Source of the DNA: Cyanobacteria bacterium auto_48_18
Lineage (GTDB): Bacteria > Cyanobacteriota > Vampirovibrionia > Obscuribacterales > Obscuribacteraceae
Direction: 5' to 3'
DNA length: 64,000 nt
NCBI GenBank assembly: GCA_036170915.1
Contig: JAVHQC010000022.1
Coordinates: 255,420-319,419 of the forward strand
Shown: positions 1 to 64,000 of the stretch, one piece after another
Numbering within the stretch: position 1 is the stretch's first letter
Layout: the number at the start of each line of letters is the position of its first letter
Translations under genes and position numbers: made by a program
The notes under the pieces: model-generated
The model's input: only the letters and a program-made list of their open reading frames with translations
What the model was told of the DNA's origin: nothing
Databases searched by the model: none

Positions 1-1
1 T

Positions 2-535
2 TTTGAGCATGGAAAAGGCAAACTTGATTTGCTCGAAAGCAATTTTATTCCACTGCATTCATATGTTGTAGATACTTCGAAATTTGATCGAGCACAGTGG
101 CAAACATCAGAGAATCTGTCGCGCTTTGAAGACTATTTGCTCTTGCTCAATTTAGCCGCTCAATGTGATTTCGATTTTTACTACCATAGTCAAGTTCTCT
201 GTCAGTATCGCATTCGCGATGACGGCTCGAACTCTACCCTGCAGGGCAGAGAGCAGGTGTCAACTGCTGAGCGTGACGAATGGGCCCAGGCTTTTAAGTA
301 TATTCAAGAGCAGAAGAAAGCTCTCGTATTTCACATAAACGCCAGTGAGCTTGACGAGATTCTCAAAGCGCGCCAGAGAAGCGAGCAAGAGTGCCAGGCA
401 CTGAAAAAAGTCAATGCCGATCAAGAAGAAGAGCTAGTTTTGCTGCGCCGCGCTTTGCAAAGAAAGTCGGTTGTGGCCGTCTCTAAAATTTTGGCTGTTG
501 CTTCAAATCTACGGACAGCTTTGAAAAAGCAGTAA
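2..535 (+). CDS. GT2-family glycosyltransferase, C-terminal part with coiled-coil tail (5'-truncated by window edge)
   Basis: Frame is open from base 2 (FEHGKGKLDLLESNFIPLHS...). 'NFIPLHS...FEDYLLLL...CQYRIR' resembles the GT2 ED motif region, followed by a heptad-like E/Q/K-rich tail. Confidence 0.6.
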   Translation, partial: FEHGKGKLDLLESNFIPLHSYVVDTSKFDRAQWQTSENLSRFEDYLLLLNLAAQCDFDFYYHSQVLCQYRIRDDGSNSTLQGREQVSTAERDEWAQAFKYIQEQKKALVFHINASELDEILKARQRSEQECQALKKVNADQEEELVLLRRALQRKSVVAVSKILAVASNLRTALKKQ

Positions 536-568
536 AGCCATTGAGTGTGCACCGATTATGCGTTACAG

Positions 569-2212
569 CTATGGTGCGCGGTATAGGCCCACCGCAGCGC
601 CATCAAGTGCTTTGAATGACTTAACCAGTTTGTAATTGGCTTTGATGAAAGCAATTAATTGCTGGTGCGATTGTAGGTTTTGTTCGTCGGCAAATCTAAA
701 GCCCTGATCACCGTCTTTAATCACGTACCAGCGGTAGTTAAGTGCCTGTGCCTGGGTAAATTCTTCTTTGTCGCCCAATGCCGTCCACATGCGGCTTGTG
801 GTGGGTCTGATCTGCATACCCTGTAGCTGTGCCAGCAGCTCGAACTCGTGCACGTCAAGCCCTGCACCAGAGGCGGTGATATTGAGCCATGAAATGGTCT
901 GTTTCCCGTCACGCTCAGCAATGGTGGCTAAAATATCGCTGGCTAACGCACCAGCTTCGCTGTTTGGATATGAATGCTGCCAGAAAACCACAGATTTCTT
1001 GTCAAAGAAAGGCGAGACATGTTCTCGTAAGCTGCAAGCCGTGAGGGATGTAAATGAATTGAGGGCCGTCAAATTGATTGGATAAGGCGAAAAATTGAAT
1101 GATATAAATTGCACTGCCAGAACCATGCTCAACACTGACAAGCCAGCGTATACCAGTTTCTTTTTTGCACTTTGTAAAAGTTGTCCTATGCCGACTCCTC
1201 CTACCACTGCTATCAGTATTACCAGTGGGGCCACATAACGATCACGGGCGGGTTGGTATGAAATCAGACTGAGAGCCAGGGCAGCAGGTAATATAGCGAA
1301 CCATAGAATCAAAAGCTTTTTGTGTGCTTCTTTAGTCAGACTCGTGGCACCAAGCATTGCGGTGAATAACACCAGAGGGCTAGCGCAGTAAATCCAGCTG
1401 CCCAGATAATATTTCAGGTTGAATATGATTCTCTCGGCAGCTGAGCCCCGTTTTGAAAGTTCCACCGCAATTTCTTGGTTTTGCTTTTGCATCGAAGCAA
1501 AGTTGAGCAAAGTCCACGGTAAGCAAAGAACCAGTATTGGTGCAGTTACCAGAGCTAAACTAAGAAGAGCTTTTTTGAGTGTGTTTTGTTTATAAGTTAA
1601 ATAAGCATTGATTAGAAATGGAAAACCAAGGTAAGCAATCGCTACTTGTTTGGACATAATTGCCAGGCCAAGCACTATGCCTGTAACCAGCGAATGTTTA
1701 ACCGTTGATTTGCCGCCTTTCCAGTAAATGGCTGCCAATCCTGCCGCCACCATGGCCGTTAGAGGCTGATCAATCAGGGCGCTATGGCTGAAGTCACAGG
1801 TCAAAATACACATATTGACCAGGCAAATGGCTGCACCGACAGCGGTGCTGCGGCCACTGATTAAAAACGCCATGACGCCGACACTGCCGCTTAGCACCGT
1901 CAGCCAGAAAAGCTTTACTATTTGCAGAGAAAGAGTGGCGTTGTGACAAACAGCCATGGCAATGCCCATGGCCAAGGTGCCAACCGGGGGGTAGTAAGTA
2001 TTGACAGTAAAAAAGCTGCGCCAGAAGCTCAGCCGCCAGGGCCTGGCGTGCTCCAGCAAATTGGCATAAGTAAGGCCATTCATCACATGATTGGCTTCAT
2101 CGCAGGCCGGCACATGTTTGTCGAAGAAGAGCCAGGTCGAAAGGGCCAACAAAAAAAGTGCGGTAGTGGCAAAACCCAATTTTAAGGCTTTGCTTCTTTC
2201 GCTATGGAGCAT
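569..2212 (-). CDS. GT-C fold (ArnT/PMT_2, GT39/GT83-like) membrane glycosyltransferase
   Basis: 547 aa with many TM segments, 'ACDEANH' acidic first loop, 'YYPP', 'LIDQPLT', 'GLAIMSKQ' and 'DRYVAP' motifs. Confidence 0.75.
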   Translation of the reverse strand: MLHSERSKALKLGFATTALFLLALSTWLFFDKHVPACDEANHVMNGLTYANLLEHARPWRLSFWRSFFTVNTYYPPVGTLAMGIAMAVCHNATLSLQIVKLFWLTVLSGSVGVMAFLISGRSTAVGAAICLVNMCILTCDFSHSALIDQPLTAMVAAGLAAIYWKGGKSTVKHSLVTGIVLGLAIMSKQVAIAYLGFPFLINAYLTYKQNTLKKALLSLALVTAPILVLCLPWTLLNFASMQKQNQEIAVELSKRGSAAERIIFNLKYYLGSWIYCASPLVLFTAMLGATSLTKEAHKKLLILWFAILPAALALSLISYQPARDRYVAPLVILIAVVGGVGIGQLLQSAKKKLVYAGLSVLSMVLAVQFISFNFSPYPINLTALNSFTSLTACSLREHVSPFFDKKSVVFWQHSYPNSEAGALASDILATIAERDGKQTISWLNITASGAGLDVHEFELLAQLQGMQIRPTTSRMWTALGDKEEFTQAQALNYRWYVIKDGDQGFRFADEQNLQSHQQLIAFIKANYKLVKSFKALDGAAVGLYRAP

Positions 2213-4556
2213 GCTCTTGCTCCAGTAACACTGTTACAGGGTCGCTCAGCTCGCCCACTGTAACTCCGTCTTTATCGCGCAGGCGCAGTCGAATCTGATG
2301 GTAAGAGCCTGGGGTGAGGCCACCACCATTAATCTCAATGCCGTTGGCTAAAGCAAAAGTCTGTTTTTCCATTACTGCAGCAGAGCCTTCATTATCAGGA
2401 AAATTTTCAAAAAAGGAATTGACTTTGCTGACTTCAATTTGCATCACATCTACATTTAGGTTGGTCACCGGCAGCTGCACGCTCGCTTTCAATTTTCCCC
2501 GGCGGAGAGCAGCGCTGACAACCCCTTCATATGATTCTTGCCCACCGTCAATTTGCAAAACCGGTGCCACTGCCGAAGCCGGTACTAGCCTGCAATTTGA
2601 TAATTCAATCTCGCGCCCTGGTGGTAATAGCAAGAAGAGCGATTCGATAGTCGGTTGCGAATACCAGTGCCAGTCTCGAGAAACTGGCACACGAATGAGA
2701 GTCTTTTTGGCGCCGATTATGCCTTTCGATTGATAATGGCCTGCGCCCTTGTCATTAATGCTGACGCCCAATTTGACTGGCTGCGAAATTTTGTCTAAGA
2801 CTGTTACGTCGGCTTCCAAATAGTCCACACTGAGCGGATTGACGCGCAGATTGTGGAAAGCTAGAGAATCTCCCTCGGCGATATTAGAAAGAATAACTCT
2901 ATTAGAAACAGGCATGAGCTTAACTCCACCAAGACGGTGTGTGTAGCCACTTTCGCTGCTGCTCATAGCGAGCTCTACCGGTGCCGGCGTCGCATTGGCA
3001 GGCAAATAATTGATGTGCACAAATTTGCGTTCGGGGGAGTGCCAGACCAAAATTTTATTGCCTGCCAGTCTTTTAAAACGGGTGCTGTCTATAAAAGGCG
3101 CTTCGCTAAACTGAATAGGATCAAAAGTGACAAACTGCCCCGAGCGATCTTTGTCAGTAAAGGGCGGCTTCAAGGCGGTAGTGAAAGTATTGCCATTGAG
3201 AATCATATGGGCGCCGCCACGCCTTTTGGGTATACCGAGAATCGATATTTTGCTGGTGCCAGCTTCAGGTAAAGCTCGCGCTTGTTTGACCAGTTCCCTT
3301 ACTTCCTGTCCGGCATGTACCCATTCGAGATTGTTTGAGTAGGCCGCTTTACCTAAAACAACTATGCAAGTTGCCACTGCCCCTGCACCAATGATGCTTA
3401 CTGTGTTGGCGAGCAGATTCGGTAATTTCCTTCTTCGTCCTTGCAGTAGTATCAGCGACGGTGCAAGCATTGCAAGTGGCATGGTGAGGAAGAAACAAAA
3501 TCTTCCTCCTTCGAGGTCAAAACCCAGGCCCCAGAGCTTATAGATAGGCGCCAGGCAGGTAATCAGCCAGATCAAAATAAAGACTGACCAGCGAATACTA
3601 ATGGTCAGGCTTGCCAGCCGCAAAACAATTAGTACGGCTAAAATCACATAACAGATTTGCAAAAATGGTTGCTGCCAGGGAGCAGAACCAAAAACATTTT
3701 CTGCCAGGGGGAAAAATAAACGCTTCAGTGTATCCACATCAAGCCAGCGTGAAAGAGCATTAGCTGCCTGCGAATCACCAATGCCCTGCACGTAGCCCCC
3801 CAAGATTGTGCCGAGAGCCAGAAAGCGCAAGATGAAATAAACGACGGTGGAAATCCATAATGGAGCCGCTAATTTGAAAGCACGGCGCAGGCTGAATGTC
3901 TGGCCAAAAAGAAGATATATGGCAGTCACCATTACTGGTGCGCCGATGGCCATTTCTTTGGTCCACATGGCCAACCAGAAGCAGAGCACAGCAAGGCTAA
4001 TGTAGCGTCGATATTGAACTGTGTTTCTTTCGGCGACCACACTGAAAATGAGGCAGGCTAAATAGAAGACTGCGCAGACGATGTCAACTCTTCCCACCAC
4101 CCAAGAAACGCTCTCACAATGCAGCGGAGAGGCCGCAAATAGAGCAGCGCTGAGAAGGGCAACCAGAGCGCCTTGCTTGTTGTTTTGTCGATTGTGGTGG
4201 CTGCCGCTCAATGTGTAAATGAGCCAGTAGAAAAGCACCACCACCACATTATATGAGAGTAAATTGGTCAAATAGTAGCCAAAGGCACTAGCACGCCAGA
4301 GACAAAAATCGGTGAAGAGGCTCACCATCAGCCACGGGCGCCAGACAGCCATTCCGGGTACACGCATAAAATTGCTGGTGAAATCAGCCCAGAGCAAACT
4401 GTAGTCACCGGCAAAAATATGGCTGGCGTAAGCGATCTCGCCAAAATCGTCAGCCAGAAAATAGCTGCCCAGGGTGCGAGCAAACACCAGCCAGACAATG
4501 ATGCTGAGCACAACAACGTGTAAAAGAGGATTTGCCGTAATGCGCAACTTTTCCAT
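2202..4556 (-). CDS. GT-C membrane glycosyltransferase with TMTC/PMT-like N-terminus and large periplasmic beta-rich C-terminus
   Basis: 'YFLADDFGEI', 'WRPW', 'PLHCESVSWVVGRVD', 'WTKEMA' motifs. ATG at 4556 overlaps the upstream stop (TGATG). Confidence 0.7.
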   Translation of the reverse strand: MEKLRITANPLLHVVVLSIIVWLVFARTLGSYFLADDFGEIAYASHIFAGDYSLLWADFTSNFMRVPGMAVWRPWLMVSLFTDFCLWRASAFGYYLTNLLSYNVVVVLFYWLIYTLSGSHHNRQNNKQGALVALLSAALFAASPLHCESVSWVVGRVDIVCAVFYLACLIFSVVAERNTVQYRRYISLAVLCFWLAMWTKEMAIGAPVMVTAIYLLFGQTFSLRRAFKLAAPLWISTVVYFILRFLALGTILGGYVQGIGDSQAANALSRWLDVDTLKRLFFPLAENVFGSAPWQQPFLQICYVILAVLIVLRLASLTISIRWSVFILIWLITCLAPIYKLWGLGFDLEGGRFCFFLTMPLAMLAPSLILLQGRRRKLPNLLANTVSIIGAGAVATCIVVLGKAAYSNNLEWVHAGQEVRELVKQARALPEAGTSKISILGIPKRRGGAHMILNGNTFTTALKPPFTDKDRSGQFVTFDPIQFSEAPFIDSTRFKRLAGNKILVWHSPERKFVHINYLPANATPAPVELAMSSSESGYTHRLGGVKLMPVSNRVILSNIAEGDSLAFHNLRVNPLSVDYLEADVTVLDKISQPVKLGVSINDKGAGHYQSKGIIGAKKTLIRVPVSRDWHWYSQPTIESLFLLLPPGREIELSNCRLVPASAVAPVLQIDGGQESYEGVVSAALRRGKLKASVQLPVTNLNVDVMQIEVSKVNSFFENFPDNEGSAAVMEKQTFALANGIEINGGGLTPGSYHQIRLRLRDKDGVTVGELSDPVTVLLEQEHAP

Positions 4557-7237
4557 CAGAAAATTTCCTGCGGCGAATAAAAGGGATGGCAATTGATTTC
4601 GCGAGCAGATAGATTAATCGAGGCTGATTTGTCTGGGTATGAGCAGTGCAGCTGCAAGTTTGTGCCATGAGTTTTACCGAGGTTGACCACAAATGATTGT
4701 TTTAAAGGCTGACCAGGGGTTATTTTAAGCAGGCCCGGCAGAGGTAGTTTGTGCTCGTGACCGTCTGAAGTCCAGGTGAGGTAAAGCTCAGGAGATAGTG
4801 GCGTGGCATCAATTAATGGTGCCATATTTTTGTTGCTGTTACCCGGCCAGTTGATATTGACACCGAGTAGTTGCTGATTGGCTAGCACCAGTGCTGGTGC
4901 TATGGCCAGTTGTGCTTCGCCTCCAGTGCCACTGCTCTCTGCCGGTTTAATTCCAGGTCTCAGCGAATTTCCCTTGACTTTGATCAGGCGCACATTTAAA
5001 TCTAGACCTTCGCCAATGGCCTCGCTGGCCCCTTTGTATGAGATAGACCATTTGCCCTGTCGTGCCGACACCTTTTCATCATAGCGAGGGTCTGTGAGCC
5101 CGCTGTCGTTCTCTACACCATAAAAAGCTTTCTCCCACGAATAAACTGCTCGAGAAGGAATAACATGACCGAGCCCGGCAGAGAACAATTTAGTCGGGGC
5201 AGACGACTTTTGTTCAATGGCAATTTCGTTGGTGATGGTTAGTTGCTCTTCATTTAAAGGAATGGCAAACCATTGCCGAAGGTCACTGTTGCTTACTCCT
5301 GCCGGCCCGCTGAGGCAATCAAAAATGTAGGCGCACTCCAGGTAAGAGCCGCCAGCACTATTGGTTTTGAGATAATTCCAATCGTCTAGTGAACTGATTG
5401 CGGCAATGGCTGAGCCCGACTCTAATCCAGGCTCTAATAAGTTATGGCCATTAAGTGTCAGGTCAAATTGATTTCTTAGTAGTTGCCCCTGGTCGCTATC
5501 TACCAAAATGAACCACTGGTCGGCTTCATCTTTTTTAAGTGCGCTCGCAGGCAATAAAATTTGGCCGCTCAACTTTTCGCCTGGGCGGTTGAGAGTAATT
5601 ATGCCTTCACCTGCCCGTCCATTGGCGCGCTGACTGATGGCACACAGGCCAACGGCAAGAATTGCCAGCCCCACTGTCAAAAGGCGCGCTATGCGCTTAC
5701 TGAGCGGCTGCCAGTCTAAGCGGTTGATAGTTAAATAGATAGCGACAAAAAAAGCAAGGGCGCAGGCACCAGCAGTAATACCACGGGCTATGAGGTCTGT
5801 GCCTTGAACAATATAAAGGCTGGCGGTGTCGCTGCCAAAAGAAAAAGGTGCTCTGATATCGTCGCGTAAGTATAGAAGCAGAGCCAGACCTGACAGTAGT
5901 ACTGCTTTGGGAGCATTGGCACGAGGATTGGCTCTAATCAGGTCAATTAGCGTAGTCAATGCTGCCGCTGCAAAAATGATAAAGGCCGGCATGGCCAGCA
6001 GGTTATAGCGAGGCACCGTGATGAAAGCCAGGTAAGGCAGATTCAAAACAACTAGTAAAATCACGAGCAGCCTGCCTGCGGTCAGCCTGCGTCCGGCCCC
6101 TACTGTGGCCAGGCACAAACCACATAGTGACAGCAAAATGACAATTTGATGGAAGAGCACTTGTTGCTGAAAAGCCACAGGTCCGATGCTAATTCTGAAA
6201 TCGTTCCACGGGAATTTATAAAGTCTTGCCGGTTTATCTAGAGCCAGTTTGATAAAACGAGAAGAACTTTTTTTCAAAGCTTCTTGTGTCAGGGTGGCGA
6301 AGCTTTTCTTTTCGATGCCGTTACCATCAGGATAGGGATAACTAAGAAAGCCTTGAATGTCGCTATTTGTGCCGATAAAAAGATTGTAGTTGCCGACTCT
6401 GTCCACAATGGGCGACATTTTATTAAATGCCGTTTTTTGAAAAATAAACCAGGGGGCCAGTATCAGCGTCATACCAAAAATGGTGGCAAGCACGGCTTTT
6501 AACGCCGGCCTCCAGTTTGTCAATTTGCCTTCTGTGGCTGCCATGGCCACTGCAGCCAGTGCACTTACTGTAAACAGAATCATTGACGAGCGGGTCAACT
6601 GCAAAAGCACCAACAAAACGCCAAGACCAATGCAGAAAGCCACCGCTTTTGCACGAGTGAAGAACAACCTGACTAGAATGACAAGGGCGGCCATTTCTAA
6701 AAATGTGGCAAAAGTTTCGCTGTACAGCCGACCGCTGTTGACGATAAAGGCCGGGTAGAACGCTGCTATATACCCGGCTACGAGGCCGGTTTTGCGGTTC
6801 CAGAGCCTGCCTGTGGCAATGGCGATAAAGACTGCGGTAGCTGCTGATATTAAAGACTGAGCCGTCAAAAACAAATCTGAATTGGCGGCGTTGAATGGGC
6901 TAAAAGTTAAAGCGGAGCAGAGCCATAGAAAAAATGGAAAGGTAGGGCCCGAAATAGCAAATTCTTTCCATTCGGGCCCGAACACAGGTGCGGCAAAATT
7001 GAGTTTACTTAAAGCTGTTGCATAACGCAGATATTCAGACGCGTCTGAGACCCCGTAACAGTTGATATGTTCGGTACCGAAGTTGAACCAGAGGCGCACA
7101 GCCAGTGCCACTGCAAACAGATAAAGCAAAGCCGATAGAGGCTTCGACTGTGTGCCGGAAGGGGTCACAGAGGCTTCGCTCGCAAGCAAACCGTTGTTAT
7201 TCGTGCTTTCCTGCGAGGTTTCCACCAAGTCGCTCAT
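4556..7237 (-). CDS. GT-C fold (ArnT/PMT_2-like) membrane glycosyltransferase with large soluble C-terminal domain
   Basis: 'SDASEY', 'GPTFPFFL', 'LYSETF', 'PRYNL' motifs and many TM helices. ATG at 7237 follows an AAGGA RBS. Confidence 0.7.
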   Translation of the reverse strand: MSDLVETSQESTNNNGLLASEASVTPSGTQSKPLSALLYLFAVALAVRLWFNFGTEHINCYGVSDASEYLRYATALSKLNFAAPVFGPEWKEFAISGPTFPFFLWLCSALTFSPFNAANSDLFLTAQSLISAATAVFIAIATGRLWNRKTGLVAGYIAAFYPAFIVNSGRLYSETFATFLEMAALVILVRLFFTRAKAVAFCIGLGVLLVLLQLTRSSMILFTVSALAAVAMAATEGKLTNWRPALKAVLATIFGMTLILAPWFIFQKTAFNKMSPIVDRVGNYNLFIGTNSDIQGFLSYPYPDGNGIEKKSFATLTQEALKKSSSRFIKLALDKPARLYKFPWNDFRISIGPVAFQQQVLFHQIVILLSLCGLCLATVGAGRRLTAGRLLVILLVVLNLPYLAFITVPRYNLLAMPAFIIFAAAALTTLIDLIRANPRANAPKAVLLSGLALLLYLRDDIRAPFSFGSDTASLYIVQGTDLIARGITAGACALAFFVAIYLTINRLDWQPLSKRIARLLTVGLAILAVGLCAISQRANGRAGEGIITLNRPGEKLSGQILLPASALKKDEADQWFILVDSDQGQLLRNQFDLTLNGHNLLEPGLESGSAIAAISSLDDWNYLKTNSAGGSYLECAYIFDCLSGPAGVSNSDLRQWFAIPLNEEQLTITNEIAIEQKSSAPTKLFSAGLGHVIPSRAVYSWEKAFYGVENDSGLTDPRYDEKVSARQGKWSISYKGASEAIGEGLDLNVRLIKVKGNSLRPGIKPAESSGTGGEAQLAIAPALVLANQQLLGVNINWPGNSNKNMAPLIDATPLSPELYLTWTSDGHEHKLPLPGLLKITPGQPLKQSFVVNLGKTHGTNLQLHCSYPDKSASINLSAREINCHPFYSPQEIF

Positions 7238-8747
7238 TATCCTTTCGGTCAATGGAAGTTTCCAGATTGGTCAAAAATCGCGGCATCTTTTCTTCTCTGA
7301 TGCCCGCCAGTCTCGCTGTTTTTCTTAAAACCTTGCTCCCTAATTTAGCGGCAAAAAGTTTGGGACGAGCCTTGAGAATGCGCCACCAGTGTGCCACTCT
7401 GAAGCGATAAGAGCGCTGGAAGAGCAAATCGTATATTGATTTGTCGAAGCTATCTATGAGGGTAGCGGCGTCTTCAGTGGCACGACGATAATCATGGTGA
7501 TAGAGACTGCGTGCCGCCGGTGAATTTTTTCGCTCGGCAGATAGAGCGATTGCTTGCTCGTAGCATTTTACTGTTTGCCTGGCAATCTCAGTGCGATCAA
7601 AGTTTTTTACTGCCCGCTCGCGAGCGCCCTGGCTAAGCCGTTTGCGCTCGGCCTCGTCAGTGAGCAAAGTGATGCAGGCGCGGGCCAGTGCGTCGGCATC
7701 ACAGGCCGGAATAATCAGGCCAGATAGATTGTGTTCGATATATTCTTTGGTGCCGCCGGCGTCGGTGCCAATTACCGGTTTGCCGCAAGCCATAGCTTCG
7801 AGGCAGGTGTAAGGCGAGTTATCGTAAACAGACGGCACCAGTGAAATGTCGGCGCTGCGGTAGTAACTGGGCAATTGATCGAGTGTAATGCGGTCAATAA
7901 ATTTGACATAGCTACTGCAGTTGCTTTGCGCCAGTGATTTTTTCAAACCAGCCAATACTGAAGTCATACCTTCACCAGTGGTGGTGTCATCACCAATTAT
8001 GACAAATTCAACTTGAGGACAAGCGGCCACAATTTTTGGTATGGCATCAACTAAATAAGTGATGCCCTTGCGCCCTTCAAGGCGACCGACAAATAATAGG
8101 CGCAATTTGTCGCTGCGCGGCAGAGCTTGTTCACCCTCTGGAGTAAAGACAGTGGTATCAATGGGGTTTCTGACAATTTCGATTTTGTTTAGTGCAATGC
8201 CCAGATCGCCTGAGACAAATTCGGCTAAATCAATGCTTGGAGAGGTGAGCACATCAGCCTGCAGCATGGCAATGCGTTCTAACATGGCCACAAATTGATG
8301 ATCAAAAGACGGCACCACATTGTGTAGTTTTTCAGCAATAAATTTTGAATGAGGCGTATAAAGACGTATCACCAGCGGCGCTGCTTGCGTCACCGCCGGC
8401 ACAATGCCCTCAGCCAGAAGCTCGGGAGTATCAACCACATCGAATGGTTTTTCATTATGCAGCTGAGCGAATTTGTCCCACAGAGCCATACTGCAAAATA
8501 AGACATATTTGCTGTACGGAATGCACATGCTCAAAGCTGCGAGCTTTGAAGTGAAAGGATAGGCCTCTACCCGGTGGATGGTAATACCGTTATCATCCAC
8601 AACTTTGGCCTTTTCTTTAGCCAGAGAAACGACAACAACATCGTGGCCTAAATTTTTCAGCCCATGAGCCAGATGTTTGGTAAATGTGGCGATGCCACCA
8701 AAGCCGGTTTCGGGTGGATATTCTCTCGATATAAGACAGATTCGCAT
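7197..8747 (-). CDS. GT4-family glycosyltransferase
   Basis: 'ISREYPPETGFGGI', 'FVGRLEGRKG', 'DNSPYTCLEAMACGKPVI' GT-B motifs. Confidence 0.92.
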   Translation of the reverse strand: MRICLISREYPPETGFGGIATFTKHLAHGLKNLGHDVVVVSLAKEKAKVVDDNGITIHRVEAYPFTSKLAALSMCIPYSKYVLFCSMALWDKFAQLHNEKPFDVVDTPELLAEGIVPAVTQAAPLVIRLYTPHSKFIAEKLHNVVPSFDHQFVAMLERIAMLQADVLTSPSIDLAEFVSGDLGIALNKIEIVRNPIDTTVFTPEGEQALPRSDKLRLLFVGRLEGRKGITYLVDAIPKIVAACPQVEFVIIGDDTTTGEGMTSVLAGLKKSLAQSNCSSYVKFIDRITLDQLPSYYRSADISLVPSVYDNSPYTCLEAMACGKPVIGTDAGGTKEYIEHNLSGLIIPACDADALARACITLLTDEAERKRLSQGARERAVKNFDRTEIARQTVKCYEQAIALSAERKNSPAARSLYHHDYRRATEDAATLIDSFDKSIYDLLFQRSYRFRVAHWWRILKARPKLFAAKLGSKVLRKTARLAGIREEKMPRFLTNLETSIDRKDNERLGGNLAGKHE

Positions 8748-8863
8748 ATACCGATATTCTAGCGTTGTAAGGCACCCTGGTGTGGGCTTCTAAAATAGTA
8801 TCTCTAAAATTCTGGTAACATAGCCGACTAGCGGCTGTTAATGCTGGTTTGCACTATTTGGCT

Positions 8864-10288
8864 ATGAGAAGAGTTTTACTTACTGCCCACAAGTTTTTTC
8901 CGGAGCATCGCGCCGGAACTGAAGTGCTGACCCTAAAAATTGCACAAGAGTTGCAGAAGCGAAATTACGAAGTAAAGGTTGTGGCGGCTAATCCACCAGA
9001 TCTTGATGCCAGGCGCAAAGCCGAGACCGCTTCGCAAATTGAAAGCAATTATGATTTTGAAGGTGTTCCGGTTCACATAGTCGAAGAAGGGCTCAGGCTC
9101 AAAGATTACAAATTTGATTTTGAATATTATCATCCTCACATAAAAGCTCATTTTGCCAAGCTTTTGCAGGAGTTCAAGCCTGATCTCGTACAGGCAGTGC
9201 ATGTACAAAACCTTTCGGCAGCGGTGATTGAGGCCTGCAATGAGGCTCGCGTGCCGGTTGTTTTTTACAGTACTGATTTCTGGTTTGTTTGCCCGATAGT
9301 GCAATTAAAACGACCAGACGGAGCCGTTTGTCGAGGGCCTGGACCACTGGCGCTTAAATGTTTGGATTGTTATACACCCAGATTATTTCCGGGAGACGCA
9401 GAAATTGTTCAGGCGGTGACCGAAAAATATCCTGCTGTTGGTACCAATCTAGAAACATTGCCGAATGCTGTAAAAGACCTGGCAAAGTCTGCTTTAAGCT
9501 CCCTTTACCGAACCACCAAACTGCCTTTAGCTGTGCAGGCAACCATGGCGCGACCAGCAATATTGAAAGATTTTGCCAATGGTCTGACCAAAATATTGGT
9601 GCCGACTAAATTGATGCGCGACATTTTTGTTGAAAATGGTATTAATGACAAGCTTATCCGCATCGTTCATTTCGGCATAGATACGGCAAAACTGGTGGAT
9701 CACCAGGTCAAGAAACCATCAGAAAAGCTGCGCATAGGCTATATCGGCACCTTTTTTGAACATAAAGGTGTTGATCTCTTGATTAAGGCTTTCCTGTCGC
9801 TCTCTGCTGAACACGCTTCTAGAGCCGAGCTCAAGCTATATGGAGACGTGACTCAGTTTCCTGAATATGTGGCGCAGTTAAAAAAGTTAGTAGTGGATGC
9901 TGGTGCAAAGGGTGATGCAGTGAGCTTCCTTGGCACTTTTCCTAATGACACGCTCGGTTCAGTGCTCGAAGAAATCGATGTTCTGGTTGTGCCATCTCGC
10001 TGGTATGAAAACACTCCGCTGGTGATGCAATCGGCGCTGTCCACCCGCACTCCACTGATTGTCACTGATCTGGGGGGCATGTCTGAACTAGTAACAGAAG
10101 GCGAAAACGGATTATTGTTCAAACTTAATGATCATGGGTCGCTGGCGCGGCAATTAACTGCGGTGCTTGCTGATAGTACGCTGCTGGCAAAATTTTCCGC
10201 CAACATAAAACCTGAACGCACAGTTGCCGACATGGTTGATGATATAGAATCTGTGTACGAAGAAGTACTGACCGTGCGGCGTCAATAA
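8864..10288 (+). CDS. GT4-family glycosyltransferase
   Basis: 'HKFFPEHRAGTE', 'YIGTFFEHKG', 'VPSRWYENTPLV' motifs. Confidence 0.9.
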   Translation: MRRVLLTAHKFFPEHRAGTEVLTLKIAQELQKRNYEVKVVAANPPDLDARRKAETASQIESNYDFEGVPVHIVEEGLRLKDYKFDFEYYHPHIKAHFAKLLQEFKPDLVQAVHVQNLSAAVIEACNEARVPVVFYSTDFWFVCPIVQLKRPDGAVCRGPGPLALKCLDCYTPRLFPGDAEIVQAVTEKYPAVGTNLETLPNAVKDLAKSALSSLYRTTKLPLAVQATMARPAILKDFANGLTKILVPTKLMRDIFVENGINDKLIRIVHFGIDTAKLVDHQVKKPSEKLRIGYIGTFFEHKGVDLLIKAFLSLSAEHASRAELKLYGDVTQFPEYVAQLKKLVVDAGAKGDAVSFLGTFPNDTLGSVLEEIDVLVVPSRWYENTPLVMQSALSTRTPLIVTDLGGMSELVTEGENGLLFKLNDHGSLARQLTAVLADSTLLAKFSANIKPERTVADMVDDIESVYEEVLTVRRQ

Positions 10289-10308
10289 AAAGCGGCAAGA
10301 ATCAAGTT

Positions 10309-11250
10309 ATGAAGGCTCTGTTAACCGGCGGAAATGGATTTATAGGCACCCATCTTGTGGACCTGCTCAGAGCAGAGGGCCACGAAGTGCGGGTGTTCGA
10401 TCGTTTTCCCAATCGCTTCAGGCCCGATCGGCCTGATGTGGAATACCTCATGGGCGAGCTGGGCAATCAGGGCGAAATGGAAGAAGCTGTTCGTGGCGTA
10501 GATTGGGTTTTCCATCTGGCTTACAACACTTTGCCGCAAACTTCCAATGATGATCCTGTGCACGACGTCACGTCAAACGTTGTCGCTTCCATCAATTTGC
10601 TCAATGAGTGCGTCAAAGAGAAAGTGCGCAAAGTAGTTTTCGTTTCATCTGGTGGCACCGTATATGGTGTGCCGCAGTCGAGTTTAATTTCTGAAGATCA
10701 CGAGAACAATCCCATTTGTTCTTACGGCATTACCAAACTGACCATCGAGAAATATCTGCATTTGTTCCAGCGCCTGCACGGCCTTGAATATGTGGTGACG
10801 CGCTTTTCTAATCCTTATGGTGAATTGCAGAACCCTAACGCCAAACAAGGCGCCATTGGAGTATTTCTGGGCCATATTGCCAGAGACCAGCCCATTGCTA
10901 TATGGGGTGACGGCGAAGTTGTGCGCGATTACCTTTACATAACCGATGCCGTTAAAGCTCTCTTATGCGCCGCACAGTATCAGCCTGAAGATAGCTCTTC
11001 TCCTCGCATTTTCAATATCGGCTCAGGTGAAGGTCATTCGCTTAACCAGATTGTGGCGGCTATCAAAACCGTAGTGGGGCCTCACGTTACAGTCAACTAC
11101 TCCAGCTCGCGCTCTCTTGATGTGCCATGCAACGTTTTGGATATTAGCCGCGCACGCACTCATTTAAGGTGGAATCCTGAAGTCCCTCTCACCAGAGGCA
11201 TCGAAATGAGCTGGAATTGGATTAAATCTCTCCAATTAGCGAAGTCCTGA
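10309..11250 (+). CDS. NAD-dependent epimerase/dehydratase (UDP-glucose 4-epimerase-like)
   Basis: GGNGFIG Rossmann motif, SSGGTVYG, YGITK (YxxxK). Confidence 0.9.
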   Translation: MKALLTGGNGFIGTHLVDLLRAEGHEVRVFDRFPNRFRPDRPDVEYLMGELGNQGEMEEAVRGVDWVFHLAYNTLPQTSNDDPVHDVTSNVVASINLLNECVKEKVRKVVFVSSGGTVYGVPQSSLISEDHENNPICSYGITKLTIEKYLHLFQRLHGLEYVVTRFSNPYGELQNPNAKQGAIGVFLGHIARDQPIAIWGDGEVVRDYLYITDAVKALLCAAQYQPEDSSSPRIFNIGSGEGHSLNQIVAAIKTVVGPHVTVNYSSSRSLDVPCNVLDISRARTHLRWNPEVPLTRGIEMSWNWIKSLQLAKS

Positions 11251-11296
11251 TCCCCTTCCTGCACAATTGCCAAGTTGACCAAGTTCGGGCAGTGTT

Positions 11297-11308
11297 AGAC
11301 AATTGTCT
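11297..11308. promoter_or_regulatory. 12-bp perfect palindrome (possible operator) just upstream of the GT2 start
   Basis: AGACAATTGTCT, with direct repeat GTGTTAGA at 11292 and 11311, and TTGACC at 11275-11280. Confidence 0.3.
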
Positions 11309-11310
11309 GC

Positions 11311-12306
11311 GTGTTAGAGCTCTCAGTCATTATTGCCGTCTATAACGAAGATCCTCGCAACCTTGCTGCCATGGTTGAGCGGCTCGACCAGGTTTTGTCG
11401 CCTGCTGGCACAAGCTACGAGATTGTATTCGTCAACGACGGCTCACGGCCGCCAACATCCATGGCATTGCGGCAATTAGCTGCCGAGAACGCCAGAATCA
11501 AGCTGCTTGAGCTGTCACGCAATTTCGGCCAACAGGCCGCCATCACCTGTGGTCTCGATCATGCTGATGGTCAGGCTGTGGTCAATATTGATTCCGATTT
11601 GCAAGATCCACCAGAGTTGATTCCAGAAATGCTCATGCGCTGGAAGGAAGGCTATGACGTGGTTTTTGCCCAACGTCAAGCCAGACGTGATCGTTTGCTC
11701 AAACGTTCTACAGCTTTTGTTTTTTACCGCATTCTGGGTGCTGTATCGTCGGTACAGATACCACAAGACACCGGCGATTTTCGCTTAATGGACCGAAAGG
11801 TTGTGGCAGCGCTGGCTTCACTGCCTGAGAAGACTCGATTCTTGCGAGGCATGGTTCCCTGGCTAGGCTTTAAACAAATCGGCATTAGCATTGATCGCGG
11901 CGCTAGAGAAGTAGGCGAAAGCACCTACACATTGAAGAAGCTGTTGAGTCTCGCCCTTGATGGCTTGCTGGCTTTTAGCGACGCTCCTCTTTATTTGATT
12001 CCTTTGATTGGTATTTTCATTACCGTACTTTCTGGTCTGGCTTTGCTTGGCAGTGTTTGTTTTGCCCACGGCAACAGTCACTGGCCGCTGATTATTATTT
12101 CGAGCATTGGTGCCCTAACCGGGCTACAAGTAATTTGTGTGGGCATTGTCGCTGTGTATCTTTCTAAAATTCTCGATGAGAGCCGGGCCAGGCCAACTTA
12201 TATTGTTGGTACTAAACTTGGTGCCGCTTTTGCAGACGCCACTGTTGAAAGAGCAAGCTCAACTGAGCCTGCTGTCAGGCCGCTGAGCGGCTCTTCTGCG
12301 TTATAG
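11311..12306 (+). CDS. GT2 polyprenyl-phosphate glycosyltransferase (GtrB/ArnC-like)
   Basis: 'VNDGS', 'LSRNFGQQAA', 'IDSDLQDPPELI', 'DTGDFRLMDR', two C-terminal TM helices, 'RPTYIV'. Confidence 0.92.
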   Translation: MLELSVIIAVYNEDPRNLAAMVERLDQVLSPAGTSYEIVFVNDGSRPPTSMALRQLAAENARIKLLELSRNFGQQAAITCGLDHADGQAVVNIDSDLQDPPELIPEMLMRWKEGYDVVFAQRQARRDRLLKRSTAFVFYRILGAVSSVQIPQDTGDFRLMDRKVVAALASLPEKTRFLRGMVPWLGFKQIGISIDRGAREVGESTYTLKKLLSLALDGLLAFSDAPLYLIPLIGIFITVLSGLALLGSVCFAHGNSHWPLIIISSIGALTGLQVICVGIVAVYLSKILDESRARPTYIVGTKLGAAFADATVERASSTEPAVRPLSGSSAL

Positions 12307-12329
12307 ATAGATTGCATCAATAATTTTCA

Positions 12330-12617
12330 ATGACTGATGAACAACAACAGATTATTGACCTAGAACTACAGCTAGCTGAAATCAAACAGCGCAACGCTAA
12401 AGTTGAAGCCGATAAAGCCTGGGAGGCCAGCTTTACACGCATCGGTACTATTTGTGTCATTACTTATTGTGTGGCCGCGATATTTTTGTACGTAATTGGC
12501 GTCAGGCGATTTTGGATTGACGCGCTCGTTCCTGTCATTGGTTTCTATCTGTCGACCCGATCGTTGCCGGCGGTGAAACGCTGGTGGATCAAGCGCAATA
12601 TTAATGCACAGTGGTAA
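12330..12617 (+). CDS. Small conserved hypothetical membrane protein
   Basis: 95 aa, N-terminal coiled coil 'RNAKVEADKAWE' followed by two hydrophobic segments. Confidence 0.7.
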   Translation: MTDEQQQIIDLELQLAEIKQRNAKVEADKAWEASFTRIGTICVITYCVAAIFLYVIGVRRFWIDALVPVIGFYLSTRSLPAVKRWWIKRNINAQW

Positions 12618-12619
12618 GT

Positions 12620-13708
12620 TTAGAATTTGATTTTAGCTAACTTGGCCTGGATTTTTTGCGCCAGTTTGATGCCGCCACTTGATCGCAAATGCACTGCATC
12701 TAAATAATCTGCTGATTGAAATTCACTGTCGCTGGTCAGATCAAGAGAATTCATGCCGGCGGTACTATTGAGAGTTTGTCTGTACTGATTGAGAAAGTCA
12801 CTGGGCAATAATTCCAGATTGTCTTCAGTCAGCGGCATAGCCACCACCAGCAATGGTATGCGCTTTTCTTGGCACAGCGAGTTGATATCTTTCAGTGCGT
12901 CAGTTTCTTGCTTAAAGCGCTCACGGTCGATGGGTAGATAACGTTTCTGATAATCGGCGCGCATTTGCTCATCTGGCAATCCGGGCTCGTCTTTGATGCC
13001 TTTGAATCTTTCAAGGGCACCTGTTTCGTTATTGGCCGATTTATTGGAAATTTTAGCTACATATTTGATAATTTCAGAACGCTGATTAAATGCTGGTACT
13101 TGGTCAAAAAAGTTCTCAAAATTTTCAGTCAGTGGGCGCTTAAAATCAAAGCCGGTGTTGAGGCGGGCGAGAATTGTTCTGGCTAATTTTGACTTCAAAT
13201 AATCAGGGTGCAAGCGATCGATAAAATCGCGTGGTGACGTCAGAATGATCACTACTCGAGGCTGAATACCTGCTTTTAAGGCGGCTTTGAGAAGCAAAAG
13301 ATCTTCAGAGACCATATTGCCGCCTTGCGATAGACAAAGCGTTTCAATTTTTTTGTCGCGCTTATGTTCTGCGAGCAGCTGGTCTAAATAACGAAAACCT
13401 GAGTAGGTGAGAAAGCTCTGCGAGTCAGGTTTTGGCTGGCCAAAAACTTTGTAGTCAGCCAGCCCGGCGGCAGACAGTGCCAGTGAAGAACCAAGCGAGA
13501 GAATAGTATCTTGATTTTTAAATGTTCCGGCAGCGACGTAGCTATCAAGTTTGTCTAAAGCGTCAATGCGCTCGCTTTTGCCTTTCGTCTGCGCCTTTAT
13601 CTCTAAACCGGTAGGTGTAAATTCAAGAAAAAAAGAGCTGGCCGCCACCAGAGCCACAGTGTTAATTGCCAGCCAGAGGGTTGTGCTGCAATACCACCGC
13701 CTAGACAT
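12620..13708 (-). CDS. SGNH-like (DltD/DUF1574-like) membrane-anchored protein
   Basis: N-terminal TM, 'LGSSL' block I, C-terminal 'YLDAVHL' (DxxH). Confidence 0.65.
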   Translation of the reverse strand: MSRRWYCSTTLWLAINTVALVAASSFFLEFTPTGLEIKAQTKGKSERIDALDKLDSYVAAGTFKNQDTILSLGSSLALSAAGLADYKVFGQPKPDSQSFLTYSGFRYLDQLLAEHKRDKKIETLCLSQGGNMVSEDLLLLKAALKAGIQPRVVIILTSPRDFIDRLHPDYLKSKLARTILARLNTGFDFKRPLTENFENFFDQVPAFNQRSEIIKYVAKISNKSANNETGALERFKGIKDEPGLPDEQMRADYQKRYLPIDRERFKQETDALKDINSLCQEKRIPLLVVAMPLTEDNLELLPSDFLNQYRQTLNSTAGMNSLDLTSDSEFQSADYLDAVHLRSSGGIKLAQKIQAKLAKIKF

Positions 13709-13718
13709 ATTTCTCCGG

Positions 13719-15074
13719 CTATTTAGCTTCTATAATTCCAAACAGCTGGGCTTTGCGTTCAATGAGAATTTCGTTGGAAACGGCACCAATAGTCAGTCTT
13801 AATACAGGTTCAGTTTGTGAACCACGGGCAGAAAACCACCAGTCGTCAAAATTGACCGAAAGGCCGTCAATATGTTCTTTGGTACCACCAGCAATGCCGC
13901 TCTCGAGCCGACCCAATGTATCTTGAATGTCAGTGACGCGTAAATTGATTTCACCTGAGCTTGAGTATAAAGCCAGGGGCTCAATCAAACGCGATAGTGT
14001 AGCTGTGCCTCTTGCCACCACATTGACTGCTTCAAGCATGGTGCGCACGGCGTTGTCTGTGGCATACATGTCGGCATAATAGTAGTGACCAGAAAGTTCG
14101 CCGGCAAATAGTGCCCTTTGCTCTTTCATGCTGCCCATCATAAACTGCGTGCCTACACCGGTGCGAATGGCGGTGCCGCCTTGCGAAACGATATATTCGG
14201 GTACAGCGCGACTGGCACGCAGGTCGTAGACAATTTTGCCACCACCATTGCGGCGCACCAGTTCTCCACCAATCAGTCCGATCATCAGACCAGTGTCAAT
14301 CTGCTCTCCGTGCTCGTCCACAAAGATAGCGCGGTCGGCGTCACCATCAAAAGAAACACCAAAGTCGCATTTTTCTCTTACCACCAGTTCGCTTAACTCT
14401 GTTAGTGAGCCTTCGTCAAGCGGGTTTGGAGTGCGTTTGGGGAAGTTTCCGTCAGGTTTCGTATTCAGTAAAACAAATTCGATTAAGTGCTTGGCCGCTT
14501 TTTGCAAAATCTCTAGTTCAGGCCCAGCTGCGCCGTGACCAGCGTCCATGGCTATTTTGAGCCGGCGTTCTGGGCGTACGTGGCGCAGTAAAAAGCTTAC
14601 ATATTCAGGAATGATATCGGTAGTAGATAGGGTACCAACTCTTGCCGCTTTGCCAGAGCAAGTGCCGCCTTCTACTTTTGTGCGAATTTCTCCCAGGCCG
14701 TTTTTTGCGCCCAGTGGTTTGGCATTACCGGCATATAGTTTGAGACCATTGTATTGTTTGCCCATGTGGCTGGCGGTAACAACGGCGCCACCGTCGAACC
14801 CGGCTTGAGCGGCGTACCAGACGGCCATTGGTGTTGATGAAATGCCTATGTCGAGCACGTCGTTGCCACTGTTCAAAACGCCTTCTATAAAGGCACTTTT
14901 TAAGGCAGGCGAAGAGGTGCGCGCATCACAACCAATTAATACTCGTCCACCACCCTGCGGGCGCAAATAATGACCGTAAGCGTAACCGACATTTTTGGCG
15001 AAAGGCTCGTCTAAAGCGGTGCCGTATATGCCGCGAATATCGTATGCGCCGAATAGTTTATGCTTTTCAGTCAT
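13719..15074 (-). CDS. manB: Phosphomannomutase/phosphoglucomutase
   Basis: 'AYDIRG', 'TASH', 'FDGDADR', 'GELSGH', 'SQTEPVLRL' motifs. Confidence 0.92.
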   Translation of the reverse strand: MTEKHKLFGAYDIRGIYGTALDEPFAKNVGYAYGHYLRPQGGGRVLIGCDARTSSPALKSAFIEGVLNSGNDVLDIGISSTPMAVWYAAQAGFDGGAVVTASHMGKQYNGLKLYAGNAKPLGAKNGLGEIRTKVEGGTCSGKAARVGTLSTTDIIPEYVSFLLRHVRPERRLKIAMDAGHGAAGPELEILQKAAKHLIEFVLLNTKPDGNFPKRTPNPLDEGSLTELSELVVREKCDFGVSFDGDADRAIFVDEHGEQIDTGLMIGLIGGELVRRNGGGKIVYDLRASRAVPEYIVSQGGTAIRTGVGTQFMMGSMKEQRALFAGELSGHYYYADMYATDNAVRTMLEAVNVVARGTATLSRLIEPLALYSSSGEINLRVTDIQDTLGRLESGIAGGTKEHIDGLSVNFDDWWFSARGSQTEPVLRLTIGAVSNEILIERKAQLFGIIEAK

Positions 15075-15122
15075 TGAAATTGTCTCTATGTCCGGGTTTC
15101 AAACGTACGCAACTATAATAGC

Positions 15123-15983
15123 TCACATAACGTCGGCAAAAGATTTTTGCGTGCCCTGGAAAAATTTGAATCCGAGCACGAAAACAACAAGAGCAACGGC
15201 CGTATAAGAAAGGTAGTGCGGCCAATCAGGTGGTAATCCTTCCAGCAGTACGCGGCGATAATCGAGCACTATGCCTGCCATAGGATTAATCCAGAGCATG
15301 AATTCTAATTTTTTCGGCAAAGCGGTAGCCGGATAAACAATGGGTGTGGCGTACATCCAGGCAGATAAAAAGAGTGCCATGACGTGACTGATGTCTCTGA
15401 TATAAACACTTAAACTGGCTACAAACCAGGCCAGGCCAGCCGTGAGAAGGATTTGCGAGACGATTATCAGGGGCAAATAGATGATAGTTAGCGGCAAGTA
15501 GTGTTGAAAGAGTAGAACCCCTGCCAAGAGAATGACGAAGGCCATAAGTTCGGTCACCAGAGCTGAGGTTACAGCGATGGGCGGCAAAATTTGTAAGGGA
15601 AATACTACTCGCTTAACCAGGTTAGGATTTTCCAGAATGATAGTGGTTGAGCGTGCAATAGCTTCAGCAAAAGCGCCCCAGGGCAGAAGACCGGCCATCA
15701 GGTAAAGAGCAAAATTGCTCATACTGCCGTTTCCGCCCAGTTTTACTTTTAGCACTAAAGAAAAAAGGAAAGTATATAGAATCAAGTGCCCCAGCGGATT
15801 AATAAGAGGCCAGAGCATGCCTAGCAGAGAGCCTTTGTATTTTCCGACGCAATCGCGCCTGACCATCAAACCCAGCAAACGGCGATTAGCCCATAAGCTG
15901 GAGAAGCCCTTCTTTTCGGCTGGTGGCCCAGAGGGCGTTATTTGAATGGCGGAATCAGGCGAATCTTGCAGAGTGCTGCTCAT
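15123..15983 (-). CDS. wzm: Polysaccharide ABC transporter permease (Wzm/RfbA/TagG family)
   Basis: 'KYKGSLLGMLWPLINPL', 'NLVKRVVFP', 'TPIVYP', 'NPM', C-terminal 'FADVM'. Confidence 0.9.
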   Translation of the reverse strand: MSSTLQDSPDSAIQITPSGPPAEKKGFSSLWANRRLLGLMVRRDCVGKYKGSLLGMLWPLINPLGHLILYTFLFSLVLKVKLGGNGSMSNFALYLMAGLLPWGAFAEAIARSTTIILENPNLVKRVVFPLQILPPIAVTSALVTELMAFVILLAGVLLFQHYLPLTIIYLPLIIVSQILLTAGLAWFVASLSVYIRDISHVMALFLSAWMYATPIVYPATALPKKLEFMLWINPMAGIVLDYRRVLLEGLPPDWPHYLSYTAVALVVFVLGFKFFQGTQKSFADVM

Positions 15984-16084
15984 AGGTTTCCAATTAGCTA
16001 GTCTGTTAACGGGGCTGCGACAGCATTGAACGGAAAATCGTAGCACGATCTTCCGTTCAACTTATGAAGCATACTGAAGGTAGG

Positions 16085-16681
16085 CTACTGGTTTTTAGTG
16101 GCCTTGTCGCTGTCTGGCAGCGCTTTTTCTTTCGTATCAGCAGTTGCTGCTTTAACGCCATTTGGGTTGCTGGTTATGGTTACTTGCGAAACCAGAGGAG
16201 CGGCGCCTTTGGTGGCAGGCGTCAAAATTACTTCGCCGACATAGTTATCGCCGTAGTAATAAATGTGTTTACCAGGCTGCTCATCTACTTTTGATTGCGC
16301 TTGCGCATCTTTCGGTAAAAGCTTTTTCAGTTCAGCTTCAGCGGTTTCTTTGCTGATTGGTGTGCCGGTGAAAAGTGTTGATACCTGAAACACTGTGCCG
16401 TCTTTGCACTGCACAATATATTGGCCGCCGTTGGCATTTTTCTCACGGCTGAGATATTGAGTTTTGCCGCCGGCTCCAGCATTGGCTGAAGTATCAGGGA
16501 CGAATGTCAGGATTGATTGTTTTAAAGTCGTTTCAGGAATACCGACGACGATTTTTTCTAAAGGCACTGAGCCTTGTACAGTGACATCACTAGATTGCCC
16601 TTCGCTGCATCCTTGCAAAACTAGAGGCAATGCGATTGCCAGAGCTGCGGTTGCATACATTTTCAATTTTAAAATTTGCAC
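16085..16681 (-). CDS. Hypothetical lipoprotein
   Basis: Signal peptide with lipobox LQG-C. GTG start overlaps the sbcD stop. Confidence 0.7.
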   Translation of the reverse strand: MQILKLKMYATAALAIALPLVLQGCSEGQSSDVTVQGSVPLEKIVVGIPETTLKQSILTFVPDTSANAGAGGKTQYLSREKNANGGQYIVQCKDGTVFQVSTLFTGTPISKETAEAELKKLLPKDAQAQSKVDEQPGKHIYYYGDNYVGEVILTPATKGAAPLVSQVTITSNPNGVKAATADTKEKALPDSDKATKNQ

Positions 16682-17925
16682 TATTCACCTTTCGTTCCAC
16701 TTGTTTCGGCATTAAGTTTGCCCATAATTTCTTTCGTCTTTGAGAGTAACCGATCTCTGCGATCTGGTGCGACTTCTGTTAGATATGTATCAATTGCAGT
16801 GAGCGGATTTAGTACTGCGCTTTCAGTTAGTTGCGGCAGGCGTGCTCTCTGATGTGATGGCACGACTTCAGCGCTGACTCGCACAGACAGTGCGGCTTCA
16901 GCTTGAATTTTTATTTTCTCTTCGTCGATTTCTTTCAGTTGATCTTGATTGACTTTGTAACGCACACGCAAAACACAGCCGGGTATGAGAGCCTTCGCGA
17001 TCTTGTCAGAGAGCACGTTACCAGGGTTTTCGCTATTGGTTAGATCAATATCAACTGTAACAAAAGGCCTGGGGTTAATAGAGATAAATTTAAATGCCGT
17101 ATTGCCGCGTTCGATGGTGGCGTGCACAAAACCTTTGTCTTCTTTTTCTTCGCCAAAGTCTACGCGTTCAAGCGATCCGGCATAAACAATGGTCGGCTTT
17201 TCTTCGCGTAATACCTGATATTTATGAATGTGCCCCAGCGCCACATAATCGATACGATCATTGATAAACATTTCGGTGGGAAATGTCAGTGTATAACCCA
17301 CCAATAGTTCTTCTTCAATGCCAGCCAGGGCCGAGTCTGTGCTCATGTGGGCAGTGACCACAGTAGGTATGGTGGCATCCAAATTTAAGTAATAACCGCG
17401 CAAAAGATCGCGAATATGTTCTTTCAAGACTTTGTCGATCTCTACAGCAGAAAGATCTTTATATTTATCGAGAGTCATGAGTTGGTGCCGGGTTATATGC
17501 GGCAGGCCAACCAACTGCAGGGCACCATTTTTAGTATCAAGGACCATTGAGGTGGGTTTATCCACCATGATCACTCCTGGGACCTCCAGGCTCTGAAATA
17601 CTGACATGGCATGGCTTTGTGATGCTCTCAAGACTTGATCATGATTGCCCACCACTAATATGGTTGTAATGCCGGCATCACTCAAACGCTTCAACTGCCC
17701 AGCGAACATTTTTTGATAAATAGGCTCGGGAGAAGCGTTGCGATAAGCATCACCAGAGAACAAAAACACATCGCAATTTTGAGCGATGGCATAGTCGACT
17801 ACTTTTACCAGTGCCGCCACAAAATCTTCAAAGCGTACATTCAACCCGGTAACCGGATTGAGTCTGCCGTGTGATTCGCCGGAGCCAAAATGAATGTCAG
17901 AGACGTGAATTAAATTGATAGCCAT
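16681..17925 (-). CDS. sbcD: SbcCD nuclease subunit D (Mre11-like metallophosphoesterase)
   Basis: 'SDIHFG', 'SGDAY', 'VGNHD', 'ALGHIH', 'GSLERVDFGE'. The 'GRLNPVTGLNVRFEDF' segment is cyanobacterial-type. Confidence 0.9.
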   Translation of the reverse strand: MAINLIHVSDIHFGSGESHGRLNPVTGLNVRFEDFVAALVKVVDYAIAQNCDVFLFSGDAYRNASPEPIYQKMFAGQLKRLSDAGITTILVVGNHDQVLRASQSHAMSVFQSLEVPGVIMVDKPTSMVLDTKNGALQLVGLPHITRHQLMTLDKYKDLSAVEIDKVLKEHIRDLLRGYYLNLDATIPTVVTAHMSTDSALAGIEEELLVGYTLTFPTEMFINDRIDYVALGHIHKYQVLREEKPTIVYAGSLERVDFGEEKEDKGFVHATIERGNTAFKFISINPRPFVTVDIDLTNSENPGNVLSDKIAKALIPGCVLRVRYKVNQDQLKEIDEEKIKIQAEAALSVRVSAEVVPSHQRARLPQLTESAVLNPLTAIDTYLTEVAPDRRDRLLSKTKEIMGKLNAETSGTKGE

Positions 17926-18007
17926 AGATGTCATTGTATTCGCGATTCATGTTTGATGATGAGAGCCATGATAGATTTATTCTGCTTAATTAAAAGCGGT
18001 AAATGTA

Positions 18008-18859
18008 ATGCGCCTCGCTGGCTCTTGGCAACAATCTTTTGGTCTTCAGTATGGCAGACACTTGTGGCGTGTTTTGCCTCTCGTGCTGGTTGCGAACCTC
18101 TTTGCTATTTCCCTCAATATTGACTGTGGCGCTGCCTATTGCCAAGATGCAGAGTCTACCGATGTATCAGCCTCATCTGTGGTGCAATGCCTTGAACAAA
18201 ATCGCTACGTCACCCTGGTTGGCAAAGCTCAGGCAGTGGTCGACGGCCCCCGTTTGCTGATTGCCCTCTATCAAGATCCCCGGGCCAATGTGCGCGATCT
18301 GAAAATCAATTCGGTCTTGCTGGCGAAAGGTCTGGCTGACCGATTTGGCGATAGATTTGACCAGTATGTGTTTTCGCACTATCCGCTGGCTGAGCAAAGC
18401 ACCTATTGCCAGGCTACCCTTTCAAGAGCTGATCTAATGGCATTTGGAACTGGTCACCTGGCCGATGACCAGCTTTTGAGCCGCGTCAAGGTCGAACCGT
18501 TTTTAGCCGCCAGTCTCAAAAGGCGCTATCAGAACCTTTCTTATTCGCAAATAATTGCCGAGGATCAAGTGGTTGAATCTTACGGCGATAACCATAAGCA
18601 GGATCGCAAAGAAATTAAGGCGAGAATTCTTTCTCTCAAGAGAAGTGGTTATGATGTCAGTGTGGCTGAAAAGCGGTTTCTCGAGGTGGAAGATTTTGTG
18701 CGTCGGCATGAAAACTTTGACCACGCAGAGTACGCAGCAGCATGGCGCGACATTGAGCTATGTTTGCAAGACTCTGTTAATAGTGTCACAAGTGGTAAAA
18801 GTGGCACTTCGAGAAAAATCAAAATTGCAAGTGACGAGAGGTCTTCGTGGCAAAGATAA
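18008..18859 (+). CDS. Hypothetical exported protein
   Basis: 283-aa ORF with an N-terminal hydrophobic stretch, overlapping the rlmD start. No motif recognised. Confidence 0.6.
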   Translation: MRLAGSWQQSFGLQYGRHLWRVLPLVLVANLFAISLNIDCGAAYCQDAESTDVSASSVVQCLEQNRYVTLVGKAQAVVDGPRLLIALYQDPRANVRDLKINSVLLAKGLADRFGDRFDQYVFSHYPLAEQSTYCQATLSRADLMAFGTGHLADDQLLSRVKVEPFLAASLKRRYQNLSYSQIIAEDQVVESYGDNHKQDRKEIKARILSLKRSGYDVSVAEKRFLEVEDFVRRHENFDHAEYAAAWRDIELCLQDSVNSVTSGKSGTSRKIKIASDERSSWQR

Positions 18860-20331
18860 AACTCACCCATTCGCTCGAGCGCGGCGATCAGGTTGAGGTT
18901 AACGTAGAATCGCTGGCTAACGGCGGTGATGGCGTAGCTAAGGTCGATTCCATTCCGGTCTTTATTGAGCGCGCCGCTCAAGGTGACAGGCTGGCAATTT
19001 ACTTATTTGATGTGCGCAAAGACTTCGCCCGTGGTGCCATTGAAGAGATTGTCAAACCAGCTGCCGAGCGGGTTCAAGCGCCCTGCTATCACTATGAGCG
19101 CTGTGGCGGCTGCCAGTGGCAACACATTGATTATGCGCAGCAGTTAAAACATAAACGACAGCTGATTATTGATGCCCTGAGCCACATTGGCGGTGTTGCT
19201 GATGCCGAAAATCTGGTGCTTCCGATTATGGGTTGCGATGATCCGTTTCACTATCGCAATAAAGTGCAGTTTCCTGTCAAATACAAAGATACGCAGGTGC
19301 TAGCGGGCTATTACGAGCGCGGCAGCCACGATCTGGTCAATATTGAATCTTGCCCGATTCAGCCTTCCATATTTGATCAGTTGCTGAAAACTACAAAAAC
19401 TTTGTTCAAGAAATATCGCATTTCAATTTACGATGAAGCGCGCCATCGCGGCATGGTCAGGCATCTGAACTTCCGCATCAGTTTTTCGGCCAGCAAAATT
19501 TTGGTCACCATCGTGGTCAATCACGCACCTGTAAATATCAAAGAATTCAACAACATTGATTATCTCAACGCTTTCACAGTGCTTGGTCAGGAGCTGCAGC
19601 ATTTGCATCCTGAAGTAGATTCAGTGGTAGTCAATTTCAATCAAGATAAAGGCAATCGCATTCTTGGTGAGCACACCATTACCCTGGTGGGTGGTGGCTT
19701 CATCGAAGAACGCCTAGCCACCACCAATGGAGCTCTGCCCAAACGCTTGCAAGATGGTCTGACATTTAGACTTTCGTCCAAAAGCTTTTTCCAGGTCAAC
19801 AGTCTACAGGCGGTAAAACTGCTGGAAGTGGTTGCGCTGGCTGCTCAGGAGAGCCTTAAGGGCGTCGACAAGCCTCGGGTTGTGGATGCTTACGCCGGGG
19901 TCGGCACTATCGCCATGTGGCTCAGTCCACTGGCCAACGAGGTTGTGGCCATTGAAGAAGTGGGTGATGCCATTGCTGATGGTGAAGAGAATGCGGCCTT
20001 AAATAGTCTGACCAATGTGGAATTTATTGAAGGTCAAGTGGAGCAGGTTCTGGCTGCTGTGGTGGATGAGCGCCCGGTCGACTTGCTTGTGCTGGACCCA
20101 CCCCGCAAAGGGATAGACCCCGCCGTGCTGCAGGTTCTTTGCCAGCGCGGGCCGAAAAATATTGTTTATGTCAGCTGTAATCCGGCCACTCTGGCAAGAG
20201 ACCTGAAAATACTTGGTCAGACGGGAGAAAACGCGCTCTATGCTGGGTATACAATTAAGCGTGTACAGCCGGTGGACCTTTTCCCTCAGACTTACCATGT
20301 TGAGTCGGTGGCGGTCCTTGAAAGGAAATGA
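18847..20331 (+). CDS. rlmD: 23S rRNA (uracil-1939-C5)-methyltransferase
   Basis: TRAM domain, 'C..YERCGGCQWQH', 'YRNK', 'SFFQVN', 'DAYAGVG', 'LDPPRKG', 'YVSCNPATLARD', 'DLFPQTYHVE'. Confidence 0.93.
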   Translation: MAKIKLTHSLERGDQVEVNVESLANGGDGVAKVDSIPVFIERAAQGDRLAIYLFDVRKDFARGAIEEIVKPAAERVQAPCYHYERCGGCQWQHIDYAQQLKHKRQLIIDALSHIGGVADAENLVLPIMGCDDPFHYRNKVQFPVKYKDTQVLAGYYERGSHDLVNIESCPIQPSIFDQLLKTTKTLFKKYRISIYDEARHRGMVRHLNFRISFSASKILVTIVVNHAPVNIKEFNNIDYLNAFTVLGQELQHLHPEVDSVVVNFNQDKGNRILGEHTITLVGGGFIEERLATTNGALPKRLQDGLTFRLSSKSFFQVNSLQAVKLLEVVALAAQESLKGVDKPRVVDAYAGVGTIAMWLSPLANEVVAIEEVGDAIADGEENAALNSLTNVEFIEGQVEQVLAAVVDERPVDLLVLDPPRKGIDPAVLQVLCQRGPKNIVYVSCNPATLARDLKILGQTGENALYAGYTIKRVQPVDLFPQTYHVESVAVLERK

Positions 20332-20804
20332 CGGAAATAATGGTACTGTCGGGCATCTGGAAGAGAAACGACAATTCAAAAGACCCTCTGCCTGACAACT
20401 TGAGTGTCTCGCATGATAAAGCAGTTCCACCTGAAGCTGTGCAAGCTCTGTGCGCTTCAGTAGGCTGGAGCCGCCGCGAGCCTGACCTGATTGTGCGCGC
20501 TCTAGAAAACTCCCTGGCTGTGGTCTCAATTTGGGACAAGGAAGAGCTTGTGGGCTTCGCTAGAGCTACCGGTGACAAAGTTTTTAACGCCACTGTATGG
20601 GACATGGTTGTAAGGCCAGACTATCAGCGCCTAGGTCTTGGTCGATTGGTAATGTGCGAGCTTTTAAAAGAGCTGGACGAATATCAGATACCCCTGGTGA
20701 CTTTATATGCCGACCCCGGCACCGACGGATTTTACAAGCGCTTTGGTTTTCTCGCTGACCCATCAGGAGTCAGGGGAATGTTCAGAGAGCGCATGGACTA
20801 TTAG
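20328..20804 (+). CDS. GNAT N-acetyltransferase, Ycf52/NSI/SNAT-like
   Basis: 'LCASVGWSRR', 'GFARATGD..FNATVWD..V.PDYQ..GLG', 'TLYADP...FY...GF..DP.G..GMF'. Confidence 0.85.
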   Translation: MTEIMVLSGIWKRNDNSKDPLPDNLSVSHDKAVPPEAVQALCASVGWSRREPDLIVRALENSLAVVSIWDKEELVGFARATGDKVFNATVWDMVVRPDYQRLGLGRLVMCELLKELDEYQIPLVTLYADPGTDGFYKRFGFLADPSGVRGMFRERMDY

Positions 20805-20806
20805 CC

Positions 20807-21694
20807 TTGCCTAGTGTCAGCCAAAATCAGATATTGATTTTAGGTGGCAGCGGCATGCTTGGCCACAAGCTTTGCCAGGTGCTGGCTGGCGAGCATAAAG
20901 TGTTTGCAGCTGTGCGTTCTGGCGGTGCAGATCTGGCACGCCATCTGACACTACCAGAAGGGCAAATTTTGACTGGTTTAGAGGCAGAAAGTGATGATTC
21001 GCTGGCTGCGATGTTTGCCGCCGCCAGGCCCAGCGTAGTAATTAACTGCGTTGGTATCGTTAAACAACTTGATCTGGCGTCTGAGAGATTGCCTTCCATT
21101 GCCATTAATTCGCTATTGCCTCATCGCCTGCATAAGCTCTGCCAGAGCACTGGTGCCAGGCTGATTCATATCAGCACTGATTGTGTCTTCAGTGGCAGCA
21201 AAGGCCTTTATTTAGAAAGCGATTTTGCTGATGCCTATGATGTTTACGGCCGCTCAAAATGGTTAGGAGAAGTAACTGACGGCAACGCACTGACCATTAG
21301 AACTTCGATTATTGGCAGGCAACTAAGTGGGCATCACAGTTTGCTTGACTGGTTCTTATTGAACAAGAATAATTCTGTAGGTGGTTACAGCAAAGCAATT
21401 TTTAGCGGCTTGACCACACTGGAATTGAGTCGTGTGATTGGTGAAATCATTGGCTCTCATCAGTCTTTAAGCGGTCTTTATCAGGTGGCCAGCGAGCCCA
21501 TCGATAAATTTAGTTTGCTCAGTTTGATCAAAAAGGTTTATGACTTGAATATCGTTATCGATGAAAATGACCAATTTAAAATTGATCGCTCATTGTGTGA
21601 CGATAAATTCCGCACGGCTACTGGTTTGGCTAAGAAATCTTGGCAGACTATGATTGAAGAAATGTATGAATTTGATCGCGGCCGATATAAATAA
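20807..21694 (+). CDS. RmlD-like NDP-4-keto-6-deoxysugar reductase (WbvR/QnlA-like)
   Basis: 'GGSGMLG', 'INCVGIVKQ', 'INSLLPH', 'HISTDCVFSG', 'YGRSK', 'RTSIIG'. Confidence 0.85.
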   Translation: MPSVSQNQILILGGSGMLGHKLCQVLAGEHKVFAAVRSGGADLARHLTLPEGQILTGLEAESDDSLAAMFAAARPSVVINCVGIVKQLDLASERLPSIAINSLLPHRLHKLCQSTGARLIHISTDCVFSGSKGLYLESDFADAYDVYGRSKWLGEVTDGNALTIRTSIIGRQLSGHHSLLDWFLLNKNNSVGGYSKAIFSGLTTLELSRVIGEIIGSHQSLSGLYQVASEPIDKFSLLSLIKKVYDLNIVIDENDQFKIDRSLCDDKFRTATGLAKKSWQTMIEEMYEFDRGRYK

Positions 21695-21726
21695 TAGCGG
21701 CTCTTCCAGCTGATTTGCAGTTGATT

Positions 21727-22050
21727 TTATACGAGTATTTCAAGCCCGTGTTTTTTTGCGATAGAAAGAAGTTTTAGTGCTGCACCCTGTGGACGTGATG
21801 CACCAGACTCCCATTTTTCTACTGTACTTTCACTGGTGTTTAGATAGCGAGCAAATACAGGCTGGCTCACATGATAGCTTTCACGCAATGCCTTAATTTG
21901 TTTTGGTCCTAAAGCTTCAGGCACAGAAAGACAGCTTTCGTCGAATCGACGCATAGTTTCTTTGCTCACGGTGCCGACTTCGTACATACCAGTAACGGCG
22001 CTATGTATTGCTTCGAACGCGTCGCTTTTAAATTTCTTAGTTTTCGCCAT
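21727..22050 (-). CDS. HigA-type antitoxin (XRE HTH)
   Basis: 'IKALRE..HVSQPVFARYLN...TVEKWESG..RP.GAALKLL'. Lies downstream of and overlaps the toxin gene. Confidence 0.88.
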   Translation of the reverse strand: MAKTKKFKSDAFEAIHSAVTGMYEVGTVSKETMRRFDESCLSVPEALGPKQIKALRESYHVSQPVFARYLNTSESTVEKWESGASRPQGAALKLLSIAKKHGLEILV

Positions 22051-22411
22051 GACAGATTTCCTCAAGTTTCTTACCGTGCAGTTCTTTTTCTATGTCAGCC
22101 TCACTTTTGTGTTCATATAAACTGGCTAAATCGCGGAAATTTGCAAGCTCCTTCCGGTCGATATTTTCGCGGTCTTTTTTTGCAAACAAGAATGCATAAA
22201 CCCAGTACTTGCCACCTTTTGCAACAATTATGCTGCGGTGCATGTTTTTGTTCAGTCGTTTTTTGAATACTCCACCGCCGAGGTCGTCGCATTGTCCCAG
22301 CCGCACTTGTTCAAAGGCCTTCCACAAATCAGCATCACTTATTTCGGCCTTTCTAGCAGCTTTGGCAAACCATTCGGTTTTAAAGGCGCGAGCCTCGATT
22401 GCTTCAGTCAT
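22037..22411 (-). CDS. RelE/HigB-family toxin (DUF1044-like)
   Basis: 'FKTEWFAK', 'DLGGGVFKKR', 'FLFAKKDRENI'; toxin-first gene order. Confidence 0.85.
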   Translation of the reverse strand: MTEAIEARAFKTEWFAKAARKAEISDADLWKAFEQVRLGQCDDLGGGVFKKRLNKNMHRSIIVAKGGKYWVYAFLFAKKDRENIDRKELANFRDLASLYEHKSEADIEKELHGKKLEEICHGEN

Positions 22412-22417
22412 AGGTCA

Positions 22418-22450
22418 AGTGTAGCAAGCTTTACGACCTTTGTCAAAGCT
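22418..22450 (-). promoter_or_regulatory. Sigma70 promoter of the higBA operon (leaderless) with overlapping imperfect inverted repeat
   Basis: Minus strand reads TTGACA-17 nt-TACACT (with TG extension)-6 nt-ATG. Inverted repeat AGCTTT...AAAGCT at 22427-22450. Confidence 0.75.
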
Positions 22451-22528
22451 CCCGCTGGCAAGAGGCCTCCGATTGGCTGGAAGTTTTGAGCAAAACAGCT
22501 TGCTTGAGGTACTGCGAAGATGACCAGT

Positions 22529-22556
22529 CAGGATTTACTTTCGAAAGTAAATCCTG
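22529..22556. repeat. 28-bp perfect palindrome (hairpin; terminator, operator or REP-like)
   Basis: CAGGATTTACTTTCGAAAGTAAATCCTG is its own reverse complement and lies 30 nt past the nucleotidyltransferase stop. Confidence 0.8.
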
Positions 22557-22586
22557 GGAAATTAAAGCACCCAGTGACTATTCTTC

Positions 22587-23312
22587 TTAGGTCTTTGACC
22601 GCACTTTAACTTTCCGCTCAGGTAGCGGATCGCGATTGGCGCGGTGATACTCTTCCAGGCAACCAATATCAATCCAGTCTTCTGACATTTTGTACACAGC
22701 GACACCACCTTTAGCGGCACAAAGCTGCAACATATCAGGCATATCAAATGGGCCGGATGGTGGAATCAAATCTAAAGCGGCAGGCTCAAGCACGTACATA
22801 CCGGCGTTAATCCAGTGCTGGCTGGTGGGCTTTTCGGCCACTGATGCCAGCATCCCGTCGACGGTTTCTACCACGCCATAAGGAATGGTGGCAGTATATT
22901 TGAACGAGCAGACTGTAGCCAGTGCTTTTTTGTCGGCGTGTAATTTCAGCAGTTTGTCTAAATCGATATTGGTAATCAAATCACCGTTCATAACCAGAAT
23001 TGGCTGCTCAGGCCGTTTTGGCAACAGGCGCAAGGCGCCGCAAGTGCCCATTGGTTCTTCTTCAGTCAGGTATGAAATGGACAAATTCCATTTAGATCCG
23101 TCCTGAAAATGATTACGCAATTTGTGGCATTTGTTATTCACTGATAGGTGAATATCGTGATAACCACTGTCGGCCAAAAATTCGAGCATGCGCTCAAGCA
23201 GCGGTTTCCCTTGCACTTGCAGCAGTGATTTTGGAGTGTTTTCGGTCAAAGGCATGAGCCTTTTACCGGCGCCGCCGACCATCAAAATTACAGGTGTGGG
23301 ATCTTTAGACAT
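22587..23312 (-). CDS. Sugar-1-phosphate nucleotidyltransferase (PtmE/LegX-like, no CBS domains)
   Basis: 'GGAGKRLMPLTENTPK', 'EEEPMGTCG', 'MNGDL', 'INAGMY', 'WIDIG'. Confidence 0.85.
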   Translation of the reverse strand: MSKDPTPVILMVGGAGKRLMPLTENTPKSLLQVQGKPLLERMLEFLADSGYHDIHLSVNNKCHKLRNHFQDGSKWNLSISYLTEEEPMGTCGALRLLPKRPEQPILVMNGDLITNIDLDKLLKLHADKKALATVCSFKYTATIPYGVVETVDGMLASVAEKPTSQHWINAGMYVLEPAALDLIPPSGPFDMPDMLQLCAAKGGVAVYKMSEDWIDIGCLEEYHRANRDPLPERKVKVRSKT

Positions 23313-23315
23313 GTT

Positions 23316-24314
23316 TTAGACGTGATACATGAGTGAGCGTTCGCTGCTCTTGCTGGTATTAACGAACGAATCAACAGTTTCTTGTAAACCGCGACGGAAA
23401 CCTTCATGACCGCCATAGTTTGGCGTCCAACCCAGCAATCGTTTGGCTTTGCTATTGTCGGCCCAGAGTCTTTCGACTTCGCTTTTCTCAGGACGAATTC
23501 GCGATGAATCAGACTCAATGGTGATTTCTGCTTTCATGATTTCGGCAATCAAGCTGACTGTGTCACCAATTGAAATTTCGTAGTTGCTGCCGATATTGAC
23601 CACTTCACCGTTAGACTTTTCGGTGGCCGCTGCCGCCATGAAGCCGCGCACTGTGTCGATAACATAGTTAAAGTCACGAGTTGGCGTCAGGGCGCCCAGT
23701 TTGAGCTGGCGCGCGCCGCTGGCTATTTGCAAAATTGTGGCTGGAATGACCGCTCTAGGTGACTGTCTGGGGCCATATGTATTGAATGGTCTGACGATAG
23801 TCACTGGAGTAGCAAATGAATTGAAGAAAGAAAGTGCCAACTGGTCGGCACCAATTTTAGTGGCAGAATAAGGTGACTGCCCTTGCAGCGGATGCTCTTC
23901 TGTAATGGGCACGAAGCGGGCTGTACCGTAAACTTCGCTGGTTGAGGTGTGTACGATTTTTTGACACTCCAATTCTCTACCGGCCATGAGCACATTAAGT
24001 GTGCCACCAATATTGGTGTCAACATACGAGCGGGGCGCTAAATAAGAGTAGGGAATGCCGATCAGCGCGGCCAGGTGGTAAACCATGTCGCAGCCGCGCA
24101 TAGCTTCGCGCACGCTGTGAAAATCGCGAATGTCACCGGTGACGATTTCTACTGACCGGAGTACTTCAGCACCAAGGCTGTCGAGGTTGCCCCAGCTGTT
24201 CCACGAGTTATAACAGACGAAAGCTTTGACCTCATGGCCTGCTTTGACGAGATTTTCTGTCAGGTGAGATCCGATAAAACCGTCGGCTCCAGACACGAAA
24301 ACTTTACTGGCCAT
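23316..24314 (-). CDS. NAD-dependent NDP-HexNAc 4,6-dehydratase (LegB-like)
   Basis: 'GADGFIGSHL', 'YNSWNSWG', 'HLAALIGIPYSY', 'HTSTSEVYG', 'QSPYSATK', 'RPEKSEVERL'. Confidence 0.87.
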   Translation of the reverse strand: MASKVFVSGADGFIGSHLTENLVKAGHEVKAFVCYNSWNSWGNLDSLGAEVLRSVEIVTGDIRDFHSVREAMRGCDMVYHLAALIGIPYSYLAPRSYVDTNIGGTLNVLMAGRELECQKIVHTSTSEVYGTARFVPITEEHPLQGQSPYSATKIGADQLALSFFNSFATPVTIVRPFNTYGPRQSPRAVIPATILQIASGARQLKLGALTPTRDFNYVIDTVRGFMAAAATEKSNGEVVNIGSNYEISIGDTVSLIAEIMKAEITIESDSSRIRPEKSEVERLWADNSKAKRLLGWTPNYGGHEGFRRGLQETVDSFVNTSKSSERSLMYHV

Positions 24315-24450
24315 CTTAATCTTCCATATCAACTAAAGGGATAATGACAATATATACAAGCATGGTAGAGGCTCCGGCTGGTTTATTTTATGTTAAGCCG
24401 GTCTCTAGTATGTCTTGTGCCAATCGCCAAAAAGCAGCACCGGTGGCGCT

Positions 24451-24479
24451 TTGATGCTTACTCTGCCTTCTGCTATCAT
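24451..24479 (+). promoter_or_regulatory. Sigma70 promoter, leaderless configuration
   Basis: TTGATG-17 nt-TATCAT (TG-extended)-6 nt-ATG at 24486. No SD sequence. Confidence 0.65.
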
Positions 24480-24485
24480 TAACGA

Positions 24486-25751
24486 ATGACAATTTCTGGG
24501 TCAATTCCTCGCACACTACTTCTGAGTTCCACCAGGCCGGGAGAAAGCAGCGTGGGTGAAGTCTTTTTGCGAGATATTTGCCGCCAATTTCCTCACGACA
24601 AACTTTTTTGTTTTGCCCCTATCGCCCCTGATTACGAGGTGGGCATTGCGTCTCCAGACCTGTCCTGGATTCCCATGCAAGTCTGCAATTTGCCAAAAGA
24701 GCGAGTCATACCACCAGGCTCTAATGCCGCGAGCGCCTGGATGCGCTCGAGAAAGCAGATGAACCAATGGAAGAAAGAATGCACACCAATTATCGAGGCG
24801 GCAGTTAAATATGCAGCAGAGGTAAAAGCTGAGGTGATCTGGGCCGTTCTCAGTGGCCCTGCTATTGTCTACATAACCAGTGAAGTGGTCCGCCGCACAA
24901 AGCTTCCGGTGATTCCGTTGGTGTGGGATCCTTTCGAGTATATTTTGATGAATCGTGGCTACAATCCGTCTACCAAACAGATTTTGCTCAATGAATTTGA
25001 AGAGGTTTTGAAGCTGTCCCAGAGCTGCGGTGTTGCTTCAGACGGCATGAAACAGTCATATGAGCTGAGATTCGGCATTCCGTGTGAGGCCCTAATCAAT
25101 TCAGTACCTAACAGTTATCGGCAGATTCGCGACGGACGTTTGCAAGAAGACGGCCGGTTAATCGTCGGTTTTGCCGGCAGTATTTATGCCAAAGACGAGA
25201 TGCAAGCCCTGCTGGCTGCCCTGACTCTGCTTGGTTGGGAGGTCGACGGGCGAGCAATCACATTGCGCATTCTTGGTAATGCGATGACACTATCAGCAGT
25301 GGCGGCGGGTAAAAAGTGTCGTATCGAGTTTCTTGGATTTTATCCGACTAAAGAGGCAATCGAACAGCTTGCACAAGTTGATATTACTTACCTGCCTTAC
25401 TGGTTTGACAGCAAGTATGCAGAGGCTGTCAGGCTCTGCTTCCCCAATAAGTTTTCTACTTATCTGGCATCAGGTTGTTTTACCCTTTATCACGGCCCGC
25501 AAGATTCGGCACCGACACGCTTAATTGAAAAATATCCTGTCGGTATTTGTTGCCATTCCATAGAGCCTCAGAAAATTGCTGACGCCATCAAGGAGTTTGC
25601 TGTTAATAATGAATTGCGCGAACGCGCTGCAGCAGCAAGAAAAGCTGTCCTAGAACAAGAACTCAATCAGGCTGTCAGTTTGCGGCGCATGGCCAAGCTT
25701 TTTAAAGTGGAAGAAACCGCATTTATGCAGGCGTCTGAATTTTTGCAATAG
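24486..25751 (+). CDS. GT-B (GT4-like) glycosyltransferase
   Basis: 'VGFAGSIY', 'FLGFYP', 'DITYLPY', 'FPNKFSTYLASG' (PxK motif). Confidence 0.75.
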   Translation: MTISGSIPRTLLLSSTRPGESSVGEVFLRDICRQFPHDKLFCFAPIAPDYEVGIASPDLSWIPMQVCNLPKERVIPPGSNAASAWMRSRKQMNQWKKECTPIIEAAVKYAAEVKAEVIWAVLSGPAIVYITSEVVRRTKLPVIPLVWDPFEYILMNRGYNPSTKQILLNEFEEVLKLSQSCGVASDGMKQSYELRFGIPCEALINSVPNSYRQIRDGRLQEDGRLIVGFAGSIYAKDEMQALLAALTLLGWEVDGRAITLRILGNAMTLSAVAAGKKCRIEFLGFYPTKEAIEQLAQVDITYLPYWFDSKYAEAVRLCFPNKFSTYLASGCFTLYHGPQDSAPTRLIEKYPVGICCHSIEPQKIADAIKEFAVNNELRERAAAARKAVLEQELNQAVSLRRMAKLFKVEETAFMQASEFLQ

Positions 25752-25772
25752 TGGGACTATTTGAGGGAAGAC

Positions 25773-26855
25773 ATGAAGATTTTTACAGTGGTAGGCACAA
25801 GACCAGAAATAATTCGCTTGAGCCGCATTATTCCACTGCTCGACGAGTTTTGCGATCACACTCTCATTCATACCGGACAAAATTATGACGACAGTCTGTC
25901 TGAAGTGTTTTTCCGGGAGCTGGCAATTAGAAAACCAGATGAGTATTTGCAAGTGCAGTCGTCGAAGCCAGGCGAGCAAATTGGGCAGATTCTCACAAAG
26001 TTTGAGGAACTTGTGCGAACAGATAAACCAGATCGATTGCTCTTACTCGGCGATACGAATAGCGCACTGACAGCCATTATTGCTAAGAAGTATGGCATTC
26101 CTGTCTATCATATGGAAGCCGGAAATCGTTGCTTTGATGATCGTGTGCCGGAAGAAGCAAATAGACGCATAGTCGATCATTGTAGTGATGTGCTTTTGCC
26201 GTACACGCAAAACAGCAAGGCTAATTTATTGAGAGAAGGCATTGAGCCCAGGCGCATCTTCGTAACAGGCAACCCGATCAAAGAAATATTGATGGAGAAT
26301 ATGCCTGCCATTGATGCCTCTGAAATACTAAGTGAGCTTACTCTTTCGCCTAATGATTATTTCCTCAGCACTTTCCACAGGGCTGAGAATGTTGACGACC
26401 CAGTGCGCCTCGGACAAATTGTTCAGGCGCTGAGCCATCTCAGTGTAGAACATTCAAAGCCGGTCATTATCAGCACCCATCCGCGTACCCAGAGTAAGTT
26501 AGGTGAGCTTGAACGATCACTTCCTGGTCTGACTTTCATCGCACCGTTTTCGTTCTTTAACTTCGTCAAGCTCGAGAAGAACGCACACTGCGTCATTACT
26601 GATAGTGGCACAGTGCAAGAAGAGTGCAATATTCTGGGCGTGCCTAACGTCACGATTCGCGATTGCACAGAGCGCCCTGAGACTATAGAAGCAGGTAGTA
26701 ATTCTTTCGTTGGTACGGGCGAGACGCTGCTGTCTGACGCCGTGGCCTTTGCTTTGCGGGCCGGGTCTGACTGGGAGAAAATTCCTGAATACGAGAAAAC
26801 TTGCGTTAGTACAGTGGTGGTGAAGATACTGTTGTCGGCCACTTTGAGGGCTTAA
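25773..26855 (+). CDS. Non-hydrolysing UDP-HexNAc 2-epimerase (WecB family, WbjD/FnlC subtype)
   Basis: 'GTRPEIIRL', 'HTGQNYD', 'LGDTNS', 'HMEAGNRCFD.RVPEE.NR', 'TDSGTVQEE'. GAGG RBS. Confidence 0.92.
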   Translation: MKIFTVVGTRPEIIRLSRIIPLLDEFCDHTLIHTGQNYDDSLSEVFFRELAIRKPDEYLQVQSSKPGEQIGQILTKFEELVRTDKPDRLLLLGDTNSALTAIIAKKYGIPVYHMEAGNRCFDDRVPEEANRRIVDHCSDVLLPYTQNSKANLLREGIEPRRIFVTGNPIKEILMENMPAIDASEILSELTLSPNDYFLSTFHRAENVDDPVRLGQIVQALSHLSVEHSKPVIISTHPRTQSKLGELERSLPGLTFIAPFSFFNFVKLEKNAHCVITDSGTVQEECNILGVPNVTIRDCTERPETIEAGSNSFVGTGETLLSDAVAFALRAGSDWEKIPEYEKTCVSTVVVKILLSATLRA

Positions 26856-26943
26856 AGACTTTCTATCTCCAGAAGCTTGTTCTTTTCAATTATCTTGTGG
26901 GATACGAATGGGCTGCCAATGTCGGCGGGCTAAGGGTTCTCAG

Positions 26944-26976
26944 TATTTTAGCTAAAATAGACATTTTAGCTAAAGT
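26944..26976. promoter_or_regulatory. Tandem palindromic operator upstream of the phd-relE module
   Basis: TATTTTAGCTAAAATA (16-bp perfect palindrome, 26944-26959) and TTTAGCTAAA (26965-26974); centres 18 bp apart. Confidence 0.7.
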
Positions 26977-27020
26977 AGCTCAATTGTTTAAAATGGGCAA
27001 TGACGTGGTAGATTCTAAAT

Positions 27021-27290
27021 GTGGCGAAGAAGGTAGCGACGATGAAGACCATTAAGGCAACCGAAGTCAAAAATCATTTTGGTGCCGTTCTTGACTCAGC
27101 ACTGGTTGAACCGGTGATGGTGCAAAAATCGGGTCGTTCCTCCGTGGTGATTCTGTCGGTAACTGAGTATGACCGGCTAATTGCTATGGAAGATGCCTAC
27201 TGGGCTGCACGTGCCAACGCCGCAGAAGCTTCCGGGTTTGTTTCAGCAGTAGAAGTTAAAAAGCTGATTGAGGATTTCGGGGTTGCGTAG
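27021..27290 (+). CDS. Phd/YefM-family antitoxin
   Basis: 'MKTIKATEVKNHFGAVLD.A..EPV.V.K.GR...VILS..EY'. Alternative ATG at 27042. Confidence 0.88.
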   Translation: MAKKVATMKTIKATEVKNHFGAVLDSALVEPVMVQKSGRSSVVILSVTEYDRLIAMEDAYWAARANAAEASGFVSAVEVKKLIEDFGVA

Positions 27291-27558
27291 CCTTATGCTG
27301 AGCAGAGAAGCCACCGATTTTATCCGCAACCTTGAACCAAAGCCTTTTAAGCAAGTCATGAATAAAGTGCTGGCTCTGTTAAACGACCCGCTTCCGGCGG
27401 ATTCACTGACTTTAAGAGGCTACGAGAATTTGTTTCGTACTGACATGGGTGAGCACCGAATAGTGTACCGGTTTGATGCAACAACTATTTTCGTCTTAGT
27501 CGTTGATAAGCGAAACGACGACGAAGTGTATAAAAAATTAGCCCGGAAAAATCTCTGA
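27283..27558 (+). CDS. RelE/ParE-family toxin
   Basis: 'LRGYENLFRTDMGEHRIVYRF...VDKRNDDEVYK'. TTG at 27283 follows GAGG and overlaps the antitoxin stop. Confidence 0.87.
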   Translation: MRSLMLSREATDFIRNLEPKPFKQVMNKVLALLNDPLPADSLTLRGYENLFRTDMGEHRIVYRFDATTIFVLVVDKRNDDEVYKKLARKNL

Positions 27559-27559
27559 T

Positions 27560-28669
27560 TCAAATCAGTTTGGACCAGGTTTGCATTCTTTGTTCTTTAT
27601 CTAACCAGCTGATCGCAGCCCGCGCATTTATAGCTGGTGACTCTTCTGCTACAGAATCAATCAAGCTCGTCAAAACTTGCTCTATATACTGGTCGCCAAT
27701 ATCACTGACACAGAGGCCCAGGTGTTTGTGTTCCAAGACTTCGCTAAGGCAATAAGCTTCTTGACCATGAAATAGCAGCGAGGTGCCGGCCTGCAATGCC
27801 TCAGCCTGTTGCCTTCGCACCACAAATTCGTCAGCCGCTGCGATCTTTTTTTCTAGAGGGGCGCAAATATAAGTGAGATTAGCCTGCGCTATTTTGCTCT
27901 GTGCATATTCTTGCGAAAGTCTTCCAAGCCTGTTCAGCTCTAGACTTTCGGCTGGTCTTACTTCAAAAGTGTCGTCATAGCCGCCAAGGATATCCAGAAT
28001 AATTTTTACAGAATCTGGCCTCTGGGCCAGGCGATTCAATGCGTGGACAAATTTGGCAAATGTTGGTTGCGACAAAGTAGATGGCGCGTGGCAGATTATG
28101 CGGAAACTGTCAGCCGCACTTAAGTTCTGCCTGTTTGCCAACTCAAAATCTACAGGCAAGGGCAAAAGCTCGCATGGTTTATGCAGCTGACTGGTAATGT
28201 GATCATAGCCACTACTAGTAATGGCGGCACATTTTGTTGATTGGGCTATAAGCTTGTTAAATTCATCAATTAAGTGCTGCGAGAATGGTGCCAGGTCTTT
28301 ATTTCCTGCCACCATTGTTTCCATGGTATCGGCAGTGATTGTCACCAGCTCAGCCCCCAGGTCTCGGGCAATTTTGCCTGCTGTGAGCACAATGATTGGT
28401 GAGGCCAGTAGCGCCACTACTAATTCTATTTTTGGTTCAGCGGCCTGGCCGATTTTAAGACCTTCGTCGCAGACTGATTTGACGCAATCAGGAGCTAAAT
28501 TTGACGAGCCAATATTTTTTCGGCCAGGCGCACCCGGCACACTAGGGGCAAATGTAGTGATGGCTCCGCCAGCCGCAGTGGCAAGATCGGCTGCGTATGC
28601 GGCCACATAACTTGATGCTGGAGCGTCAGGTGTAGTCAAAAACAGAATTGCTTTTTCAGCCTCAGCCAT
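27560..28669 (-). CDS. Degenerate GT-B-like protein, paralogue of 24486-25751
   Basis: Collinear similarity to the 24486 ORF by eye; the PxK motif is replaced by 'RRQQAEALQAG'. Confidence 0.55.
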   Translation of the reverse strand: MAEAEKAILFLTTPDAPASSYVAAYAADLATAAGGAITTFAPSVPGAPGRKNIGSSNLAPDCVKSVCDEGLKIGQAAEPKIELVVALLASPIIVLTAGKIARDLGAELVTITADTMETMVAGNKDLAPFSQHLIDEFNKLIAQSTKCAAITSSGYDHITSQLHKPCELLPLPVDFELANRQNLSAADSFRIICHAPSTLSQPTFAKFVHALNRLAQRPDSVKIILDILGGYDDTFEVRPAESLELNRLGRLSQEYAQSKIAQANLTYICAPLEKKIAAADEFVVRRQQAEALQAGTSLLFHGQEAYCLSEVLEHKHLGLCVSDIGDQYIEQVLTSLIDSVAEESPAINARAAISWLDKEQRMQTWSKLI

Positions 28670-30198
28670 TATTTTTTTGCCGCTGGAGCATAGCTGCCTG
28701 GAGTTGCTCCTTCATGCACCGGCGACGCCACATGAGCTGCAGTGGTTGAATAAGTGTCATCTTCAATCGACTCAATCACACTGCCCAGGCCATTATTAGC
28801 CCTGGTATCAACCGTGTAGCGCGCAATTGGTTTGAAGACGAAAGCATTATTTTCTTTGGCAATGCGATTGTATTCAAATTCAATCACTGAATTTTCTGCA
28901 CATGGCAGTGTGCGGGAATAGCGCAGAATGCGCTCTTCGAACAATTCTTTGTTAGAGCAATAATATTTCAAAGTGGTAAAGAGGCTGGTGATGGCGATTG
29001 ATTCACAAACATGACTGAACCTGCCCCAGATGGGCCAGCCATAATTTGAGATCAGCGTTTTCTGGCCTGATGCCTGGTTCTTCTCGTAAATCATGATGAA
29101 GAAATTGACCACATCTACTGAGAAAACTCGCCAGATAATGATGCCGAATGTATTGGTATATTTTTCCAAAAATACTTGAAGCGGCTCTGGCAAACGTTTC
29201 TTCTTGTAGAAATTAAAGAACAAACCAGCATGGCTGAGCGGCAGAAGCACCAGGTAAATCCAGAGAGCAATCTCCAGACACAAAGCGGGAAGTGCTGACT
29301 GGTTTGCGAGCGGCGTGAGCTGACCTGTTTGAGGCAGTGGAATATGGCAGGCATTGAAAATTTGCTGGCACCATACTTCGCCAATTGAACCGGGATGGAA
29401 AAATAAGAAACAGCTGGCTATAACCATTTCGCAAAGCACTCCCAGGCGAATTTGAGTGCGAATGAAAATGAAACTCAAGAGCATGAGGGCGCCGCCCATA
29501 AATCTAGTGGCCGGCACAACCATCAATACCGCTGCAACAACTTCGGTCAGCCATGCCATCTGATCTAGAAAATTGAAAATTGGATTGTTAGGCTTAACCG
29601 TTTTCCAGAACTTCCACCAGTAGCCCCATTCAGGATTGACCATGCCGTATTCCATGCCTTCCTTTACGGCATAACCGGCAGTCATCTTATACAAGCCGGC
29701 CGATAGCATGATCAAAGCAAAGTCGACCTGGGCCACAAGAAGTACAAGACTGCGTTGCATTGGGGCAAACTCAAGTGAGCATTGCAGTAAGAAGACTATG
29801 AAAGCGAGCCAGTAGCTCATAAAGCCAGGCGCGCCCATGCCCCTGGCCACGCCCTTCCAGCGCATCTCGACAAAATAATACCGGCAAATAATCAGATTAA
29901 TCAGCGAAGCCATTAGCGGATGGTAATTGCAGACCAAAGCAATGGCACAACCGAGCCAGGCAGACCCGATCAGCACTGAGGCGAATGGGTTCTGTAAGGC
30001 ATCTTCGCGGGGAGAAGATTTTGCATAGCCGCCAAACTTTTCGCTGATGAAGAACTTATCCCAGCTGCGCAGGCTAATAGCAAAATGGCCAATCAGCAGG
30101 GCACCATAGGTGGTTCTGATTACAGCAAGCATGGTGTCGCTTATTTGGGGCGGAAACGCTGTTGGGCTTAATAGCAGTGGGCTTGTAAGCAGTTCCAT
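28669..30198 (-). CDS. HTTM-domain (vitamin K-dependent carboxylase/LMF/SdpB-like) membrane protein
   Basis: Multi-TM with 'SAGLYKM..GY...GM', 'WLTEV..AVLM..P.TR' and a C-terminal 'GIIIWRVFS' resembling the SdpA/DUF5819 W-x-x-F motif. Confidence 0.6.
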   Translation of the reverse strand: MELLTSPLLLSPTAFPPQISDTMLAVIRTTYGALLIGHFAISLRSWDKFFISEKFGGYAKSSPREDALQNPFASVLIGSAWLGCAIALVCNYHPLMASLINLIICRYYFVEMRWKGVARGMGAPGFMSYWLAFIVFLLQCSLEFAPMQRSLVLLVAQVDFALIMLSAGLYKMTAGYAVKEGMEYGMVNPEWGYWWKFWKTVKPNNPIFNFLDQMAWLTEVVAAVLMVVPATRFMGGALMLLSFIFIRTQIRLGVLCEMVIASCFLFFHPGSIGEVWCQQIFNACHIPLPQTGQLTPLANQSALPALCLEIALWIYLVLLPLSHAGLFFNFYKKKRLPEPLQVFLEKYTNTFGIIIWRVFSVDVVNFFIMIYEKNQASGQKTLISNYGWPIWGRFSHVCESIAITSLFTTLKYYCSNKELFEERILRYSRTLPCAENSVIEFEYNRIAKENNAFVFKPIARYTVDTRANNGLGSVIESIEDDTYSTTAAHVASPVHEGATPGSYAPAAKK

Positions 30199-30199
30199 A

Positions 30200-30715
30200 T
30201 CATGCGCCACGCAAAGTAGAGAAAACGTGCAAGTCTACATATTTGCCATTAGACCAGCGCTCTTCCACGAGAATCGCTTCGCGTGCGTAGCCGGCTTTTT
30301 CAAATGCCTTTTGAGCCGGTAAATTAAAAGCCAGCACGTAACCAGTGAGTTTGTGCAAATTTAGCCATTCAAAACCATACTGTTTGATTAGCGCCAGCGC
30401 TTCAACTCCCAGGCCCTTACCAGAATGTCTGGGGTCGAGCACTATGCGCACTTCCGCCTTGGCGTTTTTAGTATCAATGCCGTGCAACCAAACGTTGCCT
30501 GCATGCTCTTTTGTGTCTAAAGTTTCGATGGCAAAATAGATAGTTTCATCTTTTTTGCCTTTCAAAAGATCAAACCAAATTTCTTGTTCGGCCTGCGAAA
30601 TTGGCGCAGTGCGGCCAAGAAACTTGCAGAGTTCGGTATCATTCAGCCAGGTCAAAGTCTTTTGAGCATGTTCGCGCTCGAAAGTGGCTAATGAAACTTT
30701 AGATCCGCTCAGCAT
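30200..30715 (-). CDS. GNAT acetyltransferase (RimJ/RimL/PseH-like)
   Basis: 'WLND', 'GKGLG.EA', 'GFEWLNLHKL', 'N.PA.KAFEKAGY'. Confidence 0.88.
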   Translation of the reverse strand: MLSGSKVSLATFEREHAQKTLTWLNDTELCKFLGRTAPISQAEQEIWFDLLKGKKDETIYFAIETLDTKEHAGNVWLHGIDTKNAKAEVRIVLDPRHSGKGLGVEALALIKQYGFEWLNLHKLTGYVLAFNLPAQKAFEKAGYAREAILVEERWSNGKYVDLHVFSTLRGA

Positions 30716-31836
30716 GTAGTTTTAGCAGTAGCCTTTGGTTCGTAAATTTCTACTTCGGCACCGAGATCTTCTGCCATGATTTTCTTCAGGTGATCGCCAG
30801 ATTTTTGCAGAACGTTGAGCCAGCCGTAATTCCAGTCACGCACGCCGGCAAACCAGGCAGAGCAACCACGGCATGGGAAACATTCAGTTCCGCGACCGGC
30901 CATGTGCATTTCGCGATACCACTTGAAGGTCTCGCCTTGCCAAATGTCTTCAATAGAGACGTCTTTAGCATTGGGGAAGAGGTCTGAAGTCTTGAAAGTA
31001 ATGTCTTGTCCACAAAGGGCAATGCGACCAAGAGTATCAACGTTTAGTCTTTCGAAAGGCCAAACGCAAGGCTCTTTTGGTATCACTTTTTCGTTTGAGT
31101 AGAGATGCTTATCGAGTGCTTTGCCTTCTGGAATTTGTGTGTTGTCATCCCAGGTGAGGAATTTACGCGTGATTACTTCGTCTACGCCAATACCTTCATG
31201 CCAGAATTTTATTGCTTCATCCAATTTGCCTTCAATCAATTCTTGACGAATGATCGAAACTACAATTCTGGTCGGCCCTCTGAGCTCGTTGCGTTTTGCA
31301 ATGGCATATTTGACGTTGTTGACCTGTCTTTCCCACCATTCATCAGCTGTGCGGGTCATGCCACCTCTTGGTGGTCGAACTTCGGCATAGGTTTCAGCGT
31401 CGCCAGCGTCCATTGAAAATTCAATCAAGTCGACGCCGCAGGCGAGCAGGCGGTCAAGACGGTCACGATCGCGCTTCACTGGCCCGAACATGCTGCCATT
31501 GGTATTCAGCCAAACGCGTGCGCCCTTAGATTTGCCATACTCGATCATGTCGACCATGCCAGGGTGAAGCATAGGTTCACCACCGCCGGTGCAACGCATC
31601 CAGGCACCATATTTGCCGCATTCGTCGGCAATGCTGTTCCAGAGGTCTACTGGGAACAGCTCGGCGCTGTTGTCTCTATAAAATTTTCTAATCTCGGAGT
31701 TGCCGTCGGTATAAGGGCACATGGGGCAGCCAAAATTGCATGGATATATGATCGATAGTACGACCATTAAAGGGAATAGCTCTGCGCTAGGACGTATGCC
31801 CTGCTTGTCTAAGCTGCTTTGGGTTCCATTTGACAT
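30709..31836 (-). CDS. Radical SAM protein with twitch/SPASM auxiliary-cluster domain
   Basis: CNFGCPMC (CxxxCxxC), GGGEP, TNG; C-terminal C-x17-C...SIEDIW...CxxCxxC. GGAG RBS before ATG 31836. Confidence 0.92.
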   Translation of the reverse strand: MSNGTQSSLDKQGIRPSAELFPLMVVLSIIYPCNFGCPMCPYTDGNSEIRKFYRDNSAELFPVDLWNSIADECGKYGAWMRCTGGGEPMLHPGMVDMIEYGKSKGARVWLNTNGSMFGPVKRDRDRLDRLLACGVDLIEFSMDAGDAETYAEVRPPRGGMTRTADEWWERQVNNVKYAIAKRNELRGPTRIVVSIIRQELIEGKLDEAIKFWHEGIGVDEVITRKFLTWDDNTQIPEGKALDKHLYSNEKVIPKEPCVWPFERLNVDTLGRIALCGQDITFKTSDLFPNAKDVSIEDIWQGETFKWYREMHMAGRGTECFPCRGCSAWFAGVRDWNYGWLNVLQKSGDHLKKIMAEDLGAEVEIYEPKATAKTTC

Positions 31837-31936
31837 AGTTGCCGCTTCACTCCACCGATAAGTCCCATAGATCATCCAATGTATGGGATACCCGTGTCAA
31901 TGAAAACCAGGCCAACAAGTAGAATTGCAATGGAAT

Positions 31937-31965
31937 TTGGCCTTATTGTGAATATGTACTAAAGT
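31937..31965 (+). promoter_or_regulatory. Putative sigma70 promoter of the decayed TA locus
   Basis: TTGGCC-17 nt-TAAAGT, 14 nt upstream of the remnant's TTG. Confidence 0.45.
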
Positions 31966-31979
31966 TGGGCCGTGGTACT

Positions 31980-32050
31980 TTGACAATCCGCTTCGATGTA
32001 GACCCGCACAATTGAAGGCTTACCGTCGCAGGAGGCGGAGCAAGAAATGA
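31980..32050 (+). pseudogene. Internally deleted toxin gene remnant (BrnT/DUF4258-like)
   Basis: N-terminal fragment (M)TIRFDVDPH is joined out of frame to the C-terminal fragment LKAYRRRRRSKK*, whose stop overlaps the next ATG (ATGA). Confidence 0.6.
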
Positions 32051-32247
32051 GCAACAAAGACTTTCCGCCCGGATGGAACCAAGATCGCGTAGAAAAATTA
32101 CTAGCCCATTACGAGCAAATGGATGACGACGTTATGGTGGCTGAAGATGAGGCTGCGTCGGAGCTATCAGGGCAGACCCTCATGGTTGTTCCGACACAAT
32201 ATGTGCCGGCGGTTCGAGAATTGATTGAGCGTAAAACTAGTGCGTAG
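32047..32247 (+). CDS. Small acidic putative antitoxin
   Basis: 66 aa 'FPPGW...RV..LLAHYE......VAEDEA......M.VP...VP.VRELI'. Strong AGGAGG upstream. Confidence 0.7.
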   Translation: MSNKDFPPGWNQDRVEKLLAHYEQMDDDVMVAEDEAASELSGQTLMVVPTQYVPAVRELIERKTSA

Positions 32248-32364
32248 AGCACCTCATTAGTTGTTCACTGTCAAACACCTGCTAGATTAAGCAATTTATT
32301 TGTTGCTAAAGTCTAGGGCCATTGCTTTAGACTGTGGATACCAAAAAATTTAGAGGCGTAGTCT

Positions 32365-34299
32365 ATGTGCGGCATTGCAGGAATATTCGGCTCAGGTGAC
32401 CGAGACCTGGTAGAAATCATGCTTAATCAGCTGATTCACCGCGGGCCAGATGACGGTTTCATCGTTCATGACGACAATTTTGCCATGGGTGCTCGTCGCC
32501 TCAGTATTCTCGATTTAGCTGGCGGTCGGCAACCGCTGTCTAATCAAAGTGGCTCAGTATGGGCCTCTCAGAACGGCGAACTTTATAACTATCAAGCCAA
32601 GCTTGAAATGCTAAGGGCGCGCCAACATCAGTTTGTAACCAGATGCGACACCGAGATTTTGCCGCACCTTTACGAAGAATTTGCCGAAGATTTCGTTAAA
32701 CATATCGATGGTATGTTCGCTGTAGCCATATGGGATACGGCGAAAAATTCAGGCATCTTGGCCCGTGACAGGCTAGGAAAGAAACCACTTTATTACACGC
32801 AAATTGGCGATGTACTTTACTACGCCTCTGAAATCAAGGCACTGTTGCACGTGCCTGAATTTAAGCGCACAGTCAATTTAGAAGCATTGCATCACTATTT
32901 AAGCTTCAAGCATGTACCTTCGCCGCAGACGATTTTCAATAATATTTACGCTTTACCTCCGGCTCATTATCTAGTTTACAAGCGCGGCCAAACCCCCAAG
33001 CCTGTGCGTTATTGGGATTTGTCATTCAAGACCAATGCTGATTTAGCAAAACTCGATGAGAGTGAGCTGGTAGATATTTTCCTTGATAAGTTCCGTCAGG
33101 CCATTGCCAAACGCGTGATTGCCGACGTACCTATTGGTTTCTTCCTCAGTGGCGGGCTTGATTCCAGCCTCGCTACGGCGGTGGCGGCCGAGTCTTCCAG
33201 CGATCCGATTAAGACTTTTACTTTGACTTACAAAGGCGATTCGAGCACCGCCGGTAAAGACTTAGATAAAGAGTGCGCTAAGTTTGTAGCGGCCAAATAT
33301 AAGACCGAGCATCACGAAGAAACTGTTGAATTCAGCCAGTTTCCAACAAACATCAAAAAGATTATTCGCTGCTTCGATGAACCGTTTTCAGGCACTGTTT
33401 CAACCTATTTTTTGGCACCATTAATCAGACAAAACGTTACTGTGGCTATCTCAGGAGACGGTGCTGATGAGCTTTTTGGTAGTTATCTCTCCCATCGTCT
33501 AGCCTCTCCCCTGGCCCAATGGCCTGACTATTTGAAGACGCAAGATAGCAGTGCGCTAAAACCTTTCGAAGAGCAAATCGACTATCTAAAGGGCCTTTAC
33601 GAGGTTAATGATTGGGCCTGGCGAGCCAAGCTTTTTGTCTTGAGCGATGAAGCCAAAGCCGAACTTTATTCTTCAAGCGTCGCTGAAAAAATGTCTAAAT
33701 TTAGTTCGCAATTGCTTTTACGCGATGACTTTTCTAAATTGACCGCCAATGCAAATGATGCCCTCAATCGCGTGCTCGAAGCCGAATACAAGACAATCTT
33801 CCCCGATCAGGTGCTGGCCTTTGTTGACAGGCTAAGCATGGCCCATTCACTAGAAGTGCGCAGCCCATATCTTGATACTGATGTGGCGGAATTTGTCGCT
33901 TCACTGCCAGGCAATGTCAAAATCAAAAATGGCGAGACCAAATATTTGCTCAAGCAAGCCGCCCTGCGCTTTCTACCAGAAGAAATGGTGAAGCGTAAAA
34001 AAGAAGGCTTTGTCATGCCGATTACTGATTGGCTGCTCAAAGATCTGCAAGGTTATGTGCGCGAGACCCTGAGCCCGAGCAGATTAGCTGCTCACGGATT
34101 GTTTGACAGCGGTAAAGTAGAGGCGCTGATGAATCAAATCTATAGCAACGATTCAGACTACCGCGAAGTCAATAAAATATACGCCCTGCTGGTTTTCCAA
34201 GAGTGGTACGACATTTATATGGGTTCTGCAAATAGCAATAGTAAAGAGCATGTGCTCAAAGTCGATTCTATGCGGGTGACGGCTGCGCTTTCGAAATAG
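32365..34299 (+). CDS. asnB: Glutamine-dependent amidotransferase, asparagine synthase B family (glycan amidation type)
   Basis: N-terminal MCGIAG, HRGPD, NGELYN, LSGGLDSS, SGDGADELF, DRLSMAHSLEVR. Confidence 0.93.
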   Translation: MCGIAGIFGSGDRDLVEIMLNQLIHRGPDDGFIVHDDNFAMGARRLSILDLAGGRQPLSNQSGSVWASQNGELYNYQAKLEMLRARQHQFVTRCDTEILPHLYEEFAEDFVKHIDGMFAVAIWDTAKNSGILARDRLGKKPLYYTQIGDVLYYASEIKALLHVPEFKRTVNLEALHHYLSFKHVPSPQTIFNNIYALPPAHYLVYKRGQTPKPVRYWDLSFKTNADLAKLDESELVDIFLDKFRQAIAKRVIADVPIGFFLSGGLDSSLATAVAAESSSDPIKTFTLTYKGDSSTAGKDLDKECAKFVAAKYKTEHHEETVEFSQFPTNIKKIIRCFDEPFSGTVSTYFLAPLIRQNVTVAISGDGADELFGSYLSHRLASPLAQWPDYLKTQDSSALKPFEEQIDYLKGLYEVNDWAWRAKLFVLSDEAKAELYSSSVAEKMSKFSSQLLLRDDFSKLTANANDALNRVLEAEYKTIFPDQVLAFVDRLSMAHSLEVRSPYLDTDVAEFVASLPGNVKIKNGETKYLLKQAALRFLPEEMVKRKKEGFVMPITDWLLKDLQGYVRETLSPSRLAAHGLFDSGKVEALMNQIYSNDSDYREVNKIYALLVFQEWYDIYMGSANSNSKEHVLKVDSMRVTAALSK

Positions 34300-34328
34300 A
34301 AATAGAAACTAGAAGTTTGAAACTAGAT

Positions 34329-35054
34329 ATGAACACAGAAACAAAGACTAAAACCCTTGCCGTGCTTCAACCCGGATATATTCCCTGGCTGGGTTTTTTT
34401 GACCAATTAGACCGATCTGACGTTTTTGTTTTTTACGATGATGTGCAATATGACAAAAACGGCTGGCGCAATCGCAATCGCATTAAGACACCAAATGGCC
34501 CCATGTGGCTCACTGTGCCCGTTAAAAGTGTGCGCCTTAGCCAATCGATTGTTGATACTGAAATTGATGACAGCCAACAGTGGCGCAAAAAACAAATCAA
34601 TACTATTGAGCAGTTTTACAAAAAGGCTCCCTACTTTCAGCAATACTTTGCTGAATTTCGCGACCTTTTAAGTAACCCCTGGGCCAATATTGCCGAATTA
34701 GACATCGCTGTAGTCAAATATTTAGCCGCCCAATTAGGGGTGACTACAACTCTATGCCGCTCTTCAGAGCTTGACATTAGTGGCGATAAAAATGAACGCT
34801 TACTCAATCTATGTCGACATTTTAATGTAAATCGCTATTTGACCGGCAATGCGGCTAAAACTTACCTGGCGACAGACCTTTTCGCCAATCAAGGTGTAGA
34901 AGTTTGTTGGCAAGATTATTTTCATCCAGAATATCCGCAACTCCACGGCGACTTTGTTCCATACTTGTCTACGCTGGATCTTCTGCTTAATTGCGGACCA
35001 GACAGCTTAGAAATACTACGCGGCAACAAGCGGCAACCGGAACACAGTACATGA
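34329..35054 (+). CDS. WbqC-family protein
   Basis: 'QPGYIPWLGFF', 'DDVQY.K..WRNRNRIKT', 'WLTVP', 'YPQL...F...LS.LDLL.N.G'. Confidence 0.9.
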   Translation: MNTETKTKTLAVLQPGYIPWLGFFDQLDRSDVFVFYDDVQYDKNGWRNRNRIKTPNGPMWLTVPVKSVRLSQSIVDTEIDDSQQWRKKQINTIEQFYKKAPYFQQYFAEFRDLLSNPWANIAELDIAVVKYLAAQLGVTTTLCRSSELDISGDKNERLLNLCRHFNVNRYLTGNAAKTYLATDLFANQGVEVCWQDYFHPEYPQLHGDFVPYLSTLDLLLNCGPDSLEILRGNKRQPEHST

Positions 35055-36079
35055 AAACTATCTTAGTCACGGGTGGAGTAGGCTTCATTGGTTCAAACCT
35101 CGTAAGGCATCTCTACAAAAAATACCCTGATTACAAAATCGTCGTAGTAGACGCGCTTACCTACGCAGGCTCCATTCAAAACAGTCCAGACAACGCCTTT
35201 GGCTCTGACACTTATGAGTTCTGGTACGGTGATGTACGCAACGGCGAACTGATGGATACACTGGTTTCGCAAGCCGACGTGGTCGTGCATATGGCGGCCG
35301 AGTCGCACGTTACCAGGTCAATTTACGATAACCGCCTGTTTTTTGAAACCGATGTAATCGGTACGCAAACGGTGGCAAATGCGGTGGCAAAATTCTCCGA
35401 TCGCATAGAGCGCTTTATTCATATTTCTACTTCTGAAGTTTACGGTTCTGCTCTTTCAGAAAAAATGGATGAAGATCATCCGCTCAACCCCATGAGCCCA
35501 TATGCCGCCGCTAAGTGTGGTGCCGATCGCCTCGTCTACTCTTACTGGAGCACTTACAACATTCCCGCTGTAATTGTTCGACCATTCAATAATTATGGCC
35601 CCAGCCAGCATTTAGAAAAAGCAGTGCCACGCTTTATTACCAGCTGTTTGCTAGACGAACCGCTAACAGTGCACGGTGACGGGTCTGCCGCCCGCGACTG
35701 GTTGTTTGTTGAAGATCACTGTGATGCATTAGATGCCATCATCCATGCTCCTAAAGAAAAAGTTGTGGGCAAGACCATTAATATCGGCACTGGCGAGCAC
35801 AAGTCGGTAAAAGAAATAGCTGAGGCTATTGTGCAAATCATGAAACCAAAAGTTTCGAAAATCGAATTTATTGGTGATCGCCCAGGTCAGGTTTTCCGCC
35901 ACACTTGCGATGCCACTCAGGCCCGCGAGCTGCTTGGCTGGGCACCGAAGACTTCATTTGAAGATGGCCTTGCTAAAACAATTGAATTTTACGAGAAAAA
36001 TCCAGAGTGGTGGAAACCACAAATGTGGATGCGCCACATTCCGATTGTCACCGCTTCAGGTAAGAAGGAAATGCACTGA
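35051..36079 (+). CDS. dTDP-glucose 4,6-dehydratase-like (RmlB/RfbB family)
   Basis: 'GGVGFIGSN', 'DALTYAG', 'AAESHV.RS', 'HISTSEVYG', 'PYAAAK', 'NNYGP.Q..EK', 'DRPG'. Confidence 0.87.
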   Translation: MKTILVTGGVGFIGSNLVRHLYKKYPDYKIVVVDALTYAGSIQNSPDNAFGSDTYEFWYGDVRNGELMDTLVSQADVVVHMAAESHVTRSIYDNRLFFETDVIGTQTVANAVAKFSDRIERFIHISTSEVYGSALSEKMDEDHPLNPMSPYAAAKCGADRLVYSYWSTYNIPAVIVRPFNNYGPSQHLEKAVPRFITSCLLDEPLTVHGDGSAARDWLFVEDHCDALDAIIHAPKEKVVGKTINIGTGEHKSVKEIAEAIVQIMKPKVSKIEFIGDRPGQVFRHTCDATQARELLGWAPKTSFEDGLAKTIEFYEKNPEWWKPQMWMRHIPIVTASGKKEMH

Positions 36080-37218
36080 TGTCAGCTCAAGCTCAAGCCG
36101 TTGCTTTTTTTATGCACGATCTCGGTCAGTCAGAAATTGACGCCATCACTAAAGTGTTCGCCGGCCCAATTCTGACAACCGGAGCCACGGTAGGTGAGTT
36201 TGAGAAACAATTCTCTAAACTTCTAAACTGCAAATACACCCTGGGCGTAACAAGTTGCACCGGCGCTTTGCACATGTCACTTCTGGCACTTGGTGTCGGT
36301 CCTGGTGATGAAGTAATCACCACACCAATGACATTTATCGCTTCTTCAACAGCCATTCTTGAAGCTGGAGCCACACCGGTTTTCATTGATGTCGAAGCTG
36401 AAACAGGCAATCTAGATGCCACAAAAATTGAAGCGGCCATAACCTCTAAAACCAAAGCCATACTGCCAGTGCATTTGTTCGGTCAAATGTGCGATATGAA
36501 AGCAATTCGTAAAATTGCCGATAAGCACGGGCTGTTTGTCATTGAAGACGCCGCTCACTGTGTTGAAGGCGAGCGTGACGGCATCAAACCTGGTCAGCTG
36601 GGCGACACTGCGTGTTTCTCATTTTATGCCACCAAAAATTTGACCTGCGGCGAAGGTGGTGCCGTTGTCACCAATAGCGATGATCTTTATCAAAAGCTCG
36701 TACTGCTGCGCACTCACGGCATGACTAAAACTGCTGCCGACAGGTCTGTTGAAGGCTATAAGCACTGGGATATGAAAGTGCTGGGCTGGAAATACAATAT
36801 GGATAACATTCAGGCGGCAATTTTATTGCCTCAAATTGAAAGGTTGCCTGCCAGCTGGGATAAGCGCGAGAAGTTAGCTCAGTACTATGAAAGCCGACTG
36901 GCTGGAATTAAGGGCGTGAGCAGACCGTCTAATCATGCAGGGGTAAAGCACGCCTGGCATTTGTATCCGGTCTGGATTTCTGGCGGCAAGCGCGACCACT
37001 TCATCGAACAGTTGCAGCGGCGTGGCATTGGCGTAATGGTCAACTACAGAGCCATTCACTTGCTCACCTATTTTAAAGAAACGCTCGGAGTTGAAGCGGG
37101 TGCGTTTCCTGTCGCTGAGAATATTGGCGATTCTACAATTTCGCTGCCTTTCTACCCGGGCATGCCGTTTTCAGACGTTGATCTGGTGGTGGCGGCTCTA
37201 AGAGAAATCGCGGCGTGA
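36079..37218 (+). CDS. DegT/DnrJ/EryC1/StrS PLP sugar aminotransferase
   Basis: 'GPGDEVIT', 'IEDAAH', 'FSFYATKNLTCGEGG', 'SLPFYP'. Confidence 0.93.
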   Translation: MSAQAQAVAFFMHDLGQSEIDAITKVFAGPILTTGATVGEFEKQFSKLLNCKYTLGVTSCTGALHMSLLALGVGPGDEVITTPMTFIASSTAILEAGATPVFIDVEAETGNLDATKIEAAITSKTKAILPVHLFGQMCDMKAIRKIADKHGLFVIEDAAHCVEGERDGIKPGQLGDTACFSFYATKNLTCGEGGAVVTNSDDLYQKLVLLRTHGMTKTAADRSVEGYKHWDMKVLGWKYNMDNIQAAILLPQIERLPASWDKREKLAQYYESRLAGIKGVSRPSNHAGVKHAWHLYPVWISGGKRDHFIEQLQRRGIGVMVNYRAIHLLTYFKETLGVEAGAFPVAENIGDSTISLPFYPGMPFSDVDLVVAALREIAA

Positions 37219-38957
37219 TACCAAATGTGGTGCGGAAAGCAAAGCGTTTTGTCAACGGTTTGCTGGCGCCCGAAGTTACCTCTGCCTTGCCGAACATCGC
37301 CGGTGAGGCTTTATTTGATACTGATTTTGGTTTTGCTTTTAGCTTTGAATGTCCGGGCGGCGAGCGGCCCCTGCTCGGTATTGAGTTTGATTTGCTGATT
37401 GAAAAAATTGAGCATGGTGCAAAACCTGATGCTCAATTGTTGTTGCCATATTTATGTGCAGAAATTCTTGAAAATAGAATCGAAGCAAACTATCGCCTGG
37501 CTCAAGCCTGTTTCAAAAGCGATAATCTAACTGATGCAAAAACCTTCATAGATCGCACCTGGCGCCTTTGTGGCGGCCGGCCTATTTTTCTTCCCCTTCT
37601 GCTTAAAATCAATAGTGCTACTGGTCATATAGAAGCGATTCGCTCAGCTTATAAAACCTTGGGCATGACAGCAGCGGGCCAGGGCGAGATCGAGAGTGCT
37701 ATTGCTTATTTCGACCTCTGGCATTACGCGGCCATGACTTATGCCAGAGAAGATAGATACGAAATAGACGCTGATATTATTGCTGCTATCGACAGATTAG
37801 CTGCGCCTTTCAGGTCAGCCCAAGCTGCTGCTACAGCCAGAAGTGGAAAAATTAGAGTTGGTTATTATCTTCGCGGTGTAGTTGAACTCAATTCGGTGCT
37901 GCTTAAAATCAGTCACGTCTTGATCAACTTGCATGACAAAGAGCAATTTGAAATTGTGGCGATTGTGCCTGAAACAGTAGAAGAGGTGAGGCGCTCACCT
38001 CAGGGCCTAGAGCATGTGGAGCGCCTGAAAGCCAGCGGATGCGAGGTGCTTTGCAATAGTTTTGTCGAACTACCCAAAGGCCATGTAGTTGAGTCTTTAA
38101 CCGGTTTAGCCAGACAGATTGAACAAGCAAATCTGGATATTCTCGTCACCAGTGCCTCACTGGTTGATTTTTCAACTTGTTTCATCACTGCCCTGAAACC
38201 TGCGCCCAAGCTGCTTGGTTTGGTACAGGGGCCGCCCGGTCAGTTCTCGCATCCTCAATTAGATTGGTCGATTGCCTGGTCAAAACATCCGCTTATGGAT
38301 AGCCCCTGCAATTCTACTTTGGTAGAGCTGAAGATGACCGGCAAGCCGCCTGAGGTAACTTCGCCGGCAAGTAAACAAGATTTGCTTGTGCCGGAGAATG
38401 CCCGAGTGCTGATGAGCAGCGGCCGGTTTGCTAAGTTTCAAGATCGCCAGCAATGGCAGGCGATAAGCGAAATGCTTGTGGAAAACGACAATTTATATTA
38501 TGTGGTTGTAGGCACTCTTGCTGAGCAGATTTTAGACTTTGAGAGTATGGTAGCGCCGGCGGTGCGCGAGCGAGTTAAGTTTTTAGGATGGCGCACTGAT
38601 TTTCACAGGCTGGTTGCCTTAGCCGATGTATTACTAGACACGTATCCATCAGGTGGTGGGCAGGTAATTGTAGAGGCCATGGCACAGGGGATTCCGGTGG
38701 TTGCACACCGCAATGATTTTCTAAAGGAGTTTGCTCAGACAAGCTGGTCGCCGGTAGAAGATTTTGTCAGAGATGATGAGTTGCTTGTGCGGCGCGGCGA
38801 TTTTGAGGCACTAAAAGCCATTGTGCGCAAACTTTTGAGTGATGATGCAGCCTGGCAGCGCGCCTCTGCTTCGTGCAAGAACAGTATGGCTGGAGCCGAC
38901 CCTTTAGACGGCCTGAGGCAGTGCGAAGCAGTTTATAAAATGGTGGCAGGAAGATAA
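37215..38957 (+). CDS. TPR-like plus GT41/GT-B glycosyltransferase
   Basis: Helical TPR-like N-half, 'KIRVGY', 'HDKEQFEI', 'ADVLLDTYPSGGG....EAMAQGIPVV'. Confidence 0.7.
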   Translation: MIPNVVRKAKRFVNGLLAPEVTSALPNIAGEALFDTDFGFAFSFECPGGERPLLGIEFDLLIEKIEHGAKPDAQLLLPYLCAEILENRIEANYRLAQACFKSDNLTDAKTFIDRTWRLCGGRPIFLPLLLKINSATGHIEAIRSAYKTLGMTAAGQGEIESAIAYFDLWHYAAMTYAREDRYEIDADIIAAIDRLAAPFRSAQAAATARSGKIRVGYYLRGVVELNSVLLKISHVLINLHDKEQFEIVAIVPETVEEVRRSPQGLEHVERLKASGCEVLCNSFVELPKGHVVESLTGLARQIEQANLDILVTSASLVDFSTCFITALKPAPKLLGLVQGPPGQFSHPQLDWSIAWSKHPLMDSPCNSTLVELKMTGKPPEVTSPASKQDLLVPENARVLMSSGRFAKFQDRQQWQAISEMLVENDNLYYVVVGTLAEQILDFESMVAPAVRERVKFLGWRTDFHRLVALADVLLDTYPSGGGQVIVEAMAQGIPVVAHRNDFLKEFAQTSWSPVEDFVRDDELLVRRGDFEALKAIVRKLLSDDAAWQRASASCKNSMAGADPLDGLRQCEAVYKMVAGR

Positions 38958-39973
38958 TGCACCTTCCCAGAACAATTGCAGCATTTATTGTATTTTTGAT
39001 GCTTTGTAGTGCAGTAATTTTGTCGCCGCCCAGATTTGGCGAGCAATCAGGTTATGCCGCTTTGATCGACAAGCATGCCCGATTGGCGGAAATCACTTCA
39101 CCTAAAATCGTACTAGTGGGCGGTTCAAATGTAGCTCTCGGTATCGATAGCACTGTAATTGAGAATGTAATGAGCCGTCCGGTTGTTAACATGGGCTTTG
39201 GCTGCATTCTGGGTTTGCGCTACATGCTCGAGGAGGTCAAAGGCAATTTGTCACCAGGCGATATTGTGGTGATAATGCCTGAGTATGATTTCTTTTGTGT
39301 GACCACTAATCTGGAATCAAATGCCAGAGTCAATGGCAGCAGCGCATTACTTAATTTGGTTCTGGTATTTCCGCAAGCAAGCCAGTGGGTGCTACGCACG
39401 TATGCGAGTGCCCCGGAAAGAGTTTTTGACTTCATTTATGACTGCCGGCGCCTTGTTTTAGCAAAGGTGGAGTTTTATCAGCGCGTTTTGCGCAGTCGTT
39501 ACGACAAGACTTTTCCAAAAACGGAAGACCTTTTGGGCGGTGCCATCAACATGTATGATCACCGTGAGGCCTATAATTCACATGGTGATATGACTGCACA
39601 TTTGCAGAAAAAATCGCCAGGTCTTAATGGCATGGAAGTTATTGCTTACGGCAACTATACTTTTAACGATGAAGCTGGTGAAGTAGTGCGGAAATTTGCC
39701 CAGTTTGCGCTTGAAAAAAATGTGCGTGTAGTGGTGGCACCACCTCCTCTTCCGGAGCGGGTATACAAAAAGTATAAAACCCGTGCGGACGATATCTTCG
39801 CGCACTGGCAGAAGATACCAAATGTGGAAGTAATAGGCTCGCCTGAACAGTTTTCCTTTCCTGAAAACTACTTTTTTGATACTGCTTATCATTTAACTAA
39901 ATTTGGTCGCAATTTAAGGTCAGAACTAGTCGCGCAAGAACTTTTCAAGTTAGCGCCGGCAAGTCACCTTTGA
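38957..39973 (+). CDS. SGNH-like membrane-anchored protein
   Basis: N-terminal TM, 'LVGGSN', 'NMG', C-terminal 'FFDTAYHL'. Confidence 0.62.
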   Translation: MHLPRTIAAFIVFLMLCSAVILSPPRFGEQSGYAALIDKHARLAEITSPKIVLVGGSNVALGIDSTVIENVMSRPVVNMGFGCILGLRYMLEEVKGNLSPGDIVVIMPEYDFFCVTTNLESNARVNGSSALLNLVLVFPQASQWVLRTYASAPERVFDFIYDCRRLVLAKVEFYQRVLRSRYDKTFPKTEDLLGGAINMYDHREAYNSHGDMTAHLQKKSPGLNGMEVIAYGNYTFNDEAGEVVRKFAQFALEKNVRVVVAPPPLPERVYKKYKTRADDIFAHWQKIPNVEVIGSPEQFSFPENYFFDTAYHLTKFGRNLRSELVAQELFKLAPASHL

Positions 39974-39995
39974 TGAGAACTGTGGTTGCAAACCG

Positions 39996-41714
39996 ATGAC
40001 TAACATTCTGGCATGGCGTAAACAACCTTTTGTTCTGGCAGTGCTGTTAGTGGGTGCTCTGACATTATTTGTGCGTATAGTTTTTGTTCAAACCTTTAAA
40101 ACCAATGATGATGTTGGCCTCTCCATGATCTGTTCCGGTTGCGGTTATTCAGATACACCCGACCCACACTTGATGTTTACCAATATTTTGCTGGGCCGGG
40201 CCTTAGCCGGACTGTACACGATTTTTCCGAACGTTGCCTGGTACGGGCACTATCTGTTGATTGCAAATATTGTTGGCCTGACAGCGGCCGTCACCGCCCT
40301 ACTGAGAAAACGAGCTACGGCCGTTTCCATTTCTCTAGTGCTGATCTTTTTCCTAGCTGTTGGTTTAAATAATCTCGTGCTTTTGCAGTTTACCACCGCG
40401 GCCTGTATGGTCTCCCTGGGCGGTGTGGCAATGATTCTAAGTTGGTTGGACGATGACATACCGCTATCACCCCGAGGGCTGGCTCGACCAGCTATAGCTA
40501 TTCTTTTGCTGATTATCGGTTCTCTAATTAGATTTGAAAGCTCATTATTGATTGCCATTCTGGCGGCCCTGGTTTTTGCAGTGAAATATTTGCTCGGCGA
40601 TAATTTCAGTCTTTTTCGTCAGGCAAGGAGCTTTATTGCCTCTGCCGGCGTCATCTTCATGGCCGTCTGTGCGGCGCTGGCATTGCATCTGTATAATGGC
40701 TGGGAGTACCGCCAGGCGCCGGGTTGGGAAGACTTTTACTCAGCCAATGTTTTGAAGTGCGATTTTGTTGACTATGGCTATGGCCGCTCTTGCTCTGATG
40801 AAAAAAAGAAAGAAGCGCAGAGGGCGGCCAATTGGACAGACAATGACTTATTGCTGGCGCAAAATCTCTTTTGTTTAGACACTGACAGATTTTCGGAAAA
40901 GCGAATGCTCGCGGCGACACAAGTATTACGAGGCACAAACTATTCTTCTCTGCTTGAAGTTTTTAAAGACTTTGCCCAAGTCTTTGAAAATAAAATGATT
41001 GTGCCTATTTTAATCACCTCTCTTTTACTCTTCGCTGTCTATCAAAGTTCATCTCTCAGTAGAAAAAGATTAGCGGTGCTCGCCCTTCTAATCATTGGGC
41101 TAATGTTGACGTTGCTGGTCACGCTAAAACTGCCTGAACATGTTTATTTCCCCATTTTTTCATTCTTCTTGTTTGTTTTGCTCTATCACATTGACGCCGA
41201 AGCGTTGAGAGAAAAGTTTGTTCGCTCCAAATTACGACTACCTGTGTCGCTTGCAGCCTGCGTTATGGCCTGCGTGCTTTTGTATATGGCTCACCAAAAC
41301 TATTTTGTCAGAGGACAAAATATTCAAGCCCAAAATCTCTTGTTGAGGAAAGCAATCAATGATCTAAAACCAGATGCGCAAAATTTATACATTGTCTGGC
41401 GAGACTTCTTTCCGTATGAATATGTTCTGCCGTTCAATAACATCAGGAGCTATTTCAAAAATTTCAAAATCTTGCCCTTAGCATTTCGTGCCAGTGCACC
41501 ACTTGCGGCCAATAGAATGAAGCAGTTTGGTCTGAATTTGGATAACCTTGGCACGCAGCTGACAAACAAAAATATTTTCTTGATCAGCGGAGATGAGCTT
41601 AATCCACTGATGGTGACATACCTGCGTGAGCATTATGGTCTGGACGCCAAACTGAAACTATGTCGGGAGTATCCAGAAGTTAGATTGCGCGTTTATCAAA
41701 TTGTGAGGCTTTAA
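39996..41714 (+). CDS. Polytopic membrane protein, putative GT-C ('NDD' family copy 1)
   Basis: 'FKTNDD', 'PDPHL', 'WY', 'LQFTT', 'GWEDFY..N', 'WTDND'. Confidence 0.6.
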   Translation: MTNILAWRKQPFVLAVLLVGALTLFVRIVFVQTFKTNDDVGLSMICSGCGYSDTPDPHLMFTNILLGRALAGLYTIFPNVAWYGHYLLIANIVGLTAAVTALLRKRATAVSISLVLIFFLAVGLNNLVLLQFTTAACMVSLGGVAMILSWLDDDIPLSPRGLARPAIAILLLIIGSLIRFESSLLIAILAALVFAVKYLLGDNFSLFRQARSFIASAGVIFMAVCAALALHLYNGWEYRQAPGWEDFYSANVLKCDFVDYGYGRSCSDEKKKEAQRAANWTDNDLLLAQNLFCLDTDRFSEKRMLAATQVLRGTNYSSLLEVFKDFAQVFENKMIVPILITSLLLFAVYQSSSLSRKRLAVLALLIIGLMLTLLVTLKLPEHVYFPIFSFFLFVLLYHIDAEALREKFVRSKLRLPVSLAACVMACVLLYMAHQNYFVRGQNIQAQNLLLRKAINDLKPDAQNLYIVWRDFFPYEYVLPFNNIRSYFKNFKILPLAFRASAPLAANRMKQFGLNLDNLGTQLTNKNIFLISGDELNPLMVTYLREHYGLDAKLKLCREYPEVRLRVYQIVRL

Positions 41715-41746
41715 TTGTCCACTTTCGCGCTTCATTATCGCATTGG

Positions 41747-42088
41747 TTACTGCAAACTAGGATTATCATTTGACTTCGATTCGCGATTCCGCAATGCCTG
41801 ATTTTCGGCCAGTTCAAGTAGCGCTTCAAGGGCCTGAAACTCCTGGATCATAAATGGCAAAGACTGGTCGCTATAGACGGAAGGGAAAAATTTTAAGTCG
41901 GCTAAGTCTGCTGGCTTTCTAATTTGTTCGTGTATAGAGCCAACAGGACACGTAGGTTTTTTTTGCCGCTTGAAGTGCGCGCCCGGATTGAAAACATAGC
42001 TTGCTTCGCTGACCACCACATGCTTAGAACATCTATCGCAAAGCCTGAGAGCTACGGTAAAGCAAATTGAATCATTCTTTTTTGACAC
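41747..42088 (-). CDS. Hypothetical protein (doubtful)
   Basis: 113-aa ORF filling an intergenic gap, with CxxC...C/H residues and no recognised family. Confidence 0.3.
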   Translation of the reverse strand: MSKKNDSICFTVALRLCDRCSKHVVVSEASYVFNPGAHFKRQKKPTCPVGSIHEQIRKPADLADLKFFPSVYSDQSLPFMIQEFQALEALLELAENQALRNRESKSNDNPSLQ

Positions 42089-42459
42089 AAAACAAACAAT
42101 GAGATTGCCTTGGAGAGACGATCCCTCAAGAGTTTTTCCAAATATCGGTAACGACGAGGATTCTCAACAGAAATTGGTCATAATTTTCAGGCATATTGCT
42201 AGCTGACGATCAAATCCGCCAGAACCCGCGATAATCACGTTGATCAACGACTATTACGTTTACGGTCGGGCTTTATTGTCTCTTATGAATCTGGCTTTGC
42301 ACCAATCGATTTTTATGATAGTGCTCTAACCAAGATTGGCAGTAGCAGTAGAGCTAATTTCAGATACTATTAGCTGTCTTGCTGGTCAGAAGCAGAGAAG
42401 GTGTCCCATATCAAACTCGTGATAGGTCGAGTGTGGCAGATAGATTTTGAGAATAACAA

Positions 42460-43635
42460 GTGACTATTCCGTTTAATAAAACTAGTTGTAGCGGTAGAGA
42501 GCAAGAGTACATTTCACAAGTAATTGCGCACGGGCACTTGTCCGGTGATGGTCCGTTCACCAAAAAGTGTCGAGAGTTGCTCCAATCGATCTTTGACTCG
42601 AAATCAGGTCTCTTGACGACATCCTGCACGCACGCTCTTGAGATGTCTGCATTGCTTCTCAATTTGCAGCCCGGTGATGAAGTAATTGTCCCTTCCTATA
42701 CTTTTGTTTCGACCGTTAACGCTTATGTTCTGCGTGGAGCAAAGCCAATTTTCGTCGATATCCGTCCCGACACTAAGAATTTAAACGAAAAACTCATCGA
42801 AAAAGTAATCACTAAAAATACGAAAGCTATTGTGCCAGTGCATTACGCCGGCGTTGGTTGTGAAATGGATCAAATATGCGCTTTGGCAAAAGAATATGGA
42901 CTTGCCGTCGTTGAAGATAATGCTCATGGATTTTTCGGTAAGTACAAAGGGCGGCTGCTTGGCAATTTTGGCGAGATGTCTACCTTAAGCTTTCACGAAA
43001 CCAAAAATATTCAATGCGGAGAAGGCGGTGCCTTAATCATCAACGATACCGACCTGTGCGAACGGGCTGAGATTATAAGAGAAAAGGGAACAAACAGGGC
43101 TCGATTCTTTCGTGGCCAAGTCGACAAATATAGCTGGGTGGACATCGGTTCGAGCTATCTGCCTTCAGAAATACTCGCCGCTTACTTATACGCTCAGCTT
43201 GAATCGCGCAACAAAATTCAAGAACGTCGTAAAACTCTTTGGCATACTTACTTTCACGAATTGGGAGATTGGGCTACAGAGAACTCGATTGAATTGCCTT
43301 ACATACCAGAATATTGCGACCAGTCGTATCACATGTTTTACATGATGCTGCCTAGTATGAGCGTGCGCCAACAATTGATTGATCATTTGAAGCAACACGA
43401 CATCTTGAGCGTGTTCCACTACTTACCATTGCATAGTTCTGAGATGGGACAGAAAATGGGTTATAAACTCGAAGATTGTCCGGTCTCCGAAAGGGTCAGT
43501 GAAGGGATTTTGAGACTGCCCTTCTTTGTTTCACTGACGGACGGTGAGCAGCAACAGATTATAGAAACAATCAAGACATTCCGTGTGTCGGGTCGACCAA
43601 GCTTACTTGATACGAAAGCTAGCCTACAGCTATAG
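42460..43635 (+). CDS. wecE: dTDP-4-amino-4,6-dideoxygalactose transaminase
   Basis: 'IPFN', 'GDGPFT', 'SCTHALEM', 'SFHETKN...GEGG', 'REKGTNR..FFRGQVDKY.WVD.GSSYLPS', 'FHYLPLH'. Confidence 0.92.
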   Translation: MTIPFNKTSCSGREQEYISQVIAHGHLSGDGPFTKKCRELLQSIFDSKSGLLTTSCTHALEMSALLLNLQPGDEVIVPSYTFVSTVNAYVLRGAKPIFVDIRPDTKNLNEKLIEKVITKNTKAIVPVHYAGVGCEMDQICALAKEYGLAVVEDNAHGFFGKYKGRLLGNFGEMSTLSFHETKNIQCGEGGALIINDTDLCERAEIIREKGTNRARFFRGQVDKYSWVDIGSSYLPSEILAAYLYAQLESRNKIQERRKTLWHTYFHELGDWATENSIELPYIPEYCDQSYHMFYMMLPSMSVRQQLIDHLKQHDILSVFHYLPLHSSEMGQKMGYKLEDCPVSERVSEGILRLPFFVSLTDGEQQQIIETIKTFRVSGRPSLLDTKASLQL

Positions 43636-43666
43636 CTCAGTCAATTCGGGGCCGCTGGAGAATAAG

Positions 43667-44902
43667 TTGCAACCTATCGACACATTTGACGTCTCTTTCG
43701 GCGGAAACTCGGAGAAGGTTCAAGCGCAAACAACACCAAAGGCAGTTGAAGGAAACGCCGTATATTTTGCCGGCTTAAATCAGCTACGCTGTTTTGCGGC
43801 CCTTGCTGTTGTTGTCCAGCATATAGAGCAATTTAAATCGGTCCTAGGTTATCCTAGCCTATTTGGAAATTTTACAATCGGGACGCTAGGATTGGATGGA
43901 GTCAGGCTTTTCTTCGTCATCAGCGGTTTCCTTATTACCTACTTGTTGTTCACCGAAATGGAGAAAACCGGCAGTATAAATATTACTAAATTCTACTTCC
44001 GACGAGCACTGCGGATCTGGCCCCTCTATTATCTAACCGTCTTTTTAGGCTTTTTTGTCGTTCCTCATATCTGGACAACCGAATTCGTCGCCTTGAGAAG
44101 CGCACTGTCACACAATTTCAACACAGAATTGATTATGTTCGCAGTATTCGTGCCTAATCTTTGTAGCATTATGTATCCACCCGTTATTTGCGCTGCACAG
44201 TGCTGGACTCTTGGGGTCGAAGAACAATTCTATGCAATCTGGCCCTGGCTAATTAAGTTTTCAAAGCGCGCTACCGTCTTTGGTATCATCGGCGCGGTGT
44301 TGATTAAATATGGTCTGATAGAAGCTATTCAACAGCTGTCAAGTTATGCACTCCCTATTCGTAGTCAGCATGGTATGGACATTGTCAGCGCAATATCAAT
44401 ATTCAAAACCTTTCTTGTTAGTTTCGATTTAGAGTCTCTGGCCATTGGCGGTTTGGCCGCTTATTATTTTCTGCACCATAAAAATTCAATGGGATTTGTC
44501 ATACAAAAGCCCATCTTCACCGTTCTGCTTTATTCATGTTTGGCAGTCAGTTTTACATGCAGTTATCCATTTCACGAACAAATTGCGACAGTGCTATTCG
44601 CCTTACTGGTTCTCTACAAGTGCATAACGGTCTCGTCAGAGTCACTGTTCAACAGATTATGCGAGCATATAGGTAAAACTTCGTACAGTTTGTACATGCT
44701 ACATCCCATATCGTTGCTACTGACGTTCTGGTTCCTTTCTGCAACTGGCTTGAAAAGTATAGGTGACTTACCGTTTGCAATCTGTTCATCATCACTGGGC
44801 ATCGCGTCCAGCTTAGCAGCCAGTCAGATCAGCTTTTATTGTTTTGAAAGCAATTTCCTTAAAATGAAAAAAAGGTTTGAAATTATTGCCACAAAAGTTT
44901 GA
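43667..44902 (+). CDS. Acyltransferase-3 (OafA-like) O-acyltransferase
   Basis: 'LN.LR..AA..V...H', 'FFVISGFLIT', 'RRALRIWP', 'WTLGVEEQFY', 'SYSLYMLH'. TTG start after GGAG. Confidence 0.9.
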   Translation: MQPIDTFDVSFGGNSEKVQAQTTPKAVEGNAVYFAGLNQLRCFAALAVVVQHIEQFKSVLGYPSLFGNFTIGTLGLDGVRLFFVISGFLITYLLFTEMEKTGSINITKFYFRRALRIWPLYYLTVFLGFFVVPHIWTTEFVALRSALSHNFNTELIMFAVFVPNLCSIMYPPVICAAQCWTLGVEEQFYAIWPWLIKFSKRATVFGIIGAVLIKYGLIEAIQQLSSYALPIRSQHGMDIVSAISIFKTFLVSFDLESLAIGGLAAYYFLHHKNSMGFVIQKPIFTVLLYSCLAVSFTCSYPFHEQIATVLFALLVLYKCITVSSESLFNRLCEHIGKTSYSLYMLHPISLLLTFWFLSATGLKSIGDLPFAICSSSLGIASSLAASQISFYCFESNFLKMKKRFEIIATKV

Positions 44903-44933
44903 TACTTGTAAAAACTTTCGGCCATCTCTGGTG

Positions 44934-45890
44934 CTAATCGATTTTGTTTTTTTCTTGATGAATTTCTCGAACGATTGTATATGGACGCATTTTTGTTTCA
45001 ATAAAAATACGCGAAATGTATAAACCAAGAATGCCGATACTAAGTATGACCAGGCCGCCTAAAACCCACACCGAAGCCATTACTGAAATCCAACCCGGTA
45101 GGTTGTGACCACTGCACCATCGAACAAATAGAGCAACCGAAATCACTGTTGAAAGACAAAAAATTCCTGTTCCCAGGAAGAATACAAAGAAAAGAGGTCT
45201 TTCGCTAAACGACGTGATGCTGTCTAGCAGTGCCATGAGCCGAGAGCTAAAGCGGTAACTAGAGCCAGGGCGGGAGAGCTTTTCAAATTTTACTCCGGTT
45301 TGTTTGAAGCCGGTCTGAACCCACAACCCCCCGATAGCAGTTTTGTGCTCTTTGTGATGAATTAGTGCTTGGGTATAACGGTGTTTCATAAGACGAACTG
45401 TGCTGTGATTATGAGGAATTTTTATCGGAGATAATAGATCCAATAAAAGCCATGCAAAAGAGCCGCTAATTCGTTCAAAGAAGTCGCCTTTACGTTGTTC
45501 CTGATAACCATAAACTACATCCCATCCTTCGGCCAAAAGTTTGGAATAAAATTCGCCAAGCAACTCTGGTGGCTCTTCCAAGTCTACGTCTATTAGCAAC
45601 ACAATTTCACCGGCAGCATGCTCTAATGCTGTCATCATCGCTTTATGGTGGCCGAAGTTTCGAGAAAGCTCCACCACCTTAACTCTTGGTTCAATCGAAA
45701 CTAGATGCAAAGCCTTGTGCAACGAATCGTCCGGGGAACCGTCATCCACAAAAACTATTTCGAATTCTTCAGTTATTTTCTTGGCTTCCGCACAGATGCG
45801 CTCAAAGAATTCGTCTATGTACGGAGCTGAGTTATATAGCGTCGTGACGATAGATAATTTTAGAATTGGTTTGGCAGGATTGGTTATCAA
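44934..45890 (-). CDS. GT2 polyprenyl-phosphate glycosyltransferase (GtrB-like)
   Basis: 'VDDGSPD', 'LSRNFGHHKA', 'IDVDLEEPPE', two C-terminal TMs, 'RP'. Confidence 0.9.
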   Translation of the reverse strand: MITNPAKPILKLSIVTTLYNSAPYIDEFFERICAEAKKITEEFEIVFVDDGSPDDSLHKALHLVSIEPRVKVVELSRNFGHHKAMMTALEHAAGEIVLLIDVDLEEPPELLGEFYSKLLAEGWDVVYGYQEQRKGDFFERISGSFAWLLLDLLSPIKIPHNHSTVRLMKHRYTQALIHHKEHKTAIGGLWVQTGFKQTGVKFEKLSRPGSSYRFSSRLMALLDSITSFSERPLFFVFFLGTGIFCLSTVISVALFVRWCSGHNLPGWISVMASVWVLGGLVILSIGILGLYISRIFIETKMRPYTIVREIHQEKNKID

Positions 45891-46840
45891 TCTAATTCAA
45901 GGGTTGCTATCCCAAACCCCGATTTTCCGTACTCAGAACCACAATACAGAAGATAAACAATTCCATTGTGCTGGAAGACGCAAGGATATTCGATCATATC
46001 GGCGTCCCAGCCCGAGTCTGATACGTCGATGCCAGGATCCTGGCCCAACTGCTCCCAATCTAGGCCGTCCTTTGATTTCGCAATAAAAATGCGATACTTT
46101 GCGCCCCGACTGCAGTACCACATCCAGTAAGTATCGCCGTCTTTTAAAACTGTCGGTTTGCAAATTGCATATTCAGCGGGATAATCGGCAGTGATAACTA
46201 CTTTGTTGAGTCTAGCCCAGTGGATGCCATCTGACGAGTCGGCATATTTGAGTATATGCAGCATGTCTTGCTTCACTGGCCCCCATTTTAGATTGGAGCC
46301 ATACCACATACGGTACTTTCCGTTTTCAACCGTAACCCATGGATAGGAAATGGTAAATGGGTCGGTTGCGTCTAAGGGGAGAACTGGAAAAGTTGAATGC
46401 CGCACAAATGGTTGGTTAGGGCCGTCGCTGATTGCAAGGCCAAGAGCATTTTTCCAAGGAACTGTCACTGCCAAGTTCCAACCCATGTAATACAAGTATT
46501 TTTTTTCGCCAACAGGCACAACGCAGCCAATCGATGCTCCACAATCGTCAAACATTCCAAGTGCGCCTGGTCCCAGTACAGGCTCCTGCGCTTCGGATAT
46601 CACTGTCAGCGGATCTTTTAAGTCTATATCCACAGAACCGATACTTGACCGATTTTGATCATCGCGAGCACTGAAGTAAATCCGGTAAACATCATCATGC
46701 AAATGTTCAGCTGTAGGATTTGCAGCGTGTGTTCTGGCCCATTCTAATTTTCCCGATGGTTGATAGACATGACCCAGCTTTTTCCATCGATGGTGCGTCT
46801 GGATAGTTCCACTTTTTTTGCTCTTATCGCTTATTAGCAT
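45887..46840 (-). CDS. Five-bladed beta-propeller glycoside hydrolase-like protein (GH32/43/130 clan)
   Basis: Repeated blades 'YLYYMG', 'YRMWYG...YADSSDGIHW', 'YWMWYC...AKSKDGLDW', 'WD..MIEYP', 'YLLYCG..YG..GFG'. Confidence 0.7.
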   Translation of the reverse strand: MLISDKSKKSGTIQTHHRWKKLGHVYQPSGKLEWARTHAANPTAEHLHDDVYRIYFSARDDQNRSSIGSVDIDLKDPLTVISEAQEPVLGPGALGMFDDCGASIGCVVPVGEKKYLYYMGWNLAVTVPWKNALGLAISDGPNQPFVRHSTFPVLPLDATDPFTISYPWVTVENGKYRMWYGSNLKWGPVKQDMLHILKYADSSDGIHWARLNKVVITADYPAEYAICKPTVLKDGDTYWMWYCSRGAKYRIFIAKSKDGLDWEQLGQDPGIDVSDSGWDADMIEYPCVFQHNGIVYLLYCGSEYGKSGFGIATLELD

Positions 46841-46860
46841 TAAACGTCCTTGAGACCTCT

Positions 46861-47904
46861 TCACGATTTGCCGTTTACAGCAGCCTGGCGAACTAATTTG
46901 TCGAGCCATGCATGCAGACTGATTCCTTCTTTAAGCGCAGCCTCTTGAGCTAATTTCTTTGCTTCAAGGCTCACTCCTTCCAGCTGCCCATAGAAGCGCG
47001 TTCGCATGGTGCCCCCGCGGCGTCCCTTATGCTCCAAATCTAAATTCAATGGTGGAGGGCCATCGCCTACCCGAAAATCAATCAGGTAGAAGCAGTTGCC
47101 TAGAAGCCAAGTAACATTCACATCACGCGCACATTCTGGTAAATGCTGCAATGGAGTTTTGTATTTGAATAGCGGATTGTTATTGCAGACGATTTCACCA
47201 AAAGTGGTGTTTTCTAGCCACGGTGGCACCGACTCGTCACCAATCACAATTTTGCCACCTTCTTTGACGATGCGCGAGAATTCAGCAAGGGTGCCCTTCG
47301 GATCTTCAAAATTGTTAAATCCGCCAAAGTGAAATATGGCGTCAAAATACTTATCTGGAAAAGGCAAATTGCGAGCGGTAGAAACAAAATAGTTTAATTC
47401 GCACGACAGTTTTAACTTCTCATAGTCGCGTTCAAGCCTGCTCTTGGTTATGGAAACCATGGCTCCTGAAAGATCTTGGAGAAAAAGTACACCCTGCTCG
47501 TTTAATTGCCTGGCGATTCGAAAAGAATCGCAACCTGTACCACAACCAATTTCCAGCACTCGGGAGTCTGGTTTCAGTTCCAAAGCTCTAACCATTTTTT
47601 CGCGAACTACTTCCTCATTTTCGTGAAAACTTTCAAAGAGCCAGTCCATGATGTTGTCATAAAATTCTTCTGTGTAATACTCTTCGTATTGATGTTTCGT
47701 TTCTAGTTCAATGGGTGACAGCTGGCCGCTTGATATGAAATGAGGCACTCCGTCCTTCAACTCATAGGAAAGTTCTTCGCCCGCTTTTGACAATGAGCTC
47801 AGACTGCCGGCGATTATGTCCTGCGTCTGTTCGCTCGCCGGCTCGAGAGTGAGCGGCGATTTGCTTATCGGACAAACATAAATTTCCATCAAAGACTTAT
47901 TCAT
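46861..47904 (-). CDS. Class I SAM methyltransferase with Trm112-like N-terminus and RHH-like C-terminus
   Basis: 'CPISKSPL...DGVPHF', 'VLEIGCGTG', 'LPFPDKYFD', 'RIVKEGG'. Confidence 0.85.
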   Translation of the reverse strand: MNKSLMEIYVCPISKSPLTLEPASEQTQDIIAGSLSSLSKAGEELSYELKDGVPHFISSGQLSPIELETKHQYEEYYTEEFYDNIMDWLFESFHENEEVVREKMVRALELKPDSRVLEIGCGTGCDSFRIARQLNEQGVLFLQDLSGAMVSITKSRLERDYEKLKLSCELNYFVSTARNLPFPDKYFDAIFHFGGFNNFEDPKGTLAEFSRIVKEGGKIVIGDESVPPWLENTTFGEIVCNNNPLFKYKTPLQHLPECARDVNVTWLLGNCFYLIDFRVGDGPPPLNLDLEHKGRRGGTMRTRFYGQLEGVSLEAKKLAQEAALKEGISLHAWLDKLVRQAAVNGKS

Positions 47905-47947
47905 CGAAACTTCCTTCTAAGTTTGATTTTCCTATTCTTGAAATGTG

Positions 47948-48625
47948 TCAAAAAGAACCGCTCAACATGGAGATAAATCTATCACTGGTCAGTGGTGCTT
48001 TTGCCGTTTGATTATTTAGAAAAACTTCTTTTGGCCCGGTGCTTTTCGTTATTAATGAATTGGCGCCGATAAAGTTTTCTTCGCCGATGATCACATCATT
48101 CGAAATCGAAGCGTTTATGCCGATGAAACTGAAGGGCATGATCTTGACGTGACCGGCCATGCATACATTTGACGTAATCCAGCAATGGTCAGAGACTATA
48201 GACTGGTCGCCGATCTGATTTGAACTCCAAATAGTGACATTATTTCCAATCTTAACATCGAAATTAATTGAGTTATTTTCTAGAATAAAACAGTTTTCGC
48301 CTACTTCCAGTTCATCGCCAAACTGAATAGTAGAACTTACGTAACTGGCAAGGGTATAGCCTTTTTCTTTGCATGCCATGTATTTGTCATATCGCAAGCG
48401 ATTGAGATTCTGGCTACCCAGAGGTACGAACAACTTGAATTGGTCAGGAGGAAAGAGTACTTGAACCTGGTCAAAGTCGACGACCGGTAAACCGCGATAT
48501 TCATCACAGTTCAGAAATTGTTTCTCCACAGTAAACGCACAAACTTGGTAATCACTATCTTTGCTCAAATAACGGTGGGCCACACTGGCACCACGCCCGG
48601 TGCCGAAGATAACAACTTTAAGCAT
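47948..48625 (-). CDS. Hexapeptide-repeat sugar acyltransferase (NeuD/PglD-like)
   Basis: N-terminal Rossmann 'IFGTG' plus LbH repeats (VGENCFI, IGNNVTI, IGEENFIGA). Confidence 0.87.
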   Translation of the reverse strand: MLKVVIFGTGRGASVAHRYLSKDSDYQVCAFTVEKQFLNCDEYRGLPVVDFDQVQVLFPPDQFKLFVPLGSQNLNRLRYDKYMACKEKGYTLASYVSSTIQFGDELEVGENCFILENNSINFDVKIGNNVTIWSSNQIGDQSIVSDHCWITSNVCMAGHVKIMPFSFIGINASISNDVIIGEENFIGANSLITKSTGPKEVFLNNQTAKAPLTSDRFISMLSGSF

Positions 48626-50201
48626 AAACAGATTGCTCCATGTACTCAGTTTTCAATCGCTTTCTGTCTAGCTTACCGTTCGCATTTTTCGGTAGTTGAT
48701 TTAAAAAATGAAATTTAGTCGGAATCATGTAGTGAGGAATAAGGCTAGTTAAACGGTGCCTAATTTCCTTCTCGGTGACTGCGTCGTTATTCACCTTAAT
48801 AAAGCCAATGATATGGCTCAAGTTGCGGATCTCGCAATGGATTACAGCGCATTGATCGACGTTGTCAATGCAGCTGATAGCGTTTTCTATTTCTTCCAAT
48901 TCGATTCGGTATCCCATATGTTTTATCTGATTATCGGCTCTGCCTGAAATCCAAAATTTTTGATCCAGTTCGGTGAATTGGACAACATCTCCTGTACGGT
49001 AGACGATATCTCTGTAGCTGTTGTGTCGAGGATTTTGAATGAAACTAGCTTCGGTGCGTTCGGGATCATTGTAGTAACCCAATCCCACATTGGGTCCGCA
49101 TAACACTAATTCACCCAGAGCTCCATCTTTGACAGGTTTAAGCTCTGAGTCAACAATTACCGCATCGAAATTGGGAGCCATCGCACCAAGAGGCAAAAAG
49201 CCCTTCAAATCCGAAAAATCCGCTTCAGAGACCCTATAGGATGAGCAGATACACGTACATTCGGTAGGCCCGTAAACGTTGTAAAAGTTGATTTTGGCCT
49301 GGAACATATCAAATAATTCTTTTAATTTGGCTTTAGGATACCCTTCGCCTCCAAAGATAATTCGCCTGATATGGCTGAAACTGGTGGGGGTGAGCGCTCT
49401 CACGGTTTGCAGGAAGATCAACATTGAGGGCACCGAAAACCAGGATGTGCACTTAAATTTGTCGAGAAGGAACATCAGCTTTGCTGGGTCGCGCACTGTT
49501 TTTGCGTCAAACAATGCAAGCGAGGCGCCAGAAAACAGTGACGAATAGATATCAAAAACGGAATTATCGAAGAACAATGGATTAACACTGGTTAGAACAT
49601 CATCACTGGTGAAGCCGTAGGTTTGAATACTCCATTCGATCAGATTGAGAACATTCTGATGCGTCATTGTCGCGCCTTTGGGAAAGCCAGTTGAGCCTGA
49701 AGTGAACATTATGTAAGCAGGACAGCTCGACGTTATTGATTGAAGACGGGCGGCGGCGACCTCGTTGATTTCGGAATTTTTGAAATCGTTTATAACGCCG
49801 TTCACGATGTTGGTATCGATGGCTTCAATGCCCGTCTGCCGCATCCCATCAATTTGCTCGGGAGAACAGATAGTTAATCGGGGCTTACACTTTTCAAAAA
49901 TCTTAGAAAGCCTGGCTAGAGGCGTCTCTGGATCGAAGACACTATACAAAATGCCCGCTTTCAGCGCGCCAAGAATGCAAGTGATCGTCAAAACACTCTT
50001 GTTGCCAATAATGCACAGAACTTCGCCCTGCTCAAGCTTATTGGATAGAAGATAATAAGCAAATTGATCGGATTTTTGATCTAATTCTGCATAAGTGACC
50101 GTGTCACTTTCAGTATGAATAGCCGGTTTATCACCAAATCGGCGAGCAACATCCTTAAATTTTTGGGCCAAGTTGTAAAAATAAAATTGGTCAGTTGTCA
50201 T
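48618..50201 (-). CDS. Stand-alone amino-acid adenylation enzyme (DltA/NRPS A-domain-like)
   Basis: A3 YIMFTSGSTGFPKG, A4 FDNS, A5 NVYGPTE, A7 YRTGD, A8 GRADNQIK..GYRIEL, A10 NGKLDR. Confidence 0.92.
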   Translation of the reverse strand: MTTDQFYFYNLAQKFKDVARRFGDKPAIHTESDTVTYAELDQKSDQFAYYLLSNKLEQGEVLCIIGNKSVLTITCILGALKAGILYSVFDPETPLARLSKIFEKCKPRLTICSPEQIDGMRQTGIEAIDTNIVNGVINDFKNSEINEVAAARLQSITSSCPAYIMFTSGSTGFPKGATMTHQNVLNLIEWSIQTYGFTSDDVLTSVNPLFFDNSVFDIYSSLFSGASLALFDAKTVRDPAKLMFLLDKFKCTSWFSVPSMLIFLQTVRALTPTSFSHIRRIIFGGEGYPKAKLKELFDMFQAKINFYNVYGPTECTCICSSYRVSEADFSDLKGFLPLGAMAPNFDAVIVDSELKPVKDGALGELVLCGPNVGLGYYNDPERTEASFIQNPRHNSYRDIVYRTGDVVQFTELDQKFWISGRADNQIKHMGYRIELEEIENAISCIDNVDQCAVIHCEIRNLSHIIGFIKVNNDAVTEKEIRHRLTSLIPHYMIPTKFHFLNQLPKNANGKLDRKRLKTEYMEQSVYA

Positions 50202-50947
50202 AGTATTAAGCCGCCATCAATCTCTAGAATTTTCCCGTTAAGAAATTCATTTTTTAGGCCTGCAATAACAAACACCGCAATTTCGGCTGCTGCTCCGAGT
50301 CGCTTCAGCGGTACTTTATTTACTGTTTCCATAAGAATTTTCTCGTTCATGACCAGATGAGTTGAGTCTGTATTGCAAAACCCTGGCGCTATACCAAAGC
50401 AGCGAATTCCCATAAGAGGTAACTCCTTTGCCCAGACTTTCGTAAGCGCTTCCAACCCAGCTTTAGCCGCAGCATAGGCAGATTGACCTGCGTTTCCGCG
50501 TGCAGATATTGAGCTAATATTTACAATAACGCCTTTTGTCCGTTTTCGAATCATGGCTTCCACAGTATGTTTGGTCATGTAAAAGGCAGATGTAAGATTT
50601 GTAGATATTACTTTTGCCCACATGAGAGAATCGTGGGAAACAAGGCCAGCACTACCGAATGAAATCAATGGAGCGCTAAAAAGAATTCCGACGTTGTTAA
50701 CAAGTGCGTCAATATGTCCAAGTTTTCCGGCTATCTCTTTTATCGTAGCGGCAACCTGATCTTCGTCGGTAACATCGCAAAGAAAAGAATAAAGACCATC
50801 TTGACTAGCCAGCGCATTAAGCGCCGATTGATCTGCGTCTAAAACGGCTACGACAGCTTTTTCTTTAAGCAATTGGTTAACGATTTCGAGACCCAGCCCG
50901 CGTGCGCCACCAGTGACGATACAAACTTTCCCGTCTAAAGAGAGCAT
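50198..50947 (-). CDS. FabG-like SDR oxidoreductase
   Basis: TGGARGLG, NNVG, 'GQSAYAAAK', 'IAPGF', 'DGG'. Confidence 0.88.
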   Translation of the reverse strand: MLSLDGKVCIVTGGARGLGLEIVNQLLKEKAVVAVLDADQSALNALASQDGLYSFLCDVTDEDQVAATIKEIAGKLGHIDALVNNVGILFSAPLISFGSAGLVSHDSLMWAKVISTNLTSAFYMTKHTVEAMIRKRTKGVIVNISSISARGNAGQSAYAAAKAGLEALTKVWAKELPLMGIRCFGIAPGFCNTDSTHLVMNEKILMETVNKVPLKRLGAAAEIAVFVIAGLKNEFLNGKILEIDGGLIL

Positions 50948-51210
50948 TAGACGGACGATTTGCTGACGATCAGTTCTCTAATCGCGCCGATATTTTGCAT
51001 CGAAGAAATTTCATCAAACGTAAGAGCAAAATTGAATTCTTGCTCTATGGCGACGATTAATTCCATATGGCGCAATGAGTCCCAAAGGTCGACGTCATTC
51101 GTAGTTAGAGCATCGCTTGCGCCTGCCGGCAATTTGAAACACTCGTAAAAAACTTTGTCTAACCGGGCTAGGAGCGCCGTATCGGACGAATTTTCGGAGA
51201 AAGTCTGCAT
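50947..51210 (-). CDS. Acyl/aminoacyl carrier protein
   Basis: 87 aa acidic protein, 'WDSL.H.ELI..IE..F' phosphopantetheine site. Confidence 0.9.
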   Translation of the reverse strand: MQTFSENSSDTALLARLDKVFYECFKLPAGASDALTTNDVDLWDSLRHMELIVAIEQEFNFALTFDEISSMQNIGAIRELIVSKSSV

Positions 51211-51326
51211 TGATTAATCCACGCTGAAACGCATTGTAGGACCCAATTCTATCAAATTGCAGTATTTACTTGAAGCCAAAACGACACAATGTCACGAAAT
51301 CGTGCACATCTTACCCGTTCTGGCAG

Positions 51327-52064
51327 TTACATATGAATTGCAGGCTGGAAGGATTTCATAAAATTGGCAGCAGATGCGCCTTCGTTAAAGAGCAGGTCAA
51401 GAACGGTAATGTGATGATCGAAAGGTGGGAAAAGCTGGTGATATTCAGGATAACCGCTATAGTCCATCCAGACAATTTCTATGGCGTTGTTTGCAAACAG
51501 TTCTTCGTCAATATATGGCTTCGCTGCCGGCCCCGAATAATATATCTCAGCTTTAGCTTGCTTGCATAAGCTAATTAGGCGCATGTTCTTATCGCCTTCC
51601 AATGTGTAATCTGAGGCATTGGTTAATGGAGTTACAATTCCAAGCAGATCACACAGCATCTCTAAAAATTTACGATTTATTTGCGACAAGCTCAAACCGT
51701 CCAACTCCGAAAACGCCACGTCAAATGAGTCACGGTAATTAGCGAAGAATGGTGCTTTTGAGTAGTTGTGCTTAATGGCATTCCAGTGCGCCTTACTCCA
51801 ATCGTTGTTAGATGTTCTCATCTCGTCAATGCGAGCTAGATACTTACCTTTTGATTCAACGGGAATTGTTAGCCATTCTGAGCCGCGAGGTGTTTTTATT
51901 CTGTTTCTGTTTCGCCAGTCGCGTCTTGTGAATTGGACACAGTCATACAAAATAAATTCGTCGACAAGGTTAATCAGATCGAAATATCCCTTCCATGGAA
52001 TATAGGACGACTGAAGAATAGCGCACTTCTTTTTTACCGCCACTGATGACTCCACGGTTTGCAC
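51327..52064 (-). CDS. WbqC-family protein (second copy)
   Basis: 'QSSYIPWKGYFD', 'WRNRNRIKT', 'WLTIP', 'SGPAA', 'LDLLFNEG'. Confidence 0.9.
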   Translation of the reverse strand: MQTVESSVAVKKKCAILQSSYIPWKGYFDLINLVDEFILYDCVQFTRRDWRNRNRIKTPRGSEWLTIPVESKGKYLARIDEMRTSNNDWSKAHWNAIKHNYSKAPFFANYRDSFDVAFSELDGLSLSQINRKFLEMLCDLLGIVTPLTNASDYTLEGDKNMRLISLCKQAKAEIYYSGPAAKPYIDEELFANNAIEIVWMDYSGYPEYHQLFPPFDHHITVLDLLFNEGASAANFMKSFQPAIHM

Positions 52065-52289
52065 TCTTCTATTAACTTGCTGTTGCGCGTGTGAATTCGC
52101 GTGCTCTTACAAGACTCTGGTGAGGATAACAGAGGCGGTATCGGCCTGTCGCACCTGATATTTAATTTATGATTCTGTTGGGTATTTTTATCATGCAAAC
52201 AATCCTCCCATTTAGATTAATATGAGCTGGACTGATGTCGGGCCAGCGGTGCTTAGCGCTGTAGGAATTATTCAAATAGCGGGAAACAA

Positions 52290-52925
52290 ATGTCATCGCA
52301 TTCGCCTATTGAATCTAAAAACCAACTTTTGGAAAAGCAGGAGCCATTATCAAATGAAGACAAGGCGCTTTTTGGATATTTCGGTGTCAATGCAAAGATT
52401 TTGCCGCCTTATCGAATTCTAAATCCACAAAATCTGTTTATCGGCGACTTTACTTCCATTCGAGAATGCTGTCATATAAATGCATTTGTCGATCTTTCTT
52501 TTTTGCGAAATTACGTAGACCCTCAGTTCATTGATGATTTGCCTGAACATCTTTATCATTACAAAAGTAGAATCGAAATAGGTCGAGAGTGCCAATTAGG
52601 TCGGTTTGCTTTCATGTCCTGCACGAATGAAATAAAGATTGAAAAAAATGTTGTAATTTCTGAGCGAGTATTTATAGGAGACAACAATCACACTTTTTCT
52701 CACCCGGAAGTGCCGATTGTTCAGCAACCGAACAAAGTAGGTGATCCGGTACTAATAGGCACAGGGAGCTGGATAGGTGTAGGTTCTGCAATACTTGCCG
52801 GAGCCAGAATTGGAAAAAATACTGCTGTTGGTGCAAACAGTGTTGTGAGAGCTGGTCAGTATCCAGACCATGCGGTGATTGGACCGCCGGCCGCAGAAGT
52901 TTTGTTCAGACGGCATCAAACTTAA
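52290..52925 (+). CDS. Hexapeptide-repeat acyltransferase (maltose/galactoside O-acetyltransferase-like)
   Basis: 'D.NH', 'IG.GSWIG...AIL.G..IG.N..VGANSVV'. Confidence 0.85.
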   Translation: MSSHSPIESKNQLLEKQEPLSNEDKALFGYFGVNAKILPPYRILNPQNLFIGDFTSIRECCHINAFVDLSFLRNYVDPQFIDDLPEHLYHYKSRIEIGRECQLGRFAFMSCTNEIKIEKNVVISERVFIGDNNHTFSHPEVPIVQQPNKVGDPVLIGTGSWIGVGSAILAGARIGKNTAVGANSVVRAGQYPDHAVIGPPAAEVLFRRHQT

Positions 52926-52987
52926 ATGTGTTAAGGCGGTTTAAGCGAACTTCGTACCACTGTTAGCTTTTTCAAAAGGAAATTTCA

Positions 52988-53671
52988 TTGGAAATTGATA
53001 CAAATTATGATGCCTTCTACAAAGATAGAGATCCTGTTTTTGTCTACCCGGTGGAATTTGTCGTCCGCGCCTTTCTTGGCACTTATCCTAATTTAGGTTT
53101 AGTTAAACCAAATTTTGCGGGAGCTAGTGTTCTTGACCTTGGTTTTGGTGACGGCCGAAATATGCCCTTATTGTCCAATTTAGGTATGACAGTTTCGGGA
53201 GTCGAAATTGCTGAAGATATCTGCACTCGAACTAAAGAACGGATGAAAAAGCTCGGTCTTGAAGTTGATACACGAGTCGGCCGCAACAATGCTATCCCGT
53301 TTAAAGATGGGGAGTTTGATCATTTGTTGGCATGCCATAGTTGTTATTACATAGATCAAGGAACTACTTTTGATGACAATTTAAAAGAGATCGCACGAGT
53401 CCTAAAACAGGGAGGCTGGTTTGTGTTCTCAGCCCCGATTGACACGAGCTACATTTTTAAGAACGCTCGCGATTTAGGTGATTCCCACATGGTTATCGCT
53501 AGTGATCCCTATGGCGTGAGAAATGGCTATGTTTTAAAAGCTTTTACTACACCTGAGAAAATTAGAAACTCACTTCTACCGTATTTCGAAGGTGTATCTA
53601 TAGGTGCCTGTCGCAATGATTTCTGGGGAGTTGAAGAGCATGTTTGGACTGTGGTTTGCGTTCGCAAATAA
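52988..53671 (+). CDS. Class I SAM-dependent methyltransferase
   Basis: 'VLDLGFGDGRN', 'IPFKDGEFD', 'RVLKQGG'. Confidence 0.87.
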   Translation: MEIDTNYDAFYKDRDPVFVYPVEFVVRAFLGTYPNLGLVKPNFAGASVLDLGFGDGRNMPLLSNLGMTVSGVEIAEDICTRTKERMKKLGLEVDTRVGRNNAIPFKDGEFDHLLACHSCYYIDQGTTFDDNLKEIARVLKQGGWFVFSAPIDTSYIFKNARDLGDSHMVIASDPYGVRNGYVLKAFTTPEKIRNSLLPYFEGVSIGACRNDFWGVEEHVWTVVCVRK

Positions 53672-53680
53672 CTCTGTAAT

Positions 53681-54679
53681 TCAGACCCGTAAGTAGTCTT
53701 TTAAATTGCTCGTCTCTTCGACTTGACCACTCAGGAGTTCATTTACATCGGTCTCGTCGACTTGATATGAAGGTCTGTCCATTGTTCGTGTGTAGATCCT
53801 GCCCACATATTCGCCAATAATTCCAAGCGCTAACAACTGAGCACCGGAAAAGATAATTATAATCGAGGCCAGGAAGGCGAAACCCGGCACCACAACGCCC
53901 CAGAGCATATAGCGCCCAAAAACATATGCCAGCAGCACAACTCCCAGGCCGACTAACGCCAGCCCATTTAAGCTGGCTATTTGCAATGGCAAGGTACTGA
54001 AGCCGGTAAGCATGTTCACGGCGTGCGTGATTAGTTTGCCAAACGTGTAATTAGATGTCTGATAACTGCGAGGTCGATGTTGTACCAAAACCATGCCGAA
54101 CTTGTTTGAACCCCAAGTGAGTAAAACATCGAGATTTACTGAAGGGCTGGAATAATTTTCAAATGAACGTCTTATTTTGGTCTTGAATGCTCTAAAAGCA
54201 CTTACGTCTGGGGCCGCAGCGTTGCCCAGTGCCTGTTTAATCACGAGCTTTGTTAGAGCAGACGCTGTATCTCTGAAAAGACCGTGTTCTTGTCTTGCAG
54301 GACGCCCATAGACAACGTCTATATCTTCTTCAACCAACTTATTGACCAGGGTCTTAATTTCGGCAGGAGGATGCTGTTGGTCATCATCCATTGTTAGTGT
54401 AATCTCGTATTGAGCTTCGCGAATGCCACAGAGGAGAGCGTTGTGCTGGCCGTAATTCCGCATTAAATTGATGCCGCGAAGCCAGGAATACTTCCTTTGC
54501 AAAGCGCAAATTACGTTCCAGCTAGCATCCATGCTCCCGTCATTGACCAGTATTACCTCAAAATTGTGGGCTACAACTGGAAGTTCCTCGCCTAGCGCCT
54601 GGACGAGCAAATCCAAACATCCCGCACTGTTGTATACCGGAATTACTACGCTAAGGTTTGGTTTCCATTTTTGAGTCAT
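53681..54679 (-). CDS. GT2 polyprenyl-phosphate glycosyltransferase (ArnC-like)
   Basis: 'VIPVYN', 'VNDGS', 'RNYGQHNA', 'MDDDQQHPP', 'SAFR', 'GEYVGR', 'RPSY'. Confidence 0.9.
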   Translation of the reverse strand: MTQKWKPNLSVVIPVYNSAGCLDLLVQALGEELPVVAHNFEVILVNDGSMDASWNVICALQRKYSWLRGINLMRNYGQHNALLCGIREAQYEITLTMDDDQQHPPAEIKTLVNKLVEEDIDVVYGRPARQEHGLFRDTASALTKLVIKQALGNAAAPDVSAFRAFKTKIRRSFENYSSPSVNLDVLLTWGSNKFGMVLVQHRPRSYQTSNYTFGKLITHAVNMLTGFSTLPLQIASLNGLALVGLGVVLLAYVFGRYMLWGVVVPGFAFLASIIIIFSGAQLLALGIIGEYVGRIYTRTMDRPSYQVDETDVNELLSGQVEETSNLKDYLRV

Positions 54680-54817
54680 GATTTGCACTCTACCAGGCTG
54701 AGAGATTGTCATTATGCTAGAACGAGGCATCTTGCAAAGCTTAATTAGTTAAAACTAAGCCAAAAGCAATAAACTTCTTTATTTCAATTCTCCTGAAACA
54801 GTCACGAATTGTCAGTT

Positions 54818-56548
54818 TCATTGTTCGGATATTGCTGCTTTTGATTTGAAAGGAACTTCAATGGTAAGTGGCAATTTCTTCAGCTGGTAGATCGCAAGAT
54901 AGGTGGTCTCTAATACTTTTACAAAGGTGACCTTGCACTTGTAATGTTCTTCGATATATTGGCGAAGGCACTTATTAAACAGGGATTGCTCACTGATCAG
55001 GAAAACATTCTCCTCTTTGTAAAGGCTCTGGCAAACTTCATTTTCATTAAGATGAAACTGTTTCAATCGTTCCATGACCGGTGGAGACTGGCCGAGAGAA
55101 CCAATCGGGAGCAGGTTCAACGATTTAAATACTACATTTAGATTATCATCTGGGGACAACATTTCAAAAGGAAAGCATGTCGCCCAGGCGTAGTACAGAT
55201 CTTTAGGAGAAGGCTGAAGAGTTCTCAACGCATTGTTTAAGGACCTTCTAATCGCGCTCTGATTTTGGCTGGGTTTAATGCAGCTGAAATCTATATAGCA
55301 GGCAAGAGCAAAGATTCCCAGAATGGTAGCGGAGATTACAAACGCTCGGCCCTTACGTGTCTGAAACAAGTTCTGCACAATAGTGTTGATTTTACGTTCG
55401 TCTACAAAAATAAGCACCACAGCCACAAGGTATGCCGCGATCGAAAAATAGATTCGTGGCGGAATTCTGTTTATCAAAACAATACTCAAGCAAAAAACCG
55501 CGATGCCCTGGATCAATAAGCTCTTACGGTTAAATCGTTCAAGGTCTAAAAAAATTGAACCGAATGCCACTGTAAAAATGGCCGGCCAGATCAGTGGATT
55601 GCTGAAAATTTTTTCGAGCACTTGCAAAATTTGTTTTAACTGAAGCTTGTTGGGAGGTATGACTGCAGCAGCCGCCTCCATCGTTTCGGCGCTAAAAACA
55701 TTTTTGTCTATGAAGAAGAATAACCTGATCATCTCAAGATCATTGGTTGACCAACCTAACTCGCGCCGAATTTTCTGCATGCTTTCTTGGGGTAATTTTC
55801 GGTCCGGGTAATCGGAGAAAAAGGCTCTAGCGCTATTCAGCCGATAAAAACCTTGCCAGCCTGTTTCCGCATAATAGCGATTATTGATCCACATAAGCAT
55901 GCTATTTGCTGCAAAAGCAGCTATTAAAATTATGGTGGCGATCAAAGATCTGCGTACTTGTTTTGTTGTCATAAAAACCGAAATCACAGTACTTAGTGAC
56001 AGAGCAAAAATTAGCTCGAAGCTCACACCCCGAAGGACAGCCGACAAAAAGAACAAGAAGAACGCAGCAAAAAGATAAATCTTCCGTTCATCCCATTTTT
56101 CGAACCAAATTAAAAGTGCGCAAAGACCAGAAAGTGCTAGAAGAGCTGCTGTTGTCGTAAATTGGAGGCTAATTATGATGTGGATGCCAATCGTAATGAA
56201 GAACACGATGAACAGTGCTAAGCGGTTAATATCATTGCGTTTTATTAAAAAAGTGTAGCAAATTACGTACAGAGCAACAATTTGAGCAAGGCGTAAGTTA
56301 TAGGTGTACCAGGGACATGAAGGCCATTTCTGATACAGCTCGCGAAGCATAATGCCAAGACCGATATTTGAGTATGGTAGGTGTTCGTCCGGGGCAGAGC
56401 AAATTCCGGCACCAGCGCTGAGCATTGCTGCGGAGGGATCATCATTTGATTCCCAAAAAGAATGCATAGTAAAGGTACAAGTACAATAGAGAATACATAC
56501 TGTAATTAAGCTGGTGATTGCAGGGTGAGGAAGCTTTAGAGTTACCAT
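54818..56548 (-). CDS. Polytopic membrane protein, putative GT-C ('NDD' family copy 2)
   Basis: 'WESNDD', 'PDEHL', 'WY', 'LQFTT', 'GWQGFY..N', 'WSTND'. Confidence 0.6.
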   Translation of the reverse strand: MVTLKLPHPAITSLITVCILYCTCTFTMHSFWESNDDPSAAMLSAGAGICSAPDEHLPYSNIGLGIMLRELYQKWPSCPWYTYNLRLAQIVALYVICYTFLIKRNDINRLALFIVFFITIGIHIIISLQFTTTAALLALSGLCALLIWFEKWDERKIYLFAAFFLFFLSAVLRGVSFELIFALSLSTVISVFMTTKQVRRSLIATIILIAAFAANSMLMWINNRYYAETGWQGFYRLNSARAFFSDYPDRKLPQESMQKIRRELGWSTNDLEMIRLFFFIDKNVFSAETMEAAAAVIPPNKLQLKQILQVLEKIFSNPLIWPAIFTVAFGSIFLDLERFNRKSLLIQGIAVFCLSIVLINRIPPRIYFSIAAYLVAVVLIFVDERKINTIVQNLFQTRKGRAFVISATILGIFALACYIDFSCIKPSQNQSAIRRSLNNALRTLQPSPKDLYYAWATCFPFEMLSPDDNLNVVFKSLNLLPIGSLGQSPPVMERLKQFHLNENEVCQSLYKEENVFLISEQSLFNKCLRQYIEEHYKCKVTFVKVLETTYLAIYQLKKLPLTIEVPFKSKAAISEQ

Positions 56549-57132
56549 TAGTTCTTGATGTACTCAAATTGATAAAAGTTAGACCATGTAAGCGATCGCC
56601 AATCTTTAACTGAAGCCGATGTGAAGGCCACGTTTTCTCGACAGCAAATATTGTAACCTTTGTCTAAGCCTCCGTTTAAAAACAATCAAGACACTAACAA
56701 TTTACTTTTCAAGCTTCCAATCGGCAATTCCGTCGGACAAGCCTAAGTCTCTATAACGACTGTCGCTCGATTATTACTGGTCATGCTCATCTGCTGACTG
56801 AGGCTTGGTTGCGTATGTGGTGCGTTATATCTGGGCATTAGTGAAGAATGACTCGGATCTAAAATAAGAACCGCGACAAAAGGCCACGAGCGTGTCGATG
56901 ATATAACGTCTATTAGAGCTTAGTTTCTAATGATTATTCGCTCAAGCTATCTACAGTAGAGGGCATATAGTAGCCTAGCCTTCAAACACTGATATGATTA
57001 TGAAGATTTTTACCCTGTTTGGTCCTTCTGTAAAAAGTCTGATATGTGCGATAAGAGCGCTTTCTGCAGGCACCTTCAGTTTTCAGGCATTCAAACCGTG
57101 CGAAATTTAAGCAACTACATTCGAGAAGACGC

Positions 57133-58101
57133 ATGAATAGTCGTGTAGGCAAGAGCTTTGATCCACTAACACAATTTCACAGTATGCGCAGGCTTTTCCC
57201 CGATCGGGTCCGCAAGTGTTGCGCTGAGAAGATTAATAGTTTGCATAAAAAGGGTCTTGTCGATGTAACTACAGTAGACATGGGCGGCACTTGGTCCGGG
57301 GGATTGCGAAAGTTGCCTTGGGACAGCTCCTTTTTTCAAATCGGTATCGGACGAATTGAATTTTTGGGAACGGAAAGAGTCGAGTTCGACCTAGAGAAAG
57401 ACTTAGTGGAAGCGATGTCCTTTATTCGCCACCTAAAAAAGACAGCGTCGTCACTCGAAATCGACTATTTGTCAGTGCAAGTTGATACCAGCGATGTGCT
57501 CCAGCTGGCTTCGCTTCAAGCGGAAGGTTTTATTATCGTCGATACGATTGTTTGCTATCTTTTGGATTTAAAAAATATCGTGCCATCAGAAAACAGCTTG
57601 GTACGTGAAGCTTTGATTACCGAAAATGAGTCTGTGGCTGAAATTGCACGGGTTTGCTTTAGGTCTCCGAGTTTCAATTCCAATCGATTCAATAGTGATC
57701 CGCTGTTCTCAGTCGATCAAATAGGTACAATGTATTCAATCTGGGGCCTCAAAAGTGTAAGTGGAGAAATGGCCGATAAGGTCCTAGTCTATGACGATGG
57801 TAATGGCCCTTCCGGCTTTATCACTATCAACCTTCCTGATTCCTTCGATACTATCGCTGGCTTGAACCTGGGTAGTATTCCGCTAAACGCTGTTGTTCCC
57901 CATCGACATGGGATGGGAATATATAGCGCCCTAGTGCAAGGCGCCTTACTCGAATTAAAAAGAAACAGCATTGACTGGGTTGATATTCGAACTCAGTTAC
58001 CGAATACGGCCGTGCATAAGACGTGGCAAAAATTAGGAGCAAATCCAGTTTTAAGCTACCACACGCTCAGGCATTATGCCCAAATACCCGCAACTAAGTG
58101 A
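57133..58101 (+). CDS. WecD/RffC-like dTDP-aminosugar N-acetyltransferase (GNAT)
   Basis: 'LPWDSSFF', 'RF..DP.F', 'Y..W', 'GMGI', 'TQ..N' pattern typical of WecD. Confidence 0.75.
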   Translation: MNSRVGKSFDPLTQFHSMRRLFPDRVRKCCAEKINSLHKKGLVDVTTVDMGGTWSGGLRKLPWDSSFFQIGIGRIEFLGTERVEFDLEKDLVEAMSFIRHLKKTASSLEIDYLSVQVDTSDVLQLASLQAEGFIIVDTIVCYLLDLKNIVPSENSLVREALITENESVAEIARVCFRSPSFNSNRFNSDPLFSVDQIGTMYSIWGLKSVSGEMADKVLVYDDGNGPSGFITINLPDSFDTIAGLNLGSIPLNAVVPHRHGMGIYSALVQGALLELKRNSIDWVDIRTQLPNTAVHKTWQKLGANPVLSYHTLRHYAQIPATK

Positions 58102-58176
58102 AGTTGAGGAGTTATTCATGTGGCACTTGGTTTTTTGAAGCATAATTGCAACGCTTGACTGAGGCGGTATGTCCGT

Positions 58177-60447
58177 ATGGAAGTGCACTTAGGGCAAACG
58201 GATATTTCGGCGAAAAAGAGATGGAGTCTAGCCGTTTTGCTAGTTTTCTCTTTTTTGGCGCTTAGCTTTGCTGCCTGTGGCACTCCGAAGTTTGAGACTA
58301 ACGACGATGTTGTGATGTCTATGATCGCATCGGGGGTTGGATTTGTTGACAAGCCCAATGACCATCTCCTGTACTCGCATTTTCTGGTCGGAAGGCTTTT
58401 AAACTCTCTCTATAGGTTGAACGGTGCCCTTCCATGGTACGCAATTTACCTATTGACCAGCAACATCATCAGTATTGCTGTCATTACTAATTTGATATTA
58501 CGAAAAGGGAATCGTCTTACCAGCCAAATTCTAATTCCGATTTTTTTTCTCTCAGTTTGTCTCCGTCCAACTCAACTACTTCAGTTCACCACTGCTGCCT
58601 CCCTCGCTTCAGCGGCTGGAGCGATCACCTTTTTGAGCGCACTCGAAGGAGAGCTTTGTTGGCGGCAATTGTTGAAGCCGCTAAGTGGCTCTGTGTGTTT
58701 ATTTGCCCTGGGCGCATTCATCCGTTTTGGAAGCGCAAAGCTTATTGCTGTCTACGCGGCTACATTTTTGGTGGCGCGAGTGTTAACAGATCGCAATTGG
58801 CTCAAACTGAAAATCGGTTTCGCTTTTTTTGCACTTGTTGTGGGCATGGCGTCGGCCGCGGAATATAGCAACGAAGTCTACTATGCCAGGGGTGGCTGGA
58901 GCGAGTTTTACAAGCTGAATCCACTTCGATTTAGCTTGACCGAGTTTGGTCGAACAACCACATTGACCACAGGTATAATTTCTTCATTTAAGGCCGTCGG
59001 ATGGTCGCCTGCAGATAATGATATGTTCCTGAAAATGTACGTCCTTGATCGTGACATTTATTCACTGGATCACCTGCGGCAATTAGATGCAAATATTCCG
59101 CGCTTAAAGCAAGTCGACTTTAATCAGACTTGGTCGAGCTTAATGGATGTTTTGGGAAACATCACTATCTTTCCAATTATTGCTACTTCTGTACTAGCGG
59201 TATTGGTAGTATCGAAAACGAAGCTTTCGTACTTTTCAAAAGTATTCTATGTTTTTGCTCTGTGTGTATCAACCGTATTGATGCAGATTACGATGAAACT
59301 TCCCCTCTACTTATTCTCTGGCGTAATCGGATTTACAGCTGCAGCTTTCATCTGGAGTGCAGCTTCGGATTCTTTGGCTGATGATTTTAAAAAGCTGTCT
59401 AAAGCTCAGCCAGTGTTTTGGTCAGTGCTGTTAATGTTGACCTTGCTTTTCTGGTGTCAGGCGGTTGTCGAATATCGGGAAAAAACCGCGAGTGTAGGTG
59501 AGCGCGGTAAAGAGTTTAAGACCATGCTCCAGGGTTGGAATCGCGATTATCTATACGTGGTGTGGGCTTGTGGGCTGCCCTACGAAGTCATACCGCCATT
59601 TGACAATATTCACGACTACTTTGGCGGTTTAAAATTAGCCGGCATCAATTTTTTAGCACGAACGCCTATTACGATCGAACGGTTGCAAGGCTTTGGCATC
59701 GCTGACCTAGCAGGGCAAATTACCAATGAACAGATCCGCCTGGTATCTTTGGATTGGTTAAATAGTTCGATGAAAAATTTTGTTCTTGAGCATTACCACA
59801 AGAGTGTCATCTTTGAGAATACACTCACTAACGATAAGTTGAATGTCAAAGTTTTTAAAGCCGAAGAAATCAACTCTGTCGTGCAAGAAAAAGAGTTAAG
59901 TCAATGGACTGAAGAGCAAAAAGCTGTTTATGTTTGTTCACCCACTGACGGGATAGAACTTACTCTGTTTCCTTCCACCAGATTTCAGTGGAGTCTCTTG
60001 CAGATGTGTCACGAAAGCACTCCTCGATCATTTTGGCCAAGTGAAGAGTTCCCACTTTGTTCACATTGCCGTGCGATAGAAGCTATTGATTCAAAATACA
60101 AATCAACTGGATTAATGCCTACTCTTAGTTCATTCACGCCCATAAACATAAAAGCTGATGAAATGTCTGAAGTGTTTATCGAAATTTCAATTCCGGATCC
60201 GGCTAAAGGAACTGTAGCTATGATCGAATTCAACGTCGGTTTACCGGAATCAAAGAAAGTGTTGATACCCTTTCACGTCGATAAAAATTTACACCGATAT
60301 GAATTGAACTTGAAAAAATTGAACTTGCCAGCCGGCTATATGATTAAAAACATGAACGTGCATCCTGTATACGTGAGAACAAATGGCTCAAATAAGACAT
60401 TTGTTTTGAAACGTTTCGGCTTTGTCCGCAGAAAAGCCGATGATTAG
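58177..60447 (+). CDS. Polytopic membrane protein, putative GT-C ('NDD' family copy 3) with extra C-terminal domain
   Basis: 'FETNDD', 'PNDHL', 'WY', 'LQFTT', 'GWSEFY..N', plus about 190 extra aa of beta-rich C-terminus. Confidence 0.6.
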   Translation: MEVHLGQTDISAKKRWSLAVLLVFSFLALSFAACGTPKFETNDDVVMSMIASGVGFVDKPNDHLLYSHFLVGRLLNSLYRLNGALPWYAIYLLTSNIISIAVITNLILRKGNRLTSQILIPIFFLSVCLRPTQLLQFTTAASLASAAGAITFLSALEGELCWRQLLKPLSGSVCLFALGAFIRFGSAKLIAVYAATFLVARVLTDRNWLKLKIGFAFFALVVGMASAAEYSNEVYYARGGWSEFYKLNPLRFSLTEFGRTTTLTTGIISSFKAVGWSPADNDMFLKMYVLDRDIYSLDHLRQLDANIPRLKQVDFNQTWSSLMDVLGNITIFPIIATSVLAVLVVSKTKLSYFSKVFYVFALCVSTVLMQITMKLPLYLFSGVIGFTAAAFIWSAASDSLADDFKKLSKAQPVFWSVLLMLTLLFWCQAVVEYREKTASVGERGKEFKTMLQGWNRDYLYVVWACGLPYEVIPPFDNIHDYFGGLKLAGINFLARTPITIERLQGFGIADLAGQITNEQIRLVSLDWLNSSMKNFVLEHYHKSVIFENTLTNDKLNVKVFKAEEINSVVQEKELSQWTEEQKAVYVCSPTDGIELTLFPSTRFQWSLLQMCHESTPRSFWPSEEFPLCSHCRAIEAIDSKYKSTGLMPTLSSFTPINIKADEMSEVFIEISIPDPAKGTVAMIEFNVGLPESKKVLIPFHVDKNLHRYELNLKKLNLPAGYMIKNMNVHPVYVRTNGSNKTFVLKRFGFVRRKADD

Positions 60448-60474
60448 CGGACTTCTTGAGTTTGTGGAGAGGAA

Positions 60475-61893
60475 TTGATGTCTGAAGTAATCTCCTTGGA
60501 CGGCGTAGTTGTAGCCGCAGATGCGGTTCGCGAATCAGCGAAATTTATCAGAGAAAATTTCACAGGGCATTTCGTTAGCTGGGATGCTTTCCGGTTTTGT
60601 CTGGAGTTGTATCGCCGCGCTTTGTTTACGCCGTTCCCAATTATTAGTCCATCGCTTGAGTTTGGCATCGAAGATGGCTTTGCCTCTTATTTTCGGCACC
60701 GAGACGAGCAGTCTATCGACTTCGGTGCGGAGTTGCCCTCCGGAGCCAGCCTAGAAAGTTTTGGCATTAGCCCTTCAATTCATTTTGATCATTTTAAAAA
60801 TTTGATTGGCATGGATTTATGTGCCATGCCTTTTGCTGACAATACCTTTGCCTCGATTTCTATTTCACATGCATTGTCCAGCGGACAAAATCTGGAAAGA
60901 CTTTTTAGCGAAATTTTGAGAGTGTTGGCGCCGGGCGGTGGCTGTACCTATGCCTGTGACATTGATCAATGGCTCAAGTTTAAAGAACTAAACCGTTGGC
61001 TTCACGAAGTAAATCCGAAGGTCTCCCTTTATAGCAAAGAGTATCATTTAGAACTTTTGCAAAGAATTGGCGCTGTAAAAATTCAATACCGAACCTTCTT
61101 TCCCGCAGCACTTGAATCTGTACTAGTAGGCGTCATGAATACAATGCCCGCCAGTTTCAGAACTACACTGGCGACAGAGATCGGCCACGGTGGTGAAGTA
61201 GATCAACTTGCGAGCATGATGGATGATGTTTTTTGCACTCTCATTGAGCAAGAATTGTCGCGACCTGTAGGTCCGGAAGATGCGTTTCATATCTTCGTCA
61301 CTTTCAAAAAGGCCGGTTCTCTTCCTCTTGATCTGCCAGTTCCACTGCCCGTCTGCGCTATTTGCCACAGTCAGGTATCCCTGGCAGATATTTCGTCGAA
61401 GGTGTGCGTAGCTTGCGGTGAGCATTATTCTGTTCATGCTGGAGTGCCGTTAATGGTTCGCTCGGACCATCCCCTCTACTCCAATTCTAATTTACGTGAA
61501 CAGGCTGCTGGCCTGGCAAAAGCAGCCGACAGCGCGCTTACTACCGTTCTACCTCAGCTAGCCACTGGGCCGTTTTACGTTATTTATGATGGCGTAAGTC
61601 CTGTTGCCGGCCTCAAGGCACCAAATATTCTCACTTCATTCCTGCAGTTTCATGAAATCGCGATCTCCGGAATAATTGCTTTGAATGTCGCATCGGATTT
61701 GAATTTTAAAGGTTTTCCAATTGTGCAGCTCGAAGATCTGCCGAGTGACGTCAAACTCGTTCTCTTCACCGCTGACCGTCACCAGCCGGCGCGCTGGCTG
61801 GCAAAATTGCGCGAACACGGCGTTAAAGGGAATTTTTACGCCATTCACTGGGACGAGGGAGTAATTCCGTCCTTGAAAATTTTGGCTGTGTAG
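60475..61893 (+). CDS. Divergent methyltransferase-like protein with internal Trm112-like zinc ribbon
   Basis: 'LEFGIEDG', 'DLCAMPFADNTF', 'RVLAPGG', 'CAIC...CVAC...Y....GVP'. Confidence 0.65.
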   Translation: MMSEVISLDGVVVAADAVRESAKFIRENFTGHFVSWDAFRFCLELYRRALFTPFPIISPSLEFGIEDGFASYFRHRDEQSIDFGAELPSGASLESFGISPSIHFDHFKNLIGMDLCAMPFADNTFASISISHALSSGQNLERLFSEILRVLAPGGGCTYACDIDQWLKFKELNRWLHEVNPKVSLYSKEYHLELLQRIGAVKIQYRTFFPAALESVLVGVMNTMPASFRTTLATEIGHGGEVDQLASMMDDVFCTLIEQELSRPVGPEDAFHIFVTFKKAGSLPLDLPVPLPVCAICHSQVSLADISSKVCVACGEHYSVHAGVPLMVRSDHPLYSNSNLREQAAGLAKAADSALTTVLPQLATGPFYVIYDGVSPVAGLKAPNILTSFLQFHEIAISGIIALNVASDLNFKGFPIVQLEDLPSDVKLVLFTADRHQPARWLAKLREHGVKGNFYAIHWDEGVIPSLKILAV

Positions 61894-61936
61894 TTAAACT
61901 CCAGAGTCAGCTTAAACACCAAAACTGATACAGGGA

Positions 61937-63154
61937 TCAGCAATGCGCAAATTTATTTTTCAATTTGTTCATGGGTGCTTCCAAAATTGTCCAGGAAAGT
62001 AGCGCAACAAGATACGTAAAAATGAGGCTCAGAACAAAGCGGATGACCCAGCTAGACCAGCCCTCGCCTAATTGTTCCGTCCATTTAAAAACCTGGTACA
62101 GGCAAAAATTGTGCCACAAATACATGGTGTAAGTCTTTTTGCCAAATCCGGTCAGTATCTTGTTGCTGAACAATTTTTGACAGGGAGGCCAGTAGCAAGT
62201 GCAAGCTACTAAAGCGGCAAATGCGGCAGCACACCAGGTTATCGATGGTGTCATCCACAAACTGTTCATCCCAATATCGGGCAGTGAATATATGGTAGCG
62301 GCCAAAATTGTGAGTGCGATGGCAAAAATTAGTGCCCCGAATTTTGCGCAGAGCTTTTGCAAGCCGGCCGAATTGTGATTGTAATTGGCCAGCAGCGCGC
62401 CTATCATCAAGGGATCCATATGGGCGAAAGTGTTCAGATACCAGATTGTGTGACCAAAATATCGTATTTGCAGAAATAATCTTAGGGCGACACTACAGCC
62501 AATTAAAGCGTAAAGTAGGCCTAGTCGAGTCCTGACAGTTTTGCTGATGATTAGACAGACAGGCCAAAAAATGTAGAACTGTTCTTCGATGCAAAGCGAC
62601 CACGTTGGTCCCAGCATTCGTAGAACCATGTTCACGTCAACGCCCGTTAATTTCCAGTGAGCAATTATGGCGTCTATGCCAAAGATGTCAGGCATACCAA
62701 GACTGCGGCAAAAGGGCGAAATTATCTCAGTCATATTGCTGACGAACAAAAAATAGGGCCAAAATAATGTGCCTGCTTGCTTGAGGAAGGTGCCGAAATG
62801 ATGGCCCAGTGTCGAATGCAGGAGGGGGACAAAAAAACAGGCCAGAATAATTACAGTGAAATAGGGTGGCCAGATTCGCAAGACTCGTCTGGCGTAAAAA
62901 AGAGGCAAACTAATACTGCCGTACTCGCCCATCTCTTTTAGTAGCAAACTGGTAATTAGAAATCCGCTGATGACAAAGAAAAGATCAACCCCGAGCCAAC
63001 CCCAGGCGCAAAATTGATTCAAAAGGTCGGTGATGCCACTGAAACCGGCCACTCCCGGCATTTTGCCGCTATGGTGAAAAAATACAAGTAAAAAGGCTAC
63101 GGTTCTCAGTCCATCAATGCCGGGCCAGTAGGTTGTTTTCACGGCGGATGACAT
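61937..63154 (-). CDS. Acyltransferase-3 (OafA-like) O-acyltransferase
   Basis: 'IDGLR..A..LV...H', 'GVDLFFVISGFLIT', 'RRVLRIWP', 'WSLCIEEQFY', 'Y.MYLWH', 'EAP'. Confidence 0.92.
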   Translation of the reverse strand: MSSAVKTTYWPGIDGLRTVAFLLVFFHHSGKMPGVAGFSGITDLLNQFCAWGWLGVDLFFVISGFLITSLLLKEMGEYGSISLPLFYARRVLRIWPPYFTVIILACFFVPLLHSTLGHHFGTFLKQAGTLFWPYFLFVSNMTEIISPFCRSLGMPDIFGIDAIIAHWKLTGVDVNMVLRMLGPTWSLCIEEQFYIFWPVCLIISKTVRTRLGLLYALIGCSVALRLFLQIRYFGHTIWYLNTFAHMDPLMIGALLANYNHNSAGLQKLCAKFGALIFAIALTILAATIYSLPDIGMNSLWMTPSITWCAAAFAALVACTCYWPPCQKLFSNKILTGFGKKTYTMYLWHNFCLYQVFKWTEQLGEGWSSWVIRFVLSLIFTYLVALLSWTILEAPMNKLKNKFAHC

Positions 63155-63362
63155 ATCCCGTTTCCATCTCAAAGCCAACCAGAATACAGTTACAGGCTGG
63201 CGAAGCCAGTTTAGATAAAGTTTAGAACCTGTATATACGGCGGGCTCAGCTTTATGAAACTTGATTTGTGCGGCAGTTTGTTTGGCTTTGGCCATCCGTC
63301 GTGATACTCTTTCATATTCGGATATATGTTGTAGGCAACGCAATAAAGCGTTTGGAGATGTC

Positions 63363-63908
63363 ATGAAGGTAATTTTGCACCACTCTGTTGAAAAGCTCGG
63401 CCAAGCTGGAGACATTGTTGAAGCCGCTCCCGGTTATTTCCGTAATTTTCTTGAACCACGCAATTTAGCAGTGGCTGCCACAAAAGGAACGCTGAAGAAG
63501 CGTGAAGAAGATCTGGCTGGTGTGAAGAAGAAAGCCCAACAAATGCATGCTGCAGCTGTTGAAAAGGCCGAAAAAATTACTGCTCTGGTTGCTATTCACC
63601 ACGTGGCTAAAGTTGGCGAAAGCGGCAAGCTGTTCGGCAAAATCACTAACAAAGAAATTGCTGAATTGATTGAGAAACAAGTTGGTTTTGCCGTCGATAA
63701 GCGTTTGGTCAAAACTGAAAACGAAATTCACGCTCTTGGTGTTTACAAAGTCACCGTTAAGTTGGCCAATGAAGTTTCTACCGATCTTCAGTTGGAAGTG
63801 CTTCGTGAAGGTGCTACACCAACCACTGGTAAGAACGTACAACCTAAAGCCGAAGCATCTGCTGTTGAAGCCGACGCCGAAGCTGAAACTGAAGCTGCAG
63901 CCGTTTAG
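63363..63908 (+). CDS. rplI: 50S ribosomal protein bL9
   Basis: 'MKVIL...V..LG..GDIV....GY.RNFL.P', 'GKLFG.IT', 'I..LG.Y'. GGAG RBS. Confidence 0.96.
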   Translation: MKVILHHSVEKLGQAGDIVEAAPGYFRNFLEPRNLAVAATKGTLKKREEDLAGVKKKAQQMHAAAVEKAEKITALVAIHHVAKVGESGKLFGKITNKEIAELIEKQVGFAVDKRLVKTENEIHALGVYKVTVKLANEVSTDLQLEVLREGATPTTGKNVQPKAEASAVEADAEAETEAAAV

Positions 63909-63937
63909 GCCCGCAAGTTTCAAACTCTATCTTATAG

Positions 63938-63979
63938 AAAATGCCATTGCACTCAGGTGAAATGGCATTTTTGTTTGTT
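63938..63979 (+). terminator. Rho-independent terminator of rplI
   Basis: AAAATGCCATT-GCACTCAGGTGA-AATGGCATTTT stem running into a T-rich tail. Confidence 0.8.
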
Positions 63980-64000
63980 GACACCATCGGTGGTGTCGCT

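Follow-up and report, generated by a model that had tools for sequence, protein, structure and literature searches.

The window, i.e. the whole 64 kb stretch of DNA analysed, is a glycan locus; it encodes Wzm at 15123, and a Wzt gene lies just outside it on the upstream side. All 11 ORFs of the 27560..41714 interval were verified as present in an ORF check, and they form two divergent operons. The minus strand carries a degenerate GT-B/GT4-like protein (27560..28669), a 509-aa membrane enzyme of the GGCX/HTTM fold (28669..30198), a GNAT N-acetyltransferase (30200..30715; PseH-like, below the cut-off) and a radical SAM enzyme with a BtrN-type four-Cys twitch domain (30709..31875; the database gene call starts at 31836 and gives 375 aa). 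The radical SAM and GNAT genes overlap by 7 nt, the GNAT stop codon and the ATG of the membrane gene (30198) are 1 nt apart, and the membrane gene overlaps the GT gene by 1 nt. On the plus strand lie an AsnB-type glutamine amidotransferase (32365..34299), a WbqC family protein (34317..35054), an RmlB-like NDP-hexose 4,6-dehydratase (35051..36079), a DegT-family sugar aminotransferase (36079..37218), a TPR plus GT4-type glycosyltransferase (37215..38957), a putative membrane-anchored SGNH-like protein (38957..39973) and a putative GT-C-like protein (39996..41714). Overlaps of 4 nt (WbqC/dehydratase, DegT/GT) or 1 nt (dehydratase/DegT, GT/SGNH-like) join most of these genes, and gaps of about 20-30 nt separate AsnB from WbqC and the SGNH-like from the GT-C-like gene. 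The ORF list also holds a 66-aa frame between the operons (32047..32247, plus strand), which may be antitoxin-like. Pfam confirmed Radical_SAM with SPASM, GNAT, AsnB, WbqC (274 bits), the NDP-sugar dehydratase and DegT; AsnB, with its N-terminal Cys glutaminase and its synthetase domains, also scored 431 bits against TIGR01536 (cut-off 267).

The outer genes do not travel with the others. In the 78 loci compared, the TPR-GT was found at four, and the genes for the GT at 27560, for the SGNH-like protein and for the GT-C-like protein at 0-1 each; the flanking GT (restricted to close relatives), SGNH-like and GT-C-like genes are local additions outside the conserved cassette. The 14 kb two-operon system proposed in the sequence-only reading therefore stands for its conserved core, not for its whole length, and the divergent layout is local, most loci having a single co-directional operon. 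The product of 37215..38957 had been called GT41-like; it matched GT4-type families (Pfam, structures) and weakly TPR, with no GT41 match, and is a candidate transferase for the sugar in the source lineage. The GT-B-like call for 27560..28669 has no other basis than its remote paralogue encoded at 24486 (E = 6e-15), which is itself only weakly GT4-like. As for the SGNH and GT-C assignments, neither found a match in any library searched: the SGNH-like protein has the G-x-S-N motif and lacks a strict D-x-x-H, and for the GT-C-like protein 11 TM helices are predicted, with two paralogues of it encoded elsewhere in the window (54818-56548 and 58177-60447).

At the 78 loci, the membrane gene is accompanied by AsnB in 61 cases (directly following it in 41), by an orthologue of the radical SAM enzyme in 58, by the dehydratase in 44 and by WbqC in 43. 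The radical SAM, AsnB, dehydratase, WbqC and DegT genes are all present with it at 30 loci, in about eight phyla, DegT being the least fixed core member. This core linkage is strong, lying far above chance expectation, and with the genome-by-genome counts it bears out the expectation that these genes co-occur in unrelated phyla; the gene set is common to uncultured bacteria of many phyla. The membrane and radical SAM genes have identical distributions (6 of 412 genomes), neither ever occurring without the other, even in genomes where the cassette is dispersed, and the cassette-type AsnB is found in 4 of 61 relatives, exactly the ones that carry this pair. In Vulcanimicrobiota-type genomes, where the cassette is dispersed, the membrane and radical SAM genes are far apart and GNAT stays with AsnB. 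The dehydratases form a distinct RmlB-like subfamily, 59-79% identical between loci. The seven linked genes are very likely a conserved module, and the probable route to a nucleotide-activated amino sugar of unusual structure, destined for a surface glycan.

Concerning the destination of this sugar, Wzt was found within 10 kb at 24 of the 78 loci and Wzm at 17, the window is itself a glycan locus with Wzm inside and Wzt just outside it, and neither a precursor peptide nor an NRPS/PKS cluster was seen repeatedly (three or more of the 78 loci). That the product is instead a glycolipid, a protein glycan or a small-molecule sugar is, on these counts, very improbable, although it would suit the dispersed genes of Vulcanimicrobiota-type genomes and the transferase partners, which vary by locus (GT2, GT4, LPG-synthase-like flippases, large unassigned membrane proteins).

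The membrane protein has nine predicted TM helices, followed by a soluble C-terminal domain. A Pfam/NCBIfam search with its 509 aa gave no match; the cut-off of Pfam HTTM (PF05090) was not reached, three of 100 family members matching weakly (best E = 0.0029), and a PF05090 search of the source genome returned three other genes, the membrane gene not among them. For its AF2 model (pLDDT 95.8), the top 16 Foldseek matches were all GGCX (best E = 9.8e-8, TM 0.47, probability 1.0), and a VIA comparison with GGCX gave a Z of 17.5 and an rmsd of 6.2 over 355 aligned residues, the next unrelated chain having a Z of 6.4. The likeness to GGCX (PDB 9wfc, 9bvq) covers the whole TM and soluble-domain fold, residues 12-490 on 36-510. 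The GGCX/HTTM fold, TM core plus soluble domain, is thus confirmed at the level of the predicted model, as had been suspected from the sequence, though Pfam gives no match.

Within this fold, K171, at the end of TM5, is invariant in all 100 family members. It aligns with a lysine of bacterial VKGC-like proteins, and that lysine with GGCX K218, a transitive correspondence. In GGCX (bioRxiv 10.1101/2025.02.09.637231; PMC12647623), K218 is catalytic, N159 and H160 are required for carboxylation, and an isoprenyl tunnel is present. The columns of W223 (K+5), F299 and M401/M402 hold Y/F176, L255 and V358/F359, respectively, conserved hydrophobics placed by a weak profile alignment. The glutamate/CO2 site of N159/H160 is absent: its columns, where the alignment is weak, are M127/S128, and the loop at this position reads R-G-x-G-A-P-G-F-M-S. 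The canonical HTTM histidine column is an invariant Phe243; this replacement and the loss of N159/H160 stand against carboxylation. With 12-15% identity and an rmsd of 6 Å, the pocket mapping depends on weak profile alignments (E = 1.6e-5). A GGCX fold reused without quinone chemistry, e.g. for binding an undecaprenyl-linked sugar, as a membrane transferase or as a scaffold, would agree with the large sequence divergence, the two missing canonical residues and the isoprenyl tunnel of GGCX; we nevertheless consider it improbable, since K171, like the aromatic and hydrophobic residues near it, varies hardly or not at all over 27-79% identity and separate glycosyltransferases accompany the cassette.

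The density of K+R per residue is 0.125 on the K171 face and 0.055 on the opposite one, the four invariant pocket residues being excluded, and the K171 face is the richer in 98 of 100 family members. The bias was opposite in all controls (4/4 VKGC-like, 6/6 SdpB-like), none of the ten being like the membrane family. The active site of GGCX lies on the extracytoplasmic face; here, the positive-inside bias predicts a flipped topology with the catalytic face, on which many invariant Arg/Lys are located, in the cytoplasm. The family would thereby provide a naturally occurring example of an enzyme fold of nine helices whose topology has been inverted.

Compared with known systems, the membrane enzyme shares with GGCX and with MloH, the malonomycin carboxylase-type comparator described in bioRxiv 10.64898/2026.08.19.745780, its single chain, the catalytic lysine column, the K+5 aromatic and the hydrophobic wall residues. 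It differs from them in its low identity, in the lack of a Pfam HTTM match, of N159/H160 and of the HTTM histidine, in its predicted inverted topology and in its neighbours, which are nucleotide-sugar genes instead of peptide/NRPS genes. With the split HTTM proteins of the linaridin and SdpB types (LinG/LinH/CrdG and SdpB/DUF5819; PMC9927463 and bioRxiv 10.1101/2020.07.09.196543), it has in common the HTTM helical core with its lysine (HHalign E = 1.1e-5) and an adjoining DCC1-like thioredoxin, present at 24 of the 78 loci. Unlike them, it is unsplit, has no recurring precursor peptide and shows the opposite charge bias; no LinL/LinE or SdpA partner occurred among the clusters recurring in at least 3 of 78 loci (ORFs of at least 55 aa).

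In the radical SAM enzyme, the CxxxCxxC motif (C33/C37/C40) and the four Cys of the one-cluster auxiliary domain (C257/C275/C322/C325) are invariant in 49 of 49 members, and the four twitch Cys align with those of BtrN, with BtrN-like spacing. Radical SAM epimerases of the HygY/NeoN type have a conserved spare Cys that donates hydrogen; no invariant extra Cys was found in the 49 members (C82 in 46, C319 in 37). The nearest enzymes are BtrN (E = 2e-7), BlsE (3e-7) and 7wzv (8.5e-4) by profile, and DesII by fold (E = 2.6e-11, TM about 0.53). No NCBIfam cut-off was reached and, being 15-18% identical to BtrN, BlsE, SpeY and DesII, the enzyme is therefore an orthologue of none of these sugar-acting comparators, from which it also differs by its presence in surface-glycan loci, not antibiotic clusters.

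The closest known counterpart of the remaining genes is the pathway to Qui4N(N-acetylglycyl) in E. coli O121 and Shigella dysenteriae 7, which involves RmlB, VioA, WbqC/WbnG, an acetyltransferase and the AsnB-like WbqG; dehydratase, DegT aminotransferase, WbqC, acetyltransferase and an AsnB-like gene are likewise found together here. WbqC is a proposed aminoacyl/glycyl transferase placing glycine on the 4-amino sugar. To our knowledge, no radical SAM or HTTM enzyme belongs to that pathway, and the carboxyl amidated by AsnB there is that of a uronate, which a dehydrogenase of the cluster itself supplies. Such an NDP-sugar dehydrogenase, by contrast, was not found with one query in 158 loci or in the window, which favours a carboxyl added by the membrane enzyme. 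Against this counts a UDP-sugar dehydrogenase encoded elsewhere in the source genome, with which an ordinary uronate could be the substrate of AsnB. N-acetylglycine is present in E. coli O121 (PMC7685785); among the literature matches listed, no paper has WbqC activity in its title.

Judged from the gene content, the best reading of the product is an N-acyl-aminoacyl 4-amino-6-deoxyhexose from a cytoplasmic pathway; the further modified N-aminoacyl aminosugar proposed earlier fits the enzyme swaps between loci. From family knowledge, the dehydratase and DegT would yield an NDP-4-amino-4,6-dideoxyhexose. WbqC, or at some loci an ATP-grasp ligase (43 vs. 7 loci, none with both), would attach an amino acid, probably glycine, and GNAT or a formyltransferase would cap the amine, as suggested by the exchange of these two clusters between loci (36 vs. 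11, none with both clusters). K171 might then deprotonate menaquinol to give, with oxygen, a strong base; by analogy with GGCX/MloH, this base would take the proton beside the side-chain carbonyl and CO2 would add, giving e.g. an aminomalonyl group. AsnB would turn the new carboxyl into a carboxamide, the radical SAM enzyme would oxidise or dehydrate the sugar ring, like BtrN, BlsE and DesII, and a local glycosyltransferase would move the sugar onto a glycan, often Wzm/Wzt-exported. Two further observations stand against this scheme: GNAT and formyltransferase are both present at loci L074 and L142, and relative G186 has a dehydratase orthologue (61%) without the other cassette genes.

That the GGCX-fold enzyme carboxylates the aminoacyl side chain, likely with menaquinol and O2, is put forward tentatively and by analogy, with somewhat less than even confidence. 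More tentative still is the wider proposal of a first VKGC-type enzyme acting on carbohydrate, flipped to the cytoplasm, which would carboxylate a nucleotide- or lipid-linked aminosugar and, with an obligate radical SAM partner and with AsnB, give a malonamide sugar new to glycans in at least eight phyla of bacteria that are for the most part uncultured. Among the literature matches listed, no aminomalonyl sugar is reported, and no report of sugar-side-chain carboxylation by the GGCX/HTTM family was found in the literature. Other HTTM proteins are tied to peptide dehydration or maturation, which also counts against carboxylation.

With the same cassette and product class, the membrane enzyme could perform other carbanion chemistry, i.e. 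epimerise or dehydrate the ring or the side chain, the kind of step proposed for HTTM proteins of the linaridin type, AsnB then amidating the carboxyl of a transferred Asp/Glu or of an external uronate. The retention of the lysine despite the loss of N159/H160 and the implication of LinG/LinH in dehydrobutyrine formation would both suit this reading; we regard it as rather unlikely, since glycine offers neither stereocentre nor leaving group, the single chain with soluble domain is that of GGCX/MloH and not of split LinG/LinL or SdpB/DUF5819, and the tight adjacency of AsnB to the membrane gene is left unexplained.

Side-chain carboxylation, for its part, does not account for the radical SAM enzyme being the tightest partner. 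Pairwise distances of the membrane protein correlate best with those of this enzyme (rho 0.69, the rows not being independent), and the two genes never part in 412 genomes. The membrane protein could be a quinone-binding redox or carboxylating partner acting on the ring, taking electrons from a keto/radical intermediate of the radical SAM enzyme or carboxylating beside the new carbonyl, to give an oxidised or C-branched carboxy sugar amidated by AsnB. The BtrN-like invariant twitch Cys with no invariant spare Cys, and the many Arg/Lys of the catalytic face, which would suit a nucleotide diphosphate, agree with this possibility. It is unlikely all the same: the core has no conserved ketoreductase to stabilise a beta-keto acid, Vulcanimicrobiota-type genomes keep GNAT with AsnB and the membrane and radical SAM genes distant, and AsnB distances follow those of GNAT (0.76) and WbqC (0.66) more than those of the dehydratase (0.31).

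Those bacterial VKGC relatives for which published cases were found have peptides or intermediates of NRPS pathways as substrates. As the whole pathway of mostly soluble, predictable enzymes comes along with this family, its substrate can be built stepwise. Side-chain carboxylation, if true, would bring sugars within the reach of quinol/O2 carbanion chemistry, and the pathway would contribute a new radical SAM reaction on a sugar; should the step be another one, the radical SAM-HTTM pair still marks unassigned chemistry. All five hosts tested have menaquinone genes of the futalosine pathway as well as heme-copper oxidases, a weak support for a menaquinol/O2-dependent step since such genes are common. 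From the cassette, a surface sugar not yet described is to be expected in soil and freshwater lineages, among them Acidobacteriota and Planctomycetota.

Strong genomic support was found for a module that would tailor nucleotide sugars with the help of two undescribed families, one with the GGCX fold (after GGCX, the human vitamin K-dependent carboxylase) and one of radical SAM enzymes; the chemistry given for it below is a proposal. Searches of openly accessible literature, with few subscription journals included, found neither an HTTM protein acting on glycans nor an account of this cassette.

The eleven ORFs of the sequence-only reading are all present, and on both strands there are junctions at which genes overlap or abut. 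Among its family calls, Pfam bears out radical SAM with SPASM/twitch (rSAM, 30709-31875, minus strand), GNAT (30200-30715, minus), and AsnB, WbqC, NDP-sugar dehydratase and DegT (32365-37218, plus). A scan of GTDB provided 90 relatives of the membrane gene (28669-30198, minus), of which 78 loci were fetched and their neighbours counted up to 10 kb on each side. The most frequent neighbours are AsnB (61 loci) and rSAM (58), followed by the dehydratase (44), WbqC (43), DegT (41), GNAT (35), DCC1-like (24) and Wzt (24). Many of these loci are short; among the 41 that reach 20 kb, rSAM is present in 37. The membrane gene, rSAM, AsnB, WbqC and the dehydratase occur together in 36 of the 78 loci, and with DegT as well in 30, distributed among Melainabacteria, Acidobacteriota, Planctomycetota, Nitrospirota, Methylomirabilota, Latescibacterota, Binatia and Dormibacterota. 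No cultured organism was noticed among the carriers. The co-occurrence of HTTM, rSAM, asnB, wbqC and DegT in unrelated phyla, left as a question by the sequence-only reading, was found in these 30 loci. Its divergent two-operon layout, on the other hand, is a local feature, the majority of loci being a single co-directional operon, and an extension of the system over the whole 14 kb (27560-41714) is not supported: the glycosyltransferase at 27560-28669 (minus), the SGNH-like (38957-39973, plus) and the GT-C-like (39996-41714, plus) genes were each found in 0-1 of the 78 loci and TPR-GT4 (37215-38957, plus) in 4, and are regarded as accessories.

Starting from rSAM, a set of 80 metagenome loci was obtained, which includes three near-duplicates of the window. 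The membrane gene was found in 51 of the 80, and in 31 of 34 loci whose downstream sequence reaches 2.5 kb or more. Among 61 relatives the two genes were present in the same 4, and among 351 genomes from a second phylum in the same 2. Two of these six genomes had served as search centres and the rest may coincide with GTDB loci; what is informative is that none of the 61 and 351 had either gene alone. The cassette-type AsnB is likewise found in those 4 among the 61, and the dehydratase in the 4 plus one more. About a dozen loci, first taken as standalone membrane genes, were rejected as such since whole-genome searches located their partners elsewhere. In genomes whose fetched locus was without rSAM, it was found elsewhere in 13 of 15, WbqC was present in 11/11 (vs. 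2/14 controls), and AsnB (50-53%) and the dehydratase (63-67%) in 5/5. Of all the parts, DegT is the least constant, at 33-38% in these five genomes. Where examined, such genomes have the cassette dispersed as GNAT-AsnB, nucleotidyltransferase-WbqC-dehydratase, rSAM and the membrane gene. An IQCH-like ATP-grasp/PGM1-C protein and a deaminase often come after rSAM in dispersed genomes (L155, L158, L160, L243 and L246).

The entire window is a locus for glycans; it encodes numerous glycosyltransferases, Wzm (15123), WecE and a second WbqC, and a Wzt lies about 6 kb ahead of it. A RiPP reading was rejected because the neighbours are sugar genes. That the product is anything but a surface polysaccharide is highly improbable. 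The closest named locus (L001, Ca. Obscuribacter) has flanking genes 89-99% identical to those of the window. A promoter scan between the two operons gave one candidate against 1.2 expected, i.e. the chance level. A second acyl-sugar module (47948-52925) comprises a NeuD-like acetyltransferase, a DltA-like adenylation enzyme, a FabG-like reductase and the second WbqC, which shares 38% identity with the first; WecE is at 42460. Three paralogues without family assignment, with 8-11 TM, were also observed (39996-41714, 54818-56548 and 58177-60447; E 1e-43 to 1e-65). Small toxin-antitoxin-type genes lie between the glycan sub-cassettes: RelE with an HTH gene (21727-22411, minus), a Phd/RelE-like pair recognised by eye (27021-27558, plus) and, in the gap between the divergent operons, a lone 66-aa ORF (32047-32247, plus). 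They may mark recombination points.

Concerning the membrane protein, neither Pfam nor NCBIfam gave a match, and PDB sequence searches with the family profiles gave chance matches only. Databases contain at least 960 members of the family, with 337 representatives at 50% identity, and the 20 clusters whose names were looked up contain only "hypothetical protein"; the Atlas places the protein in one cluster, with HTTM in 21% of its members. An AlphaFold model built from 100 sequences reached a pLDDT of 95.8. With this model, all top 16 Foldseek matches are human GGCX (best E 9.8e-8, TM 0.47, 12-15% identity), and VIA-align superposed the two with Z 17.5 and an rmsd of 6.2 over 355 residues, covering both the membrane and soluble domains; the next unrelated chain scored Z 6.4. 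Structure thus upheld the proposed HTTM fold, though the protein falls below the Pfam HTTM cut-off. LMF1 matched a single one of 100 family members (E 0.18). Its fold and key lysine are like those of vitamin K-dependent carboxylase (VKGC), yet the protein is not classed among VKGC members. No relative was found in plasmids, phages or viral contigs; a longer or fused form was also looked for and none was found, which is weak evidence. The genome carries three canonical SdpB-type HTTM genes elsewhere (L079, L080, L081), one of them fused, by eye, to a DCC1-like domain.

Residues were mapped to GGCX via bacterial VKGC-like proteins of the same phylum, whose alignment to GGCX has E 2.5e-32 and that to the membrane family E 1.6e-5 (local) or 4.9e-8 (global). 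K171, kept in 100/100 family sequences, falls on GGCX K218, described in two reports as the base deprotonating vitamin K hydroquinone (bioRxiv 10.1101/2025.02.09.637231; PMC12647623). The columns of GGCX W223, F299 and M401/M402 hold conserved aromatics or hydrophobics (Y/F176, L255 and V358/F359). In contrast, GGCX N159 and H160, placed in the glutamate site by both reports (bioRxiv 10.1101/2025.02.09.637231; PMC12647623) and linked to CO2 binding in the latter (PMC12647623), are missing, and an invariant Phe takes the place of the histidine that canonical HTTM proteins conserve. From these alignments, the site looks like one with its quinol half retained and its substrate half rebuilt. A non-redox membrane role for the GGCX-fold protein, set beside the two missing residues on one side and the invariant lysine on the other, is improbable.

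With helix ends placed by hand from the model and alignments, Lys+Arg per residue is 0.125 on the face with K171 and the soluble domain vs. 0.055 on the opposite face. The K171 face is the richer one in 98/100 sequences, four invariant pocket residues left out, and the count is reversed in a small control set (4/4 VKGC-like, 6/6 SdpB-like). By the positive-inside rule, a Lys/Arg-rich face is cytoplasmic; the active site is therefore predicted to face the cytoplasm, where nucleotide sugars and partner enzymes are.

The rSAM is 41-72% identical across loci (median 69), with seven invariant cysteines, four of them in BtrN spacing; no invariant spare cysteine was found in the alignment. Its nearest solved relatives are all sugar or nucleoside enzymes: profile comparison points to BtrN, BlsE and 7wzv, and fold comparison to DesII (E 2.6e-11, 16-18% identity). 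By analogy, rSAM likely oxidises or dehydrates the sugar ring. No relative of WbqC or of the SGNH-like protein was found among solved structures.

WbqC is a proposed glycyl transferase. GNAT (36 loci) and a formyltransferase (11 loci) share one slot and are found together in none by clustering; the exceptions are L142 and L074, the latter carrying a natural formyltransferase-rSAM fusion (L074:3271-5238, minus) besides GNAT. WbqC (43 loci) and an ATP-grasp module (7 loci) never co-occur. These swap counts are inflated by related genomes. The pattern fits an amino sugar that is first joined to an amino acid and later capped with an acyl group. N-acetylglycine is known on the E. coli O121 O antigen (PMC7685785; PMC3210612).

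AsnB directly follows the membrane gene in 41/78 loci. With the UDP-sugar dehydrogenase of this genome as the sole query, no enzyme of that kind was detected in the window or in 158 loci. AsnB requires a carboxyl group, for which the GGCX-fold enzyme would be the simplest source. MloH, the bacterial precedent, carboxylates an aspartyl unit according to a report that summarises it (bioRxiv 10.64898/2026.08.19.745780). Menaquinone and oxidase genes are present in 5/5 hosts tested, with MenD below the cut-off in all five and the futalosine route instead. On these grounds we tentatively favour, at somewhat less than even probability and by analogy, a scheme in which the GGCX-fold enzyme would carboxylate the aminoacyl side chain of the sugar and AsnB would then amidate it. 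The loss of H160 counts against this, as does the role of other HTTM proteins in peptide dehydration or maturation (PMC9927463; bioRxiv 10.1101/2020.07.09.196543); epimerisation or dehydration by the membrane enzyme is an unlikely alternative. Carboxylation followed by amidation also leaves the rSAM partnership unexplained, and joint rSAM-quinone chemistry on the ring, which would involve it, is unlikely.

Several locus variants were also observed. A Pyrinomonadaceae variant (L012, L015, L017, L018, L021, L022, L028) has WbqC and GNAT replaced by an NAD-epimerase, an ATP-grasp, a hexapeptide acetyltransferase, a different AsnB, an alpha/beta hydrolase and a HAD protein. An M20 peptidase and AAC(3)-like acetyltransferase pair lies inside the cassette in nine loci (L005, L006, L010, L020, L039, L042, L043, L055, L058), often with a methyltransferase. 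Distant copies of the membrane gene adjoin the CO2-releasing isocitrate dehydrogenase (L177:9288-10808, L060, L064), L060 also having, by eye, a carbonic-anhydrase-like neighbour. Finally, genome G159 carries two copies of the membrane gene, and at L050:2202-3704 a B12-dependent radical SAM gene immediately follows it.
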